Positions 1 through 50,775 of a DNA stretch of 50,775 bases are shown here, piece by piece (position 1 is the first letter of the stretch; every line of letters begins with the position of its first letter). The notes beneath the pieces are model-generated. The model was not told where the DNA came from, ran no database searches, and saw only the letters and a program-made list of their open reading frames with translations. The stretch lies in NCBI GenBank assembly GCA_027035985.1, contig JALVTI010000030.1, forward strand, positions 1 through 50,775. The letters run 5' to 3'. Both the position numbers and the translations under genes were made by a program. Source of the DNA: Aquificales bacterium (lineage in GTDB: Bacteria > Aquificota > Aquificia > Aquificales > QOAS01).

Positions 1-1918
1 AATACAACCTTAGGTTTAATTCTTTTTCCGCAACCTCTTGGAGTTGCTTAAACCACTCCTCCCCAACAAAGTGTCTGAAGAGAAACCTACCCGTTTCCGA
101 GCCGGTTATCTCGTCCATTATAAAGACTATGTCCCCAATGCCGTTGGAGATAAAGCGCTTTTCCAAAATTCTCTTTAAATCTTTAGGAATTTCCCCACCG
201 AAGGTGGGGCTTTGGTATTTGTCCAAAAAGAAACTTTTTATATGGTCAAAGGTGCTTCCCCCGTCTTTGCGCTTCACAACTGCTTGGGTGGCGAAAGCGA
301 CCAGTATCTCTTTACCCTTCAGGGGTTTGTTTTCATCCTCCAAAAGGTGGGCTACCGTTTTTAACAACCTGTTTAGGACTCCCCTTTCTCCCAACCTCCG
401 TTCGGAACTGGTCGTATAGGTGACCTCCCTAACGGTGGAATACCTTTCTTCCTCCTCCGAATGGTTTCCCAATCTTTTGAGTTTTACCTTTCCGAGTTTG
501 GGAATATTCACCTCCTCGGGAAGGGAAAAGTTTTCCTCCTTTGAGAGGTAAAAGACCGTATCGGGATGCTCCGATTGGGTGTAGAAGGCAACCATGTTTC
601 TGTTTTTCTTGCACCACTTTTCTATAAGTTCGGTGTTTAAAAAAGTCCTCGGGGAGGTGTAGAGGATTAGGCTATTTTTCCCAAAGAGTTCAAAAATAGT
701 TGTTGTTTTCCCTATACCGGGAACACCCAAATTGGCAACCCAACGGGAGTTTTTCAAAACCTCTCGGAAAACCTTTTTGTGTTTCTTTCTCTTTTCCCTA
801 TTTAAGCGGTATTCCTTATCTATTCTCCAAACCTCTTTTAGGATTAGATGCTCATCGCTATTGGTCTTTAGGGGTTGAATTTCTACCTCTATCCCCTTTG
901 CGGGTGAGCTTAAGTTCATAAAAAACTTTTGGAGTTTTTCGGTGTATTCCTCCATAAAGCGGTTTCTGTTTTTATCGCCTCCACTTACGGAGGAATAGAT
1001 CTCCCTCGCTTTCCCCAAGAGGTTTAGAACTTCCCTTAGTTTCACCTTTGGGGAAAAACTTATCTGCGCAACCTTGTGGAGTGTTATACCGAATACCCTA
1101 AGCACTAAGGGAGTTTTTTCGTCGATTATCCCCTTTTGGAGGAGAAGTTTTAAATACTCCCCCGCGTAGGAGCTCGCCTGAACGAGTTTTGCAACTTCCC
1201 TATTCTTCCACTCCAAAAGTTGGAAAAATTCCCTTAACCTTTCGGGGTCTTCGGTTTTTAATTCCAACAACTTGTTTAGGAGCTCTTTAAAATTCCCTCC
1301 ACCCTTTAGGTTTATCGGTTTAAAAAGGTAACCTTGTCTAATTCCTTCACGGTCGGTGTTATAAATTTTGGTTAAACCGCTCTGGTATAGGTCGGGAGAG
1401 TTTAAACTGTCGTATCCCCCAAAAAGGTCGCTTGCGCCGTATAAACTCAAATCCGCAACCGTTATATAGTGCAATTTCCCCTTGATGGTAAAGTGCAAGA
1501 CTAAATCCGCGTGTAGGAGGGAACCCTTTTCATCTTTAACGAATTCCCCCGAAAGGTTTCCGAATTTTTCCCCAAACCTTTGAAGGAAGAAATTCCTATC
1601 GTCCTCAATAGGTATGGGTTTTCCGTAATAGAAAAACACCGCCGGATTGATATTTTTCAAATCCTCCAAAAGTTTCTTTCCAAATGTATACCCTTGGGTG
1701 AAGTAGGTAAATAAAACCCTCGAAAGGGATTGTTTGAAAAGCTCTGTAATCCTCGAACCGGAAAAGATGTTTAACGCATAACCTATAAGGGGATAATTTT
1801 CAAATTCCTTCAACCAATAGGGGTGGAAATTTAGATTTTCTTTTAAAGCCTTTAAAAGTCCGATATTGAAAAGGGACTCGTAGAGGTAGCCGAGTTTTCT
1901 CTCTTTATTAGAGAACAT
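1..1918 (-). CDS. P-loop NTPase, SF1-helicase-like, with about 390 aa of unassigned N-terminal region; partial, 3' end runs off the left edge
   Basis: Absent from the ORF track because there is no stop in the window. My translation of the minus strand from ATG 1918-1916 (MFSNKERKLGYLYESLF...) stays open to nt 1, and the frame is consistent at both ends. Walker A is LGVPGIGKTTT (nt ~698-727). Walker B-like IVFIMDEITGSE (nt ~95-130) lies about 215 residues later, a spacing typical of SF1/Upf1-like helicases with a 1B insertion. The + strand ORFs 129..419 and 700..921 and the - strand ORF 429..617 are shadow frames. Confidence 0.6.
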   Translation of the reverse strand, partial: MFSNKERKLGYLYESLFNIGLLKALKENLNFHPYWLKEFENYPLIGYALNIFSGSRITELFKQSLSRVLFTYFTQGYTFGKKLLEDLKNINPAVFFYYGKPIPIEDDRNFFLQRFGEKFGNLSGEFVKDEKGSLLHADLVLHFTIKGKLHYITVADLSLYGASDLFGGYDSLNSPDLYQSGLTKIYNTDREGIRQGYLFKPINLKGGGNFKELLNKLLELKTEDPERLREFFQLLEWKNREVAKLVQASSYAGEYLKLLLQKGIIDEKTPLVLRVFGITLHKVAQISFSPKVKLREVLNLLGKAREIYSSVSGGDKNRNRFMEEYTEKLQKFFMNLSSPAKGIEVEIQPLKTNSDEHLILKEVWRIDKEYRLNREKRKKHKKVFREVLKNSRWVANLGVPGIGKTTTIFELFGKNSLILYTSPRTFLNTELIEKWCKKNRNMVAFYTQSEHPDTVFYLSKEENFSLPEEVNIPKLGKVKLKRLGNHSEEEERYSTVREVTYTTSSERRLGERGVLNRLLKTVAHLLEDENKPLKGKEILVAFATQAVVKRKDGGSTFDHIKSFFLDKYQSPTFGGEIPKDLKRILEKRFISNGIGDIVFIMDEITGSETGRFLFRHFVGEEWFKQLQEVAEKELNLRLY

Positions 1919-1971
1919 GGATTAGTTATAGATATAGCAAAAGGAAGAAAAAATTTGAGAAACCCACAATG

Positions 1972-2271
1972 CTATTCGTTTCTATATAAGCTCGCTACAC
2001 AATGACCACAGATATTAATACCAGATAAAACTTGTAGGCTTTCAGCGACTGCCAAAGCTTCGTTTTTGGATAAATTTTCAAATGGCTTAAATATACTTCT
2101 ATTTACATAGATACCCATTTCTTGACAATTTGTTTCATTTATTGTTCCACATAATGCCCTTCCATTATTCAAAATATGAACCTCTCTTGTGTTTTCATAA
2201 AAACAAAGAGCGTATCCCATTGCCACATACCCCCCTAATGAAATTTGTTTTCCTAACGAACAATTTATCAA
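1972..2271 (-). CDS. small Cys-rich hypothetical protein, directly upstream of and co-oriented with the P-loop gene
   Basis: 99-codon ORF with six Cys, including ICGHC near the C-terminus. The ORF-track start is TTG. A better start is ATG at 2220 (MGYALCFYENT...), 9 nt after a GGGGGG Shine-Dalgarno-like run. A 53-nt gap to the next gene suggests an operon. I recognise no family. Confidence 0.35.
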   Translation of the reverse strand: MINCSLGKQISLGGYVAMGYALCFYENTREVHILNNGRALCGTINETNCQEMGIYVNRSIFKPFENLSKNEALAVAESLQVLSGINICGHCVASLYRNE

Positions 2272-2532
2272 GAAAGTTCCGTAATGTCAACACTATTTGT
2301 ATAACCTTCAAATTAACCTAATTAAGGAGTTAGGAAAGTGGTTTTTCAATGTTTCTCTACTAATTGTGGGAGCTTTAATCATTCAACCATTTATGAAAGA
2401 CTCTTTATCCAAAAAGTTAGTAGGTATAGGATTACTAAAATTTACTTAACGATTTTGTTTGTATGAACTTAGAAGGAAAGGAAAAATTTAGGGAACATCC
2501 TTGTTTCCTTTCTTCTTTATCGGAAAACATTT

Positions 2533-2889
2533 CTATAAGATGTTTCCAACTTTTACTTGAACATCAATAATATCATAATCAACTATGGGAACTAACTTCC
2601 TACCTTTTCTTTCAAGTTTCAGAAAACCCGCTTTTTCTAAAAGAATCACATCCTCGTAAATATTTTTGTAATCCCTGTTTACGATTTCCGCAAGCTGCTT
2701 AAGGGAAGAAGGTTTTTTATTTTTTATCACATCAAGTAACTTTTTCCTTTGGGGAGTTAGAATACGGTTTAATTCCTCTATAGACCCAACGGAAATATAT
2801 TCAATTTTTCCTTTTTGAGTAGCAACTGTTTCCTTTATTTCTTCCCAAAATTCGTTGAAATCTTCAACAATAACTTTTTTAACCTTCAT
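2533..2889 (-). CDS. TumA-like / HVO_A0114-family winged-HTH antitoxin
   Basis: 118 aa. The segment LTPQRKKLLDVIKNKKPSSLKQLAEIVNRDYKNIYEDVILLEKAGFLKLERKGRKLVPIV matches the MarR-like HTH pattern of antitoxins paired with DUF6516 toxins. It overlaps the upstream gene by 4 nt (ATGA), indicating coupling. Confidence 0.65.
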   Translation of the reverse strand: MKVKKVIVEDFNEFWEEIKETVATQKGKIEYISVGSIEELNRILTPQRKKLLDVIKNKKPSSLKQLAEIVNRDYKNIYEDVILLEKAGFLKLERKGRKLVPIVDYDIIDVQVKVGNIL

Positions 2890-3215
2890 ATTTCAACCTC
2901 CTTTAAAAGTTCTTTTAAATCTTTTTTGAAATCTTCCAATAGGTTATCTATGCTTTCAAATCTATAAATGTGTCTTTTTCCTTTTATATGCTTGTGGTGT
3001 CCCTCACATCTGTGGTTATCGTATCTCAAAAATTCTCCATCAAATTTTCCTGAACATTCGTCGTATAACGCAAAAACTAAAGAATATTTGTAACCTTCGG
3101 GGTAGCAATTATCTTTCCTTACTCTCCATATCTTTATTTCCAATATTCCCAGAAGTTTTCCTTTCTTGGAGAATATAGGTCTTTTAACGTGAAGTTCCAA
3201 TTCAGCATTAGGCAT
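2886..3215 (-). CDS. TumE-like (DUF6516) toxin component
   Basis: 109 aa. The His-rich core LRYDNHRCEGHHKHIKGKRHIY resembles the (Y)DN.PHH...HHKH signature of the DUF6516/TumE family. It is the first gene of a two-gene operon with the HTH protein. Confidence 0.6.
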   Translation of the reverse strand: MPNAELELHVKRPIFSKKGKLLGILEIKIWRVRKDNCYPEGYKYSLVFALYDECSGKFDGEFLRYDNHRCEGHHKHIKGKRHIYRFESIDNLLEDFKKDLKELLKEVEI

Positions 3216-3234
3216 TATGGTTTAATATACCATA
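3216..3234. promoter_or_regulatory. inverted repeat TATGGT-N7-ACCATA abutting the start codon of the TumE-like gene; possible autoregulatory operator or 5' hairpin
   Basis: Read directly: tatggt ttaatat accata, immediately 5' of ATG 3215 on the minus strand. TA operons are commonly autoregulated through palindromic operators. Confidence 0.3.
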
Positions 3235-3415
3235 AAAATTAATAAACATTTCCGCAGTGTTCTATTCGGATAACGAGAATAATTATCTGAATACCTCGTC
3301 CGCGGGTATAACTTCGGTTTTACCTTCTTTCAGTTTTTTCAAGCTCTCGGGCTAATGCTTCATCAAGGTTTATATTTAGTTTTAACCACTAAAGTGTGTA
3401 TTATTGTGTGTATTT

Positions 3416-3805
3416 TTATACTCCTACCTTTGTTTTAAACAATTCATTTAACAATTTACTTATTGTTAGTGCTATCTGTACCAATTCTTTTCTGGAGAAT
3501 TTAGGAGCTTCTAATAACTCTAGACCGGTATTTCCTACAGTGTTTCCTTTTCCTTTAACAAATCTTTTGATAAGTTCTAGGTTTTCTTCTATTTGTGGGG
3601 TAATTTCGTAACCATGTTCGGTTTTCTTAGGAATACCACCTTCCAAAGTGATAATTCCCTTCGGTTTAAGAATTGTTTCCCTGTAAGAGAGATGGATTTC
3701 TTCGGAGACTTCGCGGGAACCCAGTTTTAAATAAACCGTTCCATTATCTAGGGTTCCAACCTCTAAAGGTGCATCGGGATAAATTGCTTTAATACCTTCT
3801 GCCAA
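3416..3805 (-). CDS. hypothetical 129-aa protein downstream of an AbrB-type antitoxin; candidate unassigned toxin
   Basis: ORF with a TTG start. GGAGGA lies 13 nt upstream and AAGGAGG 20 nt upstream. I can see no PIN, MazF, RelE or Doc motifs. Its position after an AbrB/SpoVT-fold gene is typical of a toxin. Confidence 0.45.
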   Translation of the reverse strand: MAEGIKAIYPDAPLEVGTLDNGTVYLKLGSREVSEEIHLSYRETILKPKGIITLEGGIPKKTEHGYEITPQIEENLELIKRFVKGKGNTVGNTGLELLEAPKFSRKELVQIALTISKLLNELFKTKVGV

Positions 3806-3832
3806 TTCTTTAAAAAATTCCTCCGCCTCCTT

Positions 3833-4099
3833 TTAAGCTCCTCTTAATAAGTAATATTCCTCCCTGTTAAGGTCTTTCAGAGAGGTTTGAGGTAATTTTC
3901 CTATTTGCGGTTTTCTTCGGAGAATTACTTCTCCTTTGGATGGGTTTACTTCTGCAATAATTTCCCCACCATTTTTGTAGTCTATTCCCAAAGTTTCCAA
4001 AAACAACTTAGGTAGATTTATATTTCCCCGACTGTAAACTTTGAGTCGGGTTAAAGCAAATTCTTTTTCCTTTTTGGGTTTGGCTATTAACAACTTCAT
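3833..4099 (-). CDS. AbrB/SpoVT/MazE-type antitoxin-like DNA-binding protein
   Basis: Swapped-hairpin pattern RGNINLPKLFLETLGIDYKNGGEIIAEVNPSKGEVILRR. The ORF track extends to 4183, but ATG 4099 (MKLLIAKPKK...) is preceded by GAGGGG at suitable spacing, so I use 4099. Confidence 0.6.
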   Translation of the reverse strand: MKLLIAKPKKEKEFALTRLKVYSRGNINLPKLFLETLGIDYKNGGEIIAEVNPSKGEVILRRKPQIGKLPQTSLKDLNREEYYLLRGA

Positions 4100-4121
4100 T
4101 TTTATCCCCTCATTGGAATAA

Positions 4122-4478
4122 TACTCAGTAGTTTTCAGACTTTTTGACGAAAATGCGGAACATGATTTAAAGGAAGAAATCAAACAAATTTTGTTTAATG
4201 AGTGAATTTTTATTCCCTGTGAAGTAATAGTAGAACTGTCTTACCTTTTAAGGACGAGGTTAAAAAAGAGTAAACCCGAAGTGGTGGAAATTGTTTCCTG
4301 GCTATTTTTAAGGGAGAATGTGGAACTTGAACCCGAATGTCTATCCGCTTTAAGCCTTTGGAAAAACTCAACTTTGGATAAATTGGTAGATGCTCTAATA
4401 ATTGTAAAGTCCAAAAAAAGGAATTGCTTATTAGTTACCTTGGATGAGGAAATGTTTAAAGTTTATAGTGAAATGTAA
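4122..4478 (+). pseudogene. decayed PIN-domain (VapC-like) gene: no start codon and an in-frame TGA at 4203-4205
   Basis: The frame is open from 4122. It reads ...FRLFDENAEHDLKEEIKQILFNE*IFIPCEVIVELSYLL...LVDALIIVKSKKRNCLLVTLDEEMF. PIN-like acidic positions are present (FD, VxE, D-A-L-I, VTLD). There is no ATG/GTG/TTG upstream of the first acidic motif. The ORF track lists only the GTG-started tail, 4281..4478. Confidence 0.45.
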
Positions 4479-4488
4479 AAACCTAAAT

Positions 4489-5268
4489 TTAGTCCACCCC
4501 CAAACACCCCTTACACACCCTAATCTCTCTAAAGCGGAAACCTCCGTTTTCCTTCCTCTCGGGGTAGGTTATAACAGCCAATTCCTCTATAGGTTTTTCC
4601 ATTCCGCACTTCTCACAACGGAGGGTAGAAAATTTTTCCACCGCCAAGTGGTTGTTTAGAAACTTATCCATATAGGGATTCCAAATCGTTAAAAGTTCAA
4701 ACTCCGAGAGGATATCGATTAAATTGTGTTGCGCTATTAGGTTTAAGGGTTCCAAGTTTCCACTCCTTAGGTGTTCTTCCCAAAGGTTTTTAACCTCTCC
4801 GCTGTCTATGTCCCAATCGGAAAAACCGAAATAGTGGAAAAATCTCGGATGTATCAACTCACGGAGTTTGGGAGTTTTATGCCACCTCTTTAGGTCTCTT
4901 ATTTTGTAGGTTATACCCATTGCGGGTTTCATTATTTCTTTAACCCGCAATTGGATACCTAAATGGGTTCTAAGCCATTCACTCTCAAAGGGAGCGTTGT
5001 AGGCATAAAACTCCTTTTCACGTGCGAGTTTTTCTATAAACCCTTTAAATTTGGAATAAAAATCCTCCTTGCCAAGTTTTTTGGTTCTCAAAAGCACAAT
5101 TGCGGTTTTTCCGTAAACGAATCCTCCGCAAATGATTTCTCCCTTTTGCGGGTCGTAATCGGTGGTTTCGAAGTCTAAAACAACCCCTTCGAAGTTTACT
5201 TTTGGTTGCAACTCCAAAAGGATGTAATAGAGTCCATCTCCATTTAGTTTGCCGTTTACCAAAACCAT
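4489..5268 (-). CDS. RNase H-like-fold 3'-5' exonuclease (DEDD/YprB-like) with C-terminal Cys4 zinc ribbon
   Basis: 259 aa. Exo I is VVLDFETTD. Exo II-like is AYNAPFESEWL. Exo III-like is AQHNLIDIL. The C-terminus carries CEKCG...(27 aa)...CKGC. Confidence 0.65.
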   Translation of the reverse strand: MVLVNGKLNGDGLYYILLELQPKVNFEGVVLDFETTDYDPQKGEIICGGFVYGKTAIVLLRTKKLGKEDFYSKFKGFIEKLAREKEFYAYNAPFESEWLRTHLGIQLRVKEIMKPAMGITYKIRDLKRWHKTPKLRELIHPRFFHYFGFSDWDIDSGEVKNLWEEHLRSGNLEPLNLIAQHNLIDILSEFELLTIWNPYMDKFLNNHLAVEKFSTLRCEKCGMEKPIEELAVITYPERKENGGFRFREIRVCKGCLGVD

Positions 5269-8200
5269 TTGTTTTGCTAATTATTTTAATATGATTTACC
5301 AGCTTAGGGAGGAACCCCAAAGGTGTTTGACCCTAAAAGAGGAAGTTTTCAAAAAATTTATAGAACTGTTTAAAGAAAAATTGAAAAAGCAATCCTCTTT
5401 TAGGAACGGGGAAGATGTTTTCAATTTTTCCAAAGAGGTGGCGATAGAGTTCGAAAAGAGATTCCCGAAAATATCCGAAGTTTTTAACGGAAAACCCTGC
5501 GATTGTAAAAAATTCTTTGAAATTTTTACCGAAAAGCAGTTGGCGGAGATAAGAAAACTTTCAAAGGAAATCCAAATAAATGTAGAGTTAAAAAGCTTTA
5601 AAGAGTCTTTGGAGGATTATGTAAAACAGAATTTTGAACTTTTTAAAAAACGTCTAAAGGTAGAGGGATATACCGAAGATGAGATAAAAAAGGCATGGGA
5701 AGAAAATTTCAAATTTTTTGAGGGACTAATAAAGGAAGATACAACCTACTACACCCGAATAGCCTCTTTGAGGATAAAGGATAAAACGGAAAAACCCAAC
5801 GAGTCCGACCCTTACTTTTTGACTTACCTATTGGTGTTTGAATTGGAGAAAAGCTCCCGCTCGGAGGAATTTAAAAACCTAAAGGAATCCCTTTTCGGGG
5901 GAAAAATTGAGTCGGTTGAGGAAACTTTAAAAGAATTGGTCGCCCAAAAGTGGGAGAGTAATGTTGACGAATTGTTAGCAGACCTCGGTATAGTTGACGA
6001 AGATTTTGACAACAAATGGGAGGAAAAGAGGGAGGATATTCTTAAAATCGTTGAGGACCTATTCGATGCAATAGATTCCACCGTAAGGAGCAGAATAGAG
6101 GCCGAACACTTTAGGGATTTAATAGAGTTTGCCAAAGAGAGGATTGAAGACAGAAATTTATCTGAACCTTTAAAAGTAATTGAAGAAAACCTAAACCTTT
6201 TAAGGGAAATTTACGAAAACAATGCCGATTTGGGGAACATAATCGTAGAGGCTATCCCCGTAGGGTTTGAATTTTGGGACAAAATAACCGATTACGCGGT
6301 TGAGAAAGACTTTAGGCACTTCCTATACACCTACAAAATGAAAATTAACGACATTGCGGAAGGTGCAATAGATAACCATTTGTTAAAACCCAAATGGGTT
6401 AAATTGCCCGACATAAAAAACCGTGCGGATTACTTTATCGCCCAAGGGATACTTTTTAAGGAAATAGTTAGGAATTTAGACACTATAGAAAATGAAAAAG
6501 AAAAATTGGGAACCGATGCGGTTAAAAAACTTCCCTCTTACCTAAAGGGTTTTATAAAGGCACTCTTCTATTACGGGAAGGCGGATATAGAAACCATTGA
6601 GAGGTTTTATAACTACTACGAACAGGTTCAAGTTATAGTCTCCAATTGGTTGGCAAGAAGGAGTGACGAGAGAACCTTTAGCGAAACGGATAGGGAATTT
6701 TTAACCCGAATAGGGGATGAAATTGAAAGATTACTCCCACCGTTGGAGGGAAACAAAGAACGATTTGAGGAGCTTTACGGATATATAGCTCAAAACCTAA
6801 TAAAGGAATTTGTTGAAAAGGTTCTACCCTCCAACGGTAGGGAGCTTTTCGTCGCGGTGGATTTCCATTCCTTGGCGGAGGCTACAAAAAGATTCCTTTC
6901 TGATGGAGAAAGACCTTCCAAAACCCGCATTTATAGGGGTCTTTTGAAAGTCCTAACCCAAAAGGAGGAACTGGAAAACTTCGAATACATCTTTAGGGTG
7001 AAAAATGCCGTTCAAAACCACTTATTGGATTTGGATAGAGAGGTTTCCCCTAAATTGGAGAAATTGAAACCTATAAAAGACCTGAAAGGGTTTTTCACCT
7101 TAACGGCGGAACTATCTGACGAGCGGCTACCTAGTGAGAAACAATCTTTTAAATTGGGATTTATTTTAAGTTTCCTTTTGCTAACCTCACTAATAGCCTC
7201 GCGAAGCGGGGGAATTTTAGAGGGTTTTTCACTACCCCACTCCTTCAGTGATAGGGAAGACGAGATAATAAACAGATATAGAGATTTACTCTATGCACTT
7301 GTAGGGGCTTCGGTTTTTGCGATAAATTCCGACAAAGTAGCGGCGGTTCAAAACTTTAATTGGAGTAATGTATTTAAAAAAGAACCTTTTAGAAAAGATA
7401 AAAATAAAAACCTCTACAAGGCTATAAATAACCTTTTAAATACCCGTTTGTTGGTGAACAGTAAAATTAAAAACGGCTTAACCTCCCTCTATTCCAATCT
7501 ACCCTTTGAGGTTGAAGGTTTAAACCTAAGCCAAAAAGTGGCAATCTTGGCACTTTCCCACCCTACGAAGGTGGATAAAAACTTAAAAGCCGTTTTGGGG
7601 GAAGCTTACATTTTTGAACCCATCAAGGGAAAGGATTTGTTTAAAACCTCCAAAGGTGTAAGAGTTTTTAGGAAAACCTTTAGTGGTGTTTACAGCTTTA
7701 TAGAAAAAGACCAAAAAGGGGAATTCGCGGATTGCAAGACCGTTTTGAGTGATTTCCTAAAAACTTTAAAGAAACTCGGGGTGGAAAAGGTCTATTTAAT
7801 TCCACCCTTACCCATATATAGGGGTTTATCAACAAAGGAGGACTTTTTAAGGGAGCTCTATTTCTCCGACCTACTTGCGGAGGTTGGGGAGGAAATTGAA
7901 ATACCTCTAAGGTTGGTTTTCTCGAGCTTCGGAATAGTTTATACCCCCGAGCTAAGCAACTTCAAAAGGAGAATAAAGGAATTTCTGAAAAAGGAAGGTT
8001 TAATTATTAAAACGGACAAGAAAGGAGAAGAAAAGAGGGGAATAATAGCGGTAAACCTGTTTAAAAACATTGAGAAAATAACCCCGCGGAGCGGGGCTAT
8101 GCCATTTATTACCCCGAAATTTGCGATAATTCCGCTCTTTTCTATGGAGGAGGGCAAGGAGGGAAGCGTTGAAAAGACGCTATTCCACCACGCGTTTATA

Positions 8201-8533
8201 TACTCCGTTCCCAACCACCGACTCTTTGAGGGAGTCCATCCCGAAAAGTTGTTCCTCCGAGAGGAAGAAAAGAACGAATTGGCAAACCTTTTGAGTGTGG
8301 TTCATTTAATCCAATACCAAAAAGGGGAGGATATTAAAAAGACCAAAAAGGGAAATATATGGGAAAAGACCTTTAAGAGGAACCCCTTTTATGTCCTTCC
8401 CGAAAGGAGGAGTGGGGATAAGAATATTCTTGCACTTACGGAGGTGGAAATTTTCTTTAACTCCGATGTCCGTCCGAGGTTGCAAACGGTTCTAACCGCC
8501 TTTAGGTTGTGGGATGCGGTTAGAAACCCTTAG
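5249..8533 (+). CDS. very large (about 1080-1094 aa) hypothetical protein with no recognisable family
   Basis: Uninterrupted 3.3-kb ORF with protein-like composition throughout. The ORF-track start is TTG 5249, which overlaps the divergent exonuclease gene. ATG 5291 (MIYQLREEPQ...) is the first ATG. I found no Walker A, DEAD/DExH, HD, GGDD or HNH motif by eye. Confidence 0.7.
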   Translation: MPFTKTICFANYFNMIYQLREEPQRCLTLKEEVFKKFIELFKEKLKKQSSFRNGEDVFNFSKEVAIEFEKRFPKISEVFNGKPCDCKKFFEIFTEKQLAEIRKLSKEIQINVELKSFKESLEDYVKQNFELFKKRLKVEGYTEDEIKKAWEENFKFFEGLIKEDTTYYTRIASLRIKDKTEKPNESDPYFLTYLLVFELEKSSRSEEFKNLKESLFGGKIESVEETLKELVAQKWESNVDELLADLGIVDEDFDNKWEEKREDILKIVEDLFDAIDSTVRSRIEAEHFRDLIEFAKERIEDRNLSEPLKVIEENLNLLREIYENNADLGNIIVEAIPVGFEFWDKITDYAVEKDFRHFLYTYKMKINDIAEGAIDNHLLKPKWVKLPDIKNRADYFIAQGILFKEIVRNLDTIENEKEKLGTDAVKKLPSYLKGFIKALFYYGKADIETIERFYNYYEQVQVIVSNWLARRSDERTFSETDREFLTRIGDEIERLLPPLEGNKERFEELYGYIAQNLIKEFVEKVLPSNGRELFVAVDFHSLAEATKRFLSDGERPSKTRIYRGLLKVLTQKEELENFEYIFRVKNAVQNHLLDLDREVSPKLEKLKPIKDLKGFFTLTAELSDERLPSEKQSFKLGFILSFLLLTSLIASRSGGILEGFSLPHSFSDREDEIINRYRDLLYALVGASVFAINSDKVAAVQNFNWSNVFKKEPFRKDKNKNLYKAINNLLNTRLLVNSKIKNGLTSLYSNLPFEVEGLNLSQKVAILALSHPTKVDKNLKAVLGEAYIFEPIKGKDLFKTSKGVRVFRKTFSGVYSFIEKDQKGEFADCKTVLSDFLKTLKKLGVEKVYLIPPLPIYRGLSTKEDFLRELYFSDLLAEVGEEIEIPLRLVFSSFGIVYTPELSNFKRRIKEFLKKEGLIIKTDKKGEEKRGIIAVNLFKNIEKITPRSGAMPFITPKFAIIPLFSMEEGKEGSVEKTLFHHAFIYSVPNHRLFEGVHPEKLFLREEEKNELANLLSVVHLIQYQKGEDIKKTKKGNIWEKTFKRNPFYVLPERRSGDKNILALTEVEIFFNSDVRPRLQTVLTAFRLWDAVRNP

Positions 8534-8562
8534 AGGGTTCTTCCTTTAATCTTTTCCCCTTT

Positions 8563-9117
8563 ATGGGGAAGGTTTTGGTTATTTACGACTCCGAAACGGG
8601 GAACACCGAAAAAATGGCTCACCTCGTGGCGGAGGGTGCAAGGAAGTTCCCCGTGGAGGTTAGGGTTAAACATGTGAAGGATGCCACTAAAGAGGACATC
8701 CTTTGGGCGGACGGTCTGGCTGTGGGAAGTCCGACCTATTTGGGCGGTATGTCTTGGAGGCTTAAAAAGTTCTTCGACGAGATTAGCGACGAGCTTTGGG
8801 GTGAAATAGACGGGAAAATCGCCTGCGCCTTCTCCTCCTCCGGCGGGTGGGGAGGCGGCAACGAGATAGCCTGCCAAAACATACTGATGATGCTGATAAA
8901 TTACGGCTTTCTGGTTTTCGGGGTAACCGACTATGTGGGAAAGAAATTCACCCTCCACTACGGGGCTGTCGTTGCGGGAGAGCCGAGAACGGAGGAGGAA
9001 AAAAATGCCTGCGTAAGGTTGGGTGAAAGATTAGCCCAATGGGTGTTGATTTGCAAAGACTGCAAAAGGGAGTATTTGGAGAATTTGAAACCTCCCGAGA
9101 AGGACGAAGAGGATTAA
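8563..9117 (+). CDS. flavodoxin-fold NAD(P)H:quinone oxidoreductase (WrbA-like)
   Basis: N-terminal KVLVIYDSETGNTEKMA FMN-binding loop, then GSPTYLGGMS and SSSGGWGGGNE, all typical of the WrbA/flavodoxin-like family. Confidence 0.75.
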   Translation: MGKVLVIYDSETGNTEKMAHLVAEGARKFPVEVRVKHVKDATKEDILWADGLAVGSPTYLGGMSWRLKKFFDEISDELWGEIDGKIACAFSSSGGWGGGNEIACQNILMMLINYGFLVFGVTDYVGKKFTLHYGAVVAGEPRTEEEKNACVRLGERLAQWVLICKDCKREYLENLKPPEKDEED

Positions 9118-9125
9118 AAACCTTC

Positions 9126-9150
9126 CCCGCCGCTTCGCGGCGGGCTTTTT
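9126..9150 (+). terminator. rho-independent terminator after the flavodoxin-like gene; possibly bidirectional with leuA
   Basis: The stem CCCGCCG (9126-9132) pairs with CGGCGGG (9138-9144), with loop CTTCG, followed by CTTTTT. On the minus strand a T-run follows 6 nt after the stem. Confidence 0.6.
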
Positions 9151-9154
9151 AACT

Positions 9155-10723
9155 TTAAACAGTTCCCTCTCTGCTTATATTCTGTTTGGAGCGCAGATAC
9201 TCCTTTCTGGCGAGCAGGCGGTTTAGGGCGTCCACATACGCCTTTACGCTGGCTTTCACTATGTCTATATCGCTAGCGCGACCGCTCGCCTTTATCCCGT
9301 CCAGCTCTATCACGACGCGCGCCTCGGCTTGGGCGTCGGTGTTGGGAGTTAGCGCCTTTATCGAGTAGTCGACAAATTTCGGTTTAATACCGGTAGCCTT
9401 CTGTATAGCCTTTATGGCGGCATCGACGGGACCGTTTCCGGTTTCGGTCGCGGTTTTCTCCTCGCCTTTGAAGACCAACTTAACCGTGGCGGTGGGAAGT
9501 ATGTTGTTTCCGGTTTGCACCTGCAAATGTTCCAGTTTGAGATAATCCTCCCCTCCGGAGGTTCTAAATTGCTCGTAAATGAGCGCCTCGAGGTCTTCTT
9601 CGTAAACCTCCTTCTTCTGGTCGGCGAGGGCTTTGAATTTTTCGAAAAGTTTGTTTAGGGTTTCCTCGTCCACCTCGTAACCGAGCTCTTTGAGTTTCGC
9701 CTTCAGTGCGTGTCTGCCGGAGTGCTTTCCGAGGACTATCTTCGATTTGGGGAAACCAACATCTTCCGGCTTCATAATCTCGTAGGTCTCACGCTTCGCC
9801 AATACGCCGTGCTGGTGGATTCCCGACTCGTGGGCGAAGGCGTTATCCCCGACAATAGCCTTGTTGGGTTGAACGAAGGTTCCGGTAATCCTACACAGGA
9901 GTCTCGAAGTCTTATACAGCTCGGGGGTATTTACCTCGGTATAGAGTCCCTTAAAGTGGTCTTTTCTCACCTTTAGAGCCATAACGACCTCTTCGAGGGC
10001 GGCGTTTCCGGCACGTTCACCTATTCCGTTTATGGTGCACTCCACCTGGCGGGCACCCGCCAAGACCGCCATCAAAGAGTTTGCGGTTGCCAAACCCAGG
10101 TCGTCGTGGCAGTGCACCGAAATAATCGCCTTATCTATATTGGGAACATTCTCCTTTATATCCCTTATAAGGTTGTAAAACTCGTCGGGGATGGCGTAGC
10201 CGACCGTGTCGGGGATGTTTATAACCGTTGCACCCGCCTTAATAACCTCTTCGATAATCTTGTAGAGGAATTCCCTCTCGCTTCGGGTAGCGTCCTCGCA
10301 AGAGAATTCGACATCGTCGGTGAAGTTTCTCGCGTAGCTTACCGCCTTTTTAGCCCTCTCGAGCACCTCCTCGGGGCTCATCTTCAGTTTGTATTTCATG
10401 TGGATGGGAGAGGTGGCTATAAAGGTGTGTATGCGCTTTCTCTCCGCCGGTTTTAGCGCCTCCGCCGCCGCCTCTATGTCCTTTTCCAAAGCCCTTGCGA
10501 GGGAGCATATAACGGGACCTTTAACCTCTTTCGCTATTAGGTTTATAGCCTCCCAGTCGCCTTTGGATGCGGCGGCAAACCCCGCCTCTATAATATCCAC
10601 ATTCAGGCGGGCGAGCTGTTGCGCCATCTGTAGTTTCTCCTGTGTGGTCATAGAGAACCCAGGCGCTTGCTCGCCGTCGCGCAGTGTGGTATCGAAAATA
10701 TAGACTTTTTCACCCATGGTCAT
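9155..10723 (-). CDS. leuA: 2-isopropylmalate synthase
   Basis: Contains [17 protein letters not shown] and [13 protein letters not shown], plus a C-terminal LeuA regulatory domain. The start is probably ATG 10717 (MGEKV...), 7 nt after GAGAGAGG. Confidence 0.9.
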
Positions 10724-10784
10724 ACCTCTCTCAACTTTAAACGTAAAAGTATAAGTTGCACCTTTGTATGAACTCCGTTAGCTC

Positions 10785-10801
10785 TTGCAAAAAATTTGCA
10801 A
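10785..10801. promoter_or_regulatory. inverted repeat TTGCAAA-AAA-TTTGCAA in the leuA/trpE divergent intergenic region
   Basis: Read directly. It has 7-bp arms and lies about 50 bp upstream of the trpE start. Function unknown; possibly an operator or a -35 element. Confidence 0.25.
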
Positions 10802-10852
10802 TTTCGGTGTGGAAAGAAATACCGACCTCCAAAGGGTTAAGATTTTTGGCTT

Positions 10853-12352
10853 ATGTTAAACCTCTCGGCGGAGGAGTTTTTCGAACTCTCGAAGGATTAC
10901 AACGTAATTCCCCTCTACACGGAATTTATAGCCGATATGGAAAACCCCCTAACGGCGTTTTTGAAGATAAAAGACCTCGGGAGGTTTCCCTTTCTGCTCG
11001 AGAGCGTGGAGGGTGGCGAGAAGTGGGCGCGCTACTCCTTTTTGGGGTATGGCGGGAGCTTTTACGTAAAGACCTACCGCCACTATTACGAGATATACGA
11101 CCGCGGGCGGCACGAAATTGGTGAATTCGCCGACCCGCTCGACATACTCAAACCTATAGTTAAAAATTACAAACCCTATCGGGATAAAAATCTCCCCCGC
11201 TTTTGGGGTGGGTTGGTAGGTTATATCGGCTACGATGTGGTGAAGTTCTGGGAGCCGGTTCCCGACAGAAATCCCGACCCGATAGGGGCGCCCGATATTT
11301 TCCTCGTTCAGACCGACCTAATGGTGATTTTCGACAACCTAAGTTCGAAACTGATAGTCCTAAAACCGGTGGTGGTTGGGAATAGAAATCCTTTAGACCT
11401 CTACAGGGAGGCTCAAAAGGAAATCCTCCGGGTGGTGGAGAGGTTGAAAAAACCCCTACCCGAAAGGGAGTTTTTACCCGTTCCACCTAAAACCCTTGAT
11501 GCGGACTTTTCCGAGTGGAGGAGCAACTTCACCAAAGAGGGGTTTGAAAGTATAGTCAAACGGGCGAAGGAGTATATAGAGGCAGGGGACATCATTCAGG
11601 TGGTCTTGTCCCAACGTTTCCGAAAGAGGTTAAATACCTCTCCCGAACTCCTCTACAGGGCTTTGAGGTATTTAAATCCATCCCCCTACATGTTCTTTTT
11701 GAAGTTTGACGACCTCTACGTGGTGGGTGCATCTCCCGAAATCCTCGTAAGGGTGGAGGATGGGAGGATAGAAACCCGACCTATAGCGGGAACGAGACCG
11801 AGGGGAAAAACCCCCCAAGAGGATAAAGAGTTGGAGGAAAACCTCCTATCGGACGAAAAGGAGAAAGCGGAACACATAATGCTGGTAGACCTGGCGCGCA
11901 ACGATGTGGGGAGGGTGGCAAAGTATGGGTCTGTCAAAGTGGAAAACCTCATGAGGATAGAGCGCTACTCCCACGTTATGCATATTGTCTCCGACGTGGT
12001 TGGGGAGCTTCGGGAGGACAGAGACGCGCTCGACGTTATAAAGGCAACCTTCCCCGCCGGCACCGTTAGCGGAGCGCCGAAGGTTAGGGCTATGCAGATA
12101 ATAGAGGAGCTCGAAAACGAGCGGAGGGGGATATACGCCGGAGCGGTGGGCTATATCTCCTTTCAGGGAAATACCGACACCGCCATAGCTATTAGAACAG
12201 CCGTTATCAGGGGGGACGAAATATTTGTCCAAGCGGGGGCGGGAATTGTGGCGGACTCCATTCCCGAAAGGGAGTGGGAGGAGACCCGCAACAAGGCTAA
12301 AGCCCTCATTAAGGCGGTCGAGATTGCCGAAAGATTTTGGAAAAACGGATAG
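10853..12352 (+). CDS. trpE: anthranilate synthase component I
   Basis: Chorismate-binding enzyme motifs: LSQRF, IAGTRPRG, LLSDEKEKAEHIMLVDLARND, GTVSGAPKVRAMQIIEELE and GIYAGAVGY. Confidence 0.9.
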   Translation: MLNLSAEEFFELSKDYNVIPLYTEFIADMENPLTAFLKIKDLGRFPFLLESVEGGEKWARYSFLGYGGSFYVKTYRHYYEIYDRGRHEIGEFADPLDILKPIVKNYKPYRDKNLPRFWGGLVGYIGYDVVKFWEPVPDRNPDPIGAPDIFLVQTDLMVIFDNLSSKLIVLKPVVVGNRNPLDLYREAQKEILRVVERLKKPLPEREFLPVPPKTLDADFSEWRSNFTKEGFESIVKRAKEYIEAGDIIQVVLSQRFRKRLNTSPELLYRALRYLNPSPYMFFLKFDDLYVVGASPEILVRVEDGRIETRPIAGTRPRGKTPQEDKELEENLLSDEKEKAEHIMLVDLARNDVGRVAKYGSVKVENLMRIERYSHVMHIVSDVVGELREDRDALDVIKATFPAGTVSGAPKVRAMQIIEELENERRGIYAGAVGYISFQGNTDTAIAIRTAVIRGDEIFVQAGAGIVADSIPEREWEETRNKAKALIKAVEIAERFWKNG

Positions 12353-12367
12353 CCCTTCGGGGGAAAA
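12353..12367. repeat. CCCTTCGGGGGAAAA hairpin motif, copy 1 (after trpE)
   Basis: Exact 15-mer shared with 24439..24453 and 30064..30078. All three copies are intergenic and preceded by AGC(C). Confidence 0.4.
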
Positions 12368-12583
12368 CTTCCCTTTTCGGTTTTCTTCCTTTAAACCAAA
12401 ACGGGGTAGGGATTAGATAGAAGACCTACATTCGGATGGTTTTTCCAATATTCCAAGCCACGGAAGGGGAGCGAGAAAAGGATTCTCCTTTCCCATTTAT
12501 GGAATAAATAGGTGGCGAAAACCCTTTCGGAGAAAATTCAATACCCACGACCGCCACGGGGATATAAAAAGGGCTATACCACT

Positions 12584-12772
12584 TTAAGGGTCTCTTAAAA
12601 ATTCGGTAACCTCCTCGGGGGTGAGGTCGTACCAGTTGCGGTAGGCGTCGGCAACCGCGTAGAGGTATACATCCCTTAGGTTTAGGCAGTAAACCTCGTC
12701 GACCGATTTGGCGATTTCCTCCGCCGCATCCTTGGAGCAGGTGGGAACGGCAACTATTATTTTCTTGGGATT
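12584..12772 (-). pseudogene. same-frame continuation encoding the missing C-terminal 62 residues of the phosphoribosyltransferase
   Basis: I translated the same frame past the TGA: NPKKIIVAVPTCSKDAAEEIAKSVDEVYCLNLRDVYLYAVADAYRNWYDLTPEEVTEFLRDP, then TAA at 12586-12584. This is the expected C-terminal half of this PRT family. The listed ORF 12426..12776 is in the wrong frame. Confidence 0.6.
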
Positions 12773-13261
12773 TCATTTCTTGAGATATTCAATGGCGGCG
12801 CGGAGGGTATAGCCGGAAGCCAATCCGTCGTCGACCACAATAACAGTTTTTCCGCTTATATCGGGAAAGGGTTTATTTCCCCTAAAGAGGGTGTTCCTCT
12901 CCAAAAGGGTTTGCCGGGTCTTTTGAATTTGGCGCTCTATATCCTCTTCCGTCAAACCCGCCGAGCGGATTAGTTCCTCGTTTAAAACAACATCCCCGTC
13001 AAGGTTCATCGCGCCGAAGCCGGCTTCGGTATTCCAGGGAAGTTGAATCTTTCTGACGATTAGAAGCTCAAGGGATGCACCGAGTGCTTTTGCTATCTCC
13101 TTGGCTACCGGAACGCCTCCCGATGGTATAGCCAACACCAAGAGGTCTTTATCCTTTAAATACCTCTTTAGGAGCTCGCCCAACTTCTTACCCGCATCGG
13201 TGCGGTCTTCAAAAACGAAGAACTTGTTTAGGAGCTCGGGAAGAAAGATAAGTCTCCCCAT
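12773..13261 (-). CDS. phosphoribosyltransferase-family protein, N-terminal 162 codons ending at an in-frame TGA
   Basis: PRPP-binding loop KTVIVVDDGLASGYT. The ORF stops at TGA 12775-12773, in the middle of the expected domain. Confidence 0.7.
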   Translation of the reverse strand: MGRLIFLPELLNKFFVFEDRTDAGKKLGELLKRYLKDKDLLVLAIPSGGVPVAKEIAKALGASLELLIVRKIQLPWNTEAGFGAMNLDGDVVLNEELIRSAGLTEEDIERQIQKTRQTLLERNTLFRGNKPFPDISGKTVIVVDDGLASGYTLRAAIEYLKK

Positions 13262-13293
13262 AAGGGGGAAATTAGAAAGGAAAGGCGGAAAAA

Positions 13294-14667
13294 TTAGGCT
13301 TCCTTTCTCCTGGCGTTGAGATACATGAGCAGTAAGGAAATCAGGATTGCAACACCGGCGAGAACAACGTAAACGATGAAACCTTTGGCGTAACCGGCTT
13401 TTCCGTAAATATCGACAAACTTACCGAGTATGGGGGGAACCACGAAACCGCCGAAAGCTCCCAAACCGCCAACCCATCCCGCGGCGCCACCGGTTGCGTG
13501 GGGGACGTATTTGGGAACGAGCTTGAATACCGCACCGTTAGCCATTCCCATACCAATACCCATAAGGACTTCTCCCGTTAGGGCTATGGCAAAGGAGGAG
13601 GAGAACATCAGTATCAGGGCGCCTATTAGGGTTATGGAGTAGCTGACCAAAGCCATCAGCTCGCCGCCAAACTTGTCGCTGAGAAAACCGCCGAGAATTC
13701 TGATGACCGAAGCCAGTAAGGAAAAGCCGAAAGCCATTAGCAGACCCGCTTCGGTAACGGGGAGGTTGTAGCTGCTAACCCAGAAGACTATAAACCAACC
13801 GGTTAGTGCCAAAAATCCACCGAAGGAAACGAAGTAAAGATATACCAACGCCCAGGTAAATTTCTCTTTAGCAGAGATGATTAGCGATTGCACCAGGCTA
13901 CCGGTGGGAAAGAGCTCTTGTCCTAAAGCCCTGGCTATCTTTTTAGCCGTTTCGGGGTCGAAGCCCTTCTCTATTAGCTGGAAGTAGTAGGCATCCCTCG
14001 CGAAGAGGAAATAGATAATCGTTCCTATCAGTAGGAATAGGAACCATATGAAGTAGGACATGGGGAGTCCCAACGCCTTTAGCGCAAAGGGCAGAACCAT
14101 ACCGAACAGACCGGGTGCCAGGTTACCGACACCGGCGTAAACGCCAAGAGCCGTTCCCTGGTCCTTTTGGGAGAACCAATAGGAGGTTTGGGCTATTCCG
14201 ACGGAAAAGGTAGCTATACCGCAACCGCTTAGGAAACCGAAGAGTAGGATTAACCAGTACATCCACGGTTCGAGGTTGGGATAAAACGCGAACAGCATTG
14301 CCGAAAGTCCCGCCATTCCTATAACCGAAAGCCAAAGGAGCGTCAGCATCGGCTTTCTACCGCCCACCTTGTCGACCCAGGCGGCAAAGGGTATTCGGAG
14401 CAGCGAACCGGTGAGGTTCGGCGCGGCGACCAGCAGTCCCAATAGAAATCCGGACAACCCTAGGATATGTTTGAGATTTTTGGCGACCGGTCCATAGAGC
14501 GAAACCGCCGCAAAACCGATGAAGAAGCCCCAGGTTGCCATTACCAGACCCGTCAAGGGGTCTCCCTTTAACCCCAACTTTTTGAGGATGGTGTCCTTTT
14601 CAATTTCTCCCTTTTTAAGGGCTTGAAGAAGCTTTTCGAGTTCCTCTCGATTTACAGAGGACATCAC
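13294..14667 (-). CDS. narK: MFS nitrate/nitrite transporter (NarK/NNP family)
   Basis: About 12 predicted TM segments. Gly-rich NNP-like motifs GVYAGVGNLAPGLFG and GGAAGWVGGLGAFGGF. Located next to narGHJI. About 40 aa of hydrophilic N-terminal extension. Confidence 0.8.
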   Translation of the reverse strand: MMSSVNREELEKLLQALKKGEIEKDTILKKLGLKGDPLTGLVMATWGFFIGFAAVSLYGPVAKNLKHILGLSGFLLGLLVAAPNLTGSLLRIPFAAWVDKVGGRKPMLTLLWLSVIGMAGLSAMLFAFYPNLEPWMYWLILLFGFLSGCGIATFSVGIAQTSYWFSQKDQGTALGVYAGVGNLAPGLFGMVLPFALKALGLPMSYFIWFLFLLIGTIIYFLFARDAYYFQLIEKGFDPETAKKIARALGQELFPTGSLVQSLIISAKEKFTWALVYLYFVSFGGFLALTGWFIVFWVSSYNLPVTEAGLLMAFGFSLLASVIRILGGFLSDKFGGELMALVSYSITLIGALILMFSSSFAIALTGEVLMGIGMGMANGAVFKLVPKYVPHATGGAAGWVGGLGAFGGFVVPPILGKFVDIYGKAGYAKGFIVYVVLAGVAILISLLLMYLNARRKEA

Positions 14668-14784
14668 TCCACCTCCCTAATTTTGTGAAGGTAAATATAA
14701 ACTTTAACCCCAAATGATGCTTATAAGCAAAGATAAAATCTACTTGTCCAAAGTGTATTAAAAGGTTGACAATAGTGAATTGTT

Positions 14785-16011
14785 ATGAGACAGTTGGTTT
14801 CCTTGTTAGGAATTAGTATTCCTCTGGTCTCTTCAGCGGCTGGACTTTTTCAAAATCTCAAATTGCACGGGAATGTATTTTTAGATTTCCGTCCCCGTTG
14901 GGAGTATGTGGATATAGAAAACGACGGATTGAAAACGGCAAACGCGATAACCTCTCGGATTCAATTTGGACAAAATCTGCAATTCTCAAAACAATTTAGT
15001 ACCTACTTTGAACTGACAGCGGTAGTTCCAATTTATGCGCATTACTCACCTTTAAAAGAGGGCTACGAATTTGTAGCCGATGAGGCAGACTTTAGGGCGA
15101 CCCAATACTACATAGACTATGCGTGGAACTGGATAAACCTGAAATTGGGTAGACAGGTTATAAATCTCGACAACCAGAGGTTTATAGGTTCGGTCAACTG
15201 GCGCCAAATGCCCCAAACCTTTGACGCCGCGAGGGTAGACTTTTCCCCCTATAGAGGTATAAGGGCAACCGTAGCCTATATAGTTTCCCGTCAGGGGGTT
15301 TTGAAATCTCTATCCACCCAACCGTTCGATTACAAACCTTTCAACCACTCGTGGTTGGTTCACCTATCCTTCGAACCCCTAAAGGGTGTTAAGACTTCCC
15401 TTTACTCCTACAACTGGAAGATGAACTCCGACACCTATGGGGTGAACATTTCCGGAAATCTCCCCTACGGGGGACTGAAGTTCGGATATTGGGGAGAGTA
15501 TGCCCATCAGATAGTTCACAACAGCAATTCCGGTATTTGGGATACGGCAAACTATTATCACCTAAAGCTGTCCCTAAATACCGATTGGGGCAACCTAAAA
15601 CCCTTCGGGGCTATAGGTTTCGAACACTTGGGAAAACACTTCATTACACCCCTGGCTACCCTCCACAAGTTCAACGGTTGGGCTGATGTATTCCTGAAAT
15701 ACACCGCCAATACGGACACCTACGGGTTAAACGACGCATACGTATACGCCGGCATCTCCCATCAGAGGTTTGGAAAATTTGAGGCGGCTTTCCACCGCTT
15801 TACCGCACCCGAAGATTTCCCCCAAGGTGGGAATAAATTCGGAAATGAAGTAGACCTCCTGTGGAGTAAAAAGGTCTTTAAAAACACCTCCCTGTTGGTC
15901 AAATACGCCAAATACAACGCCGATAGCGAGGCATCCCAAGCCGGTGTTGGCGACAAGGATACGACCAAATTCTGGGTAATGTTGAACTTTAAATTCGGAG
16001 CTTCCTTTTAA
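14785..16011 (+). CDS. outer-membrane beta-barrel porin (alginate-export-like family)
   Basis: N-terminal signal peptide (LVSLLGISIPLVSSAAG). Alternating Y/W/G-rich amphipathic strands. FRPRWEYVD near the N-terminus. C-terminal ...KFGASF with a terminal Phe, typical of OMPs. Confidence 0.6.
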   Translation: MRQLVSLLGISIPLVSSAAGLFQNLKLHGNVFLDFRPRWEYVDIENDGLKTANAITSRIQFGQNLQFSKQFSTYFELTAVVPIYAHYSPLKEGYEFVADEADFRATQYYIDYAWNWINLKLGRQVINLDNQRFIGSVNWRQMPQTFDAARVDFSPYRGIRATVAYIVSRQGVLKSLSTQPFDYKPFNHSWLVHLSFEPLKGVKTSLYSYNWKMNSDTYGVNISGNLPYGGLKFGYWGEYAHQIVHNSNSGIWDTANYYHLKLSLNTDWGNLKPFGAIGFEHLGKHFITPLATLHKFNGWADVFLKYTANTDTYGLNDAYVYAGISHQRFGKFEAAFHRFTAPEDFPQGGNKFGNEVDLLWSKKVFKNTSLLVKYAKYNADSEASQAGVGDKDTTKFWVMLNFKFGASF

Positions 16012-16078
16012 AGGTTTTTCTTTTCCCTTTACCTTTAAAGGGTTTAATCGAAATTTTGAAGCGAAAAGGGGAAGGAAA

Positions 16079-16786
16079 TTAAGCCATATCACCGCAACGG
16101 CGGCGGAAGATAACCCTGCTCCTCCGCAGGAAGACGATGGGGAAACTTAAAACGTGAACCAAACGGGTAAAAGGCCATACCGCCAAAAGCAGCATAACCA
16201 GGAATATGTGAAGTTTGAAGATAATGGGCACATTTGCCATTAGGGTTGGGTCGGGTCTGAGCGTCAATATACCCCTAAGCCAGGGGGCTATGGTGTCCCT
16301 GTAGTCGAAAGAGCCGCCGAGGTTGCTGAGGGTTGCGGTAAGACCCGCCAATACCACCAGGAGCAAAAGCACCAAAACGACGATATCGCCGGCGGAGCTG
16401 TTTGCCAATACCCTCTTAACGGCAAACCTTCTGTAGGTTAAAACTATTAGTCCCAAAAGGGTTAGAAATCCGGCAAACAGACCACCCGTTACGGCGATTA
16501 TGTGGTAAACGTGGTCGCTCAAACCGAACGCCTCGTGCACCGCCTTGGGAATGATAAGACCTATAAAGTGTCCCAGAAGGACGAGGATTATCCCGTAGTG
16601 GAAGGGCATACTTCCAAACCTTAGTAGTTTCTTTTCGAGTAGCTCGCTGGATTTGGAAGTCCAACTCATGGGGTCGGTTGCATACCGGTAGATATGCCCC
16701 AGAACAAAAATTGTCAAAACCGTATAGGGTAGGGCAACCCAAAAGAGGTAGTCGGTAATTCCAACCTGAACGGTTGCCTCCTGCAT
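16079..16786 (-). CDS. narI: respiratory nitrate reductase gamma subunit (cytochrome b)
   Basis: Five-TM pattern with conserved His residues (LGHIYRY, FHYGIILVLLGHF). Last gene of narGHJI. ATG 16786 sits 8 nt after GGGAGG; the ORF track starts at GTG 16795, inside the Shine-Dalgarno. Confidence 0.85.
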   Translation of the reverse strand: MQEATVQVGITDYLFWVALPYTVLTIFVLGHIYRYATDPMSWTSKSSELLEKKLLRFGSMPFHYGIILVLLGHFIGLIIPKAVHEAFGLSDHVYHIIAVTGGLFAGFLTLLGLIVLTYRRFAVKRVLANSSAGDIVVLVLLLLVVLAGLTATLSNLGGSFDYRDTIAPWLRGILTLRPDPTLMANVPIIFKLHIFLVMLLLAVWPFTRLVHVLSFPIVFLRRSRVIFRRRCGDMA

Positions 16787-16799
16787 TTTTAACACCTCC

Positions 16800-17321
16800 C
16801 TAATTTTTGGAAGCCTTTAAAGTCGGCTCCATAGAGAGTAAGGAGAGCAAAACCTCCAAAAGGTGGGCGTAGGGATTTTTGTCCCCCTTAAGGTTTTTGT
16901 AAATCTTTTCAACCTCTTTGAGGTATTCGGTCAATATCTCTTTCCCCTTTTCGGTGTTTTCCAGAGATGCGAACTCCAACACGAGGGGGAGGTAATCGGG
17001 AAGTTCCCTGTTGGGGGTAAGACCTTCTTTCAGATAGACCTCCTTCAGGCGGGCTAAGACCTCCCCCCTCTCCCTTTCGTCCCCGTATCGGTGGTAGGTC
17101 AAATAAAGGCTGTATTTGGTGGAAAAGTCAAAGGTAGAAACGTAAAACTCTTTGAGTTCCCTTTCGGTTTGTTTTCCCGCCCACTCGAGGAAGGGTTTCA
17201 ATTTTTCCCCGAAGGGGAGTTCCTTAACCAGTTCCTCCCTTTGTTTCACAATTTCCCAAAATTCCTCCTCGGGGTAATCCAAAAGTATGGAGAGAAGCCT
17301 AAAGAGGAGTTTTTCTTCCAT
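16800..17321 (-). CDS. narJ: nitrate reductase molybdenum-cofactor assembly chaperone
   Basis: 173-aa acidic helical protein between narH and narI, with the NarJ/TorD-like size and position. GAGGG lies upstream of the ATG. Confidence 0.8.
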   Translation of the reverse strand: MEEKLLFRLLSILLDYPEEEFWEIVKQREELVKELPFGEKLKPFLEWAGKQTERELKEFYVSTFDFSTKYSLYLTYHRYGDERERGEVLARLKEVYLKEGLTPNRELPDYLPLVLEFASLENTEKGKEILTEYLKEVEKIYKNLKGDKNPYAHLLEVLLSLLSMEPTLKASKN

Positions 17322-17331
17322 CTTTTAACCC

Positions 17332-18804
17332 TCAATGTCCTTTGCAAAAGTCGCAGGGTGGTTTGTAGTCGTATCCGGTAAAGCCCTGCTCCTTAAAGGT
17401 GTTTTCGAACTGCTCCTTATTCGTGGTGGGTATAACGAAACGCTCCTCGTATTTAGCCACCGCCAGAAGCCTGTGGAGTTCTTTTGCCTTCTTCCTGTTT
17501 AACCCGACCTCTTCGAGGATTTTGTCGTTGAACTCCTCCTCTTTTCCGAGTTGGACTGCCCTCATATACATGCGCATGGCGAGGAGTTTTTTGAGTATCT
17601 TCCTTATCGGTTCCTCGTTTCCGGCGGTGAAGAGTTTAGCGAGGTATTTGATGGGTATTCTCATTTCGTCTATTGCGGGGAATATCTCTATATCGCTGTA
17701 GCCCTTGGAATTCATTACCCTCAATATGGGGCTAAGGGGCGGTATATACCAGACCATCGGTAGGGTGCGGTATTCGGGGTGCAGGGGCAGGGCGACTTCG
17801 AACTCTTTAACCAATTTGTATATAGGCGAGCGGACGGCGGCGTCTATCCAGTCGTATCTGATACCCTCTTTCTCCGCCAATTTTTGAACCTCTTTGTCGG
17901 TGGGGTCTAAGATAAGCCCGAGCATTGCGGAGTAGATGTCTCCCTCGGGGGCGCTTGCCGCTTCCTTTACCTTATCGGCGTCGTAAAAGACTATTCCCAC
18001 ATAGCGGATTCTTCCAACGCAGGTTTCGCTGCATACGGTGGGAAGACCCGCCTCAAACCTCGGGTAGCAGAAGATGCACTTTTCCGCCTTGTGGGTGTCC
18101 CAGTTGAAGTAGACCTTTTTGTAGGGACAGGCGGATATGCAGAACCTCCAGCCTCTGCACATATCCTGGTCGACTAGAACTATTCCGTCTTCGTCCCTCT
18201 TGTACATAGCCCCCGACGGGCAGGCGGCCACGCAGGCGGGGTTCAGACAGTGGTTGCAGAGCCTGGGCAGGTAGAAGAAGAAACTCCTTTCAAACTCGAG
18301 GGTTATCTCCTTTTCGAGGTCTTCGGTGATGTTGGGGTCTTTCAACATATATTCGGGTGAGCCGGCGAGGTCGTCCTCCCAGTTGGGTCCCCATTCTATC
18401 TTTTCCATATACTCACCGGTGAGCTTCGATTTGGGACGGGCTACCGGTTGGTATTTGGAGGGTTTCGCCTTTATCAGCTTTTCATAGTCGTAGTCCCAAG
18501 GCTCGTAGTAGTCGTCTATGGTCGGCATATGGGGGTTGTGGAAGATGTTTATGTACTCGAAGAGTTTTCCACCCTGTTTTAACTCCAATTTGCCGTTTTT
18601 ATTTTCCCATCCACCCTTATAGTGTTCCTGGTCTTCCCACCTCTTGGGGTAACCTATTCCCGGCTTGGTTTCGACGTTGTTCCACCACATATATTCGGTG
18701 CCGTCGCGGTTCGTCCAGGTGTTTTTACAGGTAATACTGCAGGTATGGCAACCGATACACTTGTCAAGATTTATAACCATACCCACGTTGGTTTTAAGCT
18801 TCAT
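17332..18804 (-). CDS. narH: respiratory nitrate reductase beta subunit (Fe-S)
   Basis: Cys clusters CIGCHTCSITC, CNHCLNPACVAACP, CRGWRFCISACP and CIFCYPR. ATG 18804 (MKLKTNVGMVINLDKC) follows GGAGGTGG by 5 nt; the ORF-track TTG 18819 lies within the Shine-Dalgarno. Confidence 0.9.
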   Translation of the reverse strand: MKLKTNVGMVINLDKCIGCHTCSITCKNTWTNRDGTEYMWWNNVETKPGIGYPKRWEDQEHYKGGWENKNGKLELKQGGKLFEYINIFHNPHMPTIDDYYEPWDYDYEKLIKAKPSKYQPVARPKSKLTGEYMEKIEWGPNWEDDLAGSPEYMLKDPNITEDLEKEITLEFERSFFFYLPRLCNHCLNPACVAACPSGAMYKRDEDGIVLVDQDMCRGWRFCISACPYKKVYFNWDTHKAEKCIFCYPRFEAGLPTVCSETCVGRIRYVGIVFYDADKVKEAASAPEGDIYSAMLGLILDPTDKEVQKLAEKEGIRYDWIDAAVRSPIYKLVKEFEVALPLHPEYRTLPMVWYIPPLSPILRVMNSKGYSDIEIFPAIDEMRIPIKYLAKLFTAGNEEPIRKILKKLLAMRMYMRAVQLGKEEEFNDKILEEVGLNRKKAKELHRLLAVAKYEERFVIPTTNKEQFENTFKEQGFTGYDYKPPCDFCKGH

Positions 18805-18838
18805 TTTTTCCACCTCCAAAGGTTAAAAGAGGGGAGGG

Positions 18839-21800
18839 TTAGACCTCCACCTCGGGGAAAACGGGCTTTTCAACCTTGCGGATGTAAACCACCTCGTCCC
18901 TTTGGGTTCCGGTGGGTCCGTAGTAGTTGAAACCGTAGGCGAGCTGCGCGTAAGCGCCCACCGCGTGGGTCGGTTTTATGTGGATTTTTGCCGCTGCGTT
19001 GTGGGAACCGCCCACCTGACCGGTGGTTTCGCTTATGGGAACGAAGATAGTCCTATCCTGGGCGTGGTACATAAAGGCTGTTCCCCTCGGTATCCTGTGG
19101 CTAACAACGGCGCGGGCTACAATTACCCCGTTTCTGTTTACCAATTCAATCCAATCGTTGTCTTTTACCCCTATCTCTTTGGCATCCTGGTCGTTAATCC
19201 AAACGTACTGCCCGCCCCTAAAGAGGGTTAACATCCTGATGTTGTCAAAGAAAGTGGAGTGAATATGCCATTTACCGTGGGGTGTTAGATAGCGCACCTT
19301 AATGGTTTTCGATTTTTTAACCGTTTCGGGAACCTTTTCGTCGAACTCAAAGGGTTGCAGTTTTAGGGGCGGTTTGTATACGGGCAGAGCCTCGCCTATT
19401 TCTAAAAAGAGCTCGTGGTCGAGCATAAACTGCTGCCTACCGGTTAGGGTTCGGAAAGGTATCAGCAGTTCGGTGTTATTTGTAAAGGGAGCGAAACGCC
19501 TGGGGGCTTTCATATGGGTTATATCGGGCACGGGCGGTTTTTCGTCGAACTTTTCCCAAATCTCCTGTAGGTGCCTGTAATCCTCGGTGTTTCCGGTAAA
19601 TATCGGCGTGGAGACCGTAACCCTGGGTTGGATGGACAGGTCGTCGAAGGTGAACTTTTGGGCTTCGTAGTCTTTTGCCACATCGGAAATCGGCAGACCG
19701 GTTTTCTCCTCGGCATTCTTCCAAGCCTTGGAGGCGACGCGCCCGTTGGAGCAGCTGGAGAGCGTCAATACCATATTAGCCGCCTGCTTTGCGTATTCGA
19801 TGTTTGGCTTACCCGCCGCGGCTCCGTCGTCGCGGGTGCCGAGGAGTTCCTTCAGCTCCTCGTATTCCTCTTTTGCAGACCACTTCCACCCGTGGGCTCC
19901 GAAGGGTTTTTCCGCTACGAGGGGTCCCACCGAAATGTATTTGTTGTAAATCTGGGTGTAATCGCGCTCGACTATGGCTATTTGGGGCATAGTCTTGCCC
20001 GGTATGGGTTCGACCTCGCCCTTTTTCCAATCCAACACCTTACCGTAGGGCTGGGCTATTTCGAAGGGGGTGTCGTGCATCAAGGGTACCGTTACTACAT
20101 CCTTGTAGGTGCCGGGAAGGTGTTCCTTCGCCAGCTCGGAGAACTTCTTCGCCAATCCTTTGAAGATATCCCAGTCGGAACGGGCTTCCCAAGGCGGGTC
20201 TATTGCGGCGTTGAACACGTGCAGGAAGGGGTGCATATCGGTACTGCTCAGGTCTTCTTTCTCATACCAGGTAGCCGCCGGTAGAACGACGTCGGAGTAT
20301 AGGGCTGTGCCCGCTATTCTGAAGTCGAGGTTTACAACCAGGTCGACTTTACCGATAGGTGCGGGAGTTCTGACCTTTACCTCCTCGGGTTTTATCGGGC
20401 TGTCCTCGGCGAGCAAGCCGCCGTTTTCTGAACCGAGCATATGCTTGATGAAGTACTCGTGCCCCTTACCGCCCGCCGACAGCCAGTTAGCCCTCCAAAC
20501 GAAGAAGCTCCTGGGGAAGTTTACCGGGTTGCCGGGGTCGGCTACCGCAAAGTCGAGCTCCCCTTTCTTGAGCTGTTCGACCACGTATTTGACTATTTCC
20601 TCGTTGCTCTTAGCCCCGTTTTGCTCCGCCTCTTTCGCCAGCTCTATGGAGCTCTTGTTAAACTGCGGGTAGTGGGGAAGCCATCCGAGCCTTACCGCCA
20701 GATAGAGGTAGTCGGCGGGGTGTTTGTAGCGGGGTTTAACCAGCGGCGAGGCGAGGTTTTCCATATCGATGTCTTCGTAGCGGTATTGCTCGCTCGCGAA
20801 GTAGTAGAAGGTCGTCGCGTTCTGAACTCTGGGGGGCAGATGCCAATCCCTCGCAAATGCCAAGGTAGCCCACCCCTCGAAGGGTCTAACCTTTTCCTGT
20901 CCGACGTAGTGAGCCCAGCCGCCGCCGTTTCTACCCTCGGAGCCGGTGAGCATCACCAGGTTGAGAATCGCCCTGTAGATGATGTCTGCGTTGTACCAGT
21001 GGTTGATACCGGCTCCCATTATTATCATCGAGCGGCCTTTCGTAAGGGCGGCGTTGCGGGCGAACTCCCTGGCAATCCTTATAACCTGCTCGGCGGGAAC
21101 GCCGGTGAATTTCTCCTGCCATTTGGGGGTGTGGGGTTGGTCGTCCTCGTAGGATTTGGGATAGCCCTCCTCGACGCCGGGACGGGCTACACCGAAGTTC
21201 GCAAACATCAAATCCAACACGGTGGTTACGTAAACCTCCCCGTCGGGGGTTTGAAGTTTTTTTACCGGTATAGCCCTCTTTAGGACTCCCTTGGTTTCGT
21301 CGTCGAAGTAGGGGAGTTTTACCGTTACAACCTCGTCGTGGATACCCAAAAGGGTCAGTGCGGGGTCTATTTTGTTCCCCTCTTCGTCCTCCAGCTTTAG
21401 GTTCCACTTTTTGGAGTCTTCCCAGCGGTATCCGACCGTTCCGTTGGGGAGAACCGGTCTGTTCGATTTTTGGTCCCAAACGACCAGCTTCCACTCGGCG
21501 TTGGACACATCCTTACCTATATCGGTTGCCCTTAGGAACCTCTCTATAACAAAGCCGTCATCCTCTTTTTTAAGGAGCACCAAGAAAGGTAAGTCGGTGT
21601 AGCGCTTTGCGTATTCCTGAAAGTAGGGCTCCTGATGGTCGGCGTAAAACTCCTTTAGGATAACGTGGGTCATTCCCATTGCGAGGGCGCCGTCGGTTCC
21701 CGCCCTCACCGCTACCCACTCGTCGGCGAACTTGACCGATTCGGCGTAGTCGGGGCTTACCGAAACAACCTTTGCGCCTTTGTAGCGCACCTCGGTCATA

Positions 21801-22612
21801 AAGTGGGCGTCGGGCGAGCGGGTCATAGGAACGTTGGAGCCCCACATTATGAGGTAGTCGGCGTTATACCAGTCTCCACTTTCGGGGACGTCGGTCTGCT
21901 CTCCCCATACCTGCGGAGATGCGGGAGGTAGGTCGGCATACCAGTCGTAGAAGCTGAGCATAGTCCCGCCGATGAGCGATAGAAACCTCGCACCGGAGGC
22001 GTAGCTCACCATCGACATCGCCGGTATGGGGGTAAAACCGGCTATCCTGTCGGGTCCGTATTTCTTAATGGTGTGTATGAGCTGCGAGGCGATAAGCTCG
22101 TAGGCTTCGTCCCAGGAGACCCTTACAAATCCGCCCCTACCCCTTTGGGATTTGTATTTCCTCTCCTTCTCGGGGTCGCCGAGGATTATTTCCCAAGCCT
22201 TTACGGGGTCGCCGCCGCTTTGCTTTTTAGCCTCCCTCCAGAGGTCGAGCAAAACACCCCTTACGTAAGGGTATTTAACCCTTAGGGGGCTGTAGATATA
22301 CCAGGAGAAGCTTGCACCCCTCGGGCATCCCCTCGGTTCGTATTCGGGAAAATCGGGACCCGTCGAGGGGTAATCTATAGCCTGGTGCTCCCAGGTGATG
22401 ACGCCGTTTTTCACATATACCTTCCAACGGCAGGAACCGGTGCAATTAACCCCGTGGGTGGTATAGACAAATTTGTCGTAACTGTAGCGGTTTCTATAAA
22501 AATCCTCCCACTCCCTGTCGTAGGACATTAGGGCGGAGTGTCCCCCCGAATACTTTTCCCTGGCGGTGAAGTGCTTCAACCGCCTGAGCAGGTATGAAAA
22601 TTTCCTCTTCAT
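18839..22612 (-). CDS. narG: respiratory nitrate reductase alpha subunit (Mo-bisMGD)
   Basis: 1257 aa. N-terminal FS0 motif HGVNCTGSC. Molybdopterin-oxidoreductase architecture throughout. AAGGGGGA Shine-Dalgarno lies 6 nt upstream of the ATG. Confidence 0.92.
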   Translation of the reverse strand: MKRKFSYLLRRLKHFTAREKYSGGHSALMSYDREWEDFYRNRYSYDKFVYTTHGVNCTGSCRWKVYVKNGVITWEHQAIDYPSTGPDFPEYEPRGCPRGASFSWYIYSPLRVKYPYVRGVLLDLWREAKKQSGGDPVKAWEIILGDPEKERKYKSQRGRGGFVRVSWDEAYELIASQLIHTIKKYGPDRIAGFTPIPAMSMVSYASGARFLSLIGGTMLSFYDWYADLPPASPQVWGEQTDVPESGDWYNADYLIMWGSNVPMTRSPDAHFMTEVRYKGAKVVSVSPDYAESVKFADEWVAVRAGTDGALAMGMTHVILKEFYADHQEPYFQEYAKRYTDLPFLVLLKKEDDGFVIERFLRATDIGKDVSNAEWKLVVWDQKSNRPVLPNGTVGYRWEDSKKWNLKLEDEEGNKIDPALTLLGIHDEVVTVKLPYFDDETKGVLKRAIPVKKLQTPDGEVYVTTVLDLMFANFGVARPGVEEGYPKSYEDDQPHTPKWQEKFTGVPAEQVIRIAREFARNAALTKGRSMIIMGAGINHWYNADIIYRAILNLVMLTGSEGRNGGGWAHYVGQEKVRPFEGWATLAFARDWHLPPRVQNATTFYYFASEQYRYEDIDMENLASPLVKPRYKHPADYLYLAVRLGWLPHYPQFNKSSIELAKEAEQNGAKSNEEIVKYVVEQLKKGELDFAVADPGNPVNFPRSFFVWRANWLSAGGKGHEYFIKHMLGSENGGLLAEDSPIKPEEVKVRTPAPIGKVDLVVNLDFRIAGTALYSDVVLPAATWYEKEDLSSTDMHPFLHVFNAAIDPPWEARSDWDIFKGLAKKFSELAKEHLPGTYKDVVTVPLMHDTPFEIAQPYGKVLDWKKGEVEPIPGKTMPQIAIVERDYTQIYNKYISVGPLVAEKPFGAHGWKWSAKEEYEELKELLGTRDDGAAAGKPNIEYAKQAANMVLTLSSCSNGRVASKAWKNAEEKTGLPISDVAKDYEAQKFTFDDLSIQPRVTVSTPIFTGNTEDYRHLQEIWEKFDEKPPVPDITHMKAPRRFAPFTNNTELLIPFRTLTGRQQFMLDHELFLEIGEALPVYKPPLKLQPFEFDEKVPETVKKSKTIKVRYLTPHGKWHIHSTFFDNIRMLTLFRGGQYVWINDQDAKEIGVKDNDWIELVNRNGVIVARAVVSHRIPRGTAFMYHAQDRTIFVPISETTGQVGGSHNAAAKIHIKPTHAVGAYAQLAYGFNYYGPTGTQRDEVVYIRKVEKPVFPEVEV

Positions 22613-22659
22613 TCGAAATCCCCCTTGACAATTAGAGTAATATGAAAAAAGTCAGAATG

Positions 22660-22669
22660 TCAAATTTGA
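22660..22669. promoter_or_regulatory. perfect palindrome TCAAATTTGA overlapping a TTGACA -35-like hexamer upstream of narG
   Basis: Read directly, 48 nt upstream of the narG ATG. On the minus strand TTGACA occupies 22663-22658. The best -10-like hexamer (TATTAC) is at only 15-nt spacing, so the promoter call is weak. Confidence 0.25.
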
Positions 22670-22694
22670 TGGAATAAGAAAATAATAAGGATTT

Positions 22695-23471
22695 TTATTT
22701 GTCCCCTAACAGGCTTTCCAAATAGAGTCCCCCGAAATGGGTTAGAAAGTAATAGAACGCTATCGGGGTGAAAAACATAGAAAAGAGCATCGATGCGAGG
22801 ACTAAAAACTGCATGGTAGCCGCCTGCAGGGGCGGGATGCCGGCTAGGAGCAGACCGACCATAACCCCCGGTATGTGGACTATACCCGCCGCCTTTAGCA
22901 TGTCCCTAATAACGACGGTCGTCAGGGGAATAGCCCTTTTCAGGATATAGGAGCGAACCGCCGACGGCGAAGCACCGAGGGCGAACATTCCCTCCAAAAC
23001 CCCCGCCTCCTTGACCAGCAGGTCGCCCACGTATTGGGAAAAGAGGGAAATCGAGCGCATGCCCGCCGCCAGCAAAAGACCGGCGAAGGGTATCAGCAGG
23101 TGGGGTTCGACCCCCAAAATGCCGACCGCCCCGTAGAGGGCTAAGAGCAAATAGTTGACCGCCGCAATCGCCACGAGGGCGGACAGAAAAACCGCCTTGC
23201 GGCTGTAAGCCTTAAGCCCAAACCTCTTTGAGGCTATAAAGGCGGCGTTGGCTGTCATAACGGCGACCACCGCAAGGGTTAGGAAGATATTTGAAACCTT
23301 TACCAGGTAGAGGATTACCGACCCTATAAGGAGCAGTTGCAAAAAGGAGGAGACCGAAACGGGTAGTATCTCCCTCCAAATCCCTATTTTGGTCTTTAAA
23401 TCGAACAGAACCACCGAGAGGATGAGGAGGTAGGCGAGAACCACCTCCGTAAGGGTTTGGTTTAAGTCCAT
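22695..23471 (-). CDS. UPF0014 (FetB/YbbM-like) ABC-type permease
   Basis: Multi-TM protein. LQLLLIGSVILYLVK...VMTANAAFIASKRF matches the YbbM/FetB pattern. There is no adjacent ATPase partner. Confidence 0.6.
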   Translation of the reverse strand: MDLNQTLTEVVLAYLLILSVVLFDLKTKIGIWREILPVSVSSFLQLLLIGSVILYLVKVSNIFLTLAVVAVMTANAAFIASKRFGLKAYSRKAVFLSALVAIAAVNYLLLALYGAVGILGVEPHLLIPFAGLLLAAGMRSISLFSQYVGDLLVKEAGVLEGMFALGASPSAVRSYILKRAIPLTTVVIRDMLKAAGIVHIPGVMVGLLLAGIPPLQAATMQFLVLASMLFSMFFTPIAFYYFLTHFGGLYLESLLGDK

Positions 23472-23522
23472 AAAGCGGAAACTATTATGGGAAAAGACCC
23501 CACGCGGAGCGCGGGCTTAGGT

Positions 23523-24419
23523 TTAAACGAACATAAGCCAGCCGAGGGGGTGTCTGTCGACCGTTATCTCCCTCGTCTCCTTGAAGAGCTCGGAGGCGAA
23601 ACCCAATTCGGTTATAGCCTTGAATATCTCGCTTAGGTGGTGCTCCTCCTTCCTGCCCTTTCCCTTTTCGATGCGCTCGTAGATAAAGAGCTCCGCACCG
23701 AAGGGCAAAATACCGGCGTGGTAGTTAACCCTTACGAGCCTCTCCCCGCTTTCGGCTTCTATATCCTCGAGGCGGCGGACTATATCGCTATACCCCCTGT
23801 CGGCGAAAAATTCCTTATCGGCTTCCAGCACCTTGCGGGAGAAGTGGTTTACCACCTCCAAGAGGCGGTTTTCCTTAAAGACTCCGTAGAGTTCCGGCTT
23901 TTGGGCGTGGCTTTCGTATTCCTCCACCCTTTGGGTGTCAACCTCGAAGTCCCCCGCAAAGGTGGAGTTTCTTAGGGCGACCTTTCGGAGTCCTATAAAC
24001 CTCTTCGATTTCCCCACCAGTTTAATTTTCTTCTTTTTAATCTCCCCGCTTTGGAGCTCGAATTCGGAGACCTTTAGGAGGTTTAGGAGGTTCTTCTCCT
24101 CCTCGTAGTTGATAACCTCGCCCTCAACTATCTCCGGTTCGCCGCCGCAGAGCACCTTCTTTTCCAGCCAGAGGGCTATAGCCTCCAGCTGTCTCCTAAC
24201 CTCTTGGCGGTTCTCCCTATTTTCGCGGTAGAAGTCGAACCACCAGAGAAGTTTTTTGTAAAACTCGTCGAAGAGCTCCTTATTGCGGTATAGGTTCTCG
24301 TAAACGAGTGCGTTCTTCAGGAGGTCTTTTAAGGTTTCCCCCTTCAGGAATACCTTTTCCCCCGCGAAGCGGGCTACCGCATTTGTTAACATTACATCGC
24401 TCAAAGCCTTTAATTCCAT
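23523..24419 (-). CDS. hypothetical protein (298 aa)
   Basis: Long ORF with coding-like composition. No family recognised. Confidence 0.5.
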   Translation of the reverse strand: MELKALSDVMLTNAVARFAGEKVFLKGETLKDLLKNALVYENLYRNKELFDEFYKKLLWWFDFYRENRENRQEVRRQLEAIALWLEKKVLCGGEPEIVEGEVINYEEEKNLLNLLKVSEFELQSGEIKKKKIKLVGKSKRFIGLRKVALRNSTFAGDFEVDTQRVEEYESHAQKPELYGVFKENRLLEVVNHFSRKVLEADKEFFADRGYSDIVRRLEDIEAESGERLVRVNYHAGILPFGAELFIYERIEKGKGRKEEHHLSEIFKAITELGFASELFKETREITVDRHPLGWLMFV

Positions 24420-24438
24420 AGAACTAAAAATTTATAGC

Positions 24439-24453
24439 CCCTTCGGGGGAAAA
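24439..24453. repeat. CCCTTCGGGGGAAAA hairpin motif, copy 2 (divergent region before lpxB)
   Basis: Exact 15-mer. CCCC-TTCG-GGGG forms a UUCG-type tetraloop stem. Confidence 0.4.
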
Positions 24454-24509
24454 TTCTCCAAAGGTGGGTGCAAATTGTATCATTACCCCTAAGGGTTGCC
24501 GGTCGGAAG

Positions 24510-25604
24510 ATGCCGAAAAAGGTCTTTTTCTCCCTCGGAGACCGCTCCGCCGATAGGATTCTCTCGAAAATCCTCCCCCATCTGGAGGGCGATTTCGAAC
24601 TCTACGGCATGGGTGGGAGATACACCGAAAACCTCCTCCAAAAGGTGGGAAATGTGGAAGACATAACCGCAACGGGGCTTTTTGAAGTCCTTCCCAAGTT
24701 GGGGAGGATAGTGGCGACCAAGAGGCGGGTTTTGGATTTCCTTAAAAGGGAAAAACCCCACGCCCTGGTTGCGGTCGACGCGCCCGGCTTCAACCTCCCC
24801 CTGATAAAGCGGGCGAGGGAACTCGGCATAAGGCGGGTTGTCTACTACATCCTCCCCCAAATTTGGGCTTGGAAGGAGGGGAGAAAATACACCCTCGCGA
24901 GGTATAGCGACAGCCTTATCTCCATACTCCCCTTTGAGGAGAGATACTTTTCCGACCTAAAGGTGGATTTCGTCTACGCGGGACACCCCTCGGTGGAACT
25001 CCTAAAGGATATTCCAAACGAGAAACCCCTTAGGGAGGACTACTTCGTCGTCTTTCCCGGCAGTAGGACTTCGGAGGTTAGGAGACACCTAAAGGTGTTG
25101 GAAAAGGCTATCCCCCTCGCGGTTAAGGAATTTTCCCTCCGACCGGTGGTTTTGGCTTTCCGCTCCCACCGGAGGTTTTTGAGAAAACTCCACTCCCTAT
25201 GCAGGGTGGTTTACATAGACGCCAACCCCGAAAGGGGGCATCTGTTTATAAAGCACGCCCGCTTCGGGTGGATAAAGTCGGGAACGACCGCCTTCGAGAC
25301 CGCCCTTTTAGGAACGCCCCACCTCCTCTTTTACCGGGTCAGCCGTCCCACCTACTGGATAGCCAAACGGCTCGTCAAAACCCCCCACCTGCACCTGGCG
25401 AACGTGATCCTCGGCGAGGGGGTAATCCCCGAACTGGTTCAAGACCGATTCACCCCCGAAGGGTTGATAAAGGCAACCTACCGCCTATTGGAGGAACCGG
25501 AATATTGGAGGGAACACTTTTCGGTTCTAAGGGAGAAATTGAGACCCCCGAAGGGGTCGGTATTCGAATACACCGCGGAGGTTCTAAAGGAGAAGATAGG
25601 CTAA
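24510..25604 (+). CDS. lpxB: lipid-A-disaccharide synthase
   Basis: KVFFSLGDRSAD at the N-terminus, then VAVDAPGFNLPLIKRARELGIRRVVYYILPQIWAWKEGR and KSGTTAFETALLGTP. The ORF-track TTG 24468 adds 14 unlikely residues. Confidence 0.85.
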   Translation: MPKKVFFSLGDRSADRILSKILPHLEGDFELYGMGGRYTENLLQKVGNVEDITATGLFEVLPKLGRIVATKRRVLDFLKREKPHALVAVDAPGFNLPLIKRARELGIRRVVYYILPQIWAWKEGRKYTLARYSDSLISILPFEERYFSDLKVDFVYAGHPSVELLKDIPNEKPLREDYFVVFPGSRTSEVRRHLKVLEKAIPLAVKEFSLRPVVLAFRSHRRFLRKLHSLCRVVYIDANPERGHLFIKHARFGWIKSGTTAFETALLGTPHLLFYRVSRPTYWIAKRLVKTPHLHLANVILGEGVIPELVQDRFTPEGLIKATYRLLEEPEYWREHFSVLREKLRPPKGSVFEYTAEVLKEKIG

Positions 25605-25631
25605 CCTTCGGGGGTTAAATTAAGCTCTTTA

Positions 25632-27578
25632 ATGACCTTTGATGTCCAGAAGTTGGAAGAGACCTTTAAGAGGAATATCGAATTTTTCAAAAAAACCGCA
25701 CCCCTATTGGCGGAAAAGTTTGAAAATTACACCCCCAAGGCGGAACTGATAATAGACCCCTCCGGTCGGGTAAATATTTACGACAAAGAAAAGGAATCCT
25801 ATCTCTATCCCGGCGATGGGAGACTTATAACCGCGAGACAGCTCGCCGAGTGGCTCAAGAAACCTTCTTTTATGACCCTCGCAACCCAACACGTAAAGGG
25901 TAGACCCGAATGGCTCCACACGAGGTATATAAACCGCCTTATAGACCTCCGAAAGGAGTTTTTTGAAAAAAAGGGTCTATCTTTGAGCGGAGAAGTTATT
26001 CCCTCCCTTTTGGTGATGGGGGTAGGTTTGGGGGAACACCTCAAGTTTTTATTGAAAGACCTACCGACGGAAAATGTTTTGGTTATAGAACCCAACGAGG
26101 ACTTTTTTTATATCTCCCTCCACCTCTTGGATTGGGAAGGGCTTTTAAAACCCTTTATAGGTGGGGAGAGAAAAATTTTCCTCCTTTTGGGGGAGGATGC
26201 AAGGGATATAGAAAACGTAGTCGGTTATTTCAACAACATAGGACCCTTTAAGGCGGCGTCAACCTTTTTATACATCCACTATTTGGACGATTTTCTCAAG
26301 AACTACATAAGGCAACTTTCGGAGGAGGTGGTTAGAAATATCTCCTTCTTCGGCTTTTTCGACGACGAACTTATATCCCTAAAGCACACCCTTCAGAACA
26401 TAAAGGCGAAAGTTCCCCTCTTCAACCCCTATGGGAAGGATTTCAACCCCAAGATGCCCGCCGTGGTTGTGGGTTCGGGACCCTCCCTCGACTTTTTGCT
26501 TCCCTATCTGAAGAAATATAGGGACAAGCTTTTCGTGATATCTTGCGGAACAGCTCTTGCCGTTTTGGAAAGGGAGGAGATAGTTCCCGACCTGCACGTC
26601 AATATCGAACGAAACGATACACCTTATAAGGTGGCTGTTTCTACCACCTCCGAAAGTTTCAGAAAAAAAATCCCCTTTCTGGGGGCTAACAACAACTATC
26701 CCCCCTTCTTCGAAGCCTTCGGAAAGAATGCGATGTTTCTAAAGGGAAGCGATTCGGGAGCCGACCTCTTCCCCCACGAAAAGCTTTATTTTGTAAATCC
26801 AACGGTGACCAATACCGGTTTGGCTTTGGCTTACTACCTCGGATTTAAAGAAATTTACCTTTTCGGGGTGGATTTGGCATTTCACGAGAAAAAGCACCAC
26901 GCCAAGGGAACAGCCTACGAAACCTTTTTCGGAAAAGATGTTGAAGAACACTTTAAGGGGGGAATAGAGGTAGAGGGTAACTTTGGAGGGGTCTTAACGA
27001 CCAACTCGATTTTCTACAGCTCCAAAAGGGTTATGGAGCAGGCTATCGAGTATTTCTCCCACAAGAGGAAAGAGTTCAAAGTATTCAATCCCAACAGGGG
27101 GGCGAAAATAAAAGGTGCCCAACCTCTCCCCTTGGAGGATTTGGAAAAAAGACTCTCCTCCCTTCCGGAGGGGGATGAAGGATACCGCAACACCTTTTGG
27201 GATTTGGGTGTGGAACCCATAAAGGAGGAGTGGTTTGACTTTCCCCGCGTAAAGATGCAATTGATGACAAACTTTTTCCAACTCAAGGAGGTTATGGAGG
27301 GGGAACTTTCCAAACTGCTCGGGGGGGAAGATGCCTTTAAAATCCTATCGGAGTTTTACGAATATATTAGAATCCTCCGAAGGCACAACATACTCATTTA
27401 CCGACTCCTCCACGGGACTCTTACCCTCTTTATAGCCCATATGTATGCGGGACTTTTAGCCGACGCCCCAAAGAAGAAAAAAATGGAATACCTAAAGAGG
27501 GCGACCGAACTATTTAAAAAGATGCTCCAAGAGATGGAAAAAGAGATTTACAACCTATACGGGTATTTCCCTTATTGA
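25632..27578 (+). CDS. motility-associated factor (Maf/DUF115) glycosyltransferase-family protein
   Basis: Central MptE-like/DUF115 core: PAVVVGSGPSLD, FVISCGTAL, HVNIERND, LFGVDLAF. 648 aa, as in Maf flagellin-glycosylation proteins. Confidence 0.65.
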   Translation: MTFDVQKLEETFKRNIEFFKKTAPLLAEKFENYTPKAELIIDPSGRVNIYDKEKESYLYPGDGRLITARQLAEWLKKPSFMTLATQHVKGRPEWLHTRYINRLIDLRKEFFEKKGLSLSGEVIPSLLVMGVGLGEHLKFLLKDLPTENVLVIEPNEDFFYISLHLLDWEGLLKPFIGGERKIFLLLGEDARDIENVVGYFNNIGPFKAASTFLYIHYLDDFLKNYIRQLSEEVVRNISFFGFFDDELISLKHTLQNIKAKVPLFNPYGKDFNPKMPAVVVGSGPSLDFLLPYLKKYRDKLFVISCGTALAVLEREEIVPDLHVNIERNDTPYKVAVSTTSESFRKKIPFLGANNNYPPFFEAFGKNAMFLKGSDSGADLFPHEKLYFVNPTVTNTGLALAYYLGFKEIYLFGVDLAFHEKKHHAKGTAYETFFGKDVEEHFKGGIEVEGNFGGVLTTNSIFYSSKRVMEQAIEYFSHKRKEFKVFNPNRGAKIKGAQPLPLEDLEKRLSSLPEGDEGYRNTFWDLGVEPIKEEWFDFPRVKMQLMTNFFQLKEVMEGELSKLLGGEDAFKILSEFYEYIRILRRHNILIYRLLHGTLTLFIAHMYAGLLADAPKKKKMEYLKRATELFKKMLQEMEKEIYNLYGYFPY

Positions 27579-28597
27579 TTCTTCCACCTGTTGGAGAGTT
27601 CCACAAACCTTTTAACGGTCTCCCTTACCCTTCCACTTCTGACGGTTTCCCTCGCCAATTCTACCCCCCTTTGGGGGTTTTCAACCAAACCCGCCGCGGC
27701 GAGGGCGAAGGCGCTGTTTATAACGAGAAAATCTTCAGCCACCTCGTTCCTACCCTCGAGAATTTCTTCGAAAATGCGCACATTGGTTGCGCAATCGCCT
27801 CCCGCAATCTCCTCCAAAGGGCGCCTTTTCAAACCGAAGTCCTCCGGTTTTACCTTATAAACGTTAACCCCTTCGGGGGATATTTCCGCAACCAGGGTTT
27901 CGTCGGTTACGGAGACCTCGTCAAGTCCCTCCATTCCGTGAACCACATACCCCTTTATCACCCCCAAGTTTTTCAAGACGTGGGCTAAAGGTTCGACCAA
28001 ATCGGCGGAGTATACCCCCACCAGTTGGCGTTTCGCACCCGCCGGATTGGAGAGGGGTCCCACCAGGTTGAAAAGCGATTTAACCCCAACCTCCCGCCGC
28101 ACCTTGGCGACACTCTTCATCGCCGGGTGGTAGATAGGTGCAAATAGAAAACCAATTCCCACCTCATCTATAAGTTTTGAAACCGCTTCGGGTGGAAGCT
28201 CTATATATGCCCCCAAAGTCTCTATAAAATCGGCGCTTCCGCATTTGCTCGAAACGGCTCGGTTGCCGTGTTTTGCCACCTTTCCCCCGGCGGCGGCTAC
28301 CACAAAGGCGGTCATAGTTGATACGTTGAAGGTGTCCACCCTGTCGCCTCCCGTTCCGCAGGTGTCGACCAGCTCCTCCGGATGGGGGTAGGGAACTCGG
28401 GTAGCCCACTCGCGAAACTTTTCGGCGGCGGCGGTTATCTCCTCTACCGAAGCGCCCTTCATAGCCATGCCCATGATAAAGGCGCCGATTTGACCCTCGG
28501 TACTTTTACCGCTAACTATATCGGTCAAAGCCTCTTGGAGTTCCTCTTTCGTTAGGTTTTCAAAACGGGATAATTTTCTAATGATGTCCTTACGCAT
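27572..28597 (-). CDS. trpD: anthranilate phosphoribosyltransferase
   Basis: CGTGGDRVDTFNVSTMTAF, KHGNRAVSSKCGSAD and NLVGPLSNPA. Confidence 0.9.
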   Translation of the reverse strand: MRKDIIRKLSRFENLTKEELQEALTDIVSGKSTEGQIGAFIMGMAMKGASVEEITAAAEKFREWATRVPYPHPEELVDTCGTGGDRVDTFNVSTMTAFVVAAAGGKVAKHGNRAVSSKCGSADFIETLGAYIELPPEAVSKLIDEVGIGFLFAPIYHPAMKSVAKVRREVGVKSLFNLVGPLSNPAGAKRQLVGVYSADLVEPLAHVLKNLGVIKGYVVHGMEGLDEVSVTDETLVAEISPEGVNVYKVKPEDFGLKRRPLEEIAGGDCATNVRIFEEILEGRNEVAEDFLVINSAFALAAAGLVENPQRGVELARETVRSGRVRETVKRFVELSNRWKNQ

Positions 28598-29036
28598 ATT
28601 TCTAATGATATTTTTGTTCCCTTTGGCGGTTTTCGGATTGAGTTTCTGCCGTGTGGAGGTCTACAACAATTCCGATATCCAAAAGGGGTTTATAGATAGC
28701 TATTTATCCCAAAAGGTGTTTGAAATACTTACCGAGACCGGATGGGTGAACGACTGCAAAACGGGAAAAACCATAAGGGTAATAGTTGAGAAGGTAACCT
28801 TTAAAGGGAGTTCTATATCGAATAACCGCTTTAGCGGTTATACATTCCGCATAGAGTTCACCATAGAACTCCCAAAGAAAAAGTTTCATTACACCCTAAG
28901 CAGGTATGTAGCCCTACCCAATCCCTCCGAAGGAACCCTTCCTATAAGGGGCGCCTTTATAGATGTTTTGGAAAGTTATCAAATCAACATAAAGAGGGAC
29001 CTATTGCAATACGAAAAACAATTAAAGAAACGTTAA
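28581..29036 (+). CDS. small lipoprotein-like secreted protein (LptE-like?)
   Basis: N-terminal signal sequence ending ...AVFGLSFC, which is lipobox-like. 151 aa. The LptE assignment is only a guess from size and pattern. Confidence 0.4.
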   Translation: MMSLRIFLMIFLFPLAVFGLSFCRVEVYNNSDIQKGFIDSYLSQKVFEILTETGWVNDCKTGKTIRVIVEKVTFKGSSISNNRFSGYTFRIEFTIELPKKKFHYTLSRYVALPNPSEGTLPIRGAFIDVLESYQINIKRDLLQYEKQLKKR

Positions 29037-30037
29037 GAATCCTTTATTTGAAGCAGTTTTTCCTTTTGGGAATACTCCGCCAATCGGTTGGCGAGCTTTA
29101 TAGCCTCCACCGTTGAAGCGGGGTTGCAAATCCCCTTCCACGCTATATCGAAGGCGGTTCCGTGGTCGGGCGAAGTTCGCGGAACGGGCAGACCGAGGGT
29201 GACGTTTACCCCCCTGTCGAAGGCGAGCATCTTGAAGGGTATAAGCCCCTGGTCGTGATACATAGCCAAAAAGACGTCAAACCTCTCCCTAAATTGAGGC
29301 ACAAAGGCTACATCGGGAACTAGGGGACCCTCGCAGTTAATACCCTCTTCCTTTGCCCTTTCAACGGCGGGTTTTATAACCTCCACCTCTTCGGTTCCTA
29401 TCTCCCCACCCTCACCCGCGTGAGGATTTAAACCCAAAACCCCTATTTTCGGTTTTTTTTGGAAATATCTCTCAAATTCCCTTTCGATGAGTCGGAGTTT
29501 TTGAACTATCCCCTCGGCGGAAATACTTTTCGGAACCTCCCTTAAAGGGATATGTATGGTCTGAAGAACCACCTTTAGGGGTTGGGAGTAAAACATCATC
29601 GCAAAGTCCTTAACCCGTTGAAAGAAGGCGACGAACTCGGTCTGCCCCGGAAAGGAGAATTTCCCCCCCTTTTTAGCCCAATACTTGCTTATCGGAAGGG
29701 TGACTATAGCGTCAATCTCCCCGCGTAGGACATCGGCGGACATCCTTCCCAAATAGGTGACCGCAACAAAACCGGCCGCCTCCGAGGGCTTTATTCCGGC
29801 AACCCCCCTAACGCGGTTCAAACTTATCAGATAGACCCCGGGGGATTTAACCTGCGAAATATCCCTTATAGGGGTGTATTGAAAGTTGGGATTAAACCTC
29901 TCCTTGGCGTATCTTAAGACCACCTCCTCCCCGTAGAAGATATAAGCCTTATCCGGCTGAAAGGCTTCGGTAGCCTTGACCGCGCACTCGTAGGAGATAC
30001 CGGCGGGGTCGCCGAGACTTATCGCAATCTTTCTCAC
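29033..30037 (-). CDS. pdxA: 4-hydroxythreonine-4-phosphate dehydrogenase
   Basis: GDPAGISYE, GLNPHAGEGGEIG, AMYHDQGLIPFK and SPDHGTAFDIAWKG. Confidence 0.88.
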   Translation of the reverse strand: MRKIAISLGDPAGISYECAVKATEAFQPDKAYIFYGEEVVLRYAKERFNPNFQYTPIRDISQVKSPGVYLISLNRVRGVAGIKPSEAAGFVAVTYLGRMSADVLRGEIDAIVTLPISKYWAKKGGKFSFPGQTEFVAFFQRVKDFAMMFYSQPLKVVLQTIHIPLREVPKSISAEGIVQKLRLIEREFERYFQKKPKIGVLGLNPHAGEGGEIGTEEVEVIKPAVERAKEEGINCEGPLVPDVAFVPQFRERFDVFLAMYHDQGLIPFKMLAFDRGVNVTLGLPVPRTSPDHGTAFDIAWKGICNPASTVEAIKLANRLAEYSQKEKLLQIKDS

Positions 30038-30055
30038 AAAAGATTATTTATAGAG

Positions 30056-30078
30056 AAAAAGCCCCCTTCGGGGGAAAA
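30056..30078 (-). terminator. rho-independent terminator after the coiled-coil gene
   Basis: The minus strand reads CCCCC-GAAG-GGGGG followed by CTTTTTCTC, 11 nt after the stop at 30089. Confidence 0.5.
30064..30078. repeat. CCCTTCGGGGGAAAA hairpin motif, copy 3 (between the coiled-coil gene and pdxA)
   Basis: Exact 15-mer. Here it doubles as the minus-strand terminator hairpin. Confidence 0.4.
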
Positions 30079-30088
30079 TTTGGGGTAA

Positions 30089-30595
30089 TTATTGGGCTCC
30101 GCCGCTGATGGCTTTGAGTATGGCGTCCCTGGTTGCAGGGATGTTTAGGAGTATGTTGAATATAACGGTACCAACCAACAGCAACCACAAGAAGAACATT
30201 AGACCTTTAACACCACTGGTTTTACCATTGATTTGGTCGAGTTTAGCCTCCATTTCGGATATTTTTCCCTCTAAGCTTTCGAGCTTCTCGCCGAGAGTGT
30301 CGATTTTTCCTATTTGGGTTTGAATTTCCGCTATTCTGGTATCCACATCGCGTAGGACTCTGTCGGCGGCTTCGTTTATCGCGCTTTGAACAACCTCTTT
30401 AATTTCGGAGATGGACTTTTCCTCAACTGCCTTCATCTCGGCGAGGGCGGTCTCTATCTTTTGGAGTATCTCCTCGGCTAGGAGTCTTACTTCGCTTTGG
30501 GCTTGCTGTTTGAGAAATTCGACGAGCTCTTTAGCCTCCTCGTCGCCCAATTTCTCCCTGAGCTTTTCGTAAAGGTCTATTTCGGAAACAATCAT
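30089..30595 (-). CDS. coiled-coil protein with C-terminal transmembrane anchor
   Basis: 168 aa. E/K/L heptad-rich for about 130 aa, then the hydrophobic segment GLMFFLWLLLVGTVIFNILL. Confidence 0.5.
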   Translation of the reverse strand: MIVSEIDLYEKLREKLGDEEAKELVEFLKQQAQSEVRLLAEEILQKIETALAEMKAVEEKSISEIKEVVQSAINEAADRVLRDVDTRIAEIQTQIGKIDTLGEKLESLEGKISEMEAKLDQINGKTSGVKGLMFFLWLLLVGTVIFNILLNIPATRDAILKAISGGAQ

Positions 30596-30649
30596 CTTTC
30601 GACCTCCTTAACAAAAATCTATTAATTAAGTTTAATTAAAAATTGGGGT

Positions 30650-31756
30650 CTAAACCCGAAGGGCAAAACCTTCTTTTTCCATTTCCTTAATAAACCTTTC
30701 GGCAAGCGCATTCACCTCTTCGTCCGATAGGCTCTTTTCCGGGTGTCTCAAGACCACCCTAACCGCTATCGAGACCTTACCCTCACCTATCTTTTCACCC
30801 CTGTAGATGTCGAATATGTAAACCTCCTCCAAGAGGTCGCCGAAAACTTCCTTCGCCACCTTTAGGAGTTTTTCCGAAACACCCACCTCCTCGGGGACGA
30901 CGAAAGCAAAGTCCCTCCTCGTAGGGGGAAACTTCGATATAGCCCTGTATTGGGGTCTCTTTGCCACCTCTTGGAGTTTCTCGAGGTCTACCTCACCGAC
31001 AAAGGGAACCGATTTGAGTTCGAGCTTCTGCGCCGCTTGGGGGTGGAGTTTTCCGAAATACCCCAAAACGGTTTCACCCACCCTTATCTCCGCGCACAGG
31101 TAGGGGTGCATATAGGAGACCTCCTTCGGTCGGACGGAGAAATCCCCCACCCCGAAACGGGACAGAAGCGCTTCCAATACACCCTTAAAGGTTAGAAAAT
31201 CCCATTCCTCCTCACCCCTAAAGTGTTTCCTGAACTTCCCAACCGCCAGCAGTCCCAAAGTGGGAACTTCCCTATCTTCGAGGTAGACCTTACCGAGTTC
31301 GAATATCGCAATATCCCTGCTGAAGTTGTTTTGATTGAATTTGGCGACCTTTACCAGGGAGGGGATGAGCGAAGTCCTCATATGCCTCTGCTCGGCGTTG
31401 AGTGGGTTGACAATCTCCCAATAGGAGGGGAGGTTAAAGAGCTCCCTAAGGCTCTCCTCAATCCAGGGAAAGGTGATAACCTCGTCAAAACCCCTATCGG
31501 TTAGGAGATTTCTAATCTTTTCTTCAAAAGGTCTCCTTATCTCGGTATTCATGGGAAGGGTAGGCTTTTGGGGTTCCACGTTGGTGTATCCGTAAATTCT
31601 TAAGATTTCCTCTATTAGGTCGACATCTTTGGATATGTCGAAACTCCTAAAGGCGGGTATTTTCGAGCTGAAAACCGCATCGAGGGGGATATTCTTTTCT
31701 TCCGCCACTTTTAGGAGTTCCGAATAGGGCATTCTTACCCTAAGAGGTTTCGACAT
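30650..31756 (-). CDS. pheT: phenylalanine--tRNA ligase beta subunit, C-terminal half only (B5-end / core / FDX-ACB)
   Basis: IPAFRSFDISKDVDLIEEILRIYGYTNVEP is the end of the B5 domain. C-terminal FDX-ACB domain: RDFAFVVPEEV...IFDIYRGEKIGEGKVSIAVRVVLRHPEKSLSDEEVN. An in-frame TAG lies 4 codons upstream of the ATG, and fliQ ends 28 nt upstream. Confidence 0.8.
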   Translation of the reverse strand: MSKPLRVRMPYSELLKVAEEKNIPLDAVFSSKIPAFRSFDISKDVDLIEEILRIYGYTNVEPQKPTLPMNTEIRRPFEEKIRNLLTDRGFDEVITFPWIEESLRELFNLPSYWEIVNPLNAEQRHMRTSLIPSLVKVAKFNQNNFSRDIAIFELGKVYLEDREVPTLGLLAVGKFRKHFRGEEEWDFLTFKGVLEALLSRFGVGDFSVRPKEVSYMHPYLCAEIRVGETVLGYFGKLHPQAAQKLELKSVPFVGEVDLEKLQEVAKRPQYRAISKFPPTRRDFAFVVPEEVGVSEKLLKVAKEVFGDLLEEVYIFDIYRGEKIGEGKVSIAVRVVLRHPEKSLSDEEVNALAERFIKEMEKEGFALRV

Positions 31757-31784
31757 AAGTAATAGATACTACGTTAGGAACCTT

Positions 31785-32057
31785 TTACGACCCGAACAGT
31801 TGGGGAATCAGGTTAAAAATTTCCTTTGTGAAGTAGATGAGCTTTTCCAACATCCACCCACCGAGGATAAAAAGCGTAATTATCACCGCTATTATTTTGG
31901 GAATAAAGGCGAGGGTCATTTCCTGTATTTGGGTAGCCGCCTGCAGTATGGAAACAACCAACCCCACTACAAAAGCCGCCAAAAGCACCGGCATGGTTAG
32001 GTAGAGAACTAAAAAGGTAGTTTTTTGACCTATCGAAATTACAAAATCGGGGCTCAT
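31785..32057 (-). CDS. fliQ: flagellar type III export apparatus protein FliQ
   Basis: 90 aa with two TM segments. SILQAATQIQEMTLAFIPKIIAV is the FliQ/HrcS signature region. Confidence 0.85.
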   Translation of the reverse strand: MSPDFVISIGQKTTFLVLYLTMPVLLAAFVVGLVVSILQAATQIQEMTLAFIPKIIAVIITLFILGGWMLEKLIYFTKEIFNLIPQLFGS

Positions 32058-32082
32058 CAGAGGTTAATGATGACACCTTTAA

Positions 32083-34844
<2,762 letters not shown>

Positions 34845-34862
34845 TATCTCGCATTTTGATAT

Positions 34863-35573
34863 TTGATGGTAGGTTTTCCTATTTCACCGCAAAAGGCATT
34901 AAAAATAACCCCTTTCGTAGCCGTTTACGGGACTTTGAAATATGGCTTTCCCAACCACGACCTGCTGAAAACCTCCACCGCTTTGGGTGTCGGTTATACG
35001 CAAATACCCTTTAAGGTTTTCGATGTCGGATACCCCTATGCGGTTCCTTCGGAAGATGGTTCCCCCCTACAGGTAGAGGTTTACAAAATTCCCAACGAAG
35101 GGGTTTTAAAAGAGCTCGATATCCTCGAGGGGTATCCCGAACACTACCAAAGGAGTCCCCTAAAAGTGGTTTTGAGAAATGGAGACACCCTAAAGGGTTG
35201 GCTCTATTACACCCAAAACCCCCGAGGGGAAGAGGTAAAAACGGTCTTCCACGACGGGAAGTTAAACATCGATTACATCACCTGGAGGGGTAGTTATATC
35301 TACCTCCTCGAGTCGCTCGGGGAAGCCTTCCAAAGCGGGGATTTGAGAAGGGCGGAAAACTTCCTAAAGGTGCTAACCCGTTTTTTAAAAACCTACGGAG
35401 GTAGCCACAGAGCGGTTTCTCCCATCTATGGGAAGGTTGTTCCTCTGCTCCTTTCGGCAGAAATTGAAAAGAACAACCTCCTTTTGGATTTTTTAGGGGA
35501 GGTTTACCGCCTCGTAAGGGAGGGGGAGATAAATCCCATTCCCCAATTGGAAGATTTCATTTCAAAAATTTGA
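34863..35573 (+). CDS. gamma-glutamylcyclotransferase (AIG2/GGCT-like) domain protein with a helical C-terminal extension
   Basis: FVAVYGTLKYGFPNH and LDILEGYPEHYQR match AIG2/GGACT motifs. ATG 34866 is the likely start. Confidence 0.65.
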   Translation: MMVGFPISPQKALKITPFVAVYGTLKYGFPNHDLLKTSTALGVGYTQIPFKVFDVGYPYAVPSEDGSPLQVEVYKIPNEGVLKELDILEGYPEHYQRSPLKVVLRNGDTLKGWLYYTQNPRGEEVKTVFHDGKLNIDYITWRGSYIYLLESLGEAFQSGDLRRAENFLKVLTRFLKTYGGSHRAVSPIYGKVVPLLLSAEIEKNNLLLDFLGEVYRLVREGEINPIPQLEDFISKI

Positions 35574-36231
35574 CCGCAAAGAGGACTTTAAAGCCGTAAA
35601 AGGAGACCCTATCGGGGTTTTTTAAAATTTCGAACGCCGAAAGGAGTTTGTTGGGGTTTTTACCTGTCCCGGTTCGCTTGAAAAAAAGCAGGAAATCCCT
35701 CCCCCTAAAGGGGATTTCCAAGTCCTCGACCCAATAGCGGTTGGGTTTTAAAAGCTTCAGCACCCCTTCGGGGGGAGGAAAGGGGAAACCAATCCCCTCG
35801 AGGGAACCCTTTACCGGAAGCGCCAAGAGGAGTCCCTCCCTTGAGACCCTCTCCATCTCGGGGAGCGCCCTTTTCCAATCGCACCAGTGGAGGGCGAAGG
35901 AGGAAACCGACCAATCGAAGGAACCGCTTTTAAAAGGCAACCTCTCGGCGTTGCACAAAACTTTCCGCGGAGCGGGATTTTCCTTTAGAGATTTAAATGA
36001 AATATCGCAGGCGCTTACGGAGGGGGTCAGCTCCAAAAGCCTTTCGGTGAGCAGTCCAACCCCGGCGCCGACGTCCAATATCTCTTTATTAAAGAGGTAG
36101 CCGCCGAAGGCGGAGAGGAGTTTTTCAACCGCCCTCCTCTGCGGGATAGCCCAAGCACGGTAGCTCTTGGAGGCTCTCGAAAACTCCCTCCCAATCTCGC
36201 GGGGTGAAATCCTTCGGAAAGTGTCCCCCAT
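35557..36231 (-). CDS. bioC: SAM-dependent methyltransferase, BioC-like (malonyl-ACP O-methyltransferase)
   Basis: N-terminal FSRASKSYRAWAIPQRR and SAM motif ILDVGAGVGLLT. Immediately downstream of a BioH-like esterase gene. Confidence 0.65.
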   Translation of the reverse strand: MGDTFRRISPREIGREFSRASKSYRAWAIPQRRAVEKLLSAFGGYLFNKEILDVGAGVGLLTERLLELTPSVSACDISFKSLKENPAPRKVLCNAERLPFKSGSFDWSVSSFALHWCDWKRALPEMERVSREGLLLALPVKGSLEGIGFPFPPPEGVLKLLKPNRYWVEDLEIPFRGRDFLLFFKRTGTGKNPNKLLSAFEILKNPDRVSFYGFKVLFAVKFLK

Positions 36232-36787
36232 CGTAAACCGTCAGCCGAAAGCGGGGGTTTAATTTTAGCACCTTCTTCGCCTCCCTAAAGGGGACTATGG
36301 GGTCTTTCCTCCCATGGAGGAGTAGGGTGCGAATTCGCAGTTCCCTTAGGGGGTTTGAGATATCGGTTTGGACAAACTCCCTTAGGAGTTCTTTAGCCCC
36401 CTCCTCCGGCGGGAGGTCTTCGCATATTTCCTCCCCCCAAACGAGGTTTCTAAACTCCCTTACCTTCCCCCCGAAGTTCTCTTCCAGCTCCTTAAAGAAC
36501 CTCTCGAGGTATTCCCTCTTCCAAGCCTTCCCAAAGTGAGGTGTGGCTCCTATCAAGACCAACCCTTTCGGGGGATTTTCTAGGGAAGCCAACACCGAAA
36601 GGGTTGCCCCCAAAGACCAACCCACCAAGAGGGTATCCCCATCTATCCTTTCGGCCAACCTTTGGACTTCCTCCCCCAAGGACTTGTATTCCAAGCGGTG
36701 GTGCCCCACATCTCCCAGACCTTCGAGGGGTTTGAAGACCTCGGGACAAAAAGCCCACCCGTGGACGGTGAGAATTTTTAAACCCAT
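36125..36787 (-). CDS. alpha/beta hydrolase, BioH-like pimeloyl-ACP methyl ester esterase
   Basis: Nucleophile elbow VGWSLGA, Asp in HGRKDPIV, His in DGGHFP. 220 aa. Its 3' end overlaps the bioC-like start by 107 nt. Confidence 0.6.
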   Translation of the reverse strand: MGLKILTVHGWAFCPEVFKPLEGLGDVGHHRLEYKSLGEEVQRLAERIDGDTLLVGWSLGATLSVLASLENPPKGLVLIGATPHFGKAWKREYLERFFKELEENFGGKVREFRNLVWGEEICEDLPPEEGAKELLREFVQTDISNPLRELRIRTLLLHGRKDPIVPFREAKKVLKLNPRFRLTVYDGGHFPKDFTPRDWEGVFESLQELPCLGYPAEEGG

Positions 36788-36794
36788 TTGGGGT

Positions 36795-38537
36795 CTATTT
36801 TTTCAGCCGCTCCCTCTTTTTGGCGACGAATTCCCTTATAACCTCCAGCGGTTGAGCGTTTAGGATATCTTCGGTCTTAGCCCAGCCCCTCCTAGCCAAG
36901 CCCACCCCTATCCGCGTAGTCCACAGCTGTCCCACCGAGTGGGCGTCGCTGTTTACAACGAGCTTTACACCCCTTTCGACCGCCTGCCTTATGTGTTGGC
37001 TGTCCAAGTCCTCCCTTTGGGAGTTTATCTCGAGGGCTGTCCCCGTCTCGAGGGCTTTTTCCAGAACGCGGTCAAAATCCAGGGGGTAGCCCTCCCTGTA
37101 GCCGTATTGCCTCCCGAAGGGGTGTCCTATTAGGTTCACGTAGGGGTTTTCCATAGCCTTTAAGAGTCTGTCGGTGTTGTCTTGGTTAAACCTGCTGTGG
37201 ATGGATGCGGTTACGAAATCGAACTCCCTTAGGAGTTCGTCGGGTAAGTCCAAACTCCCGTCGGGGAGAATATCTACCTCAACCGACCAGAGGATGGAAA
37301 TTTTGTCCCCGTACTTTTTGCGGACTCTCTCGATTTCCTCCCTTTGGAGTTTGAACCGTTCGGGGGTCAGCCCGTTGGCGACGCGGGCGCTCTGCGAGTG
37401 GTCGGAGATAGCCATATACTCGTAGCCCATATCGATGCAGGCTTTGACCATCTCCTCCACGGTGTTTAGCCCGTCGCTCCAGTTGGTGTGCATGTGGAGG
37501 TCTCCCCTAAGCTCGTCGTAACCCACCAGTTTGGGGATGCGGTGCTCGAGAGCCGCCTCTATCTCGCCGGTGTTCTCCCTTATCTCGGGTGGGATGTATT
37601 GCATACCCAAAACGGCGTAAACCTCCTCCTCCGTTCTGCCGGCGACCCTTTCGCCCGTTTCGGCGTCGAAAACCCCGTACTCGTTAATCTTTAGCCCCCT
37701 TTCCTTCGCTATCTCCCTAAGTTTTATGTTGTGGTGTTTCGAACCGGTGAAGTATTGGAGGGCGGCGCCCCAGCTCTCCGGTTCGACCGTTCTGAGGTCG
37801 CACTGCCGGTGGTGGTCTTTGAGGAGAACGGTCGACTTGGTCTGCCCGTGGAGCTGAACATCCTCTATGTCGGGGTAGGAGACAAAGGCGTCGTGAATCT
37901 TTTGCCAGTGCTCCCTGGGTGCGGAGACCAGTATGTCGAAGTCCCTTATAGTCTCCTTCATACGGCGAAGGCTCCCGGCAACCTCTATTCGTTCTATGTA
38001 ATCGCCGACCGCACCCTTTAGGTATTCGACCACATTCCGCGCCAGCGGGTAGGCGACCACGAGGGGGATGCGCTCCTGCGCCTGCCTCCAGAGTTCAAGT
38101 CCCTTTAGGATTTTCTCGACCTTTTTAGCCCCGAAGCCGGGAAGTTTTGCCAGAGACCCGTCTTTGAGGGCTTTTATAAAGTTCTCCTTCGTGCGGACCC
38201 CCAATTTCTCGTAAGCCACCTTTAGGGTCTTCGGTCCTATACCGGGAACCTCCATCAGTTCGAGGAGTTCCTCGGGAACCTTTTTTCGGAACTCCTCATA
38301 CTTTTGCACCGTGCCGGTTTTTAAAAATTCTTCAATCTTCGCGAGGGTGGAACCGCCTATTCCCTTAATTTTGTATATGTATCCGCTCTCTATAGCTTCC
38401 CCCACATCCATGGGGAGGTTTTCGAGAATTTTCGCAACCCTTCGGTAGGTTCTTATTCGAAAGGGGTTGTCGCCCAGAAACTCGAGGATGTCTGCCATTC
38501 GCTCGAAGATTTGGGCGAGCCTTTTGTTACGCTCCAT
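36795..38537 (-). CDS. polX: family X DNA polymerase with C-terminal PHP phosphoesterase domain
   Basis: N-terminal HhH region (FRIRTYRRVA). Pol-beta nucleotidyltransferase motif GSLRRMKETIRDFDILV. PHP motifs GDLHMHTNWSDG, AISDHS and NSDAHS. Confidence 0.88.
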   Translation of the reverse strand: MERNKRLAQIFERMADILEFLGDNPFRIRTYRRVAKILENLPMDVGEAIESGYIYKIKGIGGSTLAKIEEFLKTGTVQKYEEFRKKVPEELLELMEVPGIGPKTLKVAYEKLGVRTKENFIKALKDGSLAKLPGFGAKKVEKILKGLELWRQAQERIPLVVAYPLARNVVEYLKGAVGDYIERIEVAGSLRRMKETIRDFDILVSAPREHWQKIHDAFVSYPDIEDVQLHGQTKSTVLLKDHHRQCDLRTVEPESWGAALQYFTGSKHHNIKLREIAKERGLKINEYGVFDAETGERVAGRTEEEVYAVLGMQYIPPEIRENTGEIEAALEHRIPKLVGYDELRGDLHMHTNWSDGLNTVEEMVKACIDMGYEYMAISDHSQSARVANGLTPERFKLQREEIERVRKKYGDKISILWSVEVDILPDGSLDLPDELLREFDFVTASIHSRFNQDNTDRLLKAMENPYVNLIGHPFGRQYGYREGYPLDFDRVLEKALETGTALEINSQREDLDSQHIRQAVERGVKLVVNSDAHSVGQLWTTRIGVGLARRGWAKTEDILNAQPLEVIREFVAKKRERLKK

Positions 38538-38556
38538 TAAGGATTGAATTTAGGAG

Positions 38557-38633
38557 TGGTGGGTCCGGCGGGACTCGAACCCGCGACCCCCGGATTAAGA
38601 GTCCGGCGCTCTGGCCGGCTGAGCTACGGACCC
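38557..38633 (-). tRNA. tRNA-Lys (anticodon CUU), CCA encoded
   Basis: The reverse complement is GGGTCCGTAGCTCAGCCGGCCAGAGCGCCGGACTCTTAATCCGGGGGTCGCGGGTTCGAGTCCCGCCGGACCCACCA. It folds as a cloverleaf with acceptor 7 bp, anticodon stem CCGGA/TCCGG, loop CTCTTAA and T-loop TTCGAGT. Confidence 0.92.
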
Positions 38634-38691
38634 TATTCTATTAATTAATAGTATAAACTCCGCCTTCGGCGGGCAATAGGATTTATTAAAT

Positions 38692-39114
38692 ATGGATTGG
38701 ACGCTCGTCGCACAGAAAATCGTCCTTGCCTTTATGACGGCTACCTTCGCGATAGGGAGCTTTTTCTCCTTCGTGGTCGCGCCGATACTCTTTAAGACCC
38801 TACCCAAGGAGCAGGCGGGGAAGGTGGTCGAAAGGGTGTTCCCCCTCTATTTTGGGCTGTGCCTCGGTTTGGACGCCCTCTCACTCCTGGCGGTCTTCAA
38901 GGCAAATGTGGGCTTTATCCTCATTTTGATACTGATACTTACGATTACCCTCAACGCGATTCAGCTCTACGTGATTATCCCCGAAAGTAGGGAGAAGAAA
39001 AAAACCGACTACAAGGGGTTTTTGAAACTCCACAAGATATCGGTAACCCTCAATATGTCGGTGGTTATCCTCAACCTCTTGGGGGTTCTATACCTCATCT
39101 TCAAACCCTTTTAG
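38692..39114 (+). CDS. DUF4149-family membrane protein
   Basis: 140 aa with four TM segments. N-terminal ...FSFVVAPILFKTLPKEQAGKVVERVFPLYF is typical of DUF4149/TMEM205-like proteins. Confidence 0.55.
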   Translation: MDWTLVAQKIVLAFMTATFAIGSFFSFVVAPILFKTLPKEQAGKVVERVFPLYFGLCLGLDALSLLAVFKANVGFILILILILTITLNAIQLYVIIPESREKKKTDYKGFLKLHKISVTLNMSVVILNLLGVLYLIFKPF

Positions 39115-39568
39115 TTTCCCCCTTTAAATACCCCGCCAAGAGGAGGAGTATCCCCAAGCTCACACAAATGTCGGCTACGTTGAAGGTTGGGTAATGCCAA
39201 TCCCCTATGTGGAAATCTATAAAATCCCTAACCCCCCCCAAGAGGAGGCGGTCTAAGAGGTTCCCCAAACCCCCGCCGAGGATTAGAGCCAACCCCCACC
39301 CGACAAGGGTATCCCTAACCCTAAATATCCCCCACAGGAGGAGGGCAACTATTAGGAGAGGCACACCGTAGTAGGAGAGGGTTTTTAAAAGACCCTCCGA
39401 GTGTTGGAATAGTCCGAAGACAAACCCTTTGTTGAAAGCCTTTGTAAAGTCCAAAAAGGGGAGGAGGTGGAGCGGCTCCCTCAGGAGGTTCCAAAAGAGG
39501 TATTTGGTAACCTGGTCGAGGAGTAGGCACGTTAGCGATATCCCCAAGAGGGTTAGGGATTTCTTCAT
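39101..39568 (-). CDS. lspA: lipoprotein signal peptidase (signal peptidase II)
   Basis: NKGFVFGLF, then GGGLGNLLDRLLLGGVRDFIDF and FNVADICVSLG. Confidence 0.88.
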   Translation of the reverse strand: MKKSLTLLGISLTCLLLDQVTKYLFWNLLREPLHLLPFLDFTKAFNKGFVFGLFQHSEGLLKTLSYYGVPLLIVALLLWGIFRVRDTLVGWGLALILGGGLGNLLDRLLLGGVRDFIDFHIGDWHYPTFNVADICVSLGILLLLAGYLKGETKRV

Positions 39569-40320
39569 CTTTTCACCCCGTAAAGTCCCTTTTCGACGAA
39601 TTCCCTCACTATGGGGTTGGGGGAGTTTACTATCTCCTCCGGCGTTCCCACCTGGAGCAGTTCCCCCTTGTAGATAAAGGCTATGCGGTCGGCTATCGAG
39701 AGGGCGGAAATCATATCGTGGGTGACCACCACCGAGGTAGCCCCTACCCGCTCCCTCAAGGAGAGTATGAGGTGGTCTATGTTTCTGGAGGTTATCGGGT
39801 CGAGACCCGATGTCGGTTCGTCGTAGAGGATTATCCGCCCCTCGCCCGCTATAGCCCTGGCGGTGGAGACCCTCTTCTTCATACCGCCCGAGAGCTGGGA
39901 GGGGTAGAGGTCGGCTACACTCTCGTCGAGGTCGACCTTTTTGAGTATCTCTACAGCCTTTTTTCTAACCTCCTCCTTGGGCAGGGCGGTATGTTCGAGG
40001 TAGTAAAAGCCCACATTCTCCCAAACGGTTAAAAAGTCAAAAAGCGCCCCCTCCTGGAAGACGTATCCCATCTTTAGGCGTATCTCGTCAAGTTCCTCCT
40101 CCGAGAGTTTGGTTATATCCCTTCCGAAGATGCAGACGCAACCCTCGGTGGGTTTCAAAAGTCCTATGAGGTGCTTCAAGAGAGTACTCTTTCCCGAACC
40201 GGAGCCGCCTATTATGACGAATATCTCCCCTTCATAAATCGCGAGGTTTATCCCCTTCAGGACTACCCTTTCGCCGAAACGCTTGTAGAGGTTTCTGACC
40301 TCTATAACCGGTTTTCCCAT
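39565..40320 (-). CDS. ABC transporter ATP-binding protein (MlaF-like)
   Basis: Walker A GGSGSGKST, signature LSGGMKKRV, Walker B ILYDEPTSGLD. The size and sequence style fit MlaF/Ttg2A. Overlaps lspA by 4 nt. No adjacent permease. Confidence 0.7.
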   Translation of the reverse strand: MGKPVIEVRNLYKRFGERVVLKGINLAIYEGEIFVIIGGSGSGKSTLLKHLIGLLKPTEGCVCIFGRDITKLSEEELDEIRLKMGYVFQEGALFDFLTVWENVGFYYLEHTALPKEEVRKKAVEILKKVDLDESVADLYPSQLSGGMKKRVSTARAIAGEGRIILYDEPTSGLDPITSRNIDHLILSLRERVGATSVVVTHDMISALSIADRIAFIYKGELLQVGTPEEIVNSPNPIVREFVEKGLYGVKR

Positions 40321-40416
40321 TCAATCAATACAAGCTTAAAGCGATAGCCAAAGGGGTTTAAAATCCACCTTGCAAAAATGATGCTTGTCACCAAGGTGAT
40401 TCTATAATAGAAGTAA

Positions 40417-41115
40417 ATGGGTTTTTCGGGAAACTTAAAGGACTTTCCCTTTCCCGATATACTGCAGGTTATAGCTCGGGAAAGGAAGAACGGTATTCTA
40501 CTCGTGGAGTGGAAAGATTTAATAGTAGCCTATTACATTAAAAATGGGCAGATAATCTTCGCCCGCCCGGTGGATAAAATCACGAGGGTTTATACCGAAA
40601 GAAGTTTTCCCGACCTCATCAAGAAATTGAGGGTTAAGGAGGAAGTTATTCCCAAAATCTTGGAGAAATACCTTCTAAGCCGTCTCGACGAAAGGGAAGG
40701 TATATTCTCGCTAATATTCGGATTTATCAAATACAAGTCGACCGAAAAGGCACCAATTCCCATAGAACAGTTGATACTCGAAGCGGCTAGGAAATTGACG
40801 CCTATGGAGGTTAAGAGAAAGATAAGTGACGATATGCTCACCTTTATAGTAACTCCCGAAGGTAAGGAGATAGTTAAAAAACTCAATCTCAGCCCCGTAG
40901 AAAAGGCGGTTATAGAGCAGATAGACGGAAAGAAAACCGTCGCAGAAATCAGACAGGCTCTATATCCCACCAAACCACTGGATGTGGATAAGGCGCTCTA
41001 CGGTCTGTGGTCGGCGGGAATTATTAAACGGGTTCGCCGCGGCAAGCGCCACAAACCCGAAGGACTCACCCTCGATATTCTCAAGCGTATTATTGATAAA
41101 GTGAAAGACCTATAA
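40417..41115 (+). CDS. DUF4388 domain protein
   Basis: N-terminal GNLKDFPFPDILQVIARERKNGILLV is the DUF4388 signature (PatA-N-like). Confidence 0.6.
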   Translation: MGFSGNLKDFPFPDILQVIARERKNGILLVEWKDLIVAYYIKNGQIIFARPVDKITRVYTERSFPDLIKKLRVKEEVIPKILEKYLLSRLDEREGIFSLIFGFIKYKSTEKAPIPIEQLILEAARKLTPMEVKRKISDDMLTFIVTPEGKEIVKKLNLSPVEKAVIEQIDGKKTVAEIRQALYPTKPLDVDKALYGLWSAGIIKRVRRGKRHKPEGLTLDILKRIIDKVKDL

Positions 41116-41130
41116 GGGGGCGCGGAATAG

Positions 41131-41697
41131 ATGTTCAATAGCTTGGCATCGGGGCAGAAACAGAAAAAGAAGATAAAAATACTCGTCTCCGGACCTTTTG
41201 CCGCCGGAAAGACCCAATTTATAAAAACTATTTCGGAAATAGAACCGCTGACCACCGAAAGGAAAACGTCGGCGAAGAATGAAAAGTCGGTTAAAAACTC
41301 CACCACCGTCGCAATGGACTTCGGAAAAATCACCATCGATGACGAACACGAGCTTTACCTGTTCGGAACACCGGGTCAATCCCGTTTCGACTTTATGTGG
41401 GATATTCTCGGAAAGGGGGCGTTGGGAATAATTATTTTGGTGGACAGCACCAACCCCCAAACCTTTCACGAGGCGAGGCAGATAATTAACTTCTTCGAAA
41501 GTAGATATCCCGTGCCGATGGTGGTGGGAGCTAACAAGCAAGACCTTCCCGACGCCTGGCCTCCGGAAATGATTAAATCGGCGTTAAACCTCGACGCCGA
41601 AGATATACCCGTTGTGCCAGTGGTGGCGACCGATAAGGATAGCGTAAAAAAGGCACTCCTCACCCTCTTGGAGGAGATATATAAAGAATTCGGTTGA
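41131..41697 (+). CDS. small Ras-like GTPase (CvnD/MglA-related ATP/GTP-binding protein)
   Basis: G1 SGPFAAGKT. TTVAMDFGKITIDDEHELYLFGTPGQSRFDFMW contains G3 (TPGQ). G4 is NKQD. It closely follows the conservon CvnD-type pattern. Confidence 0.7.
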   Translation: MFNSLASGQKQKKKIKILVSGPFAAGKTQFIKTISEIEPLTTERKTSAKNEKSVKNSTTVAMDFGKITIDDEHELYLFGTPGQSRFDFMWDILGKGALGIIILVDSTNPQTFHEARQIINFFESRYPVPMVVGANKQDLPDAWPPEMIKSALNLDAEDIPVVPVVATDKDSVKKALLTLLEEIYKEFG

Positions 41698-42833
41698 TGG
41701 TCTCCCCTTTCGAACTCTCCCTTTTGGGGGAACTCCGAAACTTAAAGGAGGAAAACCTCTTTAGGGAGCGTTTTCTATTACCCAAAAAAGGTTTGAAAGT
41801 CCTCTGCTCCAACAATTATCTAAACCTCTCCAACCACCCCCGCGTGAAGGAAAGGGCTATAGAAGCCGTTAAGAGGTTCGGAACCTCCTCCTCCGCCTCC
41901 CAACTGGTGAGCGGTTATACCGACCTCCACCGGGAGTTGGAAGAGTTTTTAAGCTCCCTCAAGGGTTGCGAGAGTTGTTTAACCTTCGGGAGCGGTTATC
42001 TGGCGAATGTGGGGACTATATCGGCGCTTTTTGGGAAGGGTGATGCGGTCTTTTCCGACCGCCTAAACCACGCCTCGATTATCGACGGCGTTCGCCTCTC
42101 TAAAGCCGATAGGTTTATCTACCCCCATAGGGATTTGGAAACTTTGGAAGACCTCTTAAGGGAACACCGAAATAGATACCGCCGCTGCGGGATTGTAACC
42201 GATTCGGTCTTTAGCATGGACGGGGATATAGCCCCCCTACCCCGTTTGGTCGAGCTGGCCCAAAGATACGGGTGTGCCCTGCTGGTCGACGACGCCCACG
42301 CGACCGGCGTTTTGGGCTTTTCCTCCCTCGAGTATTTCGGTATCCCCCCGAAGGGGGATATAGTTCAGATAGGGACATTTTCAAAGGCGCTCGGCTCTTA
42401 CGGGGCTTACGTGTGCGGTTCGGAGATTGTTATCCAATACCTGGTAAACAGGGCGCGGAGTCTGATATTTTCGACCTCCCTGCCACCCCCGGCGGTCGGC
42501 GCCGCCATCGGCGCGCTCGAGGTATTAAAAGATAACCCCGACCTTATAGGGGAGCTTCAAAGACGCTCTAAAACCGTTAAGGGGTGGCTCAAGGGATTTG
42601 ACCTTAGCCATTCGGAGGATATAACCCCTATAGTCCCCATAGTGTTGGGAGATGAGAGACTCACTCTAGAGGTTAGGGACAGACTCCTCCAAAAGGGGTT
42701 TTTCGTTCAGGCTATAAGGTATCCCACGGTGGAGAGGGGAAAGGCGCGCCTCCGACTGACGGTAACCCTCGAACACCCCTTGGAGGTTTACGAAGACTTC
42801 GTCGAGACCTTAAGGGGGATACTGAGGGTCTAA
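41694..42833 (+). CDS. bioF: 8-amino-7-oxononanoate synthase
   Basis: Class-II aminotransferase. DDAHATGVLG, and the PLP-lysine motif GTFSKALGSYG. ATG 41697 overlaps the GTPase stop codon (TGATG). Confidence 0.85.
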   Translation: MMVSPFELSLLGELRNLKEENLFRERFLLPKKGLKVLCSNNYLNLSNHPRVKERAIEAVKRFGTSSSASQLVSGYTDLHRELEEFLSSLKGCESCLTFGSGYLANVGTISALFGKGDAVFSDRLNHASIIDGVRLSKADRFIYPHRDLETLEDLLREHRNRYRRCGIVTDSVFSMDGDIAPLPRLVELAQRYGCALLVDDAHATGVLGFSSLEYFGIPPKGDIVQIGTFSKALGSYGAYVCGSEIVIQYLVNRARSLIFSTSLPPPAVGAAIGALEVLKDNPDLIGELQRRSKTVKGWLKGFDLSHSEDITPIVPIVLGDERLTLEVRDRLLQKGFFVQAIRYPTVERGKARLRLTVTLEHPLEVYEDFVETLRGILRV

Positions 42834-43318
42834 AGACCCACCCGTAGGGGTCTCTTTATGTAGAAGACCGCCGAGAGGTAAGCCAAAAACACCGCCACCC
42901 ATAGGAGGGCTTTCCCCAAGTTGGGTTCCAGGCAGAGAGTGACGAGGCTCAAAAACTCCACCGTGGTTTTTAGTTTCCCCAACCCATTGACGGAACCGAC
43001 CAGTCCGTAAAACCTCAAAAGGGTTATGGAAATCTCCCTAAACGCCAACAGGAGCAGGGGGAGAAAACCCACATCTCCCTTCAGGTAAAAGGCTGTGAGG
43101 GTCAGCAGGACGAAAAACTTGTCGCCGATGTGGTCGAGGTGGGCGCCTATGCGGGTCTTTTGACCGAAATTGCGCGCGACCCAGCCGTCCAAAAAGTCGG
43201 TCAGCGTCCCCAAAAGGATTAGGAGGGCTGCTGCCATTCCGTTCCCCGCGACCGCCACCTCGTAAAAGACCAAAAGGGCGAGCGGAAAGCGGGAGAGGGA
43301 GAGGAGGGAGGCTATCAT
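42830..43318 (-). CDS. pgsA: CDP-alcohol phosphatidyltransferase (PgsA-like)
   Basis: The motif DFLDGWVARNFGQKTRIGAHLDHIGDK fits D-x2-DG-x2-AR-x8-G-x3-D-x3-D. Confidence 0.75.
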   Translation of the reverse strand: MIASLLSLSRFPLALLVFYEVAVAGNGMAAALLILLGTLTDFLDGWVARNFGQKTRIGAHLDHIGDKFFVLLTLTAFYLKGDVGFLPLLLLAFREISITLLRFYGLVGSVNGLGKLKTTVEFLSLVTLCLEPNLGKALLWVAVFLAYLSAVFYIKRPLRVGL

Positions 43319-43358
43319 AACAAAATTTAAGGATATAGGGGTTTAAACTAACCCCAAG

Positions 43359-44354
43359 ATGGAGTGGTTTCTCCTCTTTATCCTCTCGAAGGTGCTATTT
43401 TTCGAACTCTACCCCTTTAGGTTTCTGAAGGTAAAAGGTTGCCCCAAAAGGGAGGGAGAGAAAGAAAAAAAACATACAAGGGACTTCGTCATTCACGTCC
43501 ACACAATGTTTTCCTACGACAGTCTCGGAAAACCGGAGGAGGTCGAGAGGGAGGCGAAGCTCCTCGGCGTGGAAAAGGTCTTTATCACCGACCACGACAG
43601 GGAGGATATAGAAAAACTTTTACCATCCTCGGAGGTTCTCGTCCCCGGTTACGAATACCAGGACGGGGAATACGGAAGGCTTTTAAAACTCCAAATGGGG
43701 AAATACACGGTAATAGCCCACCCCAACAACGATAAAAAGCCGCTCTACCGCTGGCGAGGAAATTTCGGGGAGGGCTTTTACTACGAGCTTATCGACCTAA
43801 AGGATGTCCTATACGCCGCCCCTTGGTGGCTCAAGCTCTACTTTGTTCTGCGCTTTTTAATCCTATACCCCCTTCGGGGGTTTAGGGCTTTGGACTACTT
43901 TCCCCGCCTCATACCCCTGGGTAGTTGGATAGGGCGCTACATAGAGCGGACGGGCGGGAAGCTTCCCATTATCGGCGGTGCGGACCACCACATTAAATTA
44001 TCTTTTTGGGAAAAACCGAAGCGCTATTTCTCCTTTCCCCGCTACGGGTGGAGCTTTTACATACTCCGCAATCGGGCTTTTGGAGATATAGATAAAGCCC
44101 TCGAAGGGGGAAACTTCTATATCTCCCTATGCGACGGGAGGGTGGAAATAGAGGGCGACCGAGTCCTTTTGAAGGAAAGGGAATTGCTCTTTCTCCACTA
44201 CGGGGACGGAAGGGTTGAGGTAAACGATTGCGGGAAGTTGAATAAAAATGCTCCCGTAGCGGTGGTATACAGATACATCTTCCGAAAGGGGGACTTATAC
44301 TTCGGTCTCACACCGGTGGCGGTCTTCAAACCCGACCTAATCCAAACCGAGTAG
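43359..44354 (+). CDS. PHP-domain metal-dependent phosphoesterase-like protein
   Basis: VIHVHTMFSYDSLG...VFITDHD matches PHP motifs I and II. A later GGADHH is also present. Confidence 0.55.
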   Translation: MEWFLLFILSKVLFFELYPFRFLKVKGCPKREGEKEKKHTRDFVIHVHTMFSYDSLGKPEEVEREAKLLGVEKVFITDHDREDIEKLLPSSEVLVPGYEYQDGEYGRLLKLQMGKYTVIAHPNNDKKPLYRWRGNFGEGFYYELIDLKDVLYAAPWWLKLYFVLRFLILYPLRGFRALDYFPRLIPLGSWIGRYIERTGGKLPIIGGADHHIKLSFWEKPKRYFSFPRYGWSFYILRNRAFGDIDKALEGGNFYISLCDGRVEIEGDRVLLKERELLFLHYGDGRVEVNDCGKLNKNAPVAVVYRYIFRKGDLYFGLTPVAVFKPDLIQTE

Positions 44355-44690
44355 CCCCTTGAGTTTCCTCTTTACCTTCGAAAGACCGAGCTTTACCCCC
44401 GCGTAGCGCATTATTCGCGCCATTTGGGCGTATTTGTCCCGCTCGTAGCAGGGGTCGGGGCATTTCCGACATCTCGGTTTCGGGTCGTGAGGGCATTGGG
44501 TTAGCCTCTCGACGGCGTAGGCAAATAGGCTGTGACACTCCCCGCAGAGATTTATATCGAACTTAAAAACCTTACCCCCGTAGGGGACTTCGTAGGTCTT
44601 TAGGAACTGCCCCGTGTGTTTGTCGTGGCAGTAGACGGGAAACATCCGCCTCAAGGTGTTTAGTTCCCTTTCGAAATCCTCAACCTTCAT
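44337..44690 (-). CDS. nitrous-oxide-stimulated-promoter (YgbA_NO) family protein
   Basis: Cys pattern CGECHSLFAYAVERLTQCPHDPKPRCRKCPDPCY is characteristic of the family. Confidence 0.6.
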   Translation of the reverse strand: MKVEDFERELNTLRRMFPVYCHDKHTGQFLKTYEVPYGGKVFKFDINLCGECHSLFAYAVERLTQCPHDPKPRCRKCPDPCYERDKYAQMARIMRYAGVKLGLSKVKRKLKGLLGLD

Positions 44691-44766
44691 AAGGAAGATA
44701 TTTAGGAAAAAACCCCTTTTGGGGGACTAAGAACATTAACCACTTAGCGAGCCCTTAAAAGACTTT

Positions 44767-45621
44767 TTACTTCGGAAGGCGCTTTAAAATTTCCCAAACA
44801 CCCTTAAAGGTCAAAACTTTTTTCCAATCCTCCTTTAGGAGTTCCCTTAAGTATTTAAAACCGCACCTCTTGTCGCCAAACCTGAAACACTGCACCGCCG
44901 CGTGGTGGAGCATATATTCCCTATATCCCTCAGGGGTCTTCGGAAGGTAGTCCTCTACCACCCTTAAGGTGGCTTCCAAAAATCTCCTGTTTCCCCTACT
45001 GGTTCGGTTTGAGTGTTCCCTTATCGCATATCCGTGAAGGGGAATGAAGGCTATTTCCAACCCCTCGGTGTGGAACCTCAAAAAGATTTCCCAGTCCTCC
45101 CTCATGAGGTAGCGCTCCTTATACCCCCCCAAACGGAGGAAGGTTTCCCTCCTGAAACAGCTTCCCGACGGATAGCCCACCCTCCCGCCGTATAGAAGCG
45201 CCTCGAAGGGTTCCTTCGGTTTTTTCTTTTTTCTAATGGGTAGCCCTTCGGGGTTTACAAAGAGTGAGGGCAGTCCGAAAAATGCATCAAATTTCCCCGC
45301 CGTTAGGCGGGTTTTTGTCCTCTCCAAATAGTCGGGAAGCCACAGGTCGTCGCAGTCCAAAAAGCAAACCCACTCGGCGGTTAGGAGCTCCGCCCCCCTA
45401 TTTCTCGAGGCGCACCTCTCGAGGTTTCTCTTGTTTCTAACCACCCTTAGGGTTGGGTATTTCTCTTTCAACCTTTGAAGGGTCTCGAAAGTTCCGTCCG
45501 TCGAATGGTCGTCGACGACTACGACCTCTTTGGGTTTGAGCGTCTGTTCGAAAACACTTTTAACGGAATCCTCTATAAATTTTTCGCAATTGTGGGCGGT
45601 TATAACAACCCCGAAATCCAT
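44767..45621 (-). CDS. family 2 glycosyltransferase
   Basis: FGVVITAHNCEKFIEDSVKSVFEQT...VVVVDDHSTDGT and a DCDD (DxD) motif. Confidence 0.75.
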   Translation of the reverse strand: MDFGVVITAHNCEKFIEDSVKSVFEQTLKPKEVVVVDDHSTDGTFETLQRLKEKYPTLRVVRNKRNLERCASRNRGAELLTAEWVCFLDCDDLWLPDYLERTKTRLTAGKFDAFFGLPSLFVNPEGLPIRKKKKPKEPFEALLYGGRVGYPSGSCFRRETFLRLGGYKERYLMREDWEIFLRFHTEGLEIAFIPLHGYAIREHSNRTSRGNRRFLEATLRVVEDYLPKTPEGYREYMLHHAAVQCFRFGDKRCGFKYLRELLKEDWKKVLTFKGVWEILKRLPK

Positions 45622-45708
45622 TAAGAGGTATTTAAAGAAATTTCTCCTCCAAAGGGTGGAAAAGGTTTGAAGGAAAACGCTTAGAGGAAGTAGGAAAGGG
45701 AAACCTCC

Positions 45709-48051
45709 TTAGGTTACCTCGTCGGAGGATAGCTCATCCCCCTTGGCGGGTTCGTTTTGTTTGCTTTCCCTCCGTTGTTCCCTTTCCTTTCTCTCCTTTT
45801 CGCGGAGCTGTTCGTAAGTTCTACCCTCTTTGAGTTGTTTGAGGTATTCCTCTCCCCACTCGGTGATGTGGAGGTTTTCTATCTTCTGCTCGCCGGCGTG
45901 AACCCCGCGAGTGGTAAACTTCGGTCTTCCGAGTTCGTCGAGCTCGGCAACCTTTACCTTGATGATGTCTCCAACCTTGTAGAGGTCTCTGGCGTCCCTC
46001 ACATAACCGGGTATTTTGGAAACGTGGAGCAGTCCGACCTTGCCGGGTAGTATCTCCACAAAGGCGCCGTAGGGTTCAACCCTGGTGACCTTACCCACGT
46101 AGATATCCCCGACTTGGACGTCCTTGGTGATTTCCTGTATCATCTGTTTAGCCTTTTCGAGGGCTTGCTCGTTGGGCGCGCTTATGGAGACCTTACCGCC
46201 GTCGAGCACCCACACGGTGGTGCCGGTTTTCTCCTGAATTTCCCTAACTGTCTTTCCGCCGGGACCGATAATGAGGGTTCCCTTCTCCTCGGGAATTTCG
46301 ACGATTTCGAGCCTGGGCGCGTAGGGGGATAGCTTCTTCCTCGGTTCGGGTATAGCCTTATACATCAGGTCGAGGATGTAGTTTCTCGCTTTCTTAGCCC
46401 TCTCGAGGGCTTCCGCCATTATCTCCTTGGTTATTCCCTTGACCTTTATATCCATTTGGACGGAAGTAATACCGTCGCGCGTTCCGGCGACCTTGAAGTC
46501 CATATCGCCCAGGTGGTCTTCGTCGCCGAGTATATCGGTGAGGATTATGTATTTACCCGTCTCTTCGTCCATAACGAGACCCATCGCGATACCGGCAACA
46601 TGCTTGTTGTCCTTTACAGGCACGCCCGCGTCGAAGAGTGCCAGCGACGCCCCGCAAACGGTCGCCATGGAGGTCGAACCGTTGGACTCCAAGATATTGG
46701 AGACCACCCTAATGGTGTAGGGGAAGGTTTCCTCATCGGGGATAACCGGCTCGAGCGCCCTCTGGGCGAGATAACCGTGACCTATCTCCCTCCTCCTGGG
46801 GGGACCCCAAGGCTTAGCCTCACCGGTGGAGAAGGGCGGCATGAAGTAGTGGAGCATAAATCTCCTGTACCACTCGCCTTCGTAGATGCTCTCCTCGAGC
46901 TGAGCCTCTTCGGGCGAACCGAGGGTAACGCTAACCGCCGCTTGGGTTTGTCCCCTTCTAAAAATCGCGCTTCCGTGCGGTCTGGGGAACGGATGCAGGT
47001 CTATGGTTATCGGTCTAATCTCGTCCGGTTTCCTACCATCTATACGTATACCGGTGTCGAATAGGTGTTTCCTCATTATCTCGCTTTCCAATTCCTTGTA
47101 GTAGACCTTAGCCCTAAAGAGGAGCTCTTCAGGTATTTGTAGCGCCTCTATGGTCTCTTCCAAAATTCGGTCGAGAGCCTCTTTACGCTGACGCTTGTCC
47201 CTGATAAAGAGAGCCTGATAAATCTTGTCCGCCGCAAACTCCCTTATCTTCTCCTTCCACTCCTCCGGTAGGTCTATTTTCTCGTATTCGAATTTCGGGA
47301 CTCCCGCTATCTTCCTCAAGTCCTCTTGCAGTTTTATGAGGGGTTGGAGCGCCTGATGACCGAAGTAGAGAGCCTCGTTCAAGACCTCTTCGGGAACCTC
47401 CTTAGCCCCACCCTCGACCATTACAATCGCGTCCTTGCTGCCGGCGAGAACTATGTCGAGGTCGGCTTTTTTCCTCTCCTCGTAGGTGGGGTTTACCACA
47501 AACTCGCCGTCTATGCGGCAGACCCTAACGCCGGCTATGGGACCCTCGAAGGGTATCCTCGATATGTGGAGAGCCGCCGACGCCCCGGTTATCGCCAGCA
47601 CGTCGGGGTCGTATTTGTCGTCCGCCGATAGGAGCAAGGCGGTTATTATCGTGTCGTAATAGTAGCCCTTCGGGAAAAGAGGTCTTATCGGGCGGTCTAT
47701 AACCCTCGCGACCAAAACCTCGCGGTCGAGCGGTTTGCCCTCCCTTTTGGAGAAACCGCCGGGAATCCTACCGAAGGCGGCGGTCTGCTCCCTATACTCC
47801 ACCGCGAGGGGGGTAAAGTCTATATCCTCCATAGGTTTCTCGTCCATTACCGCGGTGACGAGAACCTGCGTTTCGCCCTGCTGGACTATCACCGCCCCGT
47901 CGGCGAGCCTCGCCACGTGCCCGGTGGATATCTTTATCGGTTCGGGATGTCCGGGAAGGGTTGCCTCAAGTTCGATTTTTTTAATCTCTTCCATCGGATA
48001 ATCTCTCCTTTCCTCTGCCATCTTCAAATTAAGAAATTTAATTCTCTCCAC
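45709..48051 (-). CDS. pnp: polyribonucleotide nucleotidyltransferase (PNPase)
   Basis: Two RNase PH domains, KH (GPGGKTVREIQEKTG) and S1 (VGDIYVGKVTRVEPYGAFVEI). The start is probably ATG 47994 (MEEIKK...), 8 nt after AAGGAGAG. About 60 aa of K/E-rich C-terminal tail. Confidence 0.92.
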   Translation of the reverse strand: MERIKFLNLKMAEERRDYPMEEIKKIELEATLPGHPEPIKISTGHVARLADGAVIVQQGETQVLVTAVMDEKPMEDIDFTPLAVEYREQTAAFGRIPGGFSKREGKPLDREVLVARVIDRPIRPLFPKGYYYDTIITALLLSADDKYDPDVLAITGASAALHISRIPFEGPIAGVRVCRIDGEFVVNPTYEERKKADLDIVLAGSKDAIVMVEGGAKEVPEEVLNEALYFGHQALQPLIKLQEDLRKIAGVPKFEYEKIDLPEEWKEKIREFAADKIYQALFIRDKRQRKEALDRILEETIEALQIPEELLFRAKVYYKELESEIMRKHLFDTGIRIDGRKPDEIRPITIDLHPFPRPHGSAIFRRGQTQAAVSVTLGSPEEAQLEESIYEGEWYRRFMLHYFMPPFSTGEAKPWGPPRRREIGHGYLAQRALEPVIPDEETFPYTIRVVSNILESNGSTSMATVCGASLALFDAGVPVKDNKHVAGIAMGLVMDEETGKYIILTDILGDEDHLGDMDFKVAGTRDGITSVQMDIKVKGITKEIMAEALERAKKARNYILDLMYKAIPEPRKKLSPYAPRLEIVEIPEEKGTLIIGPGGKTVREIQEKTGTTVWVLDGGKVSISAPNEQALEKAKQMIQEITKDVQVGDIYVGKVTRVEPYGAFVEILPGKVGLLHVSKIPGYVRDARDLYKVGDIIKVKVAELDELGRPKFTTRGVHAGEQKIENLHITEWGEEYLKQLKEGRTYEQLREKERKEREQRRESKQNEPAKGDELSSDEVT

Positions 48052-48145
48052 TCAAAGCCCTTTCTTGGAATTGAGATTGGAAAGAATCCTTAACCCTACC
48101 AAAGGTCGTTGACCTAATTTCGGGCTTCTGCTAACCCTTAGAGTT

Positions 48146-48805
48146 ATGCAAGTCGATTACACGCTCTACCTGATAACCGACGACGGCTATCTCGCCGATA
48201 GGGATTGGCTAAAGGCTATAGAGGACGCCCTAAGGGGTGGGGTTACCGTAGTCCAATACCGGTCTAAAAGTGGAACTAAGACCACCAAGGAGATGTATGA
48301 AGAACTTCTCCAACTAAGGGAACTTACCAAAAAATACGGTGTTCCCCTCATAGTGAACGATAGGGTTGACCTCGCCCTGGCGGTGGATGCCGACGGGGTT
48401 CACATAGGTCAGGACGACCTCCCCCCCGAGGTGGTTAGGAGAATCCTCGGAGAGGACAAGATAATAGGCATCTCCACCCACTCTTTGGAGGAGGTTGAAA
48501 GGGCGAACGACCTACCGGTGGACTACATCGCATTCGGCTCCATTTACAGGACACCGACAAAAGAAAAACCTATAGTGGTAGGTATAGAGCAACTAAAAGA
48601 GGCAAAGAAAATAGCAAAAAAACCCCTTGTGGCTATAGGGGGAATAATGTCCTACAATGTGGACGAGGTAATAAAGGCGGGCGCCGACGGGGTAGCAGTT
48701 ATATCTGCCATTTTGGGGTTTAAGGACACCTTTAAAGCCGCCGAGAGTATGAAGAGGGCTATAGAGAAAACCCGTAGGGAGTTGAAACTTTTGGGACTCC
48801 TATAG
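48146..48805 (+). CDS. thiE: thiamine-phosphate synthase
   Basis: YLITD, VQYRSK, VNDRVDLALAVDADGVHIGQDDL, ISTHS, and GGI...GADGVAVISAI. Confidence 0.88.
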   Translation: MQVDYTLYLITDDGYLADRDWLKAIEDALRGGVTVVQYRSKSGTKTTKEMYEELLQLRELTKKYGVPLIVNDRVDLALAVDADGVHIGQDDLPPEVVRRILGEDKIIGISTHSLEEVERANDLPVDYIAFGSIYRTPTKEKPIVVGIEQLKEAKKIAKKPLVAIGGIMSYNVDEVIKAGADGVAVISAILGFKDTFKAAESMKRAIEKTRRELKLLGLL

Positions 48806-48848
48806 AATTAGTCATATCCTTCTGCTACCACCGTTTGTTTGTGACCAT

Positions 48849-48875
48849 TAAACATTTTCTTCCTATTTCCGATTA
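48849..48875 (+). promoter_or_regulatory. candidate sigma-28 (FliA) promoter for fliD
   Basis: TAAA (48849-48852), then a 15-nt spacer, then TCCGATTA (48868-48875). The enterobacterial consensus is TAAA-N15-GCCGATAA. GGGAGG Shine-Dalgarno at 48895-48900, ATG at 48907. Confidence 0.45.
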
Positions 48876-48906
48876 CTAATTTTAAATAGTTGCCGGGAGG
48901 TTAACC

Positions 48907-50268
48907 ATGGCTGGAGAAATTTACTATCCCAATGTAACGGGAGCCTTCGATTGGGGAACTCTGTTAGATGGAATAATGCAAATGGAAAGTGTACGCCTCC
49001 AAAATTTGGAGGCTCAAAAACAAACTATAGACCAAAAATTGAATGCCCTTAACGATTTAAAAGGTAAATTAGAAGATTTGTACAATTTCACTTCCGGAAT
49101 CTCGGAGGACGACTGGTTTAATAAAAAAACGGTCGAAAATAATAATCCAAATATAGTTGACGTGTCTATTATAAATAATAATATTCCCGAGTATGTGGCT
49201 CAAGGAACCGTTAATAAAGTAGCACAGATAGAGATATCCTACTTTTCCAGAACTTTTAGTAGTCCCGATGAGCAATTCGATCCAAACAACCCTAATAAAG
49301 AATATACTTTAACACTTCGTTATAACACCGTTGATGGTCAAACCATAGAGAAAAATTTCACCTTTAAGGGAAGCGATACTCTGCAAAGTTTAATAGACCA
49401 AATCAATAACGATCCCGATATTGGTAAATATCTCCACGCCTATACAATGTATACGGGTAACGGATACCACTTTGCAATTATGGAGAAGGATGTTGCAGCT
49501 TCTGCCGAAGAGAGCACAGCGGGAACTTACAACTCCGGCGATTTGGAAGGAGTTTTAGGCGATTACGTTATAATGCAAGGTGCCAAAAATTCTGAAATAC
49601 AGATAGGCAACCAAACTTTTGATAATCCCGGTTATGATTTTACCGACATCCTACCCGGTTTAAAAATCCGGGTAAAACAACCCGGTAATTTCTCCGTTAC
49701 CATTAAAACGGACTATGATGGAATTGCTCAAAAATTCGTTGAATTAGTTAATAAGGTTAACGATATAATTAAAACCATTAATAAACTAACAAAAATAACT
49801 AAGCAAGGTGATCAGGTTAAGGGCCCTATTATAAGTGACTACTCTTTAAAGGAATTAAAAATAAGGTTGCAAAACTTATTTCAACCATTACTTTCTGACT
49901 CCAATATAGCCAAATACAACGTTGTAAACTTTAACGACGATGGAACTATAACCTTGAATAAAGCTGCTCTTAAAAACTTTCTCGAAGAGAATCCTAAAAG
50001 TAATTGGAATATTCTCTATCAAGTAGTAGAAAGTGCTAAAAATTTAAGCAATATTGCTTTAAATGATGCCTATGTTGCACCTCTTATAAAAGGTTACCGG
50101 AATATGGAAAATCAACTAGAAGAAGAGATTACTTCCTATCAGGAATACCTTCAGGAGAAACAGCAATTCCTAAAGCAACGTTTTGCGTATGTTGAAAGTT
50201 ATGTTGCCAAACTTCAAGATATCCAGGCAAAAATAAACAGCATATTGTCTGCTCAGATGCTTACTTAA
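48907..50268 (+). CDS. fliD: flagellar filament capping protein (hook-associated protein 2)
   Basis: N-terminal FliD heptad region (ESVRLQNLEAQKQTIDQKLNALNDLKGKLEDL). C-terminal coiled coil (QEYLQEKQQFLKQRFAYVESYVAKLQ). N/T/Q-rich central domain. Confidence 0.8.
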   Translation: MAGEIYYPNVTGAFDWGTLLDGIMQMESVRLQNLEAQKQTIDQKLNALNDLKGKLEDLYNFTSGISEDDWFNKKTVENNNPNIVDVSIINNNIPEYVAQGTVNKVAQIEISYFSRTFSSPDEQFDPNNPNKEYTLTLRYNTVDGQTIEKNFTFKGSDTLQSLIDQINNDPDIGKYLHAYTMYTGNGYHFAIMEKDVAASAEESTAGTYNSGDLEGVLGDYVIMQGAKNSEIQIGNQTFDNPGYDFTDILPGLKIRVKQPGNFSVTIKTDYDGIAQKFVELVNKVNDIIKTINKLTKITKQGDQVKGPIISDYSLKELKIRLQNLFQPLLSDSNIAKYNVVNFNDDGTITLNKAALKNFLEENPKSNWNILYQVVESAKNLSNIALNDAYVAPLIKGYRNMENQLEEEITSYQEYLQEKQQFLKQRFAYVESYVAKLQDIQAKINSILSAQMLT

Positions 50269-50295
50269 TTTCTTTCCCTTTATTATTTCCTTTGA

Positions 50296-50775
50296 ATGTT
50301 TGGGTCTTCCGTTGACCAAAAAGAGGGATTTCTAAAAAGTTCTATAGAAACACTCAAAGAGGTCTGCTCCAAATTCGGTTTCTCCCGAAAGGTGGAGGAG
50401 TTGGAAAAGTTCCTCCAAAGGTTGGAAAGTCCCTTTCTCATTACAGTTTTCGGGGAGGTAAATGCGGGAAAGAGTTCCTTTTTAAACGCCCTTTTGGGTA
50501 TTCCCGACCTCTGCCGAACGGACGTCGACATATGCACCGACCGAATAACGGTTATTAGATACTGCAAAACCCCCGAAAGGAAAAAAATAGATGAACTCAC
50601 CGAGGAGGTTTGCGTAAACAATTCCCTCCTAAGGGGGTTTACCGTTGTCGACACACCGGGAATAAACTCCGTTCTCGAACACCACACCTATATAACGGAG
50701 CAATTTCTCCCAAAGAGCGACGTCATTTTGGTGGTTCTCCCCGCCCCCAACCCCCACACCAAGCCTATATGGGAT
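50296..50775 (+). CDS. dynamin-family GTPase (bacterial dynamin-like protein), N-terminal 160 codons; continues past the right edge
   Basis: Absent from the ORF track because no stop is in the window. My translation from ATG 50296 gives MFGSSVDQKEGF...ITVFGEVNAGKSSFLNALLG (G1) ...VVDTPGINS (G3). The listed minus-strand ORF 50283..50687 is its shadow. Confidence 0.7.
   Translation, partial: MFGSSVDQKEGFLKSSIETLKEVCSKFGFSRKVEELEKFLQRLESPFLITVFGEVNAGKSSFLNALLGIPDLCRTDVDICTDRITVIRYCKTPERKKIDELTEEVCVNNSLLRGFTVVDTPGINSVLEHHTYITEQFLPKSDVILVVLPAPNPHTKPIWD

Follow-up and report, generated by a model that had tools for sequence, protein, structure and literature searches.

A very divergent Argonaute/PIWI-like protein encoded with an SF2 helicase in Aquificales: a candidate system against foreign DNA

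A long and hitherto unannotated open reading frame (ORF) of an Aquificales bacterium (contig JALVTI010000030.1, positions 1 to 50,775, that entire stretch being referred to here as the window) appears, based on its modeled structure, to encode a protein that belongs, though very divergent, to the Argonaute/PIWI structural superfamily. The explanation that I favor, with a probability of roughly 0.6, is that this protein works with an SF2 helicase and, in the heat-loving Aquificales, with an exonuclease as well. The Argonaute-like protein, that is, probably would be the sensor of an undescribed system which acts against foreign DNA. The family has no detectable sequence relation to DdmDE, ApsAB, or pPIWI-RE.

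The gene and its neighbors

The ORF runs uninterrupted over 3.3 kb from a TTG (5249..8533, plus strand, 1094 codons), with codons 1–14 overlapping the start of a divergently oriented exonuclease gene. As the N-termini of all homologues match the residue found at ATG 5291, that codon most likely is the start (Table 1). An earlier note, made from the letters of this DNA, had described a long, uninterrupted, protein-like orphan, and this is borne out: there are seven homologues, full or partial (36–82% identity), an Aquificales MAG carries a copy that is 92% identical, and dN/dS against that copy is 0.13 (purifying selection), which together place the ORF beyond chance. Described as well as the longest non-housekeeping ORF of the window, it is the longest apart from NarG (18839..22612, 1257 aa). 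Close relatives number only about a dozen among the billions of proteins searched, all of them from Aquificales. No match was seen to Pfam, NCBIfam, PADLOC, or PDB sequences, in agreement with the earlier description as an orphan.

Table 1. Features in the window, with the basis for each assignment.
Feature	Position	Strand	Basis
Argonaute-like protein gene with its stop codon, 1080 aa	5291..8533	+	ATG matches homologue N-termini
N-terminal half, residues 1-600, predicted mostly long helices plus conserved beta-hairpin	5291..7090	+	AlphaFold secondary structure
MID-like Rossmann-type alpha/beta domain (predicted), residues ~601-742	7091..7516	+	model, Foldseek
PIWI-like RNase-H-fold domain (predicted), residues ~743-1080	7517..8530	+	model strands, Foldseek, hhalign
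DEDDh 3'-5' exonuclease, 259 aa	4489..5268	-	PF13482 RNase_H_2, E 3.7e-9
Variable cassette of small genes between exonuclease and helicase genes	2438..4501	-	Pfam, comparison with L012
TumE toxin	2886..3215	-	Pfam
HVO_A0114 wHTH	2533..2889	-	Pfam
Two small cassette ORFs, no family match	3416..3805, 3833..4183	-	ORF calls
Partner SF2 helicase, N-terminal 637 aa; remainder past left window edge	2..1912	-	tblastn, motifs

The head-to-head neighbor is indeed a DEDD-type exonuclease, with start codons 22 nt apart, the motifs DFETTD, YNAPFE, and HNLIDIL in alignment, and a C-terminal CxxC...CxxC (zinc) ribbon. The same head-to-head arrangement is seen in L001, L003, L004, L005, L006, and L012, i.e., in every Aquificales locus with sequence on that flank (L002 is truncated at this point), and the helicase follows in those Aquificales contigs that are long enough (L001, L003, L006, L012). 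ORF, DEDDh exonuclease, and helicase thus are a conserved module in the Aquificales loci recovered.

The helicase-like neighbor as well is confirmed (1912..<1, that is, running off the window), with the helicase of L001 aligning to it by tblastn in one piece over residues 5–630 at 61.5% identity. Its conserved motifs are G.PGIGKT(T/S), DE(I/V)TG, DAS, TSSASRG, and Q..(F/Y)RGRG, and full-length relatives are about 1150–1220 aa. No match was found to DEAD or DUF1998 models, nor to PADLOC, NCBIfam, or PDB sequences. A weak but recurrent Pfam match is to Helicase_C. Cysteines are absent from those positions conserved in at least 93% of 81 helicases, other than two single ones found only in cyanobacteria, so a DinG-type Fe-S cluster motif is not apparent. 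The N-terminal domain of the helicase is conserved, with residues E...D...DxS...KxxQxxxY that might make up a nuclease site of the RecB/Cas4 type. Scanning 34 such domains against Pfam gave no nuclease family, and nuclease activity of the helicase is a motif-level guess.

Distant relatives of the helicase extend to at least 337 confirmed genome stretches, mainly of filamentous cyanobacteria but also some Chloroflexota. Among the 76 non-Aquificales loci kept, nearly all that possess upstream sequence have a 'hypothetical protein' of about 1000 aa directly upstream of the helicase, co-directional and with most gaps between -34 and +30 nt (a tight operon). Both genes are present in 71 of 89 loci, and most loci that lack one of them are without sequence where it would be expected. 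By hhalign, the Aquificales profile matches a 64-sequence profile of the cyanobacterial partners with a probability of 89% (E 2.2e-6, 311 columns), spanning columns 603–985 of the A1 profile and shown over window residues 619–1017. At the profile level, the C-terminal ~380 aa of the cyanobacterial partner therefore are homologous to the ORF; N-terminal halves so compared gave E 0.036, which is not significant. The co-occurrence asked about in the earlier note, i.e., of homologues with a DEDD exonuclease and an SF1-like NTPase, holds for the exonuclease in Aquificales and for the helicase also beyond, but the helicase is SF2 and the exonuclease lies beside the Argonaute-like gene in none of the cyanobacterial loci. 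The suggestion of the core of an undescribed system nonetheless finds computational support in the three-gene module, in the operon of cyanobacteria and Chloroflexota, and in the lack of database matches.

As had also been claimed, the locus lies in an A+T-rich island, with GC of 0.31–0.39 over 2–8 kb versus about 0.5 elsewhere (0.31–0.35 in the cassette). Of what was seen as a crowd of toxin-antitoxin modules, one pair is confirmed, TumE/HVO_A0114, with the other small genes unmatched. The cassette is replaced in MAG contig L012, the flanks of which are 89–92% identical to the window, and L001, L003, and L006 have nothing in its place; probably it is cargo rather than part of the core module. 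The description as a classic defense island consequently holds in part only, the toxin-antitoxin-like genes being a variable insertion and cyanobacterial copies residing mostly among housekeeping genes, i.e., a weak defense-island context.

Predicted fold and conserved residues

An improved AlphaFold model, built from a 43-sequence alignment that includes the cyanobacterial/Chloroflexota partners (pLDDT 70.7, pTM 0.60), reproduces the helix-rich first ~600 residues and the strand/helix alternation over the last ~430 that had been described by eye. Searched with Foldseek against 350,542 PDB chains, its top match is AfAgo (6t5t_A, MID+PIWI; E 2.3e-4, probability 1.00), and Argonaute-family chains make up more than 35 of the top 42, many with probabilities of 0.95–1.00. 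Following AfAgo in the ranking are SPARDA/SPARTA short pAgos, SIWI, AGO1, PliAgo, and RsAgo, and then NurA and RNase HI. An earlier, weaker model already indicated the same fold class, with NurA matched too. The once purely speculative idea of a degenerate RNase-H-fold or PIWI-like C-terminal domain thus is upheld in the improved model.

Domain boundaries are taken from the model's secondary structure. The N-terminal half, with its beta-hairpin at residues ~322–352 (motif IPVGF...F.YTYK.K.ND), matched no known structure or sequence, including no APAZ, N, or PAZ domain. The MID-like domain is ordered beta-alpha-beta-alpha-beta-alpha-beta, and the PIWI-like domain has strands at 750–755, 765–779, and 788–802, a helix at 808–828, and a strand at 833–837, with residues 841–856, 905–965, and 1010–1043 of low confidence. 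As in Argonautes, the RNase-H-fold domain directly follows the Rossmann-type domain. The hydrophobic stretch LGFILSFLLLTSLIASRSGG (residues 622–641) falls inside a confident predicted helix (618–638) of the alpha/beta, MID-like domain, which to me suggests a helix of the domain core, not a membrane segment. The short segments previously picked out, VAILALSH, KVYLIPPLPIYRGLS, IPLRLVFSSFGIVY, GIIAVNLF, and KFAIIPLFS, lie on predicted beta strands (750–755, 833–837, 873–885, 918–924, and 940–951).

Residues K351, V370, and Y428 of the N-terminal half are invariant in 40 of 40 sequences, across both clades. Conserved polar residues of the MID-like domain are Y/F620, H650, Q687 (42/42), N728, S732, and Y734, while the PIWI-like domain conserves S756 (43/43), G770, E771, T796, P841, N922, Y971, H1005, and K1029. 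A canonical Y-K-Q-K motif for 5'-phosphate binding by MID is not evident, with Y/F620, H650, Q687, N728, and K749 providing only a partial analogue. No Asp is conserved in the PIWI-like part of the family alignment, bearing out the term 'degenerate', and the YRG once compared with the Argonaute RDG is in the low-confidence loop 841–856, which is not conserved in cyanobacterial relatives. The domain thus apparently lost, or never had, its acidic catalytic residues, and the protein probably is non-cutting.

What the module may do, and rival explanations

As a first step, the Argonaute-like protein would recognize some nucleic-acid feature of invading DNA, which could be a target-paired small guide or else an end or structure of the DNA that sits in the MID-like pocket. 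It then would recruit or unlock the helicase, which would unwind and translocate along the DNA. Degradation would follow, by the exonuclease, by the N-terminal domain of the helicase itself, or by both. Inferred here are the binding of a guide or target, the formation of a complex, the nuclease activity, and the role in defense.

A different, though unlikely, explanation is a machine for DNA end-processing or repair rather than immunity, i.e., a NurA-like RNase-H-fold protein with helicase and 3'-5' exonuclease, resembling HerA-NurA or MrfAB. MrfAB consists of the YprA helicase and the YprB exonuclease, the latter of the PF13482 family, to which the exonuclease here belongs as well. NurA is among the Foldseek matches to both models, and the Aquificales copies occupy a stable chromosomal locus, next to flavodoxin, MurC, and TruD across several genera. 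A housekeeping or repair role specific to the lineage could account for this synteny as well, and the surroundings of cyanobacterial copies likewise are mostly housekeeping genes. Argonaute matches, however, rank above those to NurA and extend over MID as well as PIWI, the catalytic acidic residues of NurA have no conserved counterpart in the family alignment, and the partner is an SF2 helicase rather than a HerA-type hexameric ATPase, without a DEAD/DUF1998 match. Nor does the evolutionary pattern suit core repair. Distribution is patchy, copies at least 97.8% identical are carried by six conjugative plasmids of four cyanobacterial genera, and split copies are frequent, with split or fragmented ones in several genomes. 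All three genes have a dN/dS of 0.13–0.14 versus L012 (0.137 for the helicase). Versus L001, identity is 54–67% for the module and 94% for the flavodoxin next to it, i.e., divergence about 10 times faster than that of the neighboring gene. Alleles that diverge so fast at a fixed locus are a typical mark of conflict genes.

It is rather improbable as well that the C-terminal region is a generic RNase-H-like scaffold, that is, a structural or regulatory helicase subunit lacking Argonaute-type sensing, with the Argonaute likeness an artefact of modeling or Foldseek. TM-scores normalized to target are low (0.33–0.35; rmsd about 9 A), searches with Pfam models and against PDB sequences gave no PIWI or MID signal for the family, structure matches in BFVD are to RuvC and RNase H only, with weak E-values, and a clear Y-K-Q-K pocket is missing. 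Against this are the preponderance of Argonautes among the top PDB matches, the AfAgo alignment (397 columns, gaps included), which takes in nearly the whole of the 404-residue MID+PIWI chain and hence goes beyond an RNase H core of ~150 residues, and the Argonaute-like domain order.

That the module serves its mobile elements (plasmid competition or exclusion, or processing for conjugation or integration) instead of host immunity is very improbable, for despite those six plasmids, the integrase and DDE transposase adjoining the copy on T. variabilis plasmid C, TraG/TrwB-type genes among neighbors, and the A+T-rich island of the window copy, most copies are chromosomal without conjugation genes nearby, those of Aquificales are at a stable locus, and viral contigs yielded no relatives, with mechanistic overlap with the main explanation in any case, as DdmDE and ApsAB themselves are anti-plasmid.

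Comparison with known systems

The best structural matches, i.e., AfAgo, SPARTA, and SPARDA (short and long-B pAgos), share a MID+PIWI lobe without a catalytic tetrad and, putatively, the role of a sensor reliant on an effector associated with it. They differ in that Pfam Piwi matches none of 43 members here (E<=1, as also for pPIWI_RE models), the N-terminal half is unrelated, and a helicase takes the place of a TIR, SIR2, DREN, or HNH domain as effector partner.

With type III Druantia (DruH-DruE), it is the gene for an unannotated ~1000-aa protein just upstream of a helicase-nuclease that is similar. DruH, however, is made of Ig-like domains with helical ones on either side instead of MID+PIWI, and PADLOC models (Druantia's included as far as the library has them) matched neither protein. 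In type III Druantia, DNA is made ready for the helicase by a 3'-5' exonuclease activity (bioRxiv 10.64898/2026.05.13.724313), a step paralleled by the DEDDh exonuclease here.

In pPIWI-RE operons, the PIWI gene is accompanied by genes for a helicase and a nuclease (Burroughs, Iyer & Aravind 2013, PMC3702460). Both these operons and the module here encode a PIWI-superfamily protein of ~1000 aa, the N-terminal region of which is uncharacterized, along with an SF2 helicase and a nuclease, and both occur in, among others, cyanobacteria and Chloroflexi. By contrast, Pfam pPIWI_RE, MID_pPIWI_RE, and pPIWI_RE_X match 0 of 43 members, the pPIWI-RE order is strictly REase, DinG, PIWI whereas here the PIWI-like gene is first, the helicase apparently lacks the DinG-type cluster motif, and, instead of an REase, the separate nuclease is a DEDDh exonuclease in those loci that have one.

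In DdmDE (Vibrio cholerae) and ApsAB (E. coli ST38), plasmids are eliminated by an Argonaute-like protein together with a helicase-nuclease (PMC11096173; bioRxiv 10.1101/2024.05.10.593530), and ApsAB-like systems are reported from cyanobacteria as well (PMC11096173). Profiles of the Argonaute-like protein and helicase found neither at E<=10 in the PDB, which holds DdmD and DdmE chains, and no PADLOC model matched either protein. Gene order here is reversed, with the Argonaute-like gene first or divergent, candidate nuclease residues are N-terminal rather than C-terminal to the helicase core, the Argonaute-like protein is 1000–1170 rather than ~700–740 aa, with another, helical N-terminal half, and the Aquificales branch adds its DEDDh exonuclease. 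Shared nevertheless are a probably non-cutting Argonaute-like protein, a large (~1200–1450 aa) SF2 helicase with destructive activity (the nuclease here being putative), and a patchy, horizontally mobile distribution. By my reading, this module would follow the logic of DdmDE, ApsAB, and pPIWI-RE, in which a helicase is coupled to an Argonaute-like sensor that is itself inactive.

The gene and its Aquificales surroundings

The earlier note singled out an uninterrupted run of 1094 codons, 5249..8533 (+), and this indeed is clearly a genuine gene under selection. Its product has seven homologues, at 36 to 82% identity, and a 92%-identical copy of the ORF is present in an Aquificales MAG (L012, a closely related contig), with a dN/dS between the two of 0.134. 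As the first 14 codons of the 5249 ORF overlap the start of a divergent gene, and as homologues all start at the residue equivalent to the ATG at 5291, the gene is taken here to begin at that ATG, giving a protein of 1080 amino acids.

Profile searching of 1.84 billion representative proteins yielded 12 matches, all to the same narrow Aquificales family or its fragments, and a homologue search using a mixed alignment of Aquificales and cyanobacterial proteins likewise returned only proteins from Aquificales. The earlier note had proposed comparison with Pfam and PADLOC profiles; in these, as in NCBIfam, the protein has no family match, housekeeping or otherwise, nor does its profile match PDB sequences or the protein itself match plasmids. 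Neither a CRISPR array nor an Rfam element was found near the gene, and a literature search, one with most subscription journals outside its reach, turned up no paper naming these proteins or accessions. The suggestion that this ORF is the core of an undescribed system is supported, that is, as far as computation allows.

Features of the window, followed by predicted domains of the Argonaute-like protein (residue numbers)
Feature	Position	Strand	Size	Basis or remark
Partner helicase gene	1912..<1	-		tblastn, 61.5% identity over residues 5-630 of the helicase of L001 (an Aquificales comparison locus); cut by the window's left edge
Cysteine-rich ORF	1972-2271	-	99 aa	no family match
Small-gene cassette	2438-4501		~2 kb	between exonuclease and helicase genes; toxin-antitoxin pair plus two ORFs
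TumE/HVO_A0114 toxin-antitoxin pair	2533-3215			within cassette
Two ORFs without assignment	3416-4183			within cassette
DEDDh exonuclease gene	4489..5268	-		PF13482
Spacer between divergent start codons	5268-5291			A+T-rich, without Shine-Dalgarno sequence
Argonaute-like gene	5291..8533	+	1080 aa
Hairpin plus T-run	8548-8574	+		straight after the Argonaute-like gene's stop codon, overlapping the flavodoxin start codon (8563)
Flavodoxin gene	8563-9117
Terminator-like hairpin, strong, bidirectional	9126-9144			after flavodoxin gene
Helical N-terminal half			600 residues	model secondary structure; no match to anything
Rossmann-type MID-like domain	residues ~601-742			placed from model secondary structure
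RNase-H-fold PIWI-like domain	residues ~743-1080			placed from model secondary structure; beta-beta-beta-alpha-beta-alpha-beta order

The A+T-rich region at 2 to 8 kb has a GC content of 0.31 to 0.39 versus about 0.5 in the remaining window, which is ordinary chromosome (NarGH, LigA, PolX, PNPase, FliD, tRNA-Lys). As seen in the genomic contexts of homologues, gene order in Aquificales is fixed, with an exonuclease of about 260 amino acids head-to-head with the ORF and the helicase gene downstream of that exonuclease. The head-to-head DEDD exonuclease of the earlier note thus is what it was said to be: a PF13482 protein with DEDDh motifs, along with a C-terminal CxxC...CxxC ribbon, and one which is restricted to the Aquificales branch of the module. 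The protein encoded downstream of it, of about 1150 amino acids, gives a weak Helicase_C signal.

The start codons of the exonuclease and Argonaute-like genes are only 22 to 27 nt apart in every Aquificales locus (the window along with loci L001, L003, L005, and L006). As this is too short for two canonical promoters plus 5' UTRs, the transcripts of this divergent pair may be leaderless, or instead their promoters may lie within the opposite coding region. On the other side of the Argonaute-like gene a flavodoxin gene follows in all Aquificales loci, as a syntenic neighbor. The two genes may be co-transcribed, or the hairpin which overlaps the flavodoxin start codon may instead attenuate read-through.

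The slot which in the window holds the cassette of small genes is empty in L001, L003, and L006, and in L012, despite flanks which are 89 to 92% identical, other genes occupy it. This site, that is, looks like an insertion hot-spot within the module. With the cassette absent or replaced elsewhere, its toxin-antitoxin genes represent a variable insertion rather than the module's context as such. Of the earlier picture of an island crowded with toxin-antitoxin modules, there consequently remain the A+T-rich island and one TumE/HVO_A0114 pair, but not the crowd as context of the module. Directly upstream of the helicase start is a short cysteine-rich ORF, the DNA of which is conserved in L012, with an ORF at the matching place; the other Aquificales loci have no room for it.

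Relatives beyond Aquificales and the predicted fold

The helicase has distant relatives in cyanobacteria, these aligning over their full length at 21 to 26% identity. With one genome scanned per species, relatives are found in at least 337 confirmed genome stretches, mostly of filamentous cyanobacteria (Microcoleus, Nostoc, Trichodesmium, Planktothrix, Fischerella, Dolichospermum) but also of Ktedonobacter and Dictyobacter. Directly upstream and co-directional, in nearly all of the retained non-Aquificales loci which cover that region, is an ORF of about 1000 codons which lacks a Pfam domain and which always is annotated as 'hypothetical protein'. Most of the gaps between this partner and the helicase fall between -34 and +30 nt, and the two therefore are viewed as forming an operon.

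Between the window-ORF family and these cyanobacterial partners, searches of HMM against sequence were not significant. Comparison of profile with profile, by contrast, matched the two families with a probability of 89% (E 2.2e-6, 311 columns), spanning columns 603-985 of the Aquificales profile, i.e., window residues 619-1017. Motifs common to both are K(I/V)KNGL(T/S)SLYS.LP, (L/V)GE(A/V), NLF, and H..(Q/R)(Y/F)(Q/E)K. The N-terminal halves display no significant similarity in the same kind of comparison (E 0.036), with K351, V370, and Y428 nonetheless invariant in that half of the joint alignment. Around 40 cyanobacterial loci there is neither a third conserved gene nor an enrichment of defence genes, and neighbors there are mostly housekeeping, with some Uma2 and DUF29. 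The earlier note had raised co-occurrence with the exonuclease and a helicase in other genomes, and that linkage is kept in Aquificales loci, while linkage with the helicase is kept in cyanobacteria as well. In two groups of bacteria which are very distant from each other, the Argonaute-like gene has an obligate linkage to that of the helicase.

A first AlphaFold model, for which 7 sequences were aligned, was of low quality (pLDDT 49), but in Foldseek it already had weak matches to NurA, RNase HI, RuvC, and PIWI domains. For a second model the database identifiers of 29 cyanobacterial and Chloroflexota partners were added, giving a 43-sequence alignment, and this model reached a pLDDT of 70.7 and a pTM of 0.60. 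Searched against 350,542 PDB chains, it found almost only Argonaute-family proteins. First among these was the Argonaute of Archaeoglobus fulgidus (AfAgo; E 2.3e-4, probability 1.00, 397 columns against a 404-residue MID+PIWI chain), followed by the SPARDA and SPARTA short Argonautes, SIWI, human AGO1, PliAgo, and RsAgo, and then by NurA and RNase HI. TM-scores are low, at 0.33 to 0.35, and the assignment therefore is one of fold class rather than a close match. The modeling and structure search which the earlier note had called for thus place Argonaute and PIWI structures on top, and its speculation as to an RNase-H-fold or PIWI-like C-terminal domain gains computational support. In terms of fold class, what the model predicts is a PIWI domain of the RNase H type.

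By sequence, no such relationship shows. Pfam Piwi (PF02171) has no match in the window protein and is missing from the 25 most frequent families listed for the 43 members (E<=1), and solved Argonautes in the PDB are matched by neither the window protein nor the family profile. No Asp is conserved within residues 600-1080 of the 43 sequences, i.e., there is no DEDX tetrad, in keeping with the description of this domain as 'degenerate'. Invariant S756 comes after the first core strand, and conserved P841 after strand 833-837, and the two would sit roughly where catalytic Asp residues are to be expected. If this is a PIWI domain, then it is an inactive one, as is consistent with inactive Argonautes. 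The YRG (843-845) which had been likened to the RDG of Argonautes is part of a loop predicted with low confidence, and beyond Aquificales it is not conserved. Conserved Y/F620, H650, Q687, N728, and K749 could line a putative MID-like pocket, with the canonical Y/H/R-K-Q-K motif of 5'-end pockets not evident. Overall, we consider a MID+PIWI-like C-terminal region, acting together with the helicase, to be quite probable.

The partner helicase, mobility, and divergence

The 81 full-length helicases share a Walker A motif, G.PGIGKT(T/S), as well as DE(I/V)TG, DAS, TSSASRG, and Q..(F/Y)RGRG, and from these motifs the core is classified as SF2-type. Its solved relatives by sequence (PDB) are generic RecA2 domains only, of HrpA and DDX. 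The N-terminal domain, of about 380 amino acids, has invariant E12, D137, D154-x-S156, and K242-x-x-Q245-x-x-x-Y249. RecB and Cas4 nucleases display a D...(D/E)xK...QxxxY pattern, of which these residues are reminiscent. As a Pfam scan of this domain in 34 members found no nuclease family, nuclease activity by the helicase is a motif-level guess. Conserved acidic residues outside of the helicase core are all N-terminal (E12, D137, D154), with none conserved in at least 93% of the 81 sequences C-terminal to motif VI, i.e., after residue ~822.

No relatives of the helicase were found on viral contigs. The partner-helicase pair is found, at 97.8% identity or more, on conjugative plasmids of Aulosira, Trichormus, Microchaete, and Tolypothrix, and in a Fischerella genome sequence; the plasmid copies are those of T. 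variabilis ATCC 29413 plasmid C (L090, 8515-15221), where the pair has a site-specific integrase and a DDE transposase as neighbors, and of five other plasmids. Such identity across genera implies recent horizontal transfer. Within Aquificales, the window and L001 have flavodoxin genes which are 94% identical (dN 0.038; L001 9507-10040), versus 54 to 67% identity (dN 0.24 to 0.37) for the three module genes. This roughly ten-fold gap in divergence reflects either very fast evolution or replacement of alleles at a fixed locus. Two of the Aquificales contigs have the Argonaute-like gene split, as a pair of ORFs (L002 370-3593, L006 4278-7420), and several genomes of cyanobacteria and of Ktedonobacter carry it in fragments (L048, L053; pieces from Planktothrix and Ktedonobacter), which could represent recurrent inactivation or instead assembly errors. 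The A+T-rich island around the window's copy, module divergence, cargo hot-spot, split copies, and plasmid copies together lend indirect support to the view of the module as a conflict system.

Proposed role and comparison with known systems

The Argonaute-like protein, we suggest, would sense nucleic acid, whether as a guide-target duplex or as a DNA end or structure, and would then hand DNA to the helicase for its unwinding and degradation, with the DEDDh exonuclease assisting in Aquificales. A role in defence against mobile DNA has a slightly better than even chance of being correct. The fuller reading, to which we give a probability of roughly 0.45, is of a PIWI-superfamily lineage not recognized before, one which sequence profiles do not see, the N-terminal architecture of which is distinct, and which is firmly tied to a new family of SF2 helicases. 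Such a lineage would effect guide- or DNA-structure-directed interference, would be widespread in filamentous cyanobacteria, and would in its hyperthermophile (Aquificales) variant have recruited the DEDDh exonuclease.

Argonaute-like proteins together with helicase-nucleases, as in DdmDE and ApsAB, are a recently recognized bacterial route to plasmid elimination (PMC11096173; bioRxiv 10.1101/2024.05.10.593530). The present results suggest another such family, annotated as 'hypothetical protein' in every profile library searched, and one which surveys of prokaryotic Argonautes that are based on PIWI sequence profiles would miss. Relatives of the helicase extend to cyanobacteria of ecological importance (Trichodesmium, Planktothrix, Microcoleus, Nostoc, Dolichospermum), a thermophilic branch exists as well, and the module's presence could help to explain barriers to the genetic manipulation of filamentous cyanobacteria. 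If the fuller reading holds, evolution would have arrived here independently at a solution which parallels those of DdmDE, ApsAB, and pPIWI-RE, and the lineage might supply programmable nucleic-acid-binding proteins that are thermostable; the thermophilic version could serve as a tool if it is guide-directed. The hypothesis is directly testable using two or three genes.

The likeness to DdmDE and ApsAB is a functional one, that of a module of Argonaute-like protein plus helicase. In both of those systems, however, the PD-(D/E)xK nuclease lies at the C-terminus of the SF2 helicase, whereas the candidate nuclease residues here are N-terminal; both have the Argonaute-like gene downstream, whereas here the order is reversed; and the Argonaute-like protein here is larger and differently built. 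On architecture and gene order, as known from its description, ApsAB is set apart. Membership in DdmDE is rejected as well, with profiles A4, A5, and A1 (the last that of the Aquificales family) listing no DdmD or DdmE chain when compared with all PDB chains, among which both proteins presumably are found, as we understand from papers of 2024-25.

The pPIWI-RE operons consist of an REase, then a DinG-type (Fe-S) helicase, and then PIWI (PMC3702460). With PIWI there last, but here first (cyanobacteria) or divergent (Aquificales), and with no cysteine cluster among the positions conserved in at least 93% of the 81 helicases, the two differ. Furthermore, pPIWI_RE, MID_pPIWI_RE, and pPIWI_RE_X are absent for the window protein and from among the 25 most frequent families listed for the 43 members (E<=1). 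HerA-NurA pairs a NurA nuclease possessing catalytic acidic residues with an FtsK-like ATPase, HerA; NurA does appear among Foldseek matches, but these are weaker than those to Argonaute, conserved acidic residues are lacking, and the partner is a Helicase_C (SF2) protein rather than HerA. Druantia type III (DruE, a DUF1998 helicase, plus DruH) is dismissed as neither protein has a PADLOC match, there is no Pfam DUF1998, and DruH is built instead of Ig-like domains (bioRxiv 10.64898/2026.05.13.724313).

The logic of sensor to helicase itself is established for DdmDE and has been proposed for ApsAB and pPIWI-RE (bioRxiv 10.1101/2024.05.10.593530; PMC11096173; PMC3702460).

Follow-up and report, generated by a model that had tools for sequence, protein, structure and literature searches.

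What machinery is encoded where a small exonuclease gene and a giant orphan gene stand head-to-head? The question is raised by a locus in the window, by which we mean the whole 50,775-nt stretch of Aquificales DNA that was analysed. An initial annotation saw in the pair a nuclease effector of a conflict system, a reading for which the evidence is circumstantial. Helicase–nuclease machines are the basis of DNA repair and of much prokaryotic immunity. Our leading, though tentative, answer is that the pair and a neighbouring helicase form a triad in which a helicase-fed exonuclease works alongside a large protein serving as sensor or scaffold, possibly to survey for, or defend against, foreign nucleic acid.

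The small gene encodes a predicted DEDDh exonuclease with a zinc ribbon

The features of the exonuclease gene are as follows.

4489..5268, minus strand: exonuclease gene, 259 aa, ATG start; predicted DEDDh domain and C-terminal Cys4 zinc ribbon
4654..5193, minus strand: predicted DEDDh 3'-5' exonuclease domain, aa 26-205 (invariant residues, AF2 model, Foldseek, PHROG)
5173-5175 (D32), 5167-5169 (E34), 4984-4986 (E95), 4726-4728 (H181) and 4714-4716 (D185), minus strand: predicted catalytic codons
4498..4623, minus strand: predicted Cys4 zinc ribbon, aa 216-257 (C218-x2-C221 and C252-x2-C255, enclosing a beta-hairpin)

The 259-aa ORF was exactly as first described. The profile search that the initial annotation had proposed matched PF13482 (RNase_H_2) at E = 3.7e-9 and 37.2 bits, above the gathering score of 22, and covered protein residues 30-196 and positions 2-164 of the 165 in the model. 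PF13482 was present in 14/14 homologue clusters, and five homologues are annotated by IMG as COG3359 'YprB'. In an alignment of 15 family sequences, all of the motif residues named earlier were invariant, i.e. D32 and E34 of Exo I (VLDFETT), N91, F94 and E95 of Exo II (YNAPFE) and H181 and D185 of Exo III (HNLID, H-x3-D). E95 is a conservative Glu-for-Asp variant, aligned to the Asp that a solved diDNase has in its 'FD' Exo II motif. All four metal ligands (D32/E34/E95/D185) are present, together with H181 as the His of the DEDDh set. The cysteines of the C-terminal ribbon (C218, C221, C252 and C255) were also invariant in the 15 sequences. The earlier assignment is upheld by the family match and the retained acidic residues, as is the pairing with the giant gene by its conservation (below).

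The AlphaFold2 model of the exonuclease had a pLDDT of 83.9, exceeding 90 across most of the DEDDh domain, and placed two ribbon strands (230-238 and 244-252; pLDDT ∼70-82) between the two CxxC knuckles. The modelled fold is DEDDy-like, with the His of the H-x3-D motif on a long helix. In Foldseek searches of the PDB and BFVD, the significant matches were DEDD exonucleases, or polymerases and helicases carrying such a domain, including the PolA/PolB/PolC exonuclease domains, NrnC, REXO2 and Cas2-DEDDh (best E of 1e-4 in the PDB and 5e-6 in BFVD; TM-scores modest, 0.3-0.47). The PHROG match was to phrog_17 'DNA polymerase' (E = 1.1e-6). By its motifs and modelled fold, the protein is a zinc-ribbon DEDDh exonuclease of the PF13482 (YprB/MrfB) type, with a predicted metal-dependent 3'-5' activity. 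Its fold and active-site layout are those of the polymerase A/B/C proofreading domains, NrnC and RNase D. Unlike the polymerase proofreading domains, it is a separate protein with no polymerase domain, has His for Tyr in Exo III and carries the added ribbon.

In PADLOC-DB 2.0 the exonuclease had just a 23-residue Exo I match, to 'DEDDh, CRISPR-associated' (E = 2.4e-4). There was no sign of a CRISPR setting: positions 1..9000 contained no repeat array, the window as a whole yielded no CRISPR RNA family and the genes neighbouring the exonuclease had no cas-type Pfam or PADLOC match.

The exonuclease gene heads an operon with a helicase gene

1..1918, minus strand: SF2 helicase, N-terminal 639 aa, cut by the left edge of the window (stop-free frame, L002 homology)

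The exonuclease had been described as a stand-alone gene. Instead it leads an operon that also contains the gene for a ∼1156-aa SF2 helicase, a third member of the module that the initial annotation missed; the giant gene is transcribed divergently. The window part of the helicase shares 62% identity with residues 5-630 of its 1156-aa counterpart at locus L002, where the helicase gene lies directly downstream of the exonuclease gene. CRISPR arrays and other repeats were looked for and not found in the ORF-poor left region, which is the helicase gene leaving the window. Across 11 loci, the helicase followed the exonuclease in eight (window, L002, L003, L010, L015, L017, L018 and L019), at a distance of 5 bp in L002, 22 bp in L017 and L019 and ∼50-70 bp in L015, and with a 14-bp overlap in L010. 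The MAG JAADES01 retains the helicase, but on a separate contig. There was no helicase nearby in L001 or L016, the exonuclease of L009 is alone beside pepA and uvrD, and the triad genes of some genomes are scattered among housekeeping genes.

The helicase carries a Walker A motif (GVPGIGKTT), motif Ia (YTSPRT) and motif II (DEITG), as well as a ∼380-aa N-terminal domain unrelated to YprA/MrfA. Helicase_C (E = 5.4e-5) was the sole Pfam domain detected in the full-length copy; DEAD and DUF1998/MZB Pfam searches gave no match, and no Cys was conserved among 9 or 22 aligned helicases. Profile and structure searches gave no support to the helicase being MrfA/YprA, DinG or Cas3. A marginal match of its N-terminus to HomA (PDB, E = 0.014) did not persist when the N-terminal domain alone was the query.

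The best matches of the helicase core to solved structures, which were weak, were to RecA2 domains of HrpA, Vasa and DDX proteins (DDX41, DDX3X; E 3e-3 to 2e-2). They favour a role in RNA processing or surveillance, where a DEAH/RHA-like helicase would unwind structured RNA or RNA–DNA hybrids for a 3'-5' exoribonuclease, as do the similarity of motif Ia to the DEAH/RHA motif TQPRR and the many RNases (REXO2/Orn, NrnC, RNase T) among the DEDDh fold matches. However, the RNA-helicase matches are near noise level, the nuclease itself matches DNA polymerase proofreading domains best in both fold and profile searches, and MrfB, the characterised COG3359 member, prefers DNA (PMC11194089). We consider an RNA pathway improbable. 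For the helicase-fed exonuclease that we favour, DNA is the likelier substrate because the nuclease resembles a polymerase proofreading domain. Against this favoured reading, the helicase motifs resemble those of DEAH/DEAD RNA helicases, which leaves RNA as a possible substrate.

A giant orphan gene diverges across a 22-bp spacer

5291..8533, plus strand: giant orphan protein, 1080 aa, start at ATG 5291
5269..5290, no strand assigned: AT-rich spacer, 22 bp, between the divergent start codons (TTGTTTTGCTAATTATTTTAAT); candidate shared/bidirectional promoter core

Two arrangements of the start codons had been proposed. Starts 22 bp apart (ATG 5268 / ATG 5291) held, whereas an overlap through TTG 5249, giving a 1094-aa giant, did not, since homologues start at the ATG that corresponds to 5291, with in-frame stops 9-12 nt 5' of this ATG in L010 and L001. 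Conservation of the divergent pair across genomes, a suggested check, was borne out in 9 of the 10 loci with a visible upstream side (window, L002, L003, L010, L015, L017, L001, L004 and L016). The spacer is identical to that of the window at 19/22 positions in L002 and 21/22 in L003; the proteins beside it are just 52-66% identical between the window and L002. In L010 the spacer is 27 bp, with a TATAAT 5 nt ahead of the ATG of the giant. A sigma-70 consensus promoter scan of the spacer gave no match, and a Shine-Dalgarno sequence was absent from both genes. A shared regulatory unit, as first argued, is plausible from these alignments, and the spacer is small enough to serve as a convenient test of bidirectional, possibly leaderless, transcription.

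Homologues of the giant share the N-terminus MxYxLxxExxRCLT. The giant has a helical N-terminal half with many K and E residues, and its C-terminal half (about 510-1080) is alpha/beta and contains the invariant motifs VAVDF, QNFNW, KNGLTSLxSNLP, PPLPxYxGLSTKE, FHHAFIYS and KRNPxxVxPxxRSGDxNI. No known family was found in Pfam, NCBIfam, PADLOC or PHROGs, and a PDB profile search returned noise only. Seven homologues were present among 5.8 billion clusters. The giant has no relative outside its own family among 1.84 billion representatives, where a profile search gave 12 matches, all to this family or fragments of it. An AlphaFold2 model built from seven sequences was unusable (pLDDT 49). Foldseek found nothing for it at E <= 1e-3, and the weak structural hints from this unreliable model were to RNase-H-like folds, including PIWI and NurA.

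The triad might alternatively be a replication remnant of a mobile element, with the giant as polymerase or primase, the exonuclease as proofreader and the helicase as replicative helicase. The exonuclease fold is closest to phage and cellular polymerase proofreading domains, the GC content of the triad is atypical and NGLTSLYSNLP of the giant superficially resembles PolB motif A. However, this PolB-like motif has no catalytic Asp, the weak structure matches of the giant include no polymerase fold, and neither giant nor helicase has a PHROG match. Furthermore, a search for integrase or att-like repeats found none, and a viral origin was rejected, with no relative among 2.9 million viral contigs (IMG/VR). 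A replication remnant is very improbable, and a sensor or scaffold remains the role that we favour for the giant.

The triad is rare and under purifying selection

All family members come from Aquificota MAGs or metagenomes, and the triad is carried by 2/185,579 species genomes. The exonuclease, helicase and giant make up a rare three-gene module, so far seen only in heat-loving Aquificota. Purifying selection acts on each of the three genes (dN/dS 0.13-0.20; exonuclease 0.14-0.20, giant 0.13-0.15), at dN/dS values 2-5 times above those of neighbouring housekeeping genes. GC content is 38-45% in the triad and 50-54% in the flanks (window, L002 and L003). In L002 the triad lies between genes for a flavodoxin and a hybrid-cluster (Prismane) protein; in the window and L003 the giant likewise has a flavodoxin gene next to it, and in L011 the helicase has the Prismane gene next to it. 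This stable setting, with a triad dS similar to that of the flanks, looks like vertical inheritance. No integrase, transposase or other defence gene flanked the triad in Aquificota.

Comparison with known systems, and a tentative lean toward defence

In Bacillus subtilis, MrfB/YprB acts with MrfA/YprA in mitomycin repair, and the nucleases of that system and of the triad both belong to PF13482. They are alike in their DEDDh chemistry, DEDDy-like fold and a His four residues before the last Asp, which in MrfB is the His258/Asp262 pair of the H-x3-D motif (PMC11194089), and in the linkage of their genes to a gene for a large SF2 helicase. In contrast to MrfB, with its C-terminal TPR, the triad exonuclease has a 42-aa Cys4 ribbon at this position and no TPR Pfam match, and its Exo II has an invariant Glu for Asp. 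The triad helicase differs from MrfA/YprA in having no detectable DEAD or DUF1998/MZB features, and the triad adds a 1080-aa orphan partner.

These similarities raise the possibility of MrfAB-like DNA repair, in which exonuclease and operonic helicase would excise lesions in a thermophile and the giant would be a lesion-recognition or scaffold accessory. Consistent with repair are the PF13482 match and 'YprB' annotations, the modelled fold with its H-x3-D His, an adjacent helicase partner as for MrfB, the stable chromosomal site with dS similar to the flanks, and the genes placed among housekeeping genes in some genomes, one by uvrD. Yet the helicase is not MrfA/YprA-like and lacks a conserved Cys cluster, the exonuclease has no TPR domain and MrfB was not among its PDB sequence matches at E <= 10. 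A repair pathway would also be expected in more than two species genomes of the phylum, while low GC, toxin-antitoxin cargo and relaxed constraint better fit an accessory gene set, and distant helicase relatives adjoin Druantia and restriction-modification genes. We regard repair as a somewhat unlikely but serious alternative and lean toward defence.

A second parallel is the pPIWI-RE triad, comprising a REase with a zinc ribbon, then a DinG helicase, then a ∼1000-aa pPIWI-RE protein (Burroughs, Iyer and Aravind 2013, PMC3702460). Both systems are patchily distributed and combine a small zinc-ribbon nuclease, a large SF2 helicase extended by a helical N-terminal region and a ∼1000-aa protein. 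The weak PIWI and NurA hints from the unreliable model of the giant point the same way. However, no pPIWI_RE Pfam domain was detected in nine giant family members up to E = 10, the nuclease is DEDDh rather than of the restriction-endonuclease fold, the helicase is without the DinG Fe-S cysteine cluster, and gene order and divergent orientation differ. Among the PADLOC-DB 2.0 systems (Druantia, Hachiman, DISARM, Dpd and others), giant and helicase had no match below E = 0.008.

In the defence reading, the ATP-driven helicase would unwind or translocate on nucleic acid to provide free 3' ends, which the two-metal DEDDh exonuclease would receive. The Cys4 ribbon, in the place of the TPR domain of MrfB, may be a nucleic-acid clamp or partner-docking element, and the co-inherited, probably co-regulated giant may be the sensor or scaffold that chooses where the machine acts. 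The analysis establishes what the domains are, the retention of catalytic residues and zinc ligands, the linkage of the genes, the selection on them and the rarity of the family; joint action of the three proteins, their substrate, the part played by the giant and a role in defence are proposals. Several side observations touch on such a role. Low triad GC, rarity in species genomes and raised dN/dS point toward defence, as do the position of distant helicase pairs beside Druantia and restriction-modification genes and the colinear alignment of the giant with the partner proteins in those pairs (below). Pointing away from it are the absence of a PADLOC system match and of mobility genes in Aquificota, the low probability of the giant alignment, and the dispersal in L009, L001 and L016; defence operons as a rule keep their genes together.

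The triad joins a proofreading-type exonuclease to a helicase family named in no database. Its hosts are hyperthermophile-related bacteria, in which defence systems have scarcely been explored. If the triad is a defence system, it represents a new effector and sensor combination and would point to a wider 'large protein + helicase' family adjoining Druantia. If it acts in repair, it would be a second, independent YprB-type nuclease/helicase pairing. Either way, the thermostable exonuclease and helicase lend themselves to biochemical work.

Two distant helicase relatives lie beside Druantia genes

Distant full-length relatives of the helicase (E 1e-17 to 1e-28) were found in Cyanobacteria and Chloroflexota (Ktedonobacteria), always preceded by a ∼900-1045-aa unannotated gene. 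In L005 the large-protein/helicase pair is directly upstream of Druantia DruF/DruL/DruE (type IV) and close to restriction-modification genes, and in L006 it is near a DruE-like gene. As in the triad, the helicase is homologous along its full length, N-terminal domain included (identity 23-25%), and its partner is of similar size with no Pfam match. Unlike the triad, these loci have no exonuclease gene, and the partner gene runs in the same direction as the helicase gene and overlaps it, whereas the giant is divergent. The pairs have no PADLOC entry and are uncharacterised.

The C-terminal half of the giant was colinear with the upstream partners (hhalign E = 2.9e-4, 384 columns, probability 40%), scoring 46 against <= 26 in 20 shuffles and 35 for an unrelated real alignment (the helicase family). 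This alignment suggests that the giant and the upstream proteins of Cyanobacteria may be homologous. A bolder and rather doubtful proposal is that giant and helicase are the core of an undescribed two-gene system for nucleic-acid surveillance, thinly spread in Aquificota, Cyanobacteria and Chloroflexota and sometimes located by Druantia. The Aquificota branch would have recruited the polymerase-like, zinc-ribbon DEDDh exonuclease as effector, and the C-terminal half of the giant would hide a very divergent RNase-H/PIWI/NurA-like domain, making the module a functional analogue of pPIWI-RE/helicase/nuclease systems.

The window carries cargo outside the core module

2533..4478, no strand assigned: variable insert between the exonuclease and helicase genes (Pfam)
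2533-2889, minus strand: HVO_A0114-type HTH (Pfam)
2886-3215, minus strand: TumE toxin (Pfam)
3416-3805, minus strand: 129-aa ORF
3833-4183, minus strand: 116-aa ORF
4281-4478, plus strand: PIN C-terminal remnant (Pfam)
1975..2220, minus strand: small Cys-rich ORF, ∼82 aa, directly upstream of the helicase gene

In the window, a 2.5-kb toxin-antitoxin insert parts the exonuclease and helicase genes. It is missing from the compact triads L002 and L010, and L003 and L018 carry other cargo (RHH + ParE in L018). Judged from this gene content, the insert is cargo outside the core module. The repeated uptake of toxin-antitoxin cargo by the operon (TumE/HVO_A0114 in the window, RHH/ParE in L018) is another pointer to defence. 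The small Cys-rich ORF had no Pfam match and is confined to the window, L003 and L018, at 56-60% amino acid identity, even though the window and L003 share 89% DNA identity across the adjoining helicase gene. It is possibly an accessory gene of the window/L003/L018 sub-lineage.

An exonuclease of the YprB family with a zinc ribbon

The 259-aa protein encoded at 4489..5268 had been read by the initial annotation as a DEDD-type exonuclease with a C-terminal zinc ribbon, and a family profile match had been predicted. This match was found: PF13482 (RNase_H_2, YprB family) aligned over nearly its full model (E = 3.7e-9; 37.2 bits, gathering score 22). Just 14 relatives (54–90% identity) occur among 5.8 billion protein clusters; all 14 carry PF13482, and five are annotated in IMG as 'YprB with RNaseH-like and TPR domain'. 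In an alignment of the 15 sequences, every motif and Cys residue singled out earlier was invariant, i.e. D32 and E34 (Exo I), N91, F94 and E95 (Exo II), H181 and D185 (Exo III), and C218, C221, C252 and C255. In an HMM alignment, Glu95 is the counterpart of the Exo II Asp ('FD') of a solved diDNase and therefore represents a conservative metal-ligand substitution rather than a loss.

An AlphaFold2 model built from the 15-sequence alignment was confident (pLDDT 83.9), with a β-hairpin (230–238/244–252) between the two CxxC knuckles, as a zinc ribbon predicts. All significant Foldseek matches were DEDD exonucleases, or polymerases and helicases bearing such a domain: in the PDB, the proofreading domains of PolA, PolB and PolC, NrnC, REXO2/Orn, Cas2-DEDDh and the DinG exonuclease domain (E from ~1e-4 for the set), and phage DNA polymerases in BFVD (E as low as 5e-6). 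The PHROGs match was phrog_17, 'DNA polymerase' (E = 1.1e-6). There is thus firm support for a DEDDh exonuclease that carries a zinc ribbon and whose predicted catalytic site is intact.

The exonuclease gene is conserved between a giant gene and a helicase gene

Homologous loci in other contigs (L numbers) were tabulated by tblastn, and three genes recurred, referred to here as the triad:

1..1918, minus strand, SF2 helicase (continues beyond the window edge)
4489..5268, minus strand, 259-aa exonuclease (ORF with an ATG start)
5291..8533, plus strand, 1080-aa orphan protein (the giant)

The giant and exonuclease genes were divergent neighbours in nine of the ten loci with the upstream side visible (the window, L001, L002, L003, L004, L010, L015, L016 and L017; the exception is L009), bearing out the proposed conservation of the pair. 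The third member, a helicase gene in an operon with the exonuclease gene, had been missed. It follows the exonuclease gene in 8/11 loci with the downstream side visible, either closely (14-bp overlap in L010, 5 bp in L002, 22 bp in L017 and L019, ~50–70 bp in L015) or, in the window, L003 and L018, across an insert. No complete ORF occupies the leftmost 1.9 kb of the window because a long minus-strand reading frame exits the window edge; over its 639 residues, this frame shows 62% identity to the N-terminal portion of the 1156-aa protein encoded 5 bp downstream of the L002 exonuclease gene. In the L001, L004 and L016 lineage, no helicase gene lies nearby, and a 79-aa hydrophobic ORF (9644–9883 in both L001 and L016) lies between the start/promoter region of the giant gene and the exonuclease gene. 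One metagenome-assembled genome (MAG) of this lineage, JAADES01, keeps all three genes despite the split, with the giant and exonuclease on one contig (L004) and a lone helicase on another (L008), amid ribosomal and tRNA-synthetase genes. Both the operon with the SF2 helicase and the conserved divergent arrangement with the giant, an orphan under constraint, are therefore firmly supported.

The triad is rare. The exonuclease was present in just 2 of 185,579 species genomes, and none of 2.9 million viral contigs carried it. All named sources are Aquificota/Aquificales MAGs or metagenomes, except for one MAG labelled 'Gammaproteobacteria bacterium' at NCBI, from which a giant and a helicase derive (P0016 and P0024; DSZ31_02025 and DSZ31_03455). 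Their closest relatives and flanking genes are Aquificota-like (including a Prismane gene as in L002), and the MAG was probably misbinned or mislabelled.

Between the window and L003, dN/dS was 0.13 for the giant and 0.14 for both the exonuclease and the helicase, compared with 0.06 for the neighbouring flavodoxin gene and 0.025 for leuA. These low values, above those of the neighbours, indicate that the triad genes are real and constrained, although less so than core genes. dS was similar for triad genes and neighbours (0.16–0.30); the triad has diverged together with its flanks.

Start of the giant gene and the divergent spacer

A TTG at 5249 had been considered as a start for the giant, which was then given as 1094 aa. 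All giant homologues share the N-terminus MxYxLxxExxRCLT, and L010 and L001 each have an in-frame stop 9–12 nt upstream of the equivalent ATG. The start was therefore reassigned to ATG 5291, which places the two start codons 22 bp apart (5269–5290); of the earlier alternatives the 22-bp spacing stands and the overlap does not. This spacer, TTGTTTTGCTAATTATTTTAAT, is identical at 21/22 positions in L003 and 19/22 in L002, whereas the flanking proteins of the window and L002 are just 52–66% identical. The L010 spacer is 27 bp and contains an exact TATAAT hexamer, 5 nt upstream of the giant ATG. In the window, neither gene has a Shine–Dalgarno sequence, and a consensus promoter scan of the spacer called no site. 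We infer from the sequence that a putative AT-rich, roughly symmetric −10 region may drive a divergent pair of transcripts whose leaders are very short or missing.

The helicase and its distant relatives

By its motifs, the 1156-aa L002 protein is an SF2 helicase, with a Walker A (GVPGIGKTT), motif Ia (YTSPRT), motif II (DEITG), motif V (TSSASRGLTFP), motif VI (QxLFRGR) and a Pfam Helicase_C match (E = 5.4e-5). The nearest solved relatives, weakly similar, are the RecA2 domains of HrpA, Vasa, DDX41 and DDX3X (E 3e-3 to 2e-2). No DEAD, DUF1998/MZB or DinG features, conserved cysteines or PADLOC match were found. In its N-terminal domain (residues 1–340; window 899–1918, minus strand), E12, D137, D154-x-S156, K242 and Q245-x3-Y249 are invariant in sequences of three phyla (alignment A9). 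This pattern is reminiscent of PD-(D/E)xK/RecB-type nucleases; a PDB profile search with the domain found nothing.

Cyanobacteria, Ktedonobacteria and others, metagenomic contigs among them, encode distant full-length homologues that share the N-terminal domain (23–25% identity; E 1e-17 to 1e-28). In all four independent contexts examined, a gene of ~900–1045 aa without a Pfam match lies immediately upstream of, and overlaps, the gene for the ~1120–1270-aa helicase. This unannotated pair is absent from PADLOC-DB 2.0, and none of its loci has the exonuclease:

L005, 4440–20282: pair directly before Druantia type IV DruF, DruL and DruE, with restriction-modification genes close by
L006, 6843–21287: pair with a DruE-like gene near
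L012, 4960–11681: pair region in which mobile-element genes are not abundant
L013, 5324–11357: pair in a locus where, as in L014, mobile-element genes are abundant

The giant itself had no counterpart among the families of Pfam, NCBIfam, PADLOC and PHROGs. A HMMER search with its profile against 1.84 billion representatives returned 12 proteins, each either a member of the giant's own family or a fragment of one. The variable N-terminal half of the giant is helical and rich in K and E; its C-terminal half contains strongly conserved motifs. In a profile–profile comparison, residues 612–1062 were colinear with 611–1021 of the distant upstream proteins (E = 2.9e-4, probability 40%, 384 columns), with a common motif, K[IV][KR]NGL[TS]SLYS.LP. 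The score of 46 compares with a maximum of 26 in 20 column shuffles, 20 for a reversed control and 35 for an unrelated real alignment. Homology of the C-terminal part is probable, though not proven. The AlphaFold2 model of the giant was unreliable (pLDDT 49), and its best PDB matches (NurA, RNase HI, RuvC and the PIWI domain of short Argonautes), all below significance, share an RNase-H-like fold, which is a hint only of such a fold in the giant.

Toxin–antitoxin turnover within the operon

In the window, the exonuclease and helicase genes are separated by 2.5 kb of cargo, which holds two unannotated ORFs and a PIN-domain remnant beside a toxin–antitoxin pair:

2533–2889, minus strand, HVO_A0114-type HTH protein, partner of TumE
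2886–3215, minus strand, TumE toxin
3416–3805, minus strand, 129-aa ORF
3833–4183, minus strand, 116-aa ORF, AbrB/SpoVT-like in appearance, without a significant family match
4281–4478, plus strand, 65-aa C-terminal PIN-domain fragment (E = 0.005)

The last two are probably a decayed VapBC-type module. At the same junction, L018 has an RHH + ParE cassette (714–1195) and L003 a 273-aa ORF of unknown function, and fragments of the L018 cassette persist at 3224–3414 of the window. The differing cargo and these leftovers thus mark the junction as a hotspot of toxin–antitoxin turnover. A small Cys-rich ORF (~82 aa; motifs ALCG ... ICGxCVxSLY) lies directly upstream of the helicase gene at 1975–2220 (minus strand); it was found only in the window, L003 (12322–12594) and L018 (1706–1954) and has no family match. 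It evolves fast: its amino acid identity is 56–60%, whereas the window and L003 share 89% of their DNA positions across the adjoining helicase gene.

GC content is 33–42% across the triad and insert (1–8533) and ~50% in the remaining window; for the triad in the window, L002 and L003 it is 38–45%, against 50–54% in the flanks. The remainder (8563–50775) is ordinary chromosome, including flavodoxin, leuA and trpE genes and:

17332–22612, NarG/NarH-type nitrate reductase
32140–34434, NAD-dependent DNA ligase
36795–38537, PolX-PHP protein
38557–38633, tRNA-Lys(CTT)
45709–48051, PNPase

Relation to known systems and possible role

The closest comparison is the Bacillus subtilis repair pair MrfAB (MrfB/YprB exonuclease and MrfA/YprA helicase). 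The exonuclease likewise belongs to PF13482/COG3359 but is not a strict MrfB, since it lacks the TPR domain and the triad has no MrfA-type partner. The architecture is like that of pPIWI-RE systems (PMC3702460), yet every sequence-level membership test placed the triad outside them, and nothing in PADLOC matched it. Therefore, we class the triad as a novel form among helicase–nuclease systems.

A DNA repair role similar to that of MrfAB is credible: besides family membership, the exonuclease shares with MrfB (PMC11194089) a DEDDy-like fold bearing the H-x3-D motif and is paired with a helicase, the chromosomal position is stable, and in some genomes the genes lie apart. We nevertheless lean towards defence or surveillance, because of the extreme patchiness, atypical GC and relaxed constraint of the triad, its toxin–antitoxin cargo and the defence-island setting in which distant relatives of the helicase lie. 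In the proposed mechanism, the helicase would feed 3′ ends to the exonuclease, the zinc ribbon may take the place of the MrfB TPR domain in binding or docking, and the giant, whose identity is the most interesting part of the triad, could act as a sensor or scaffold.
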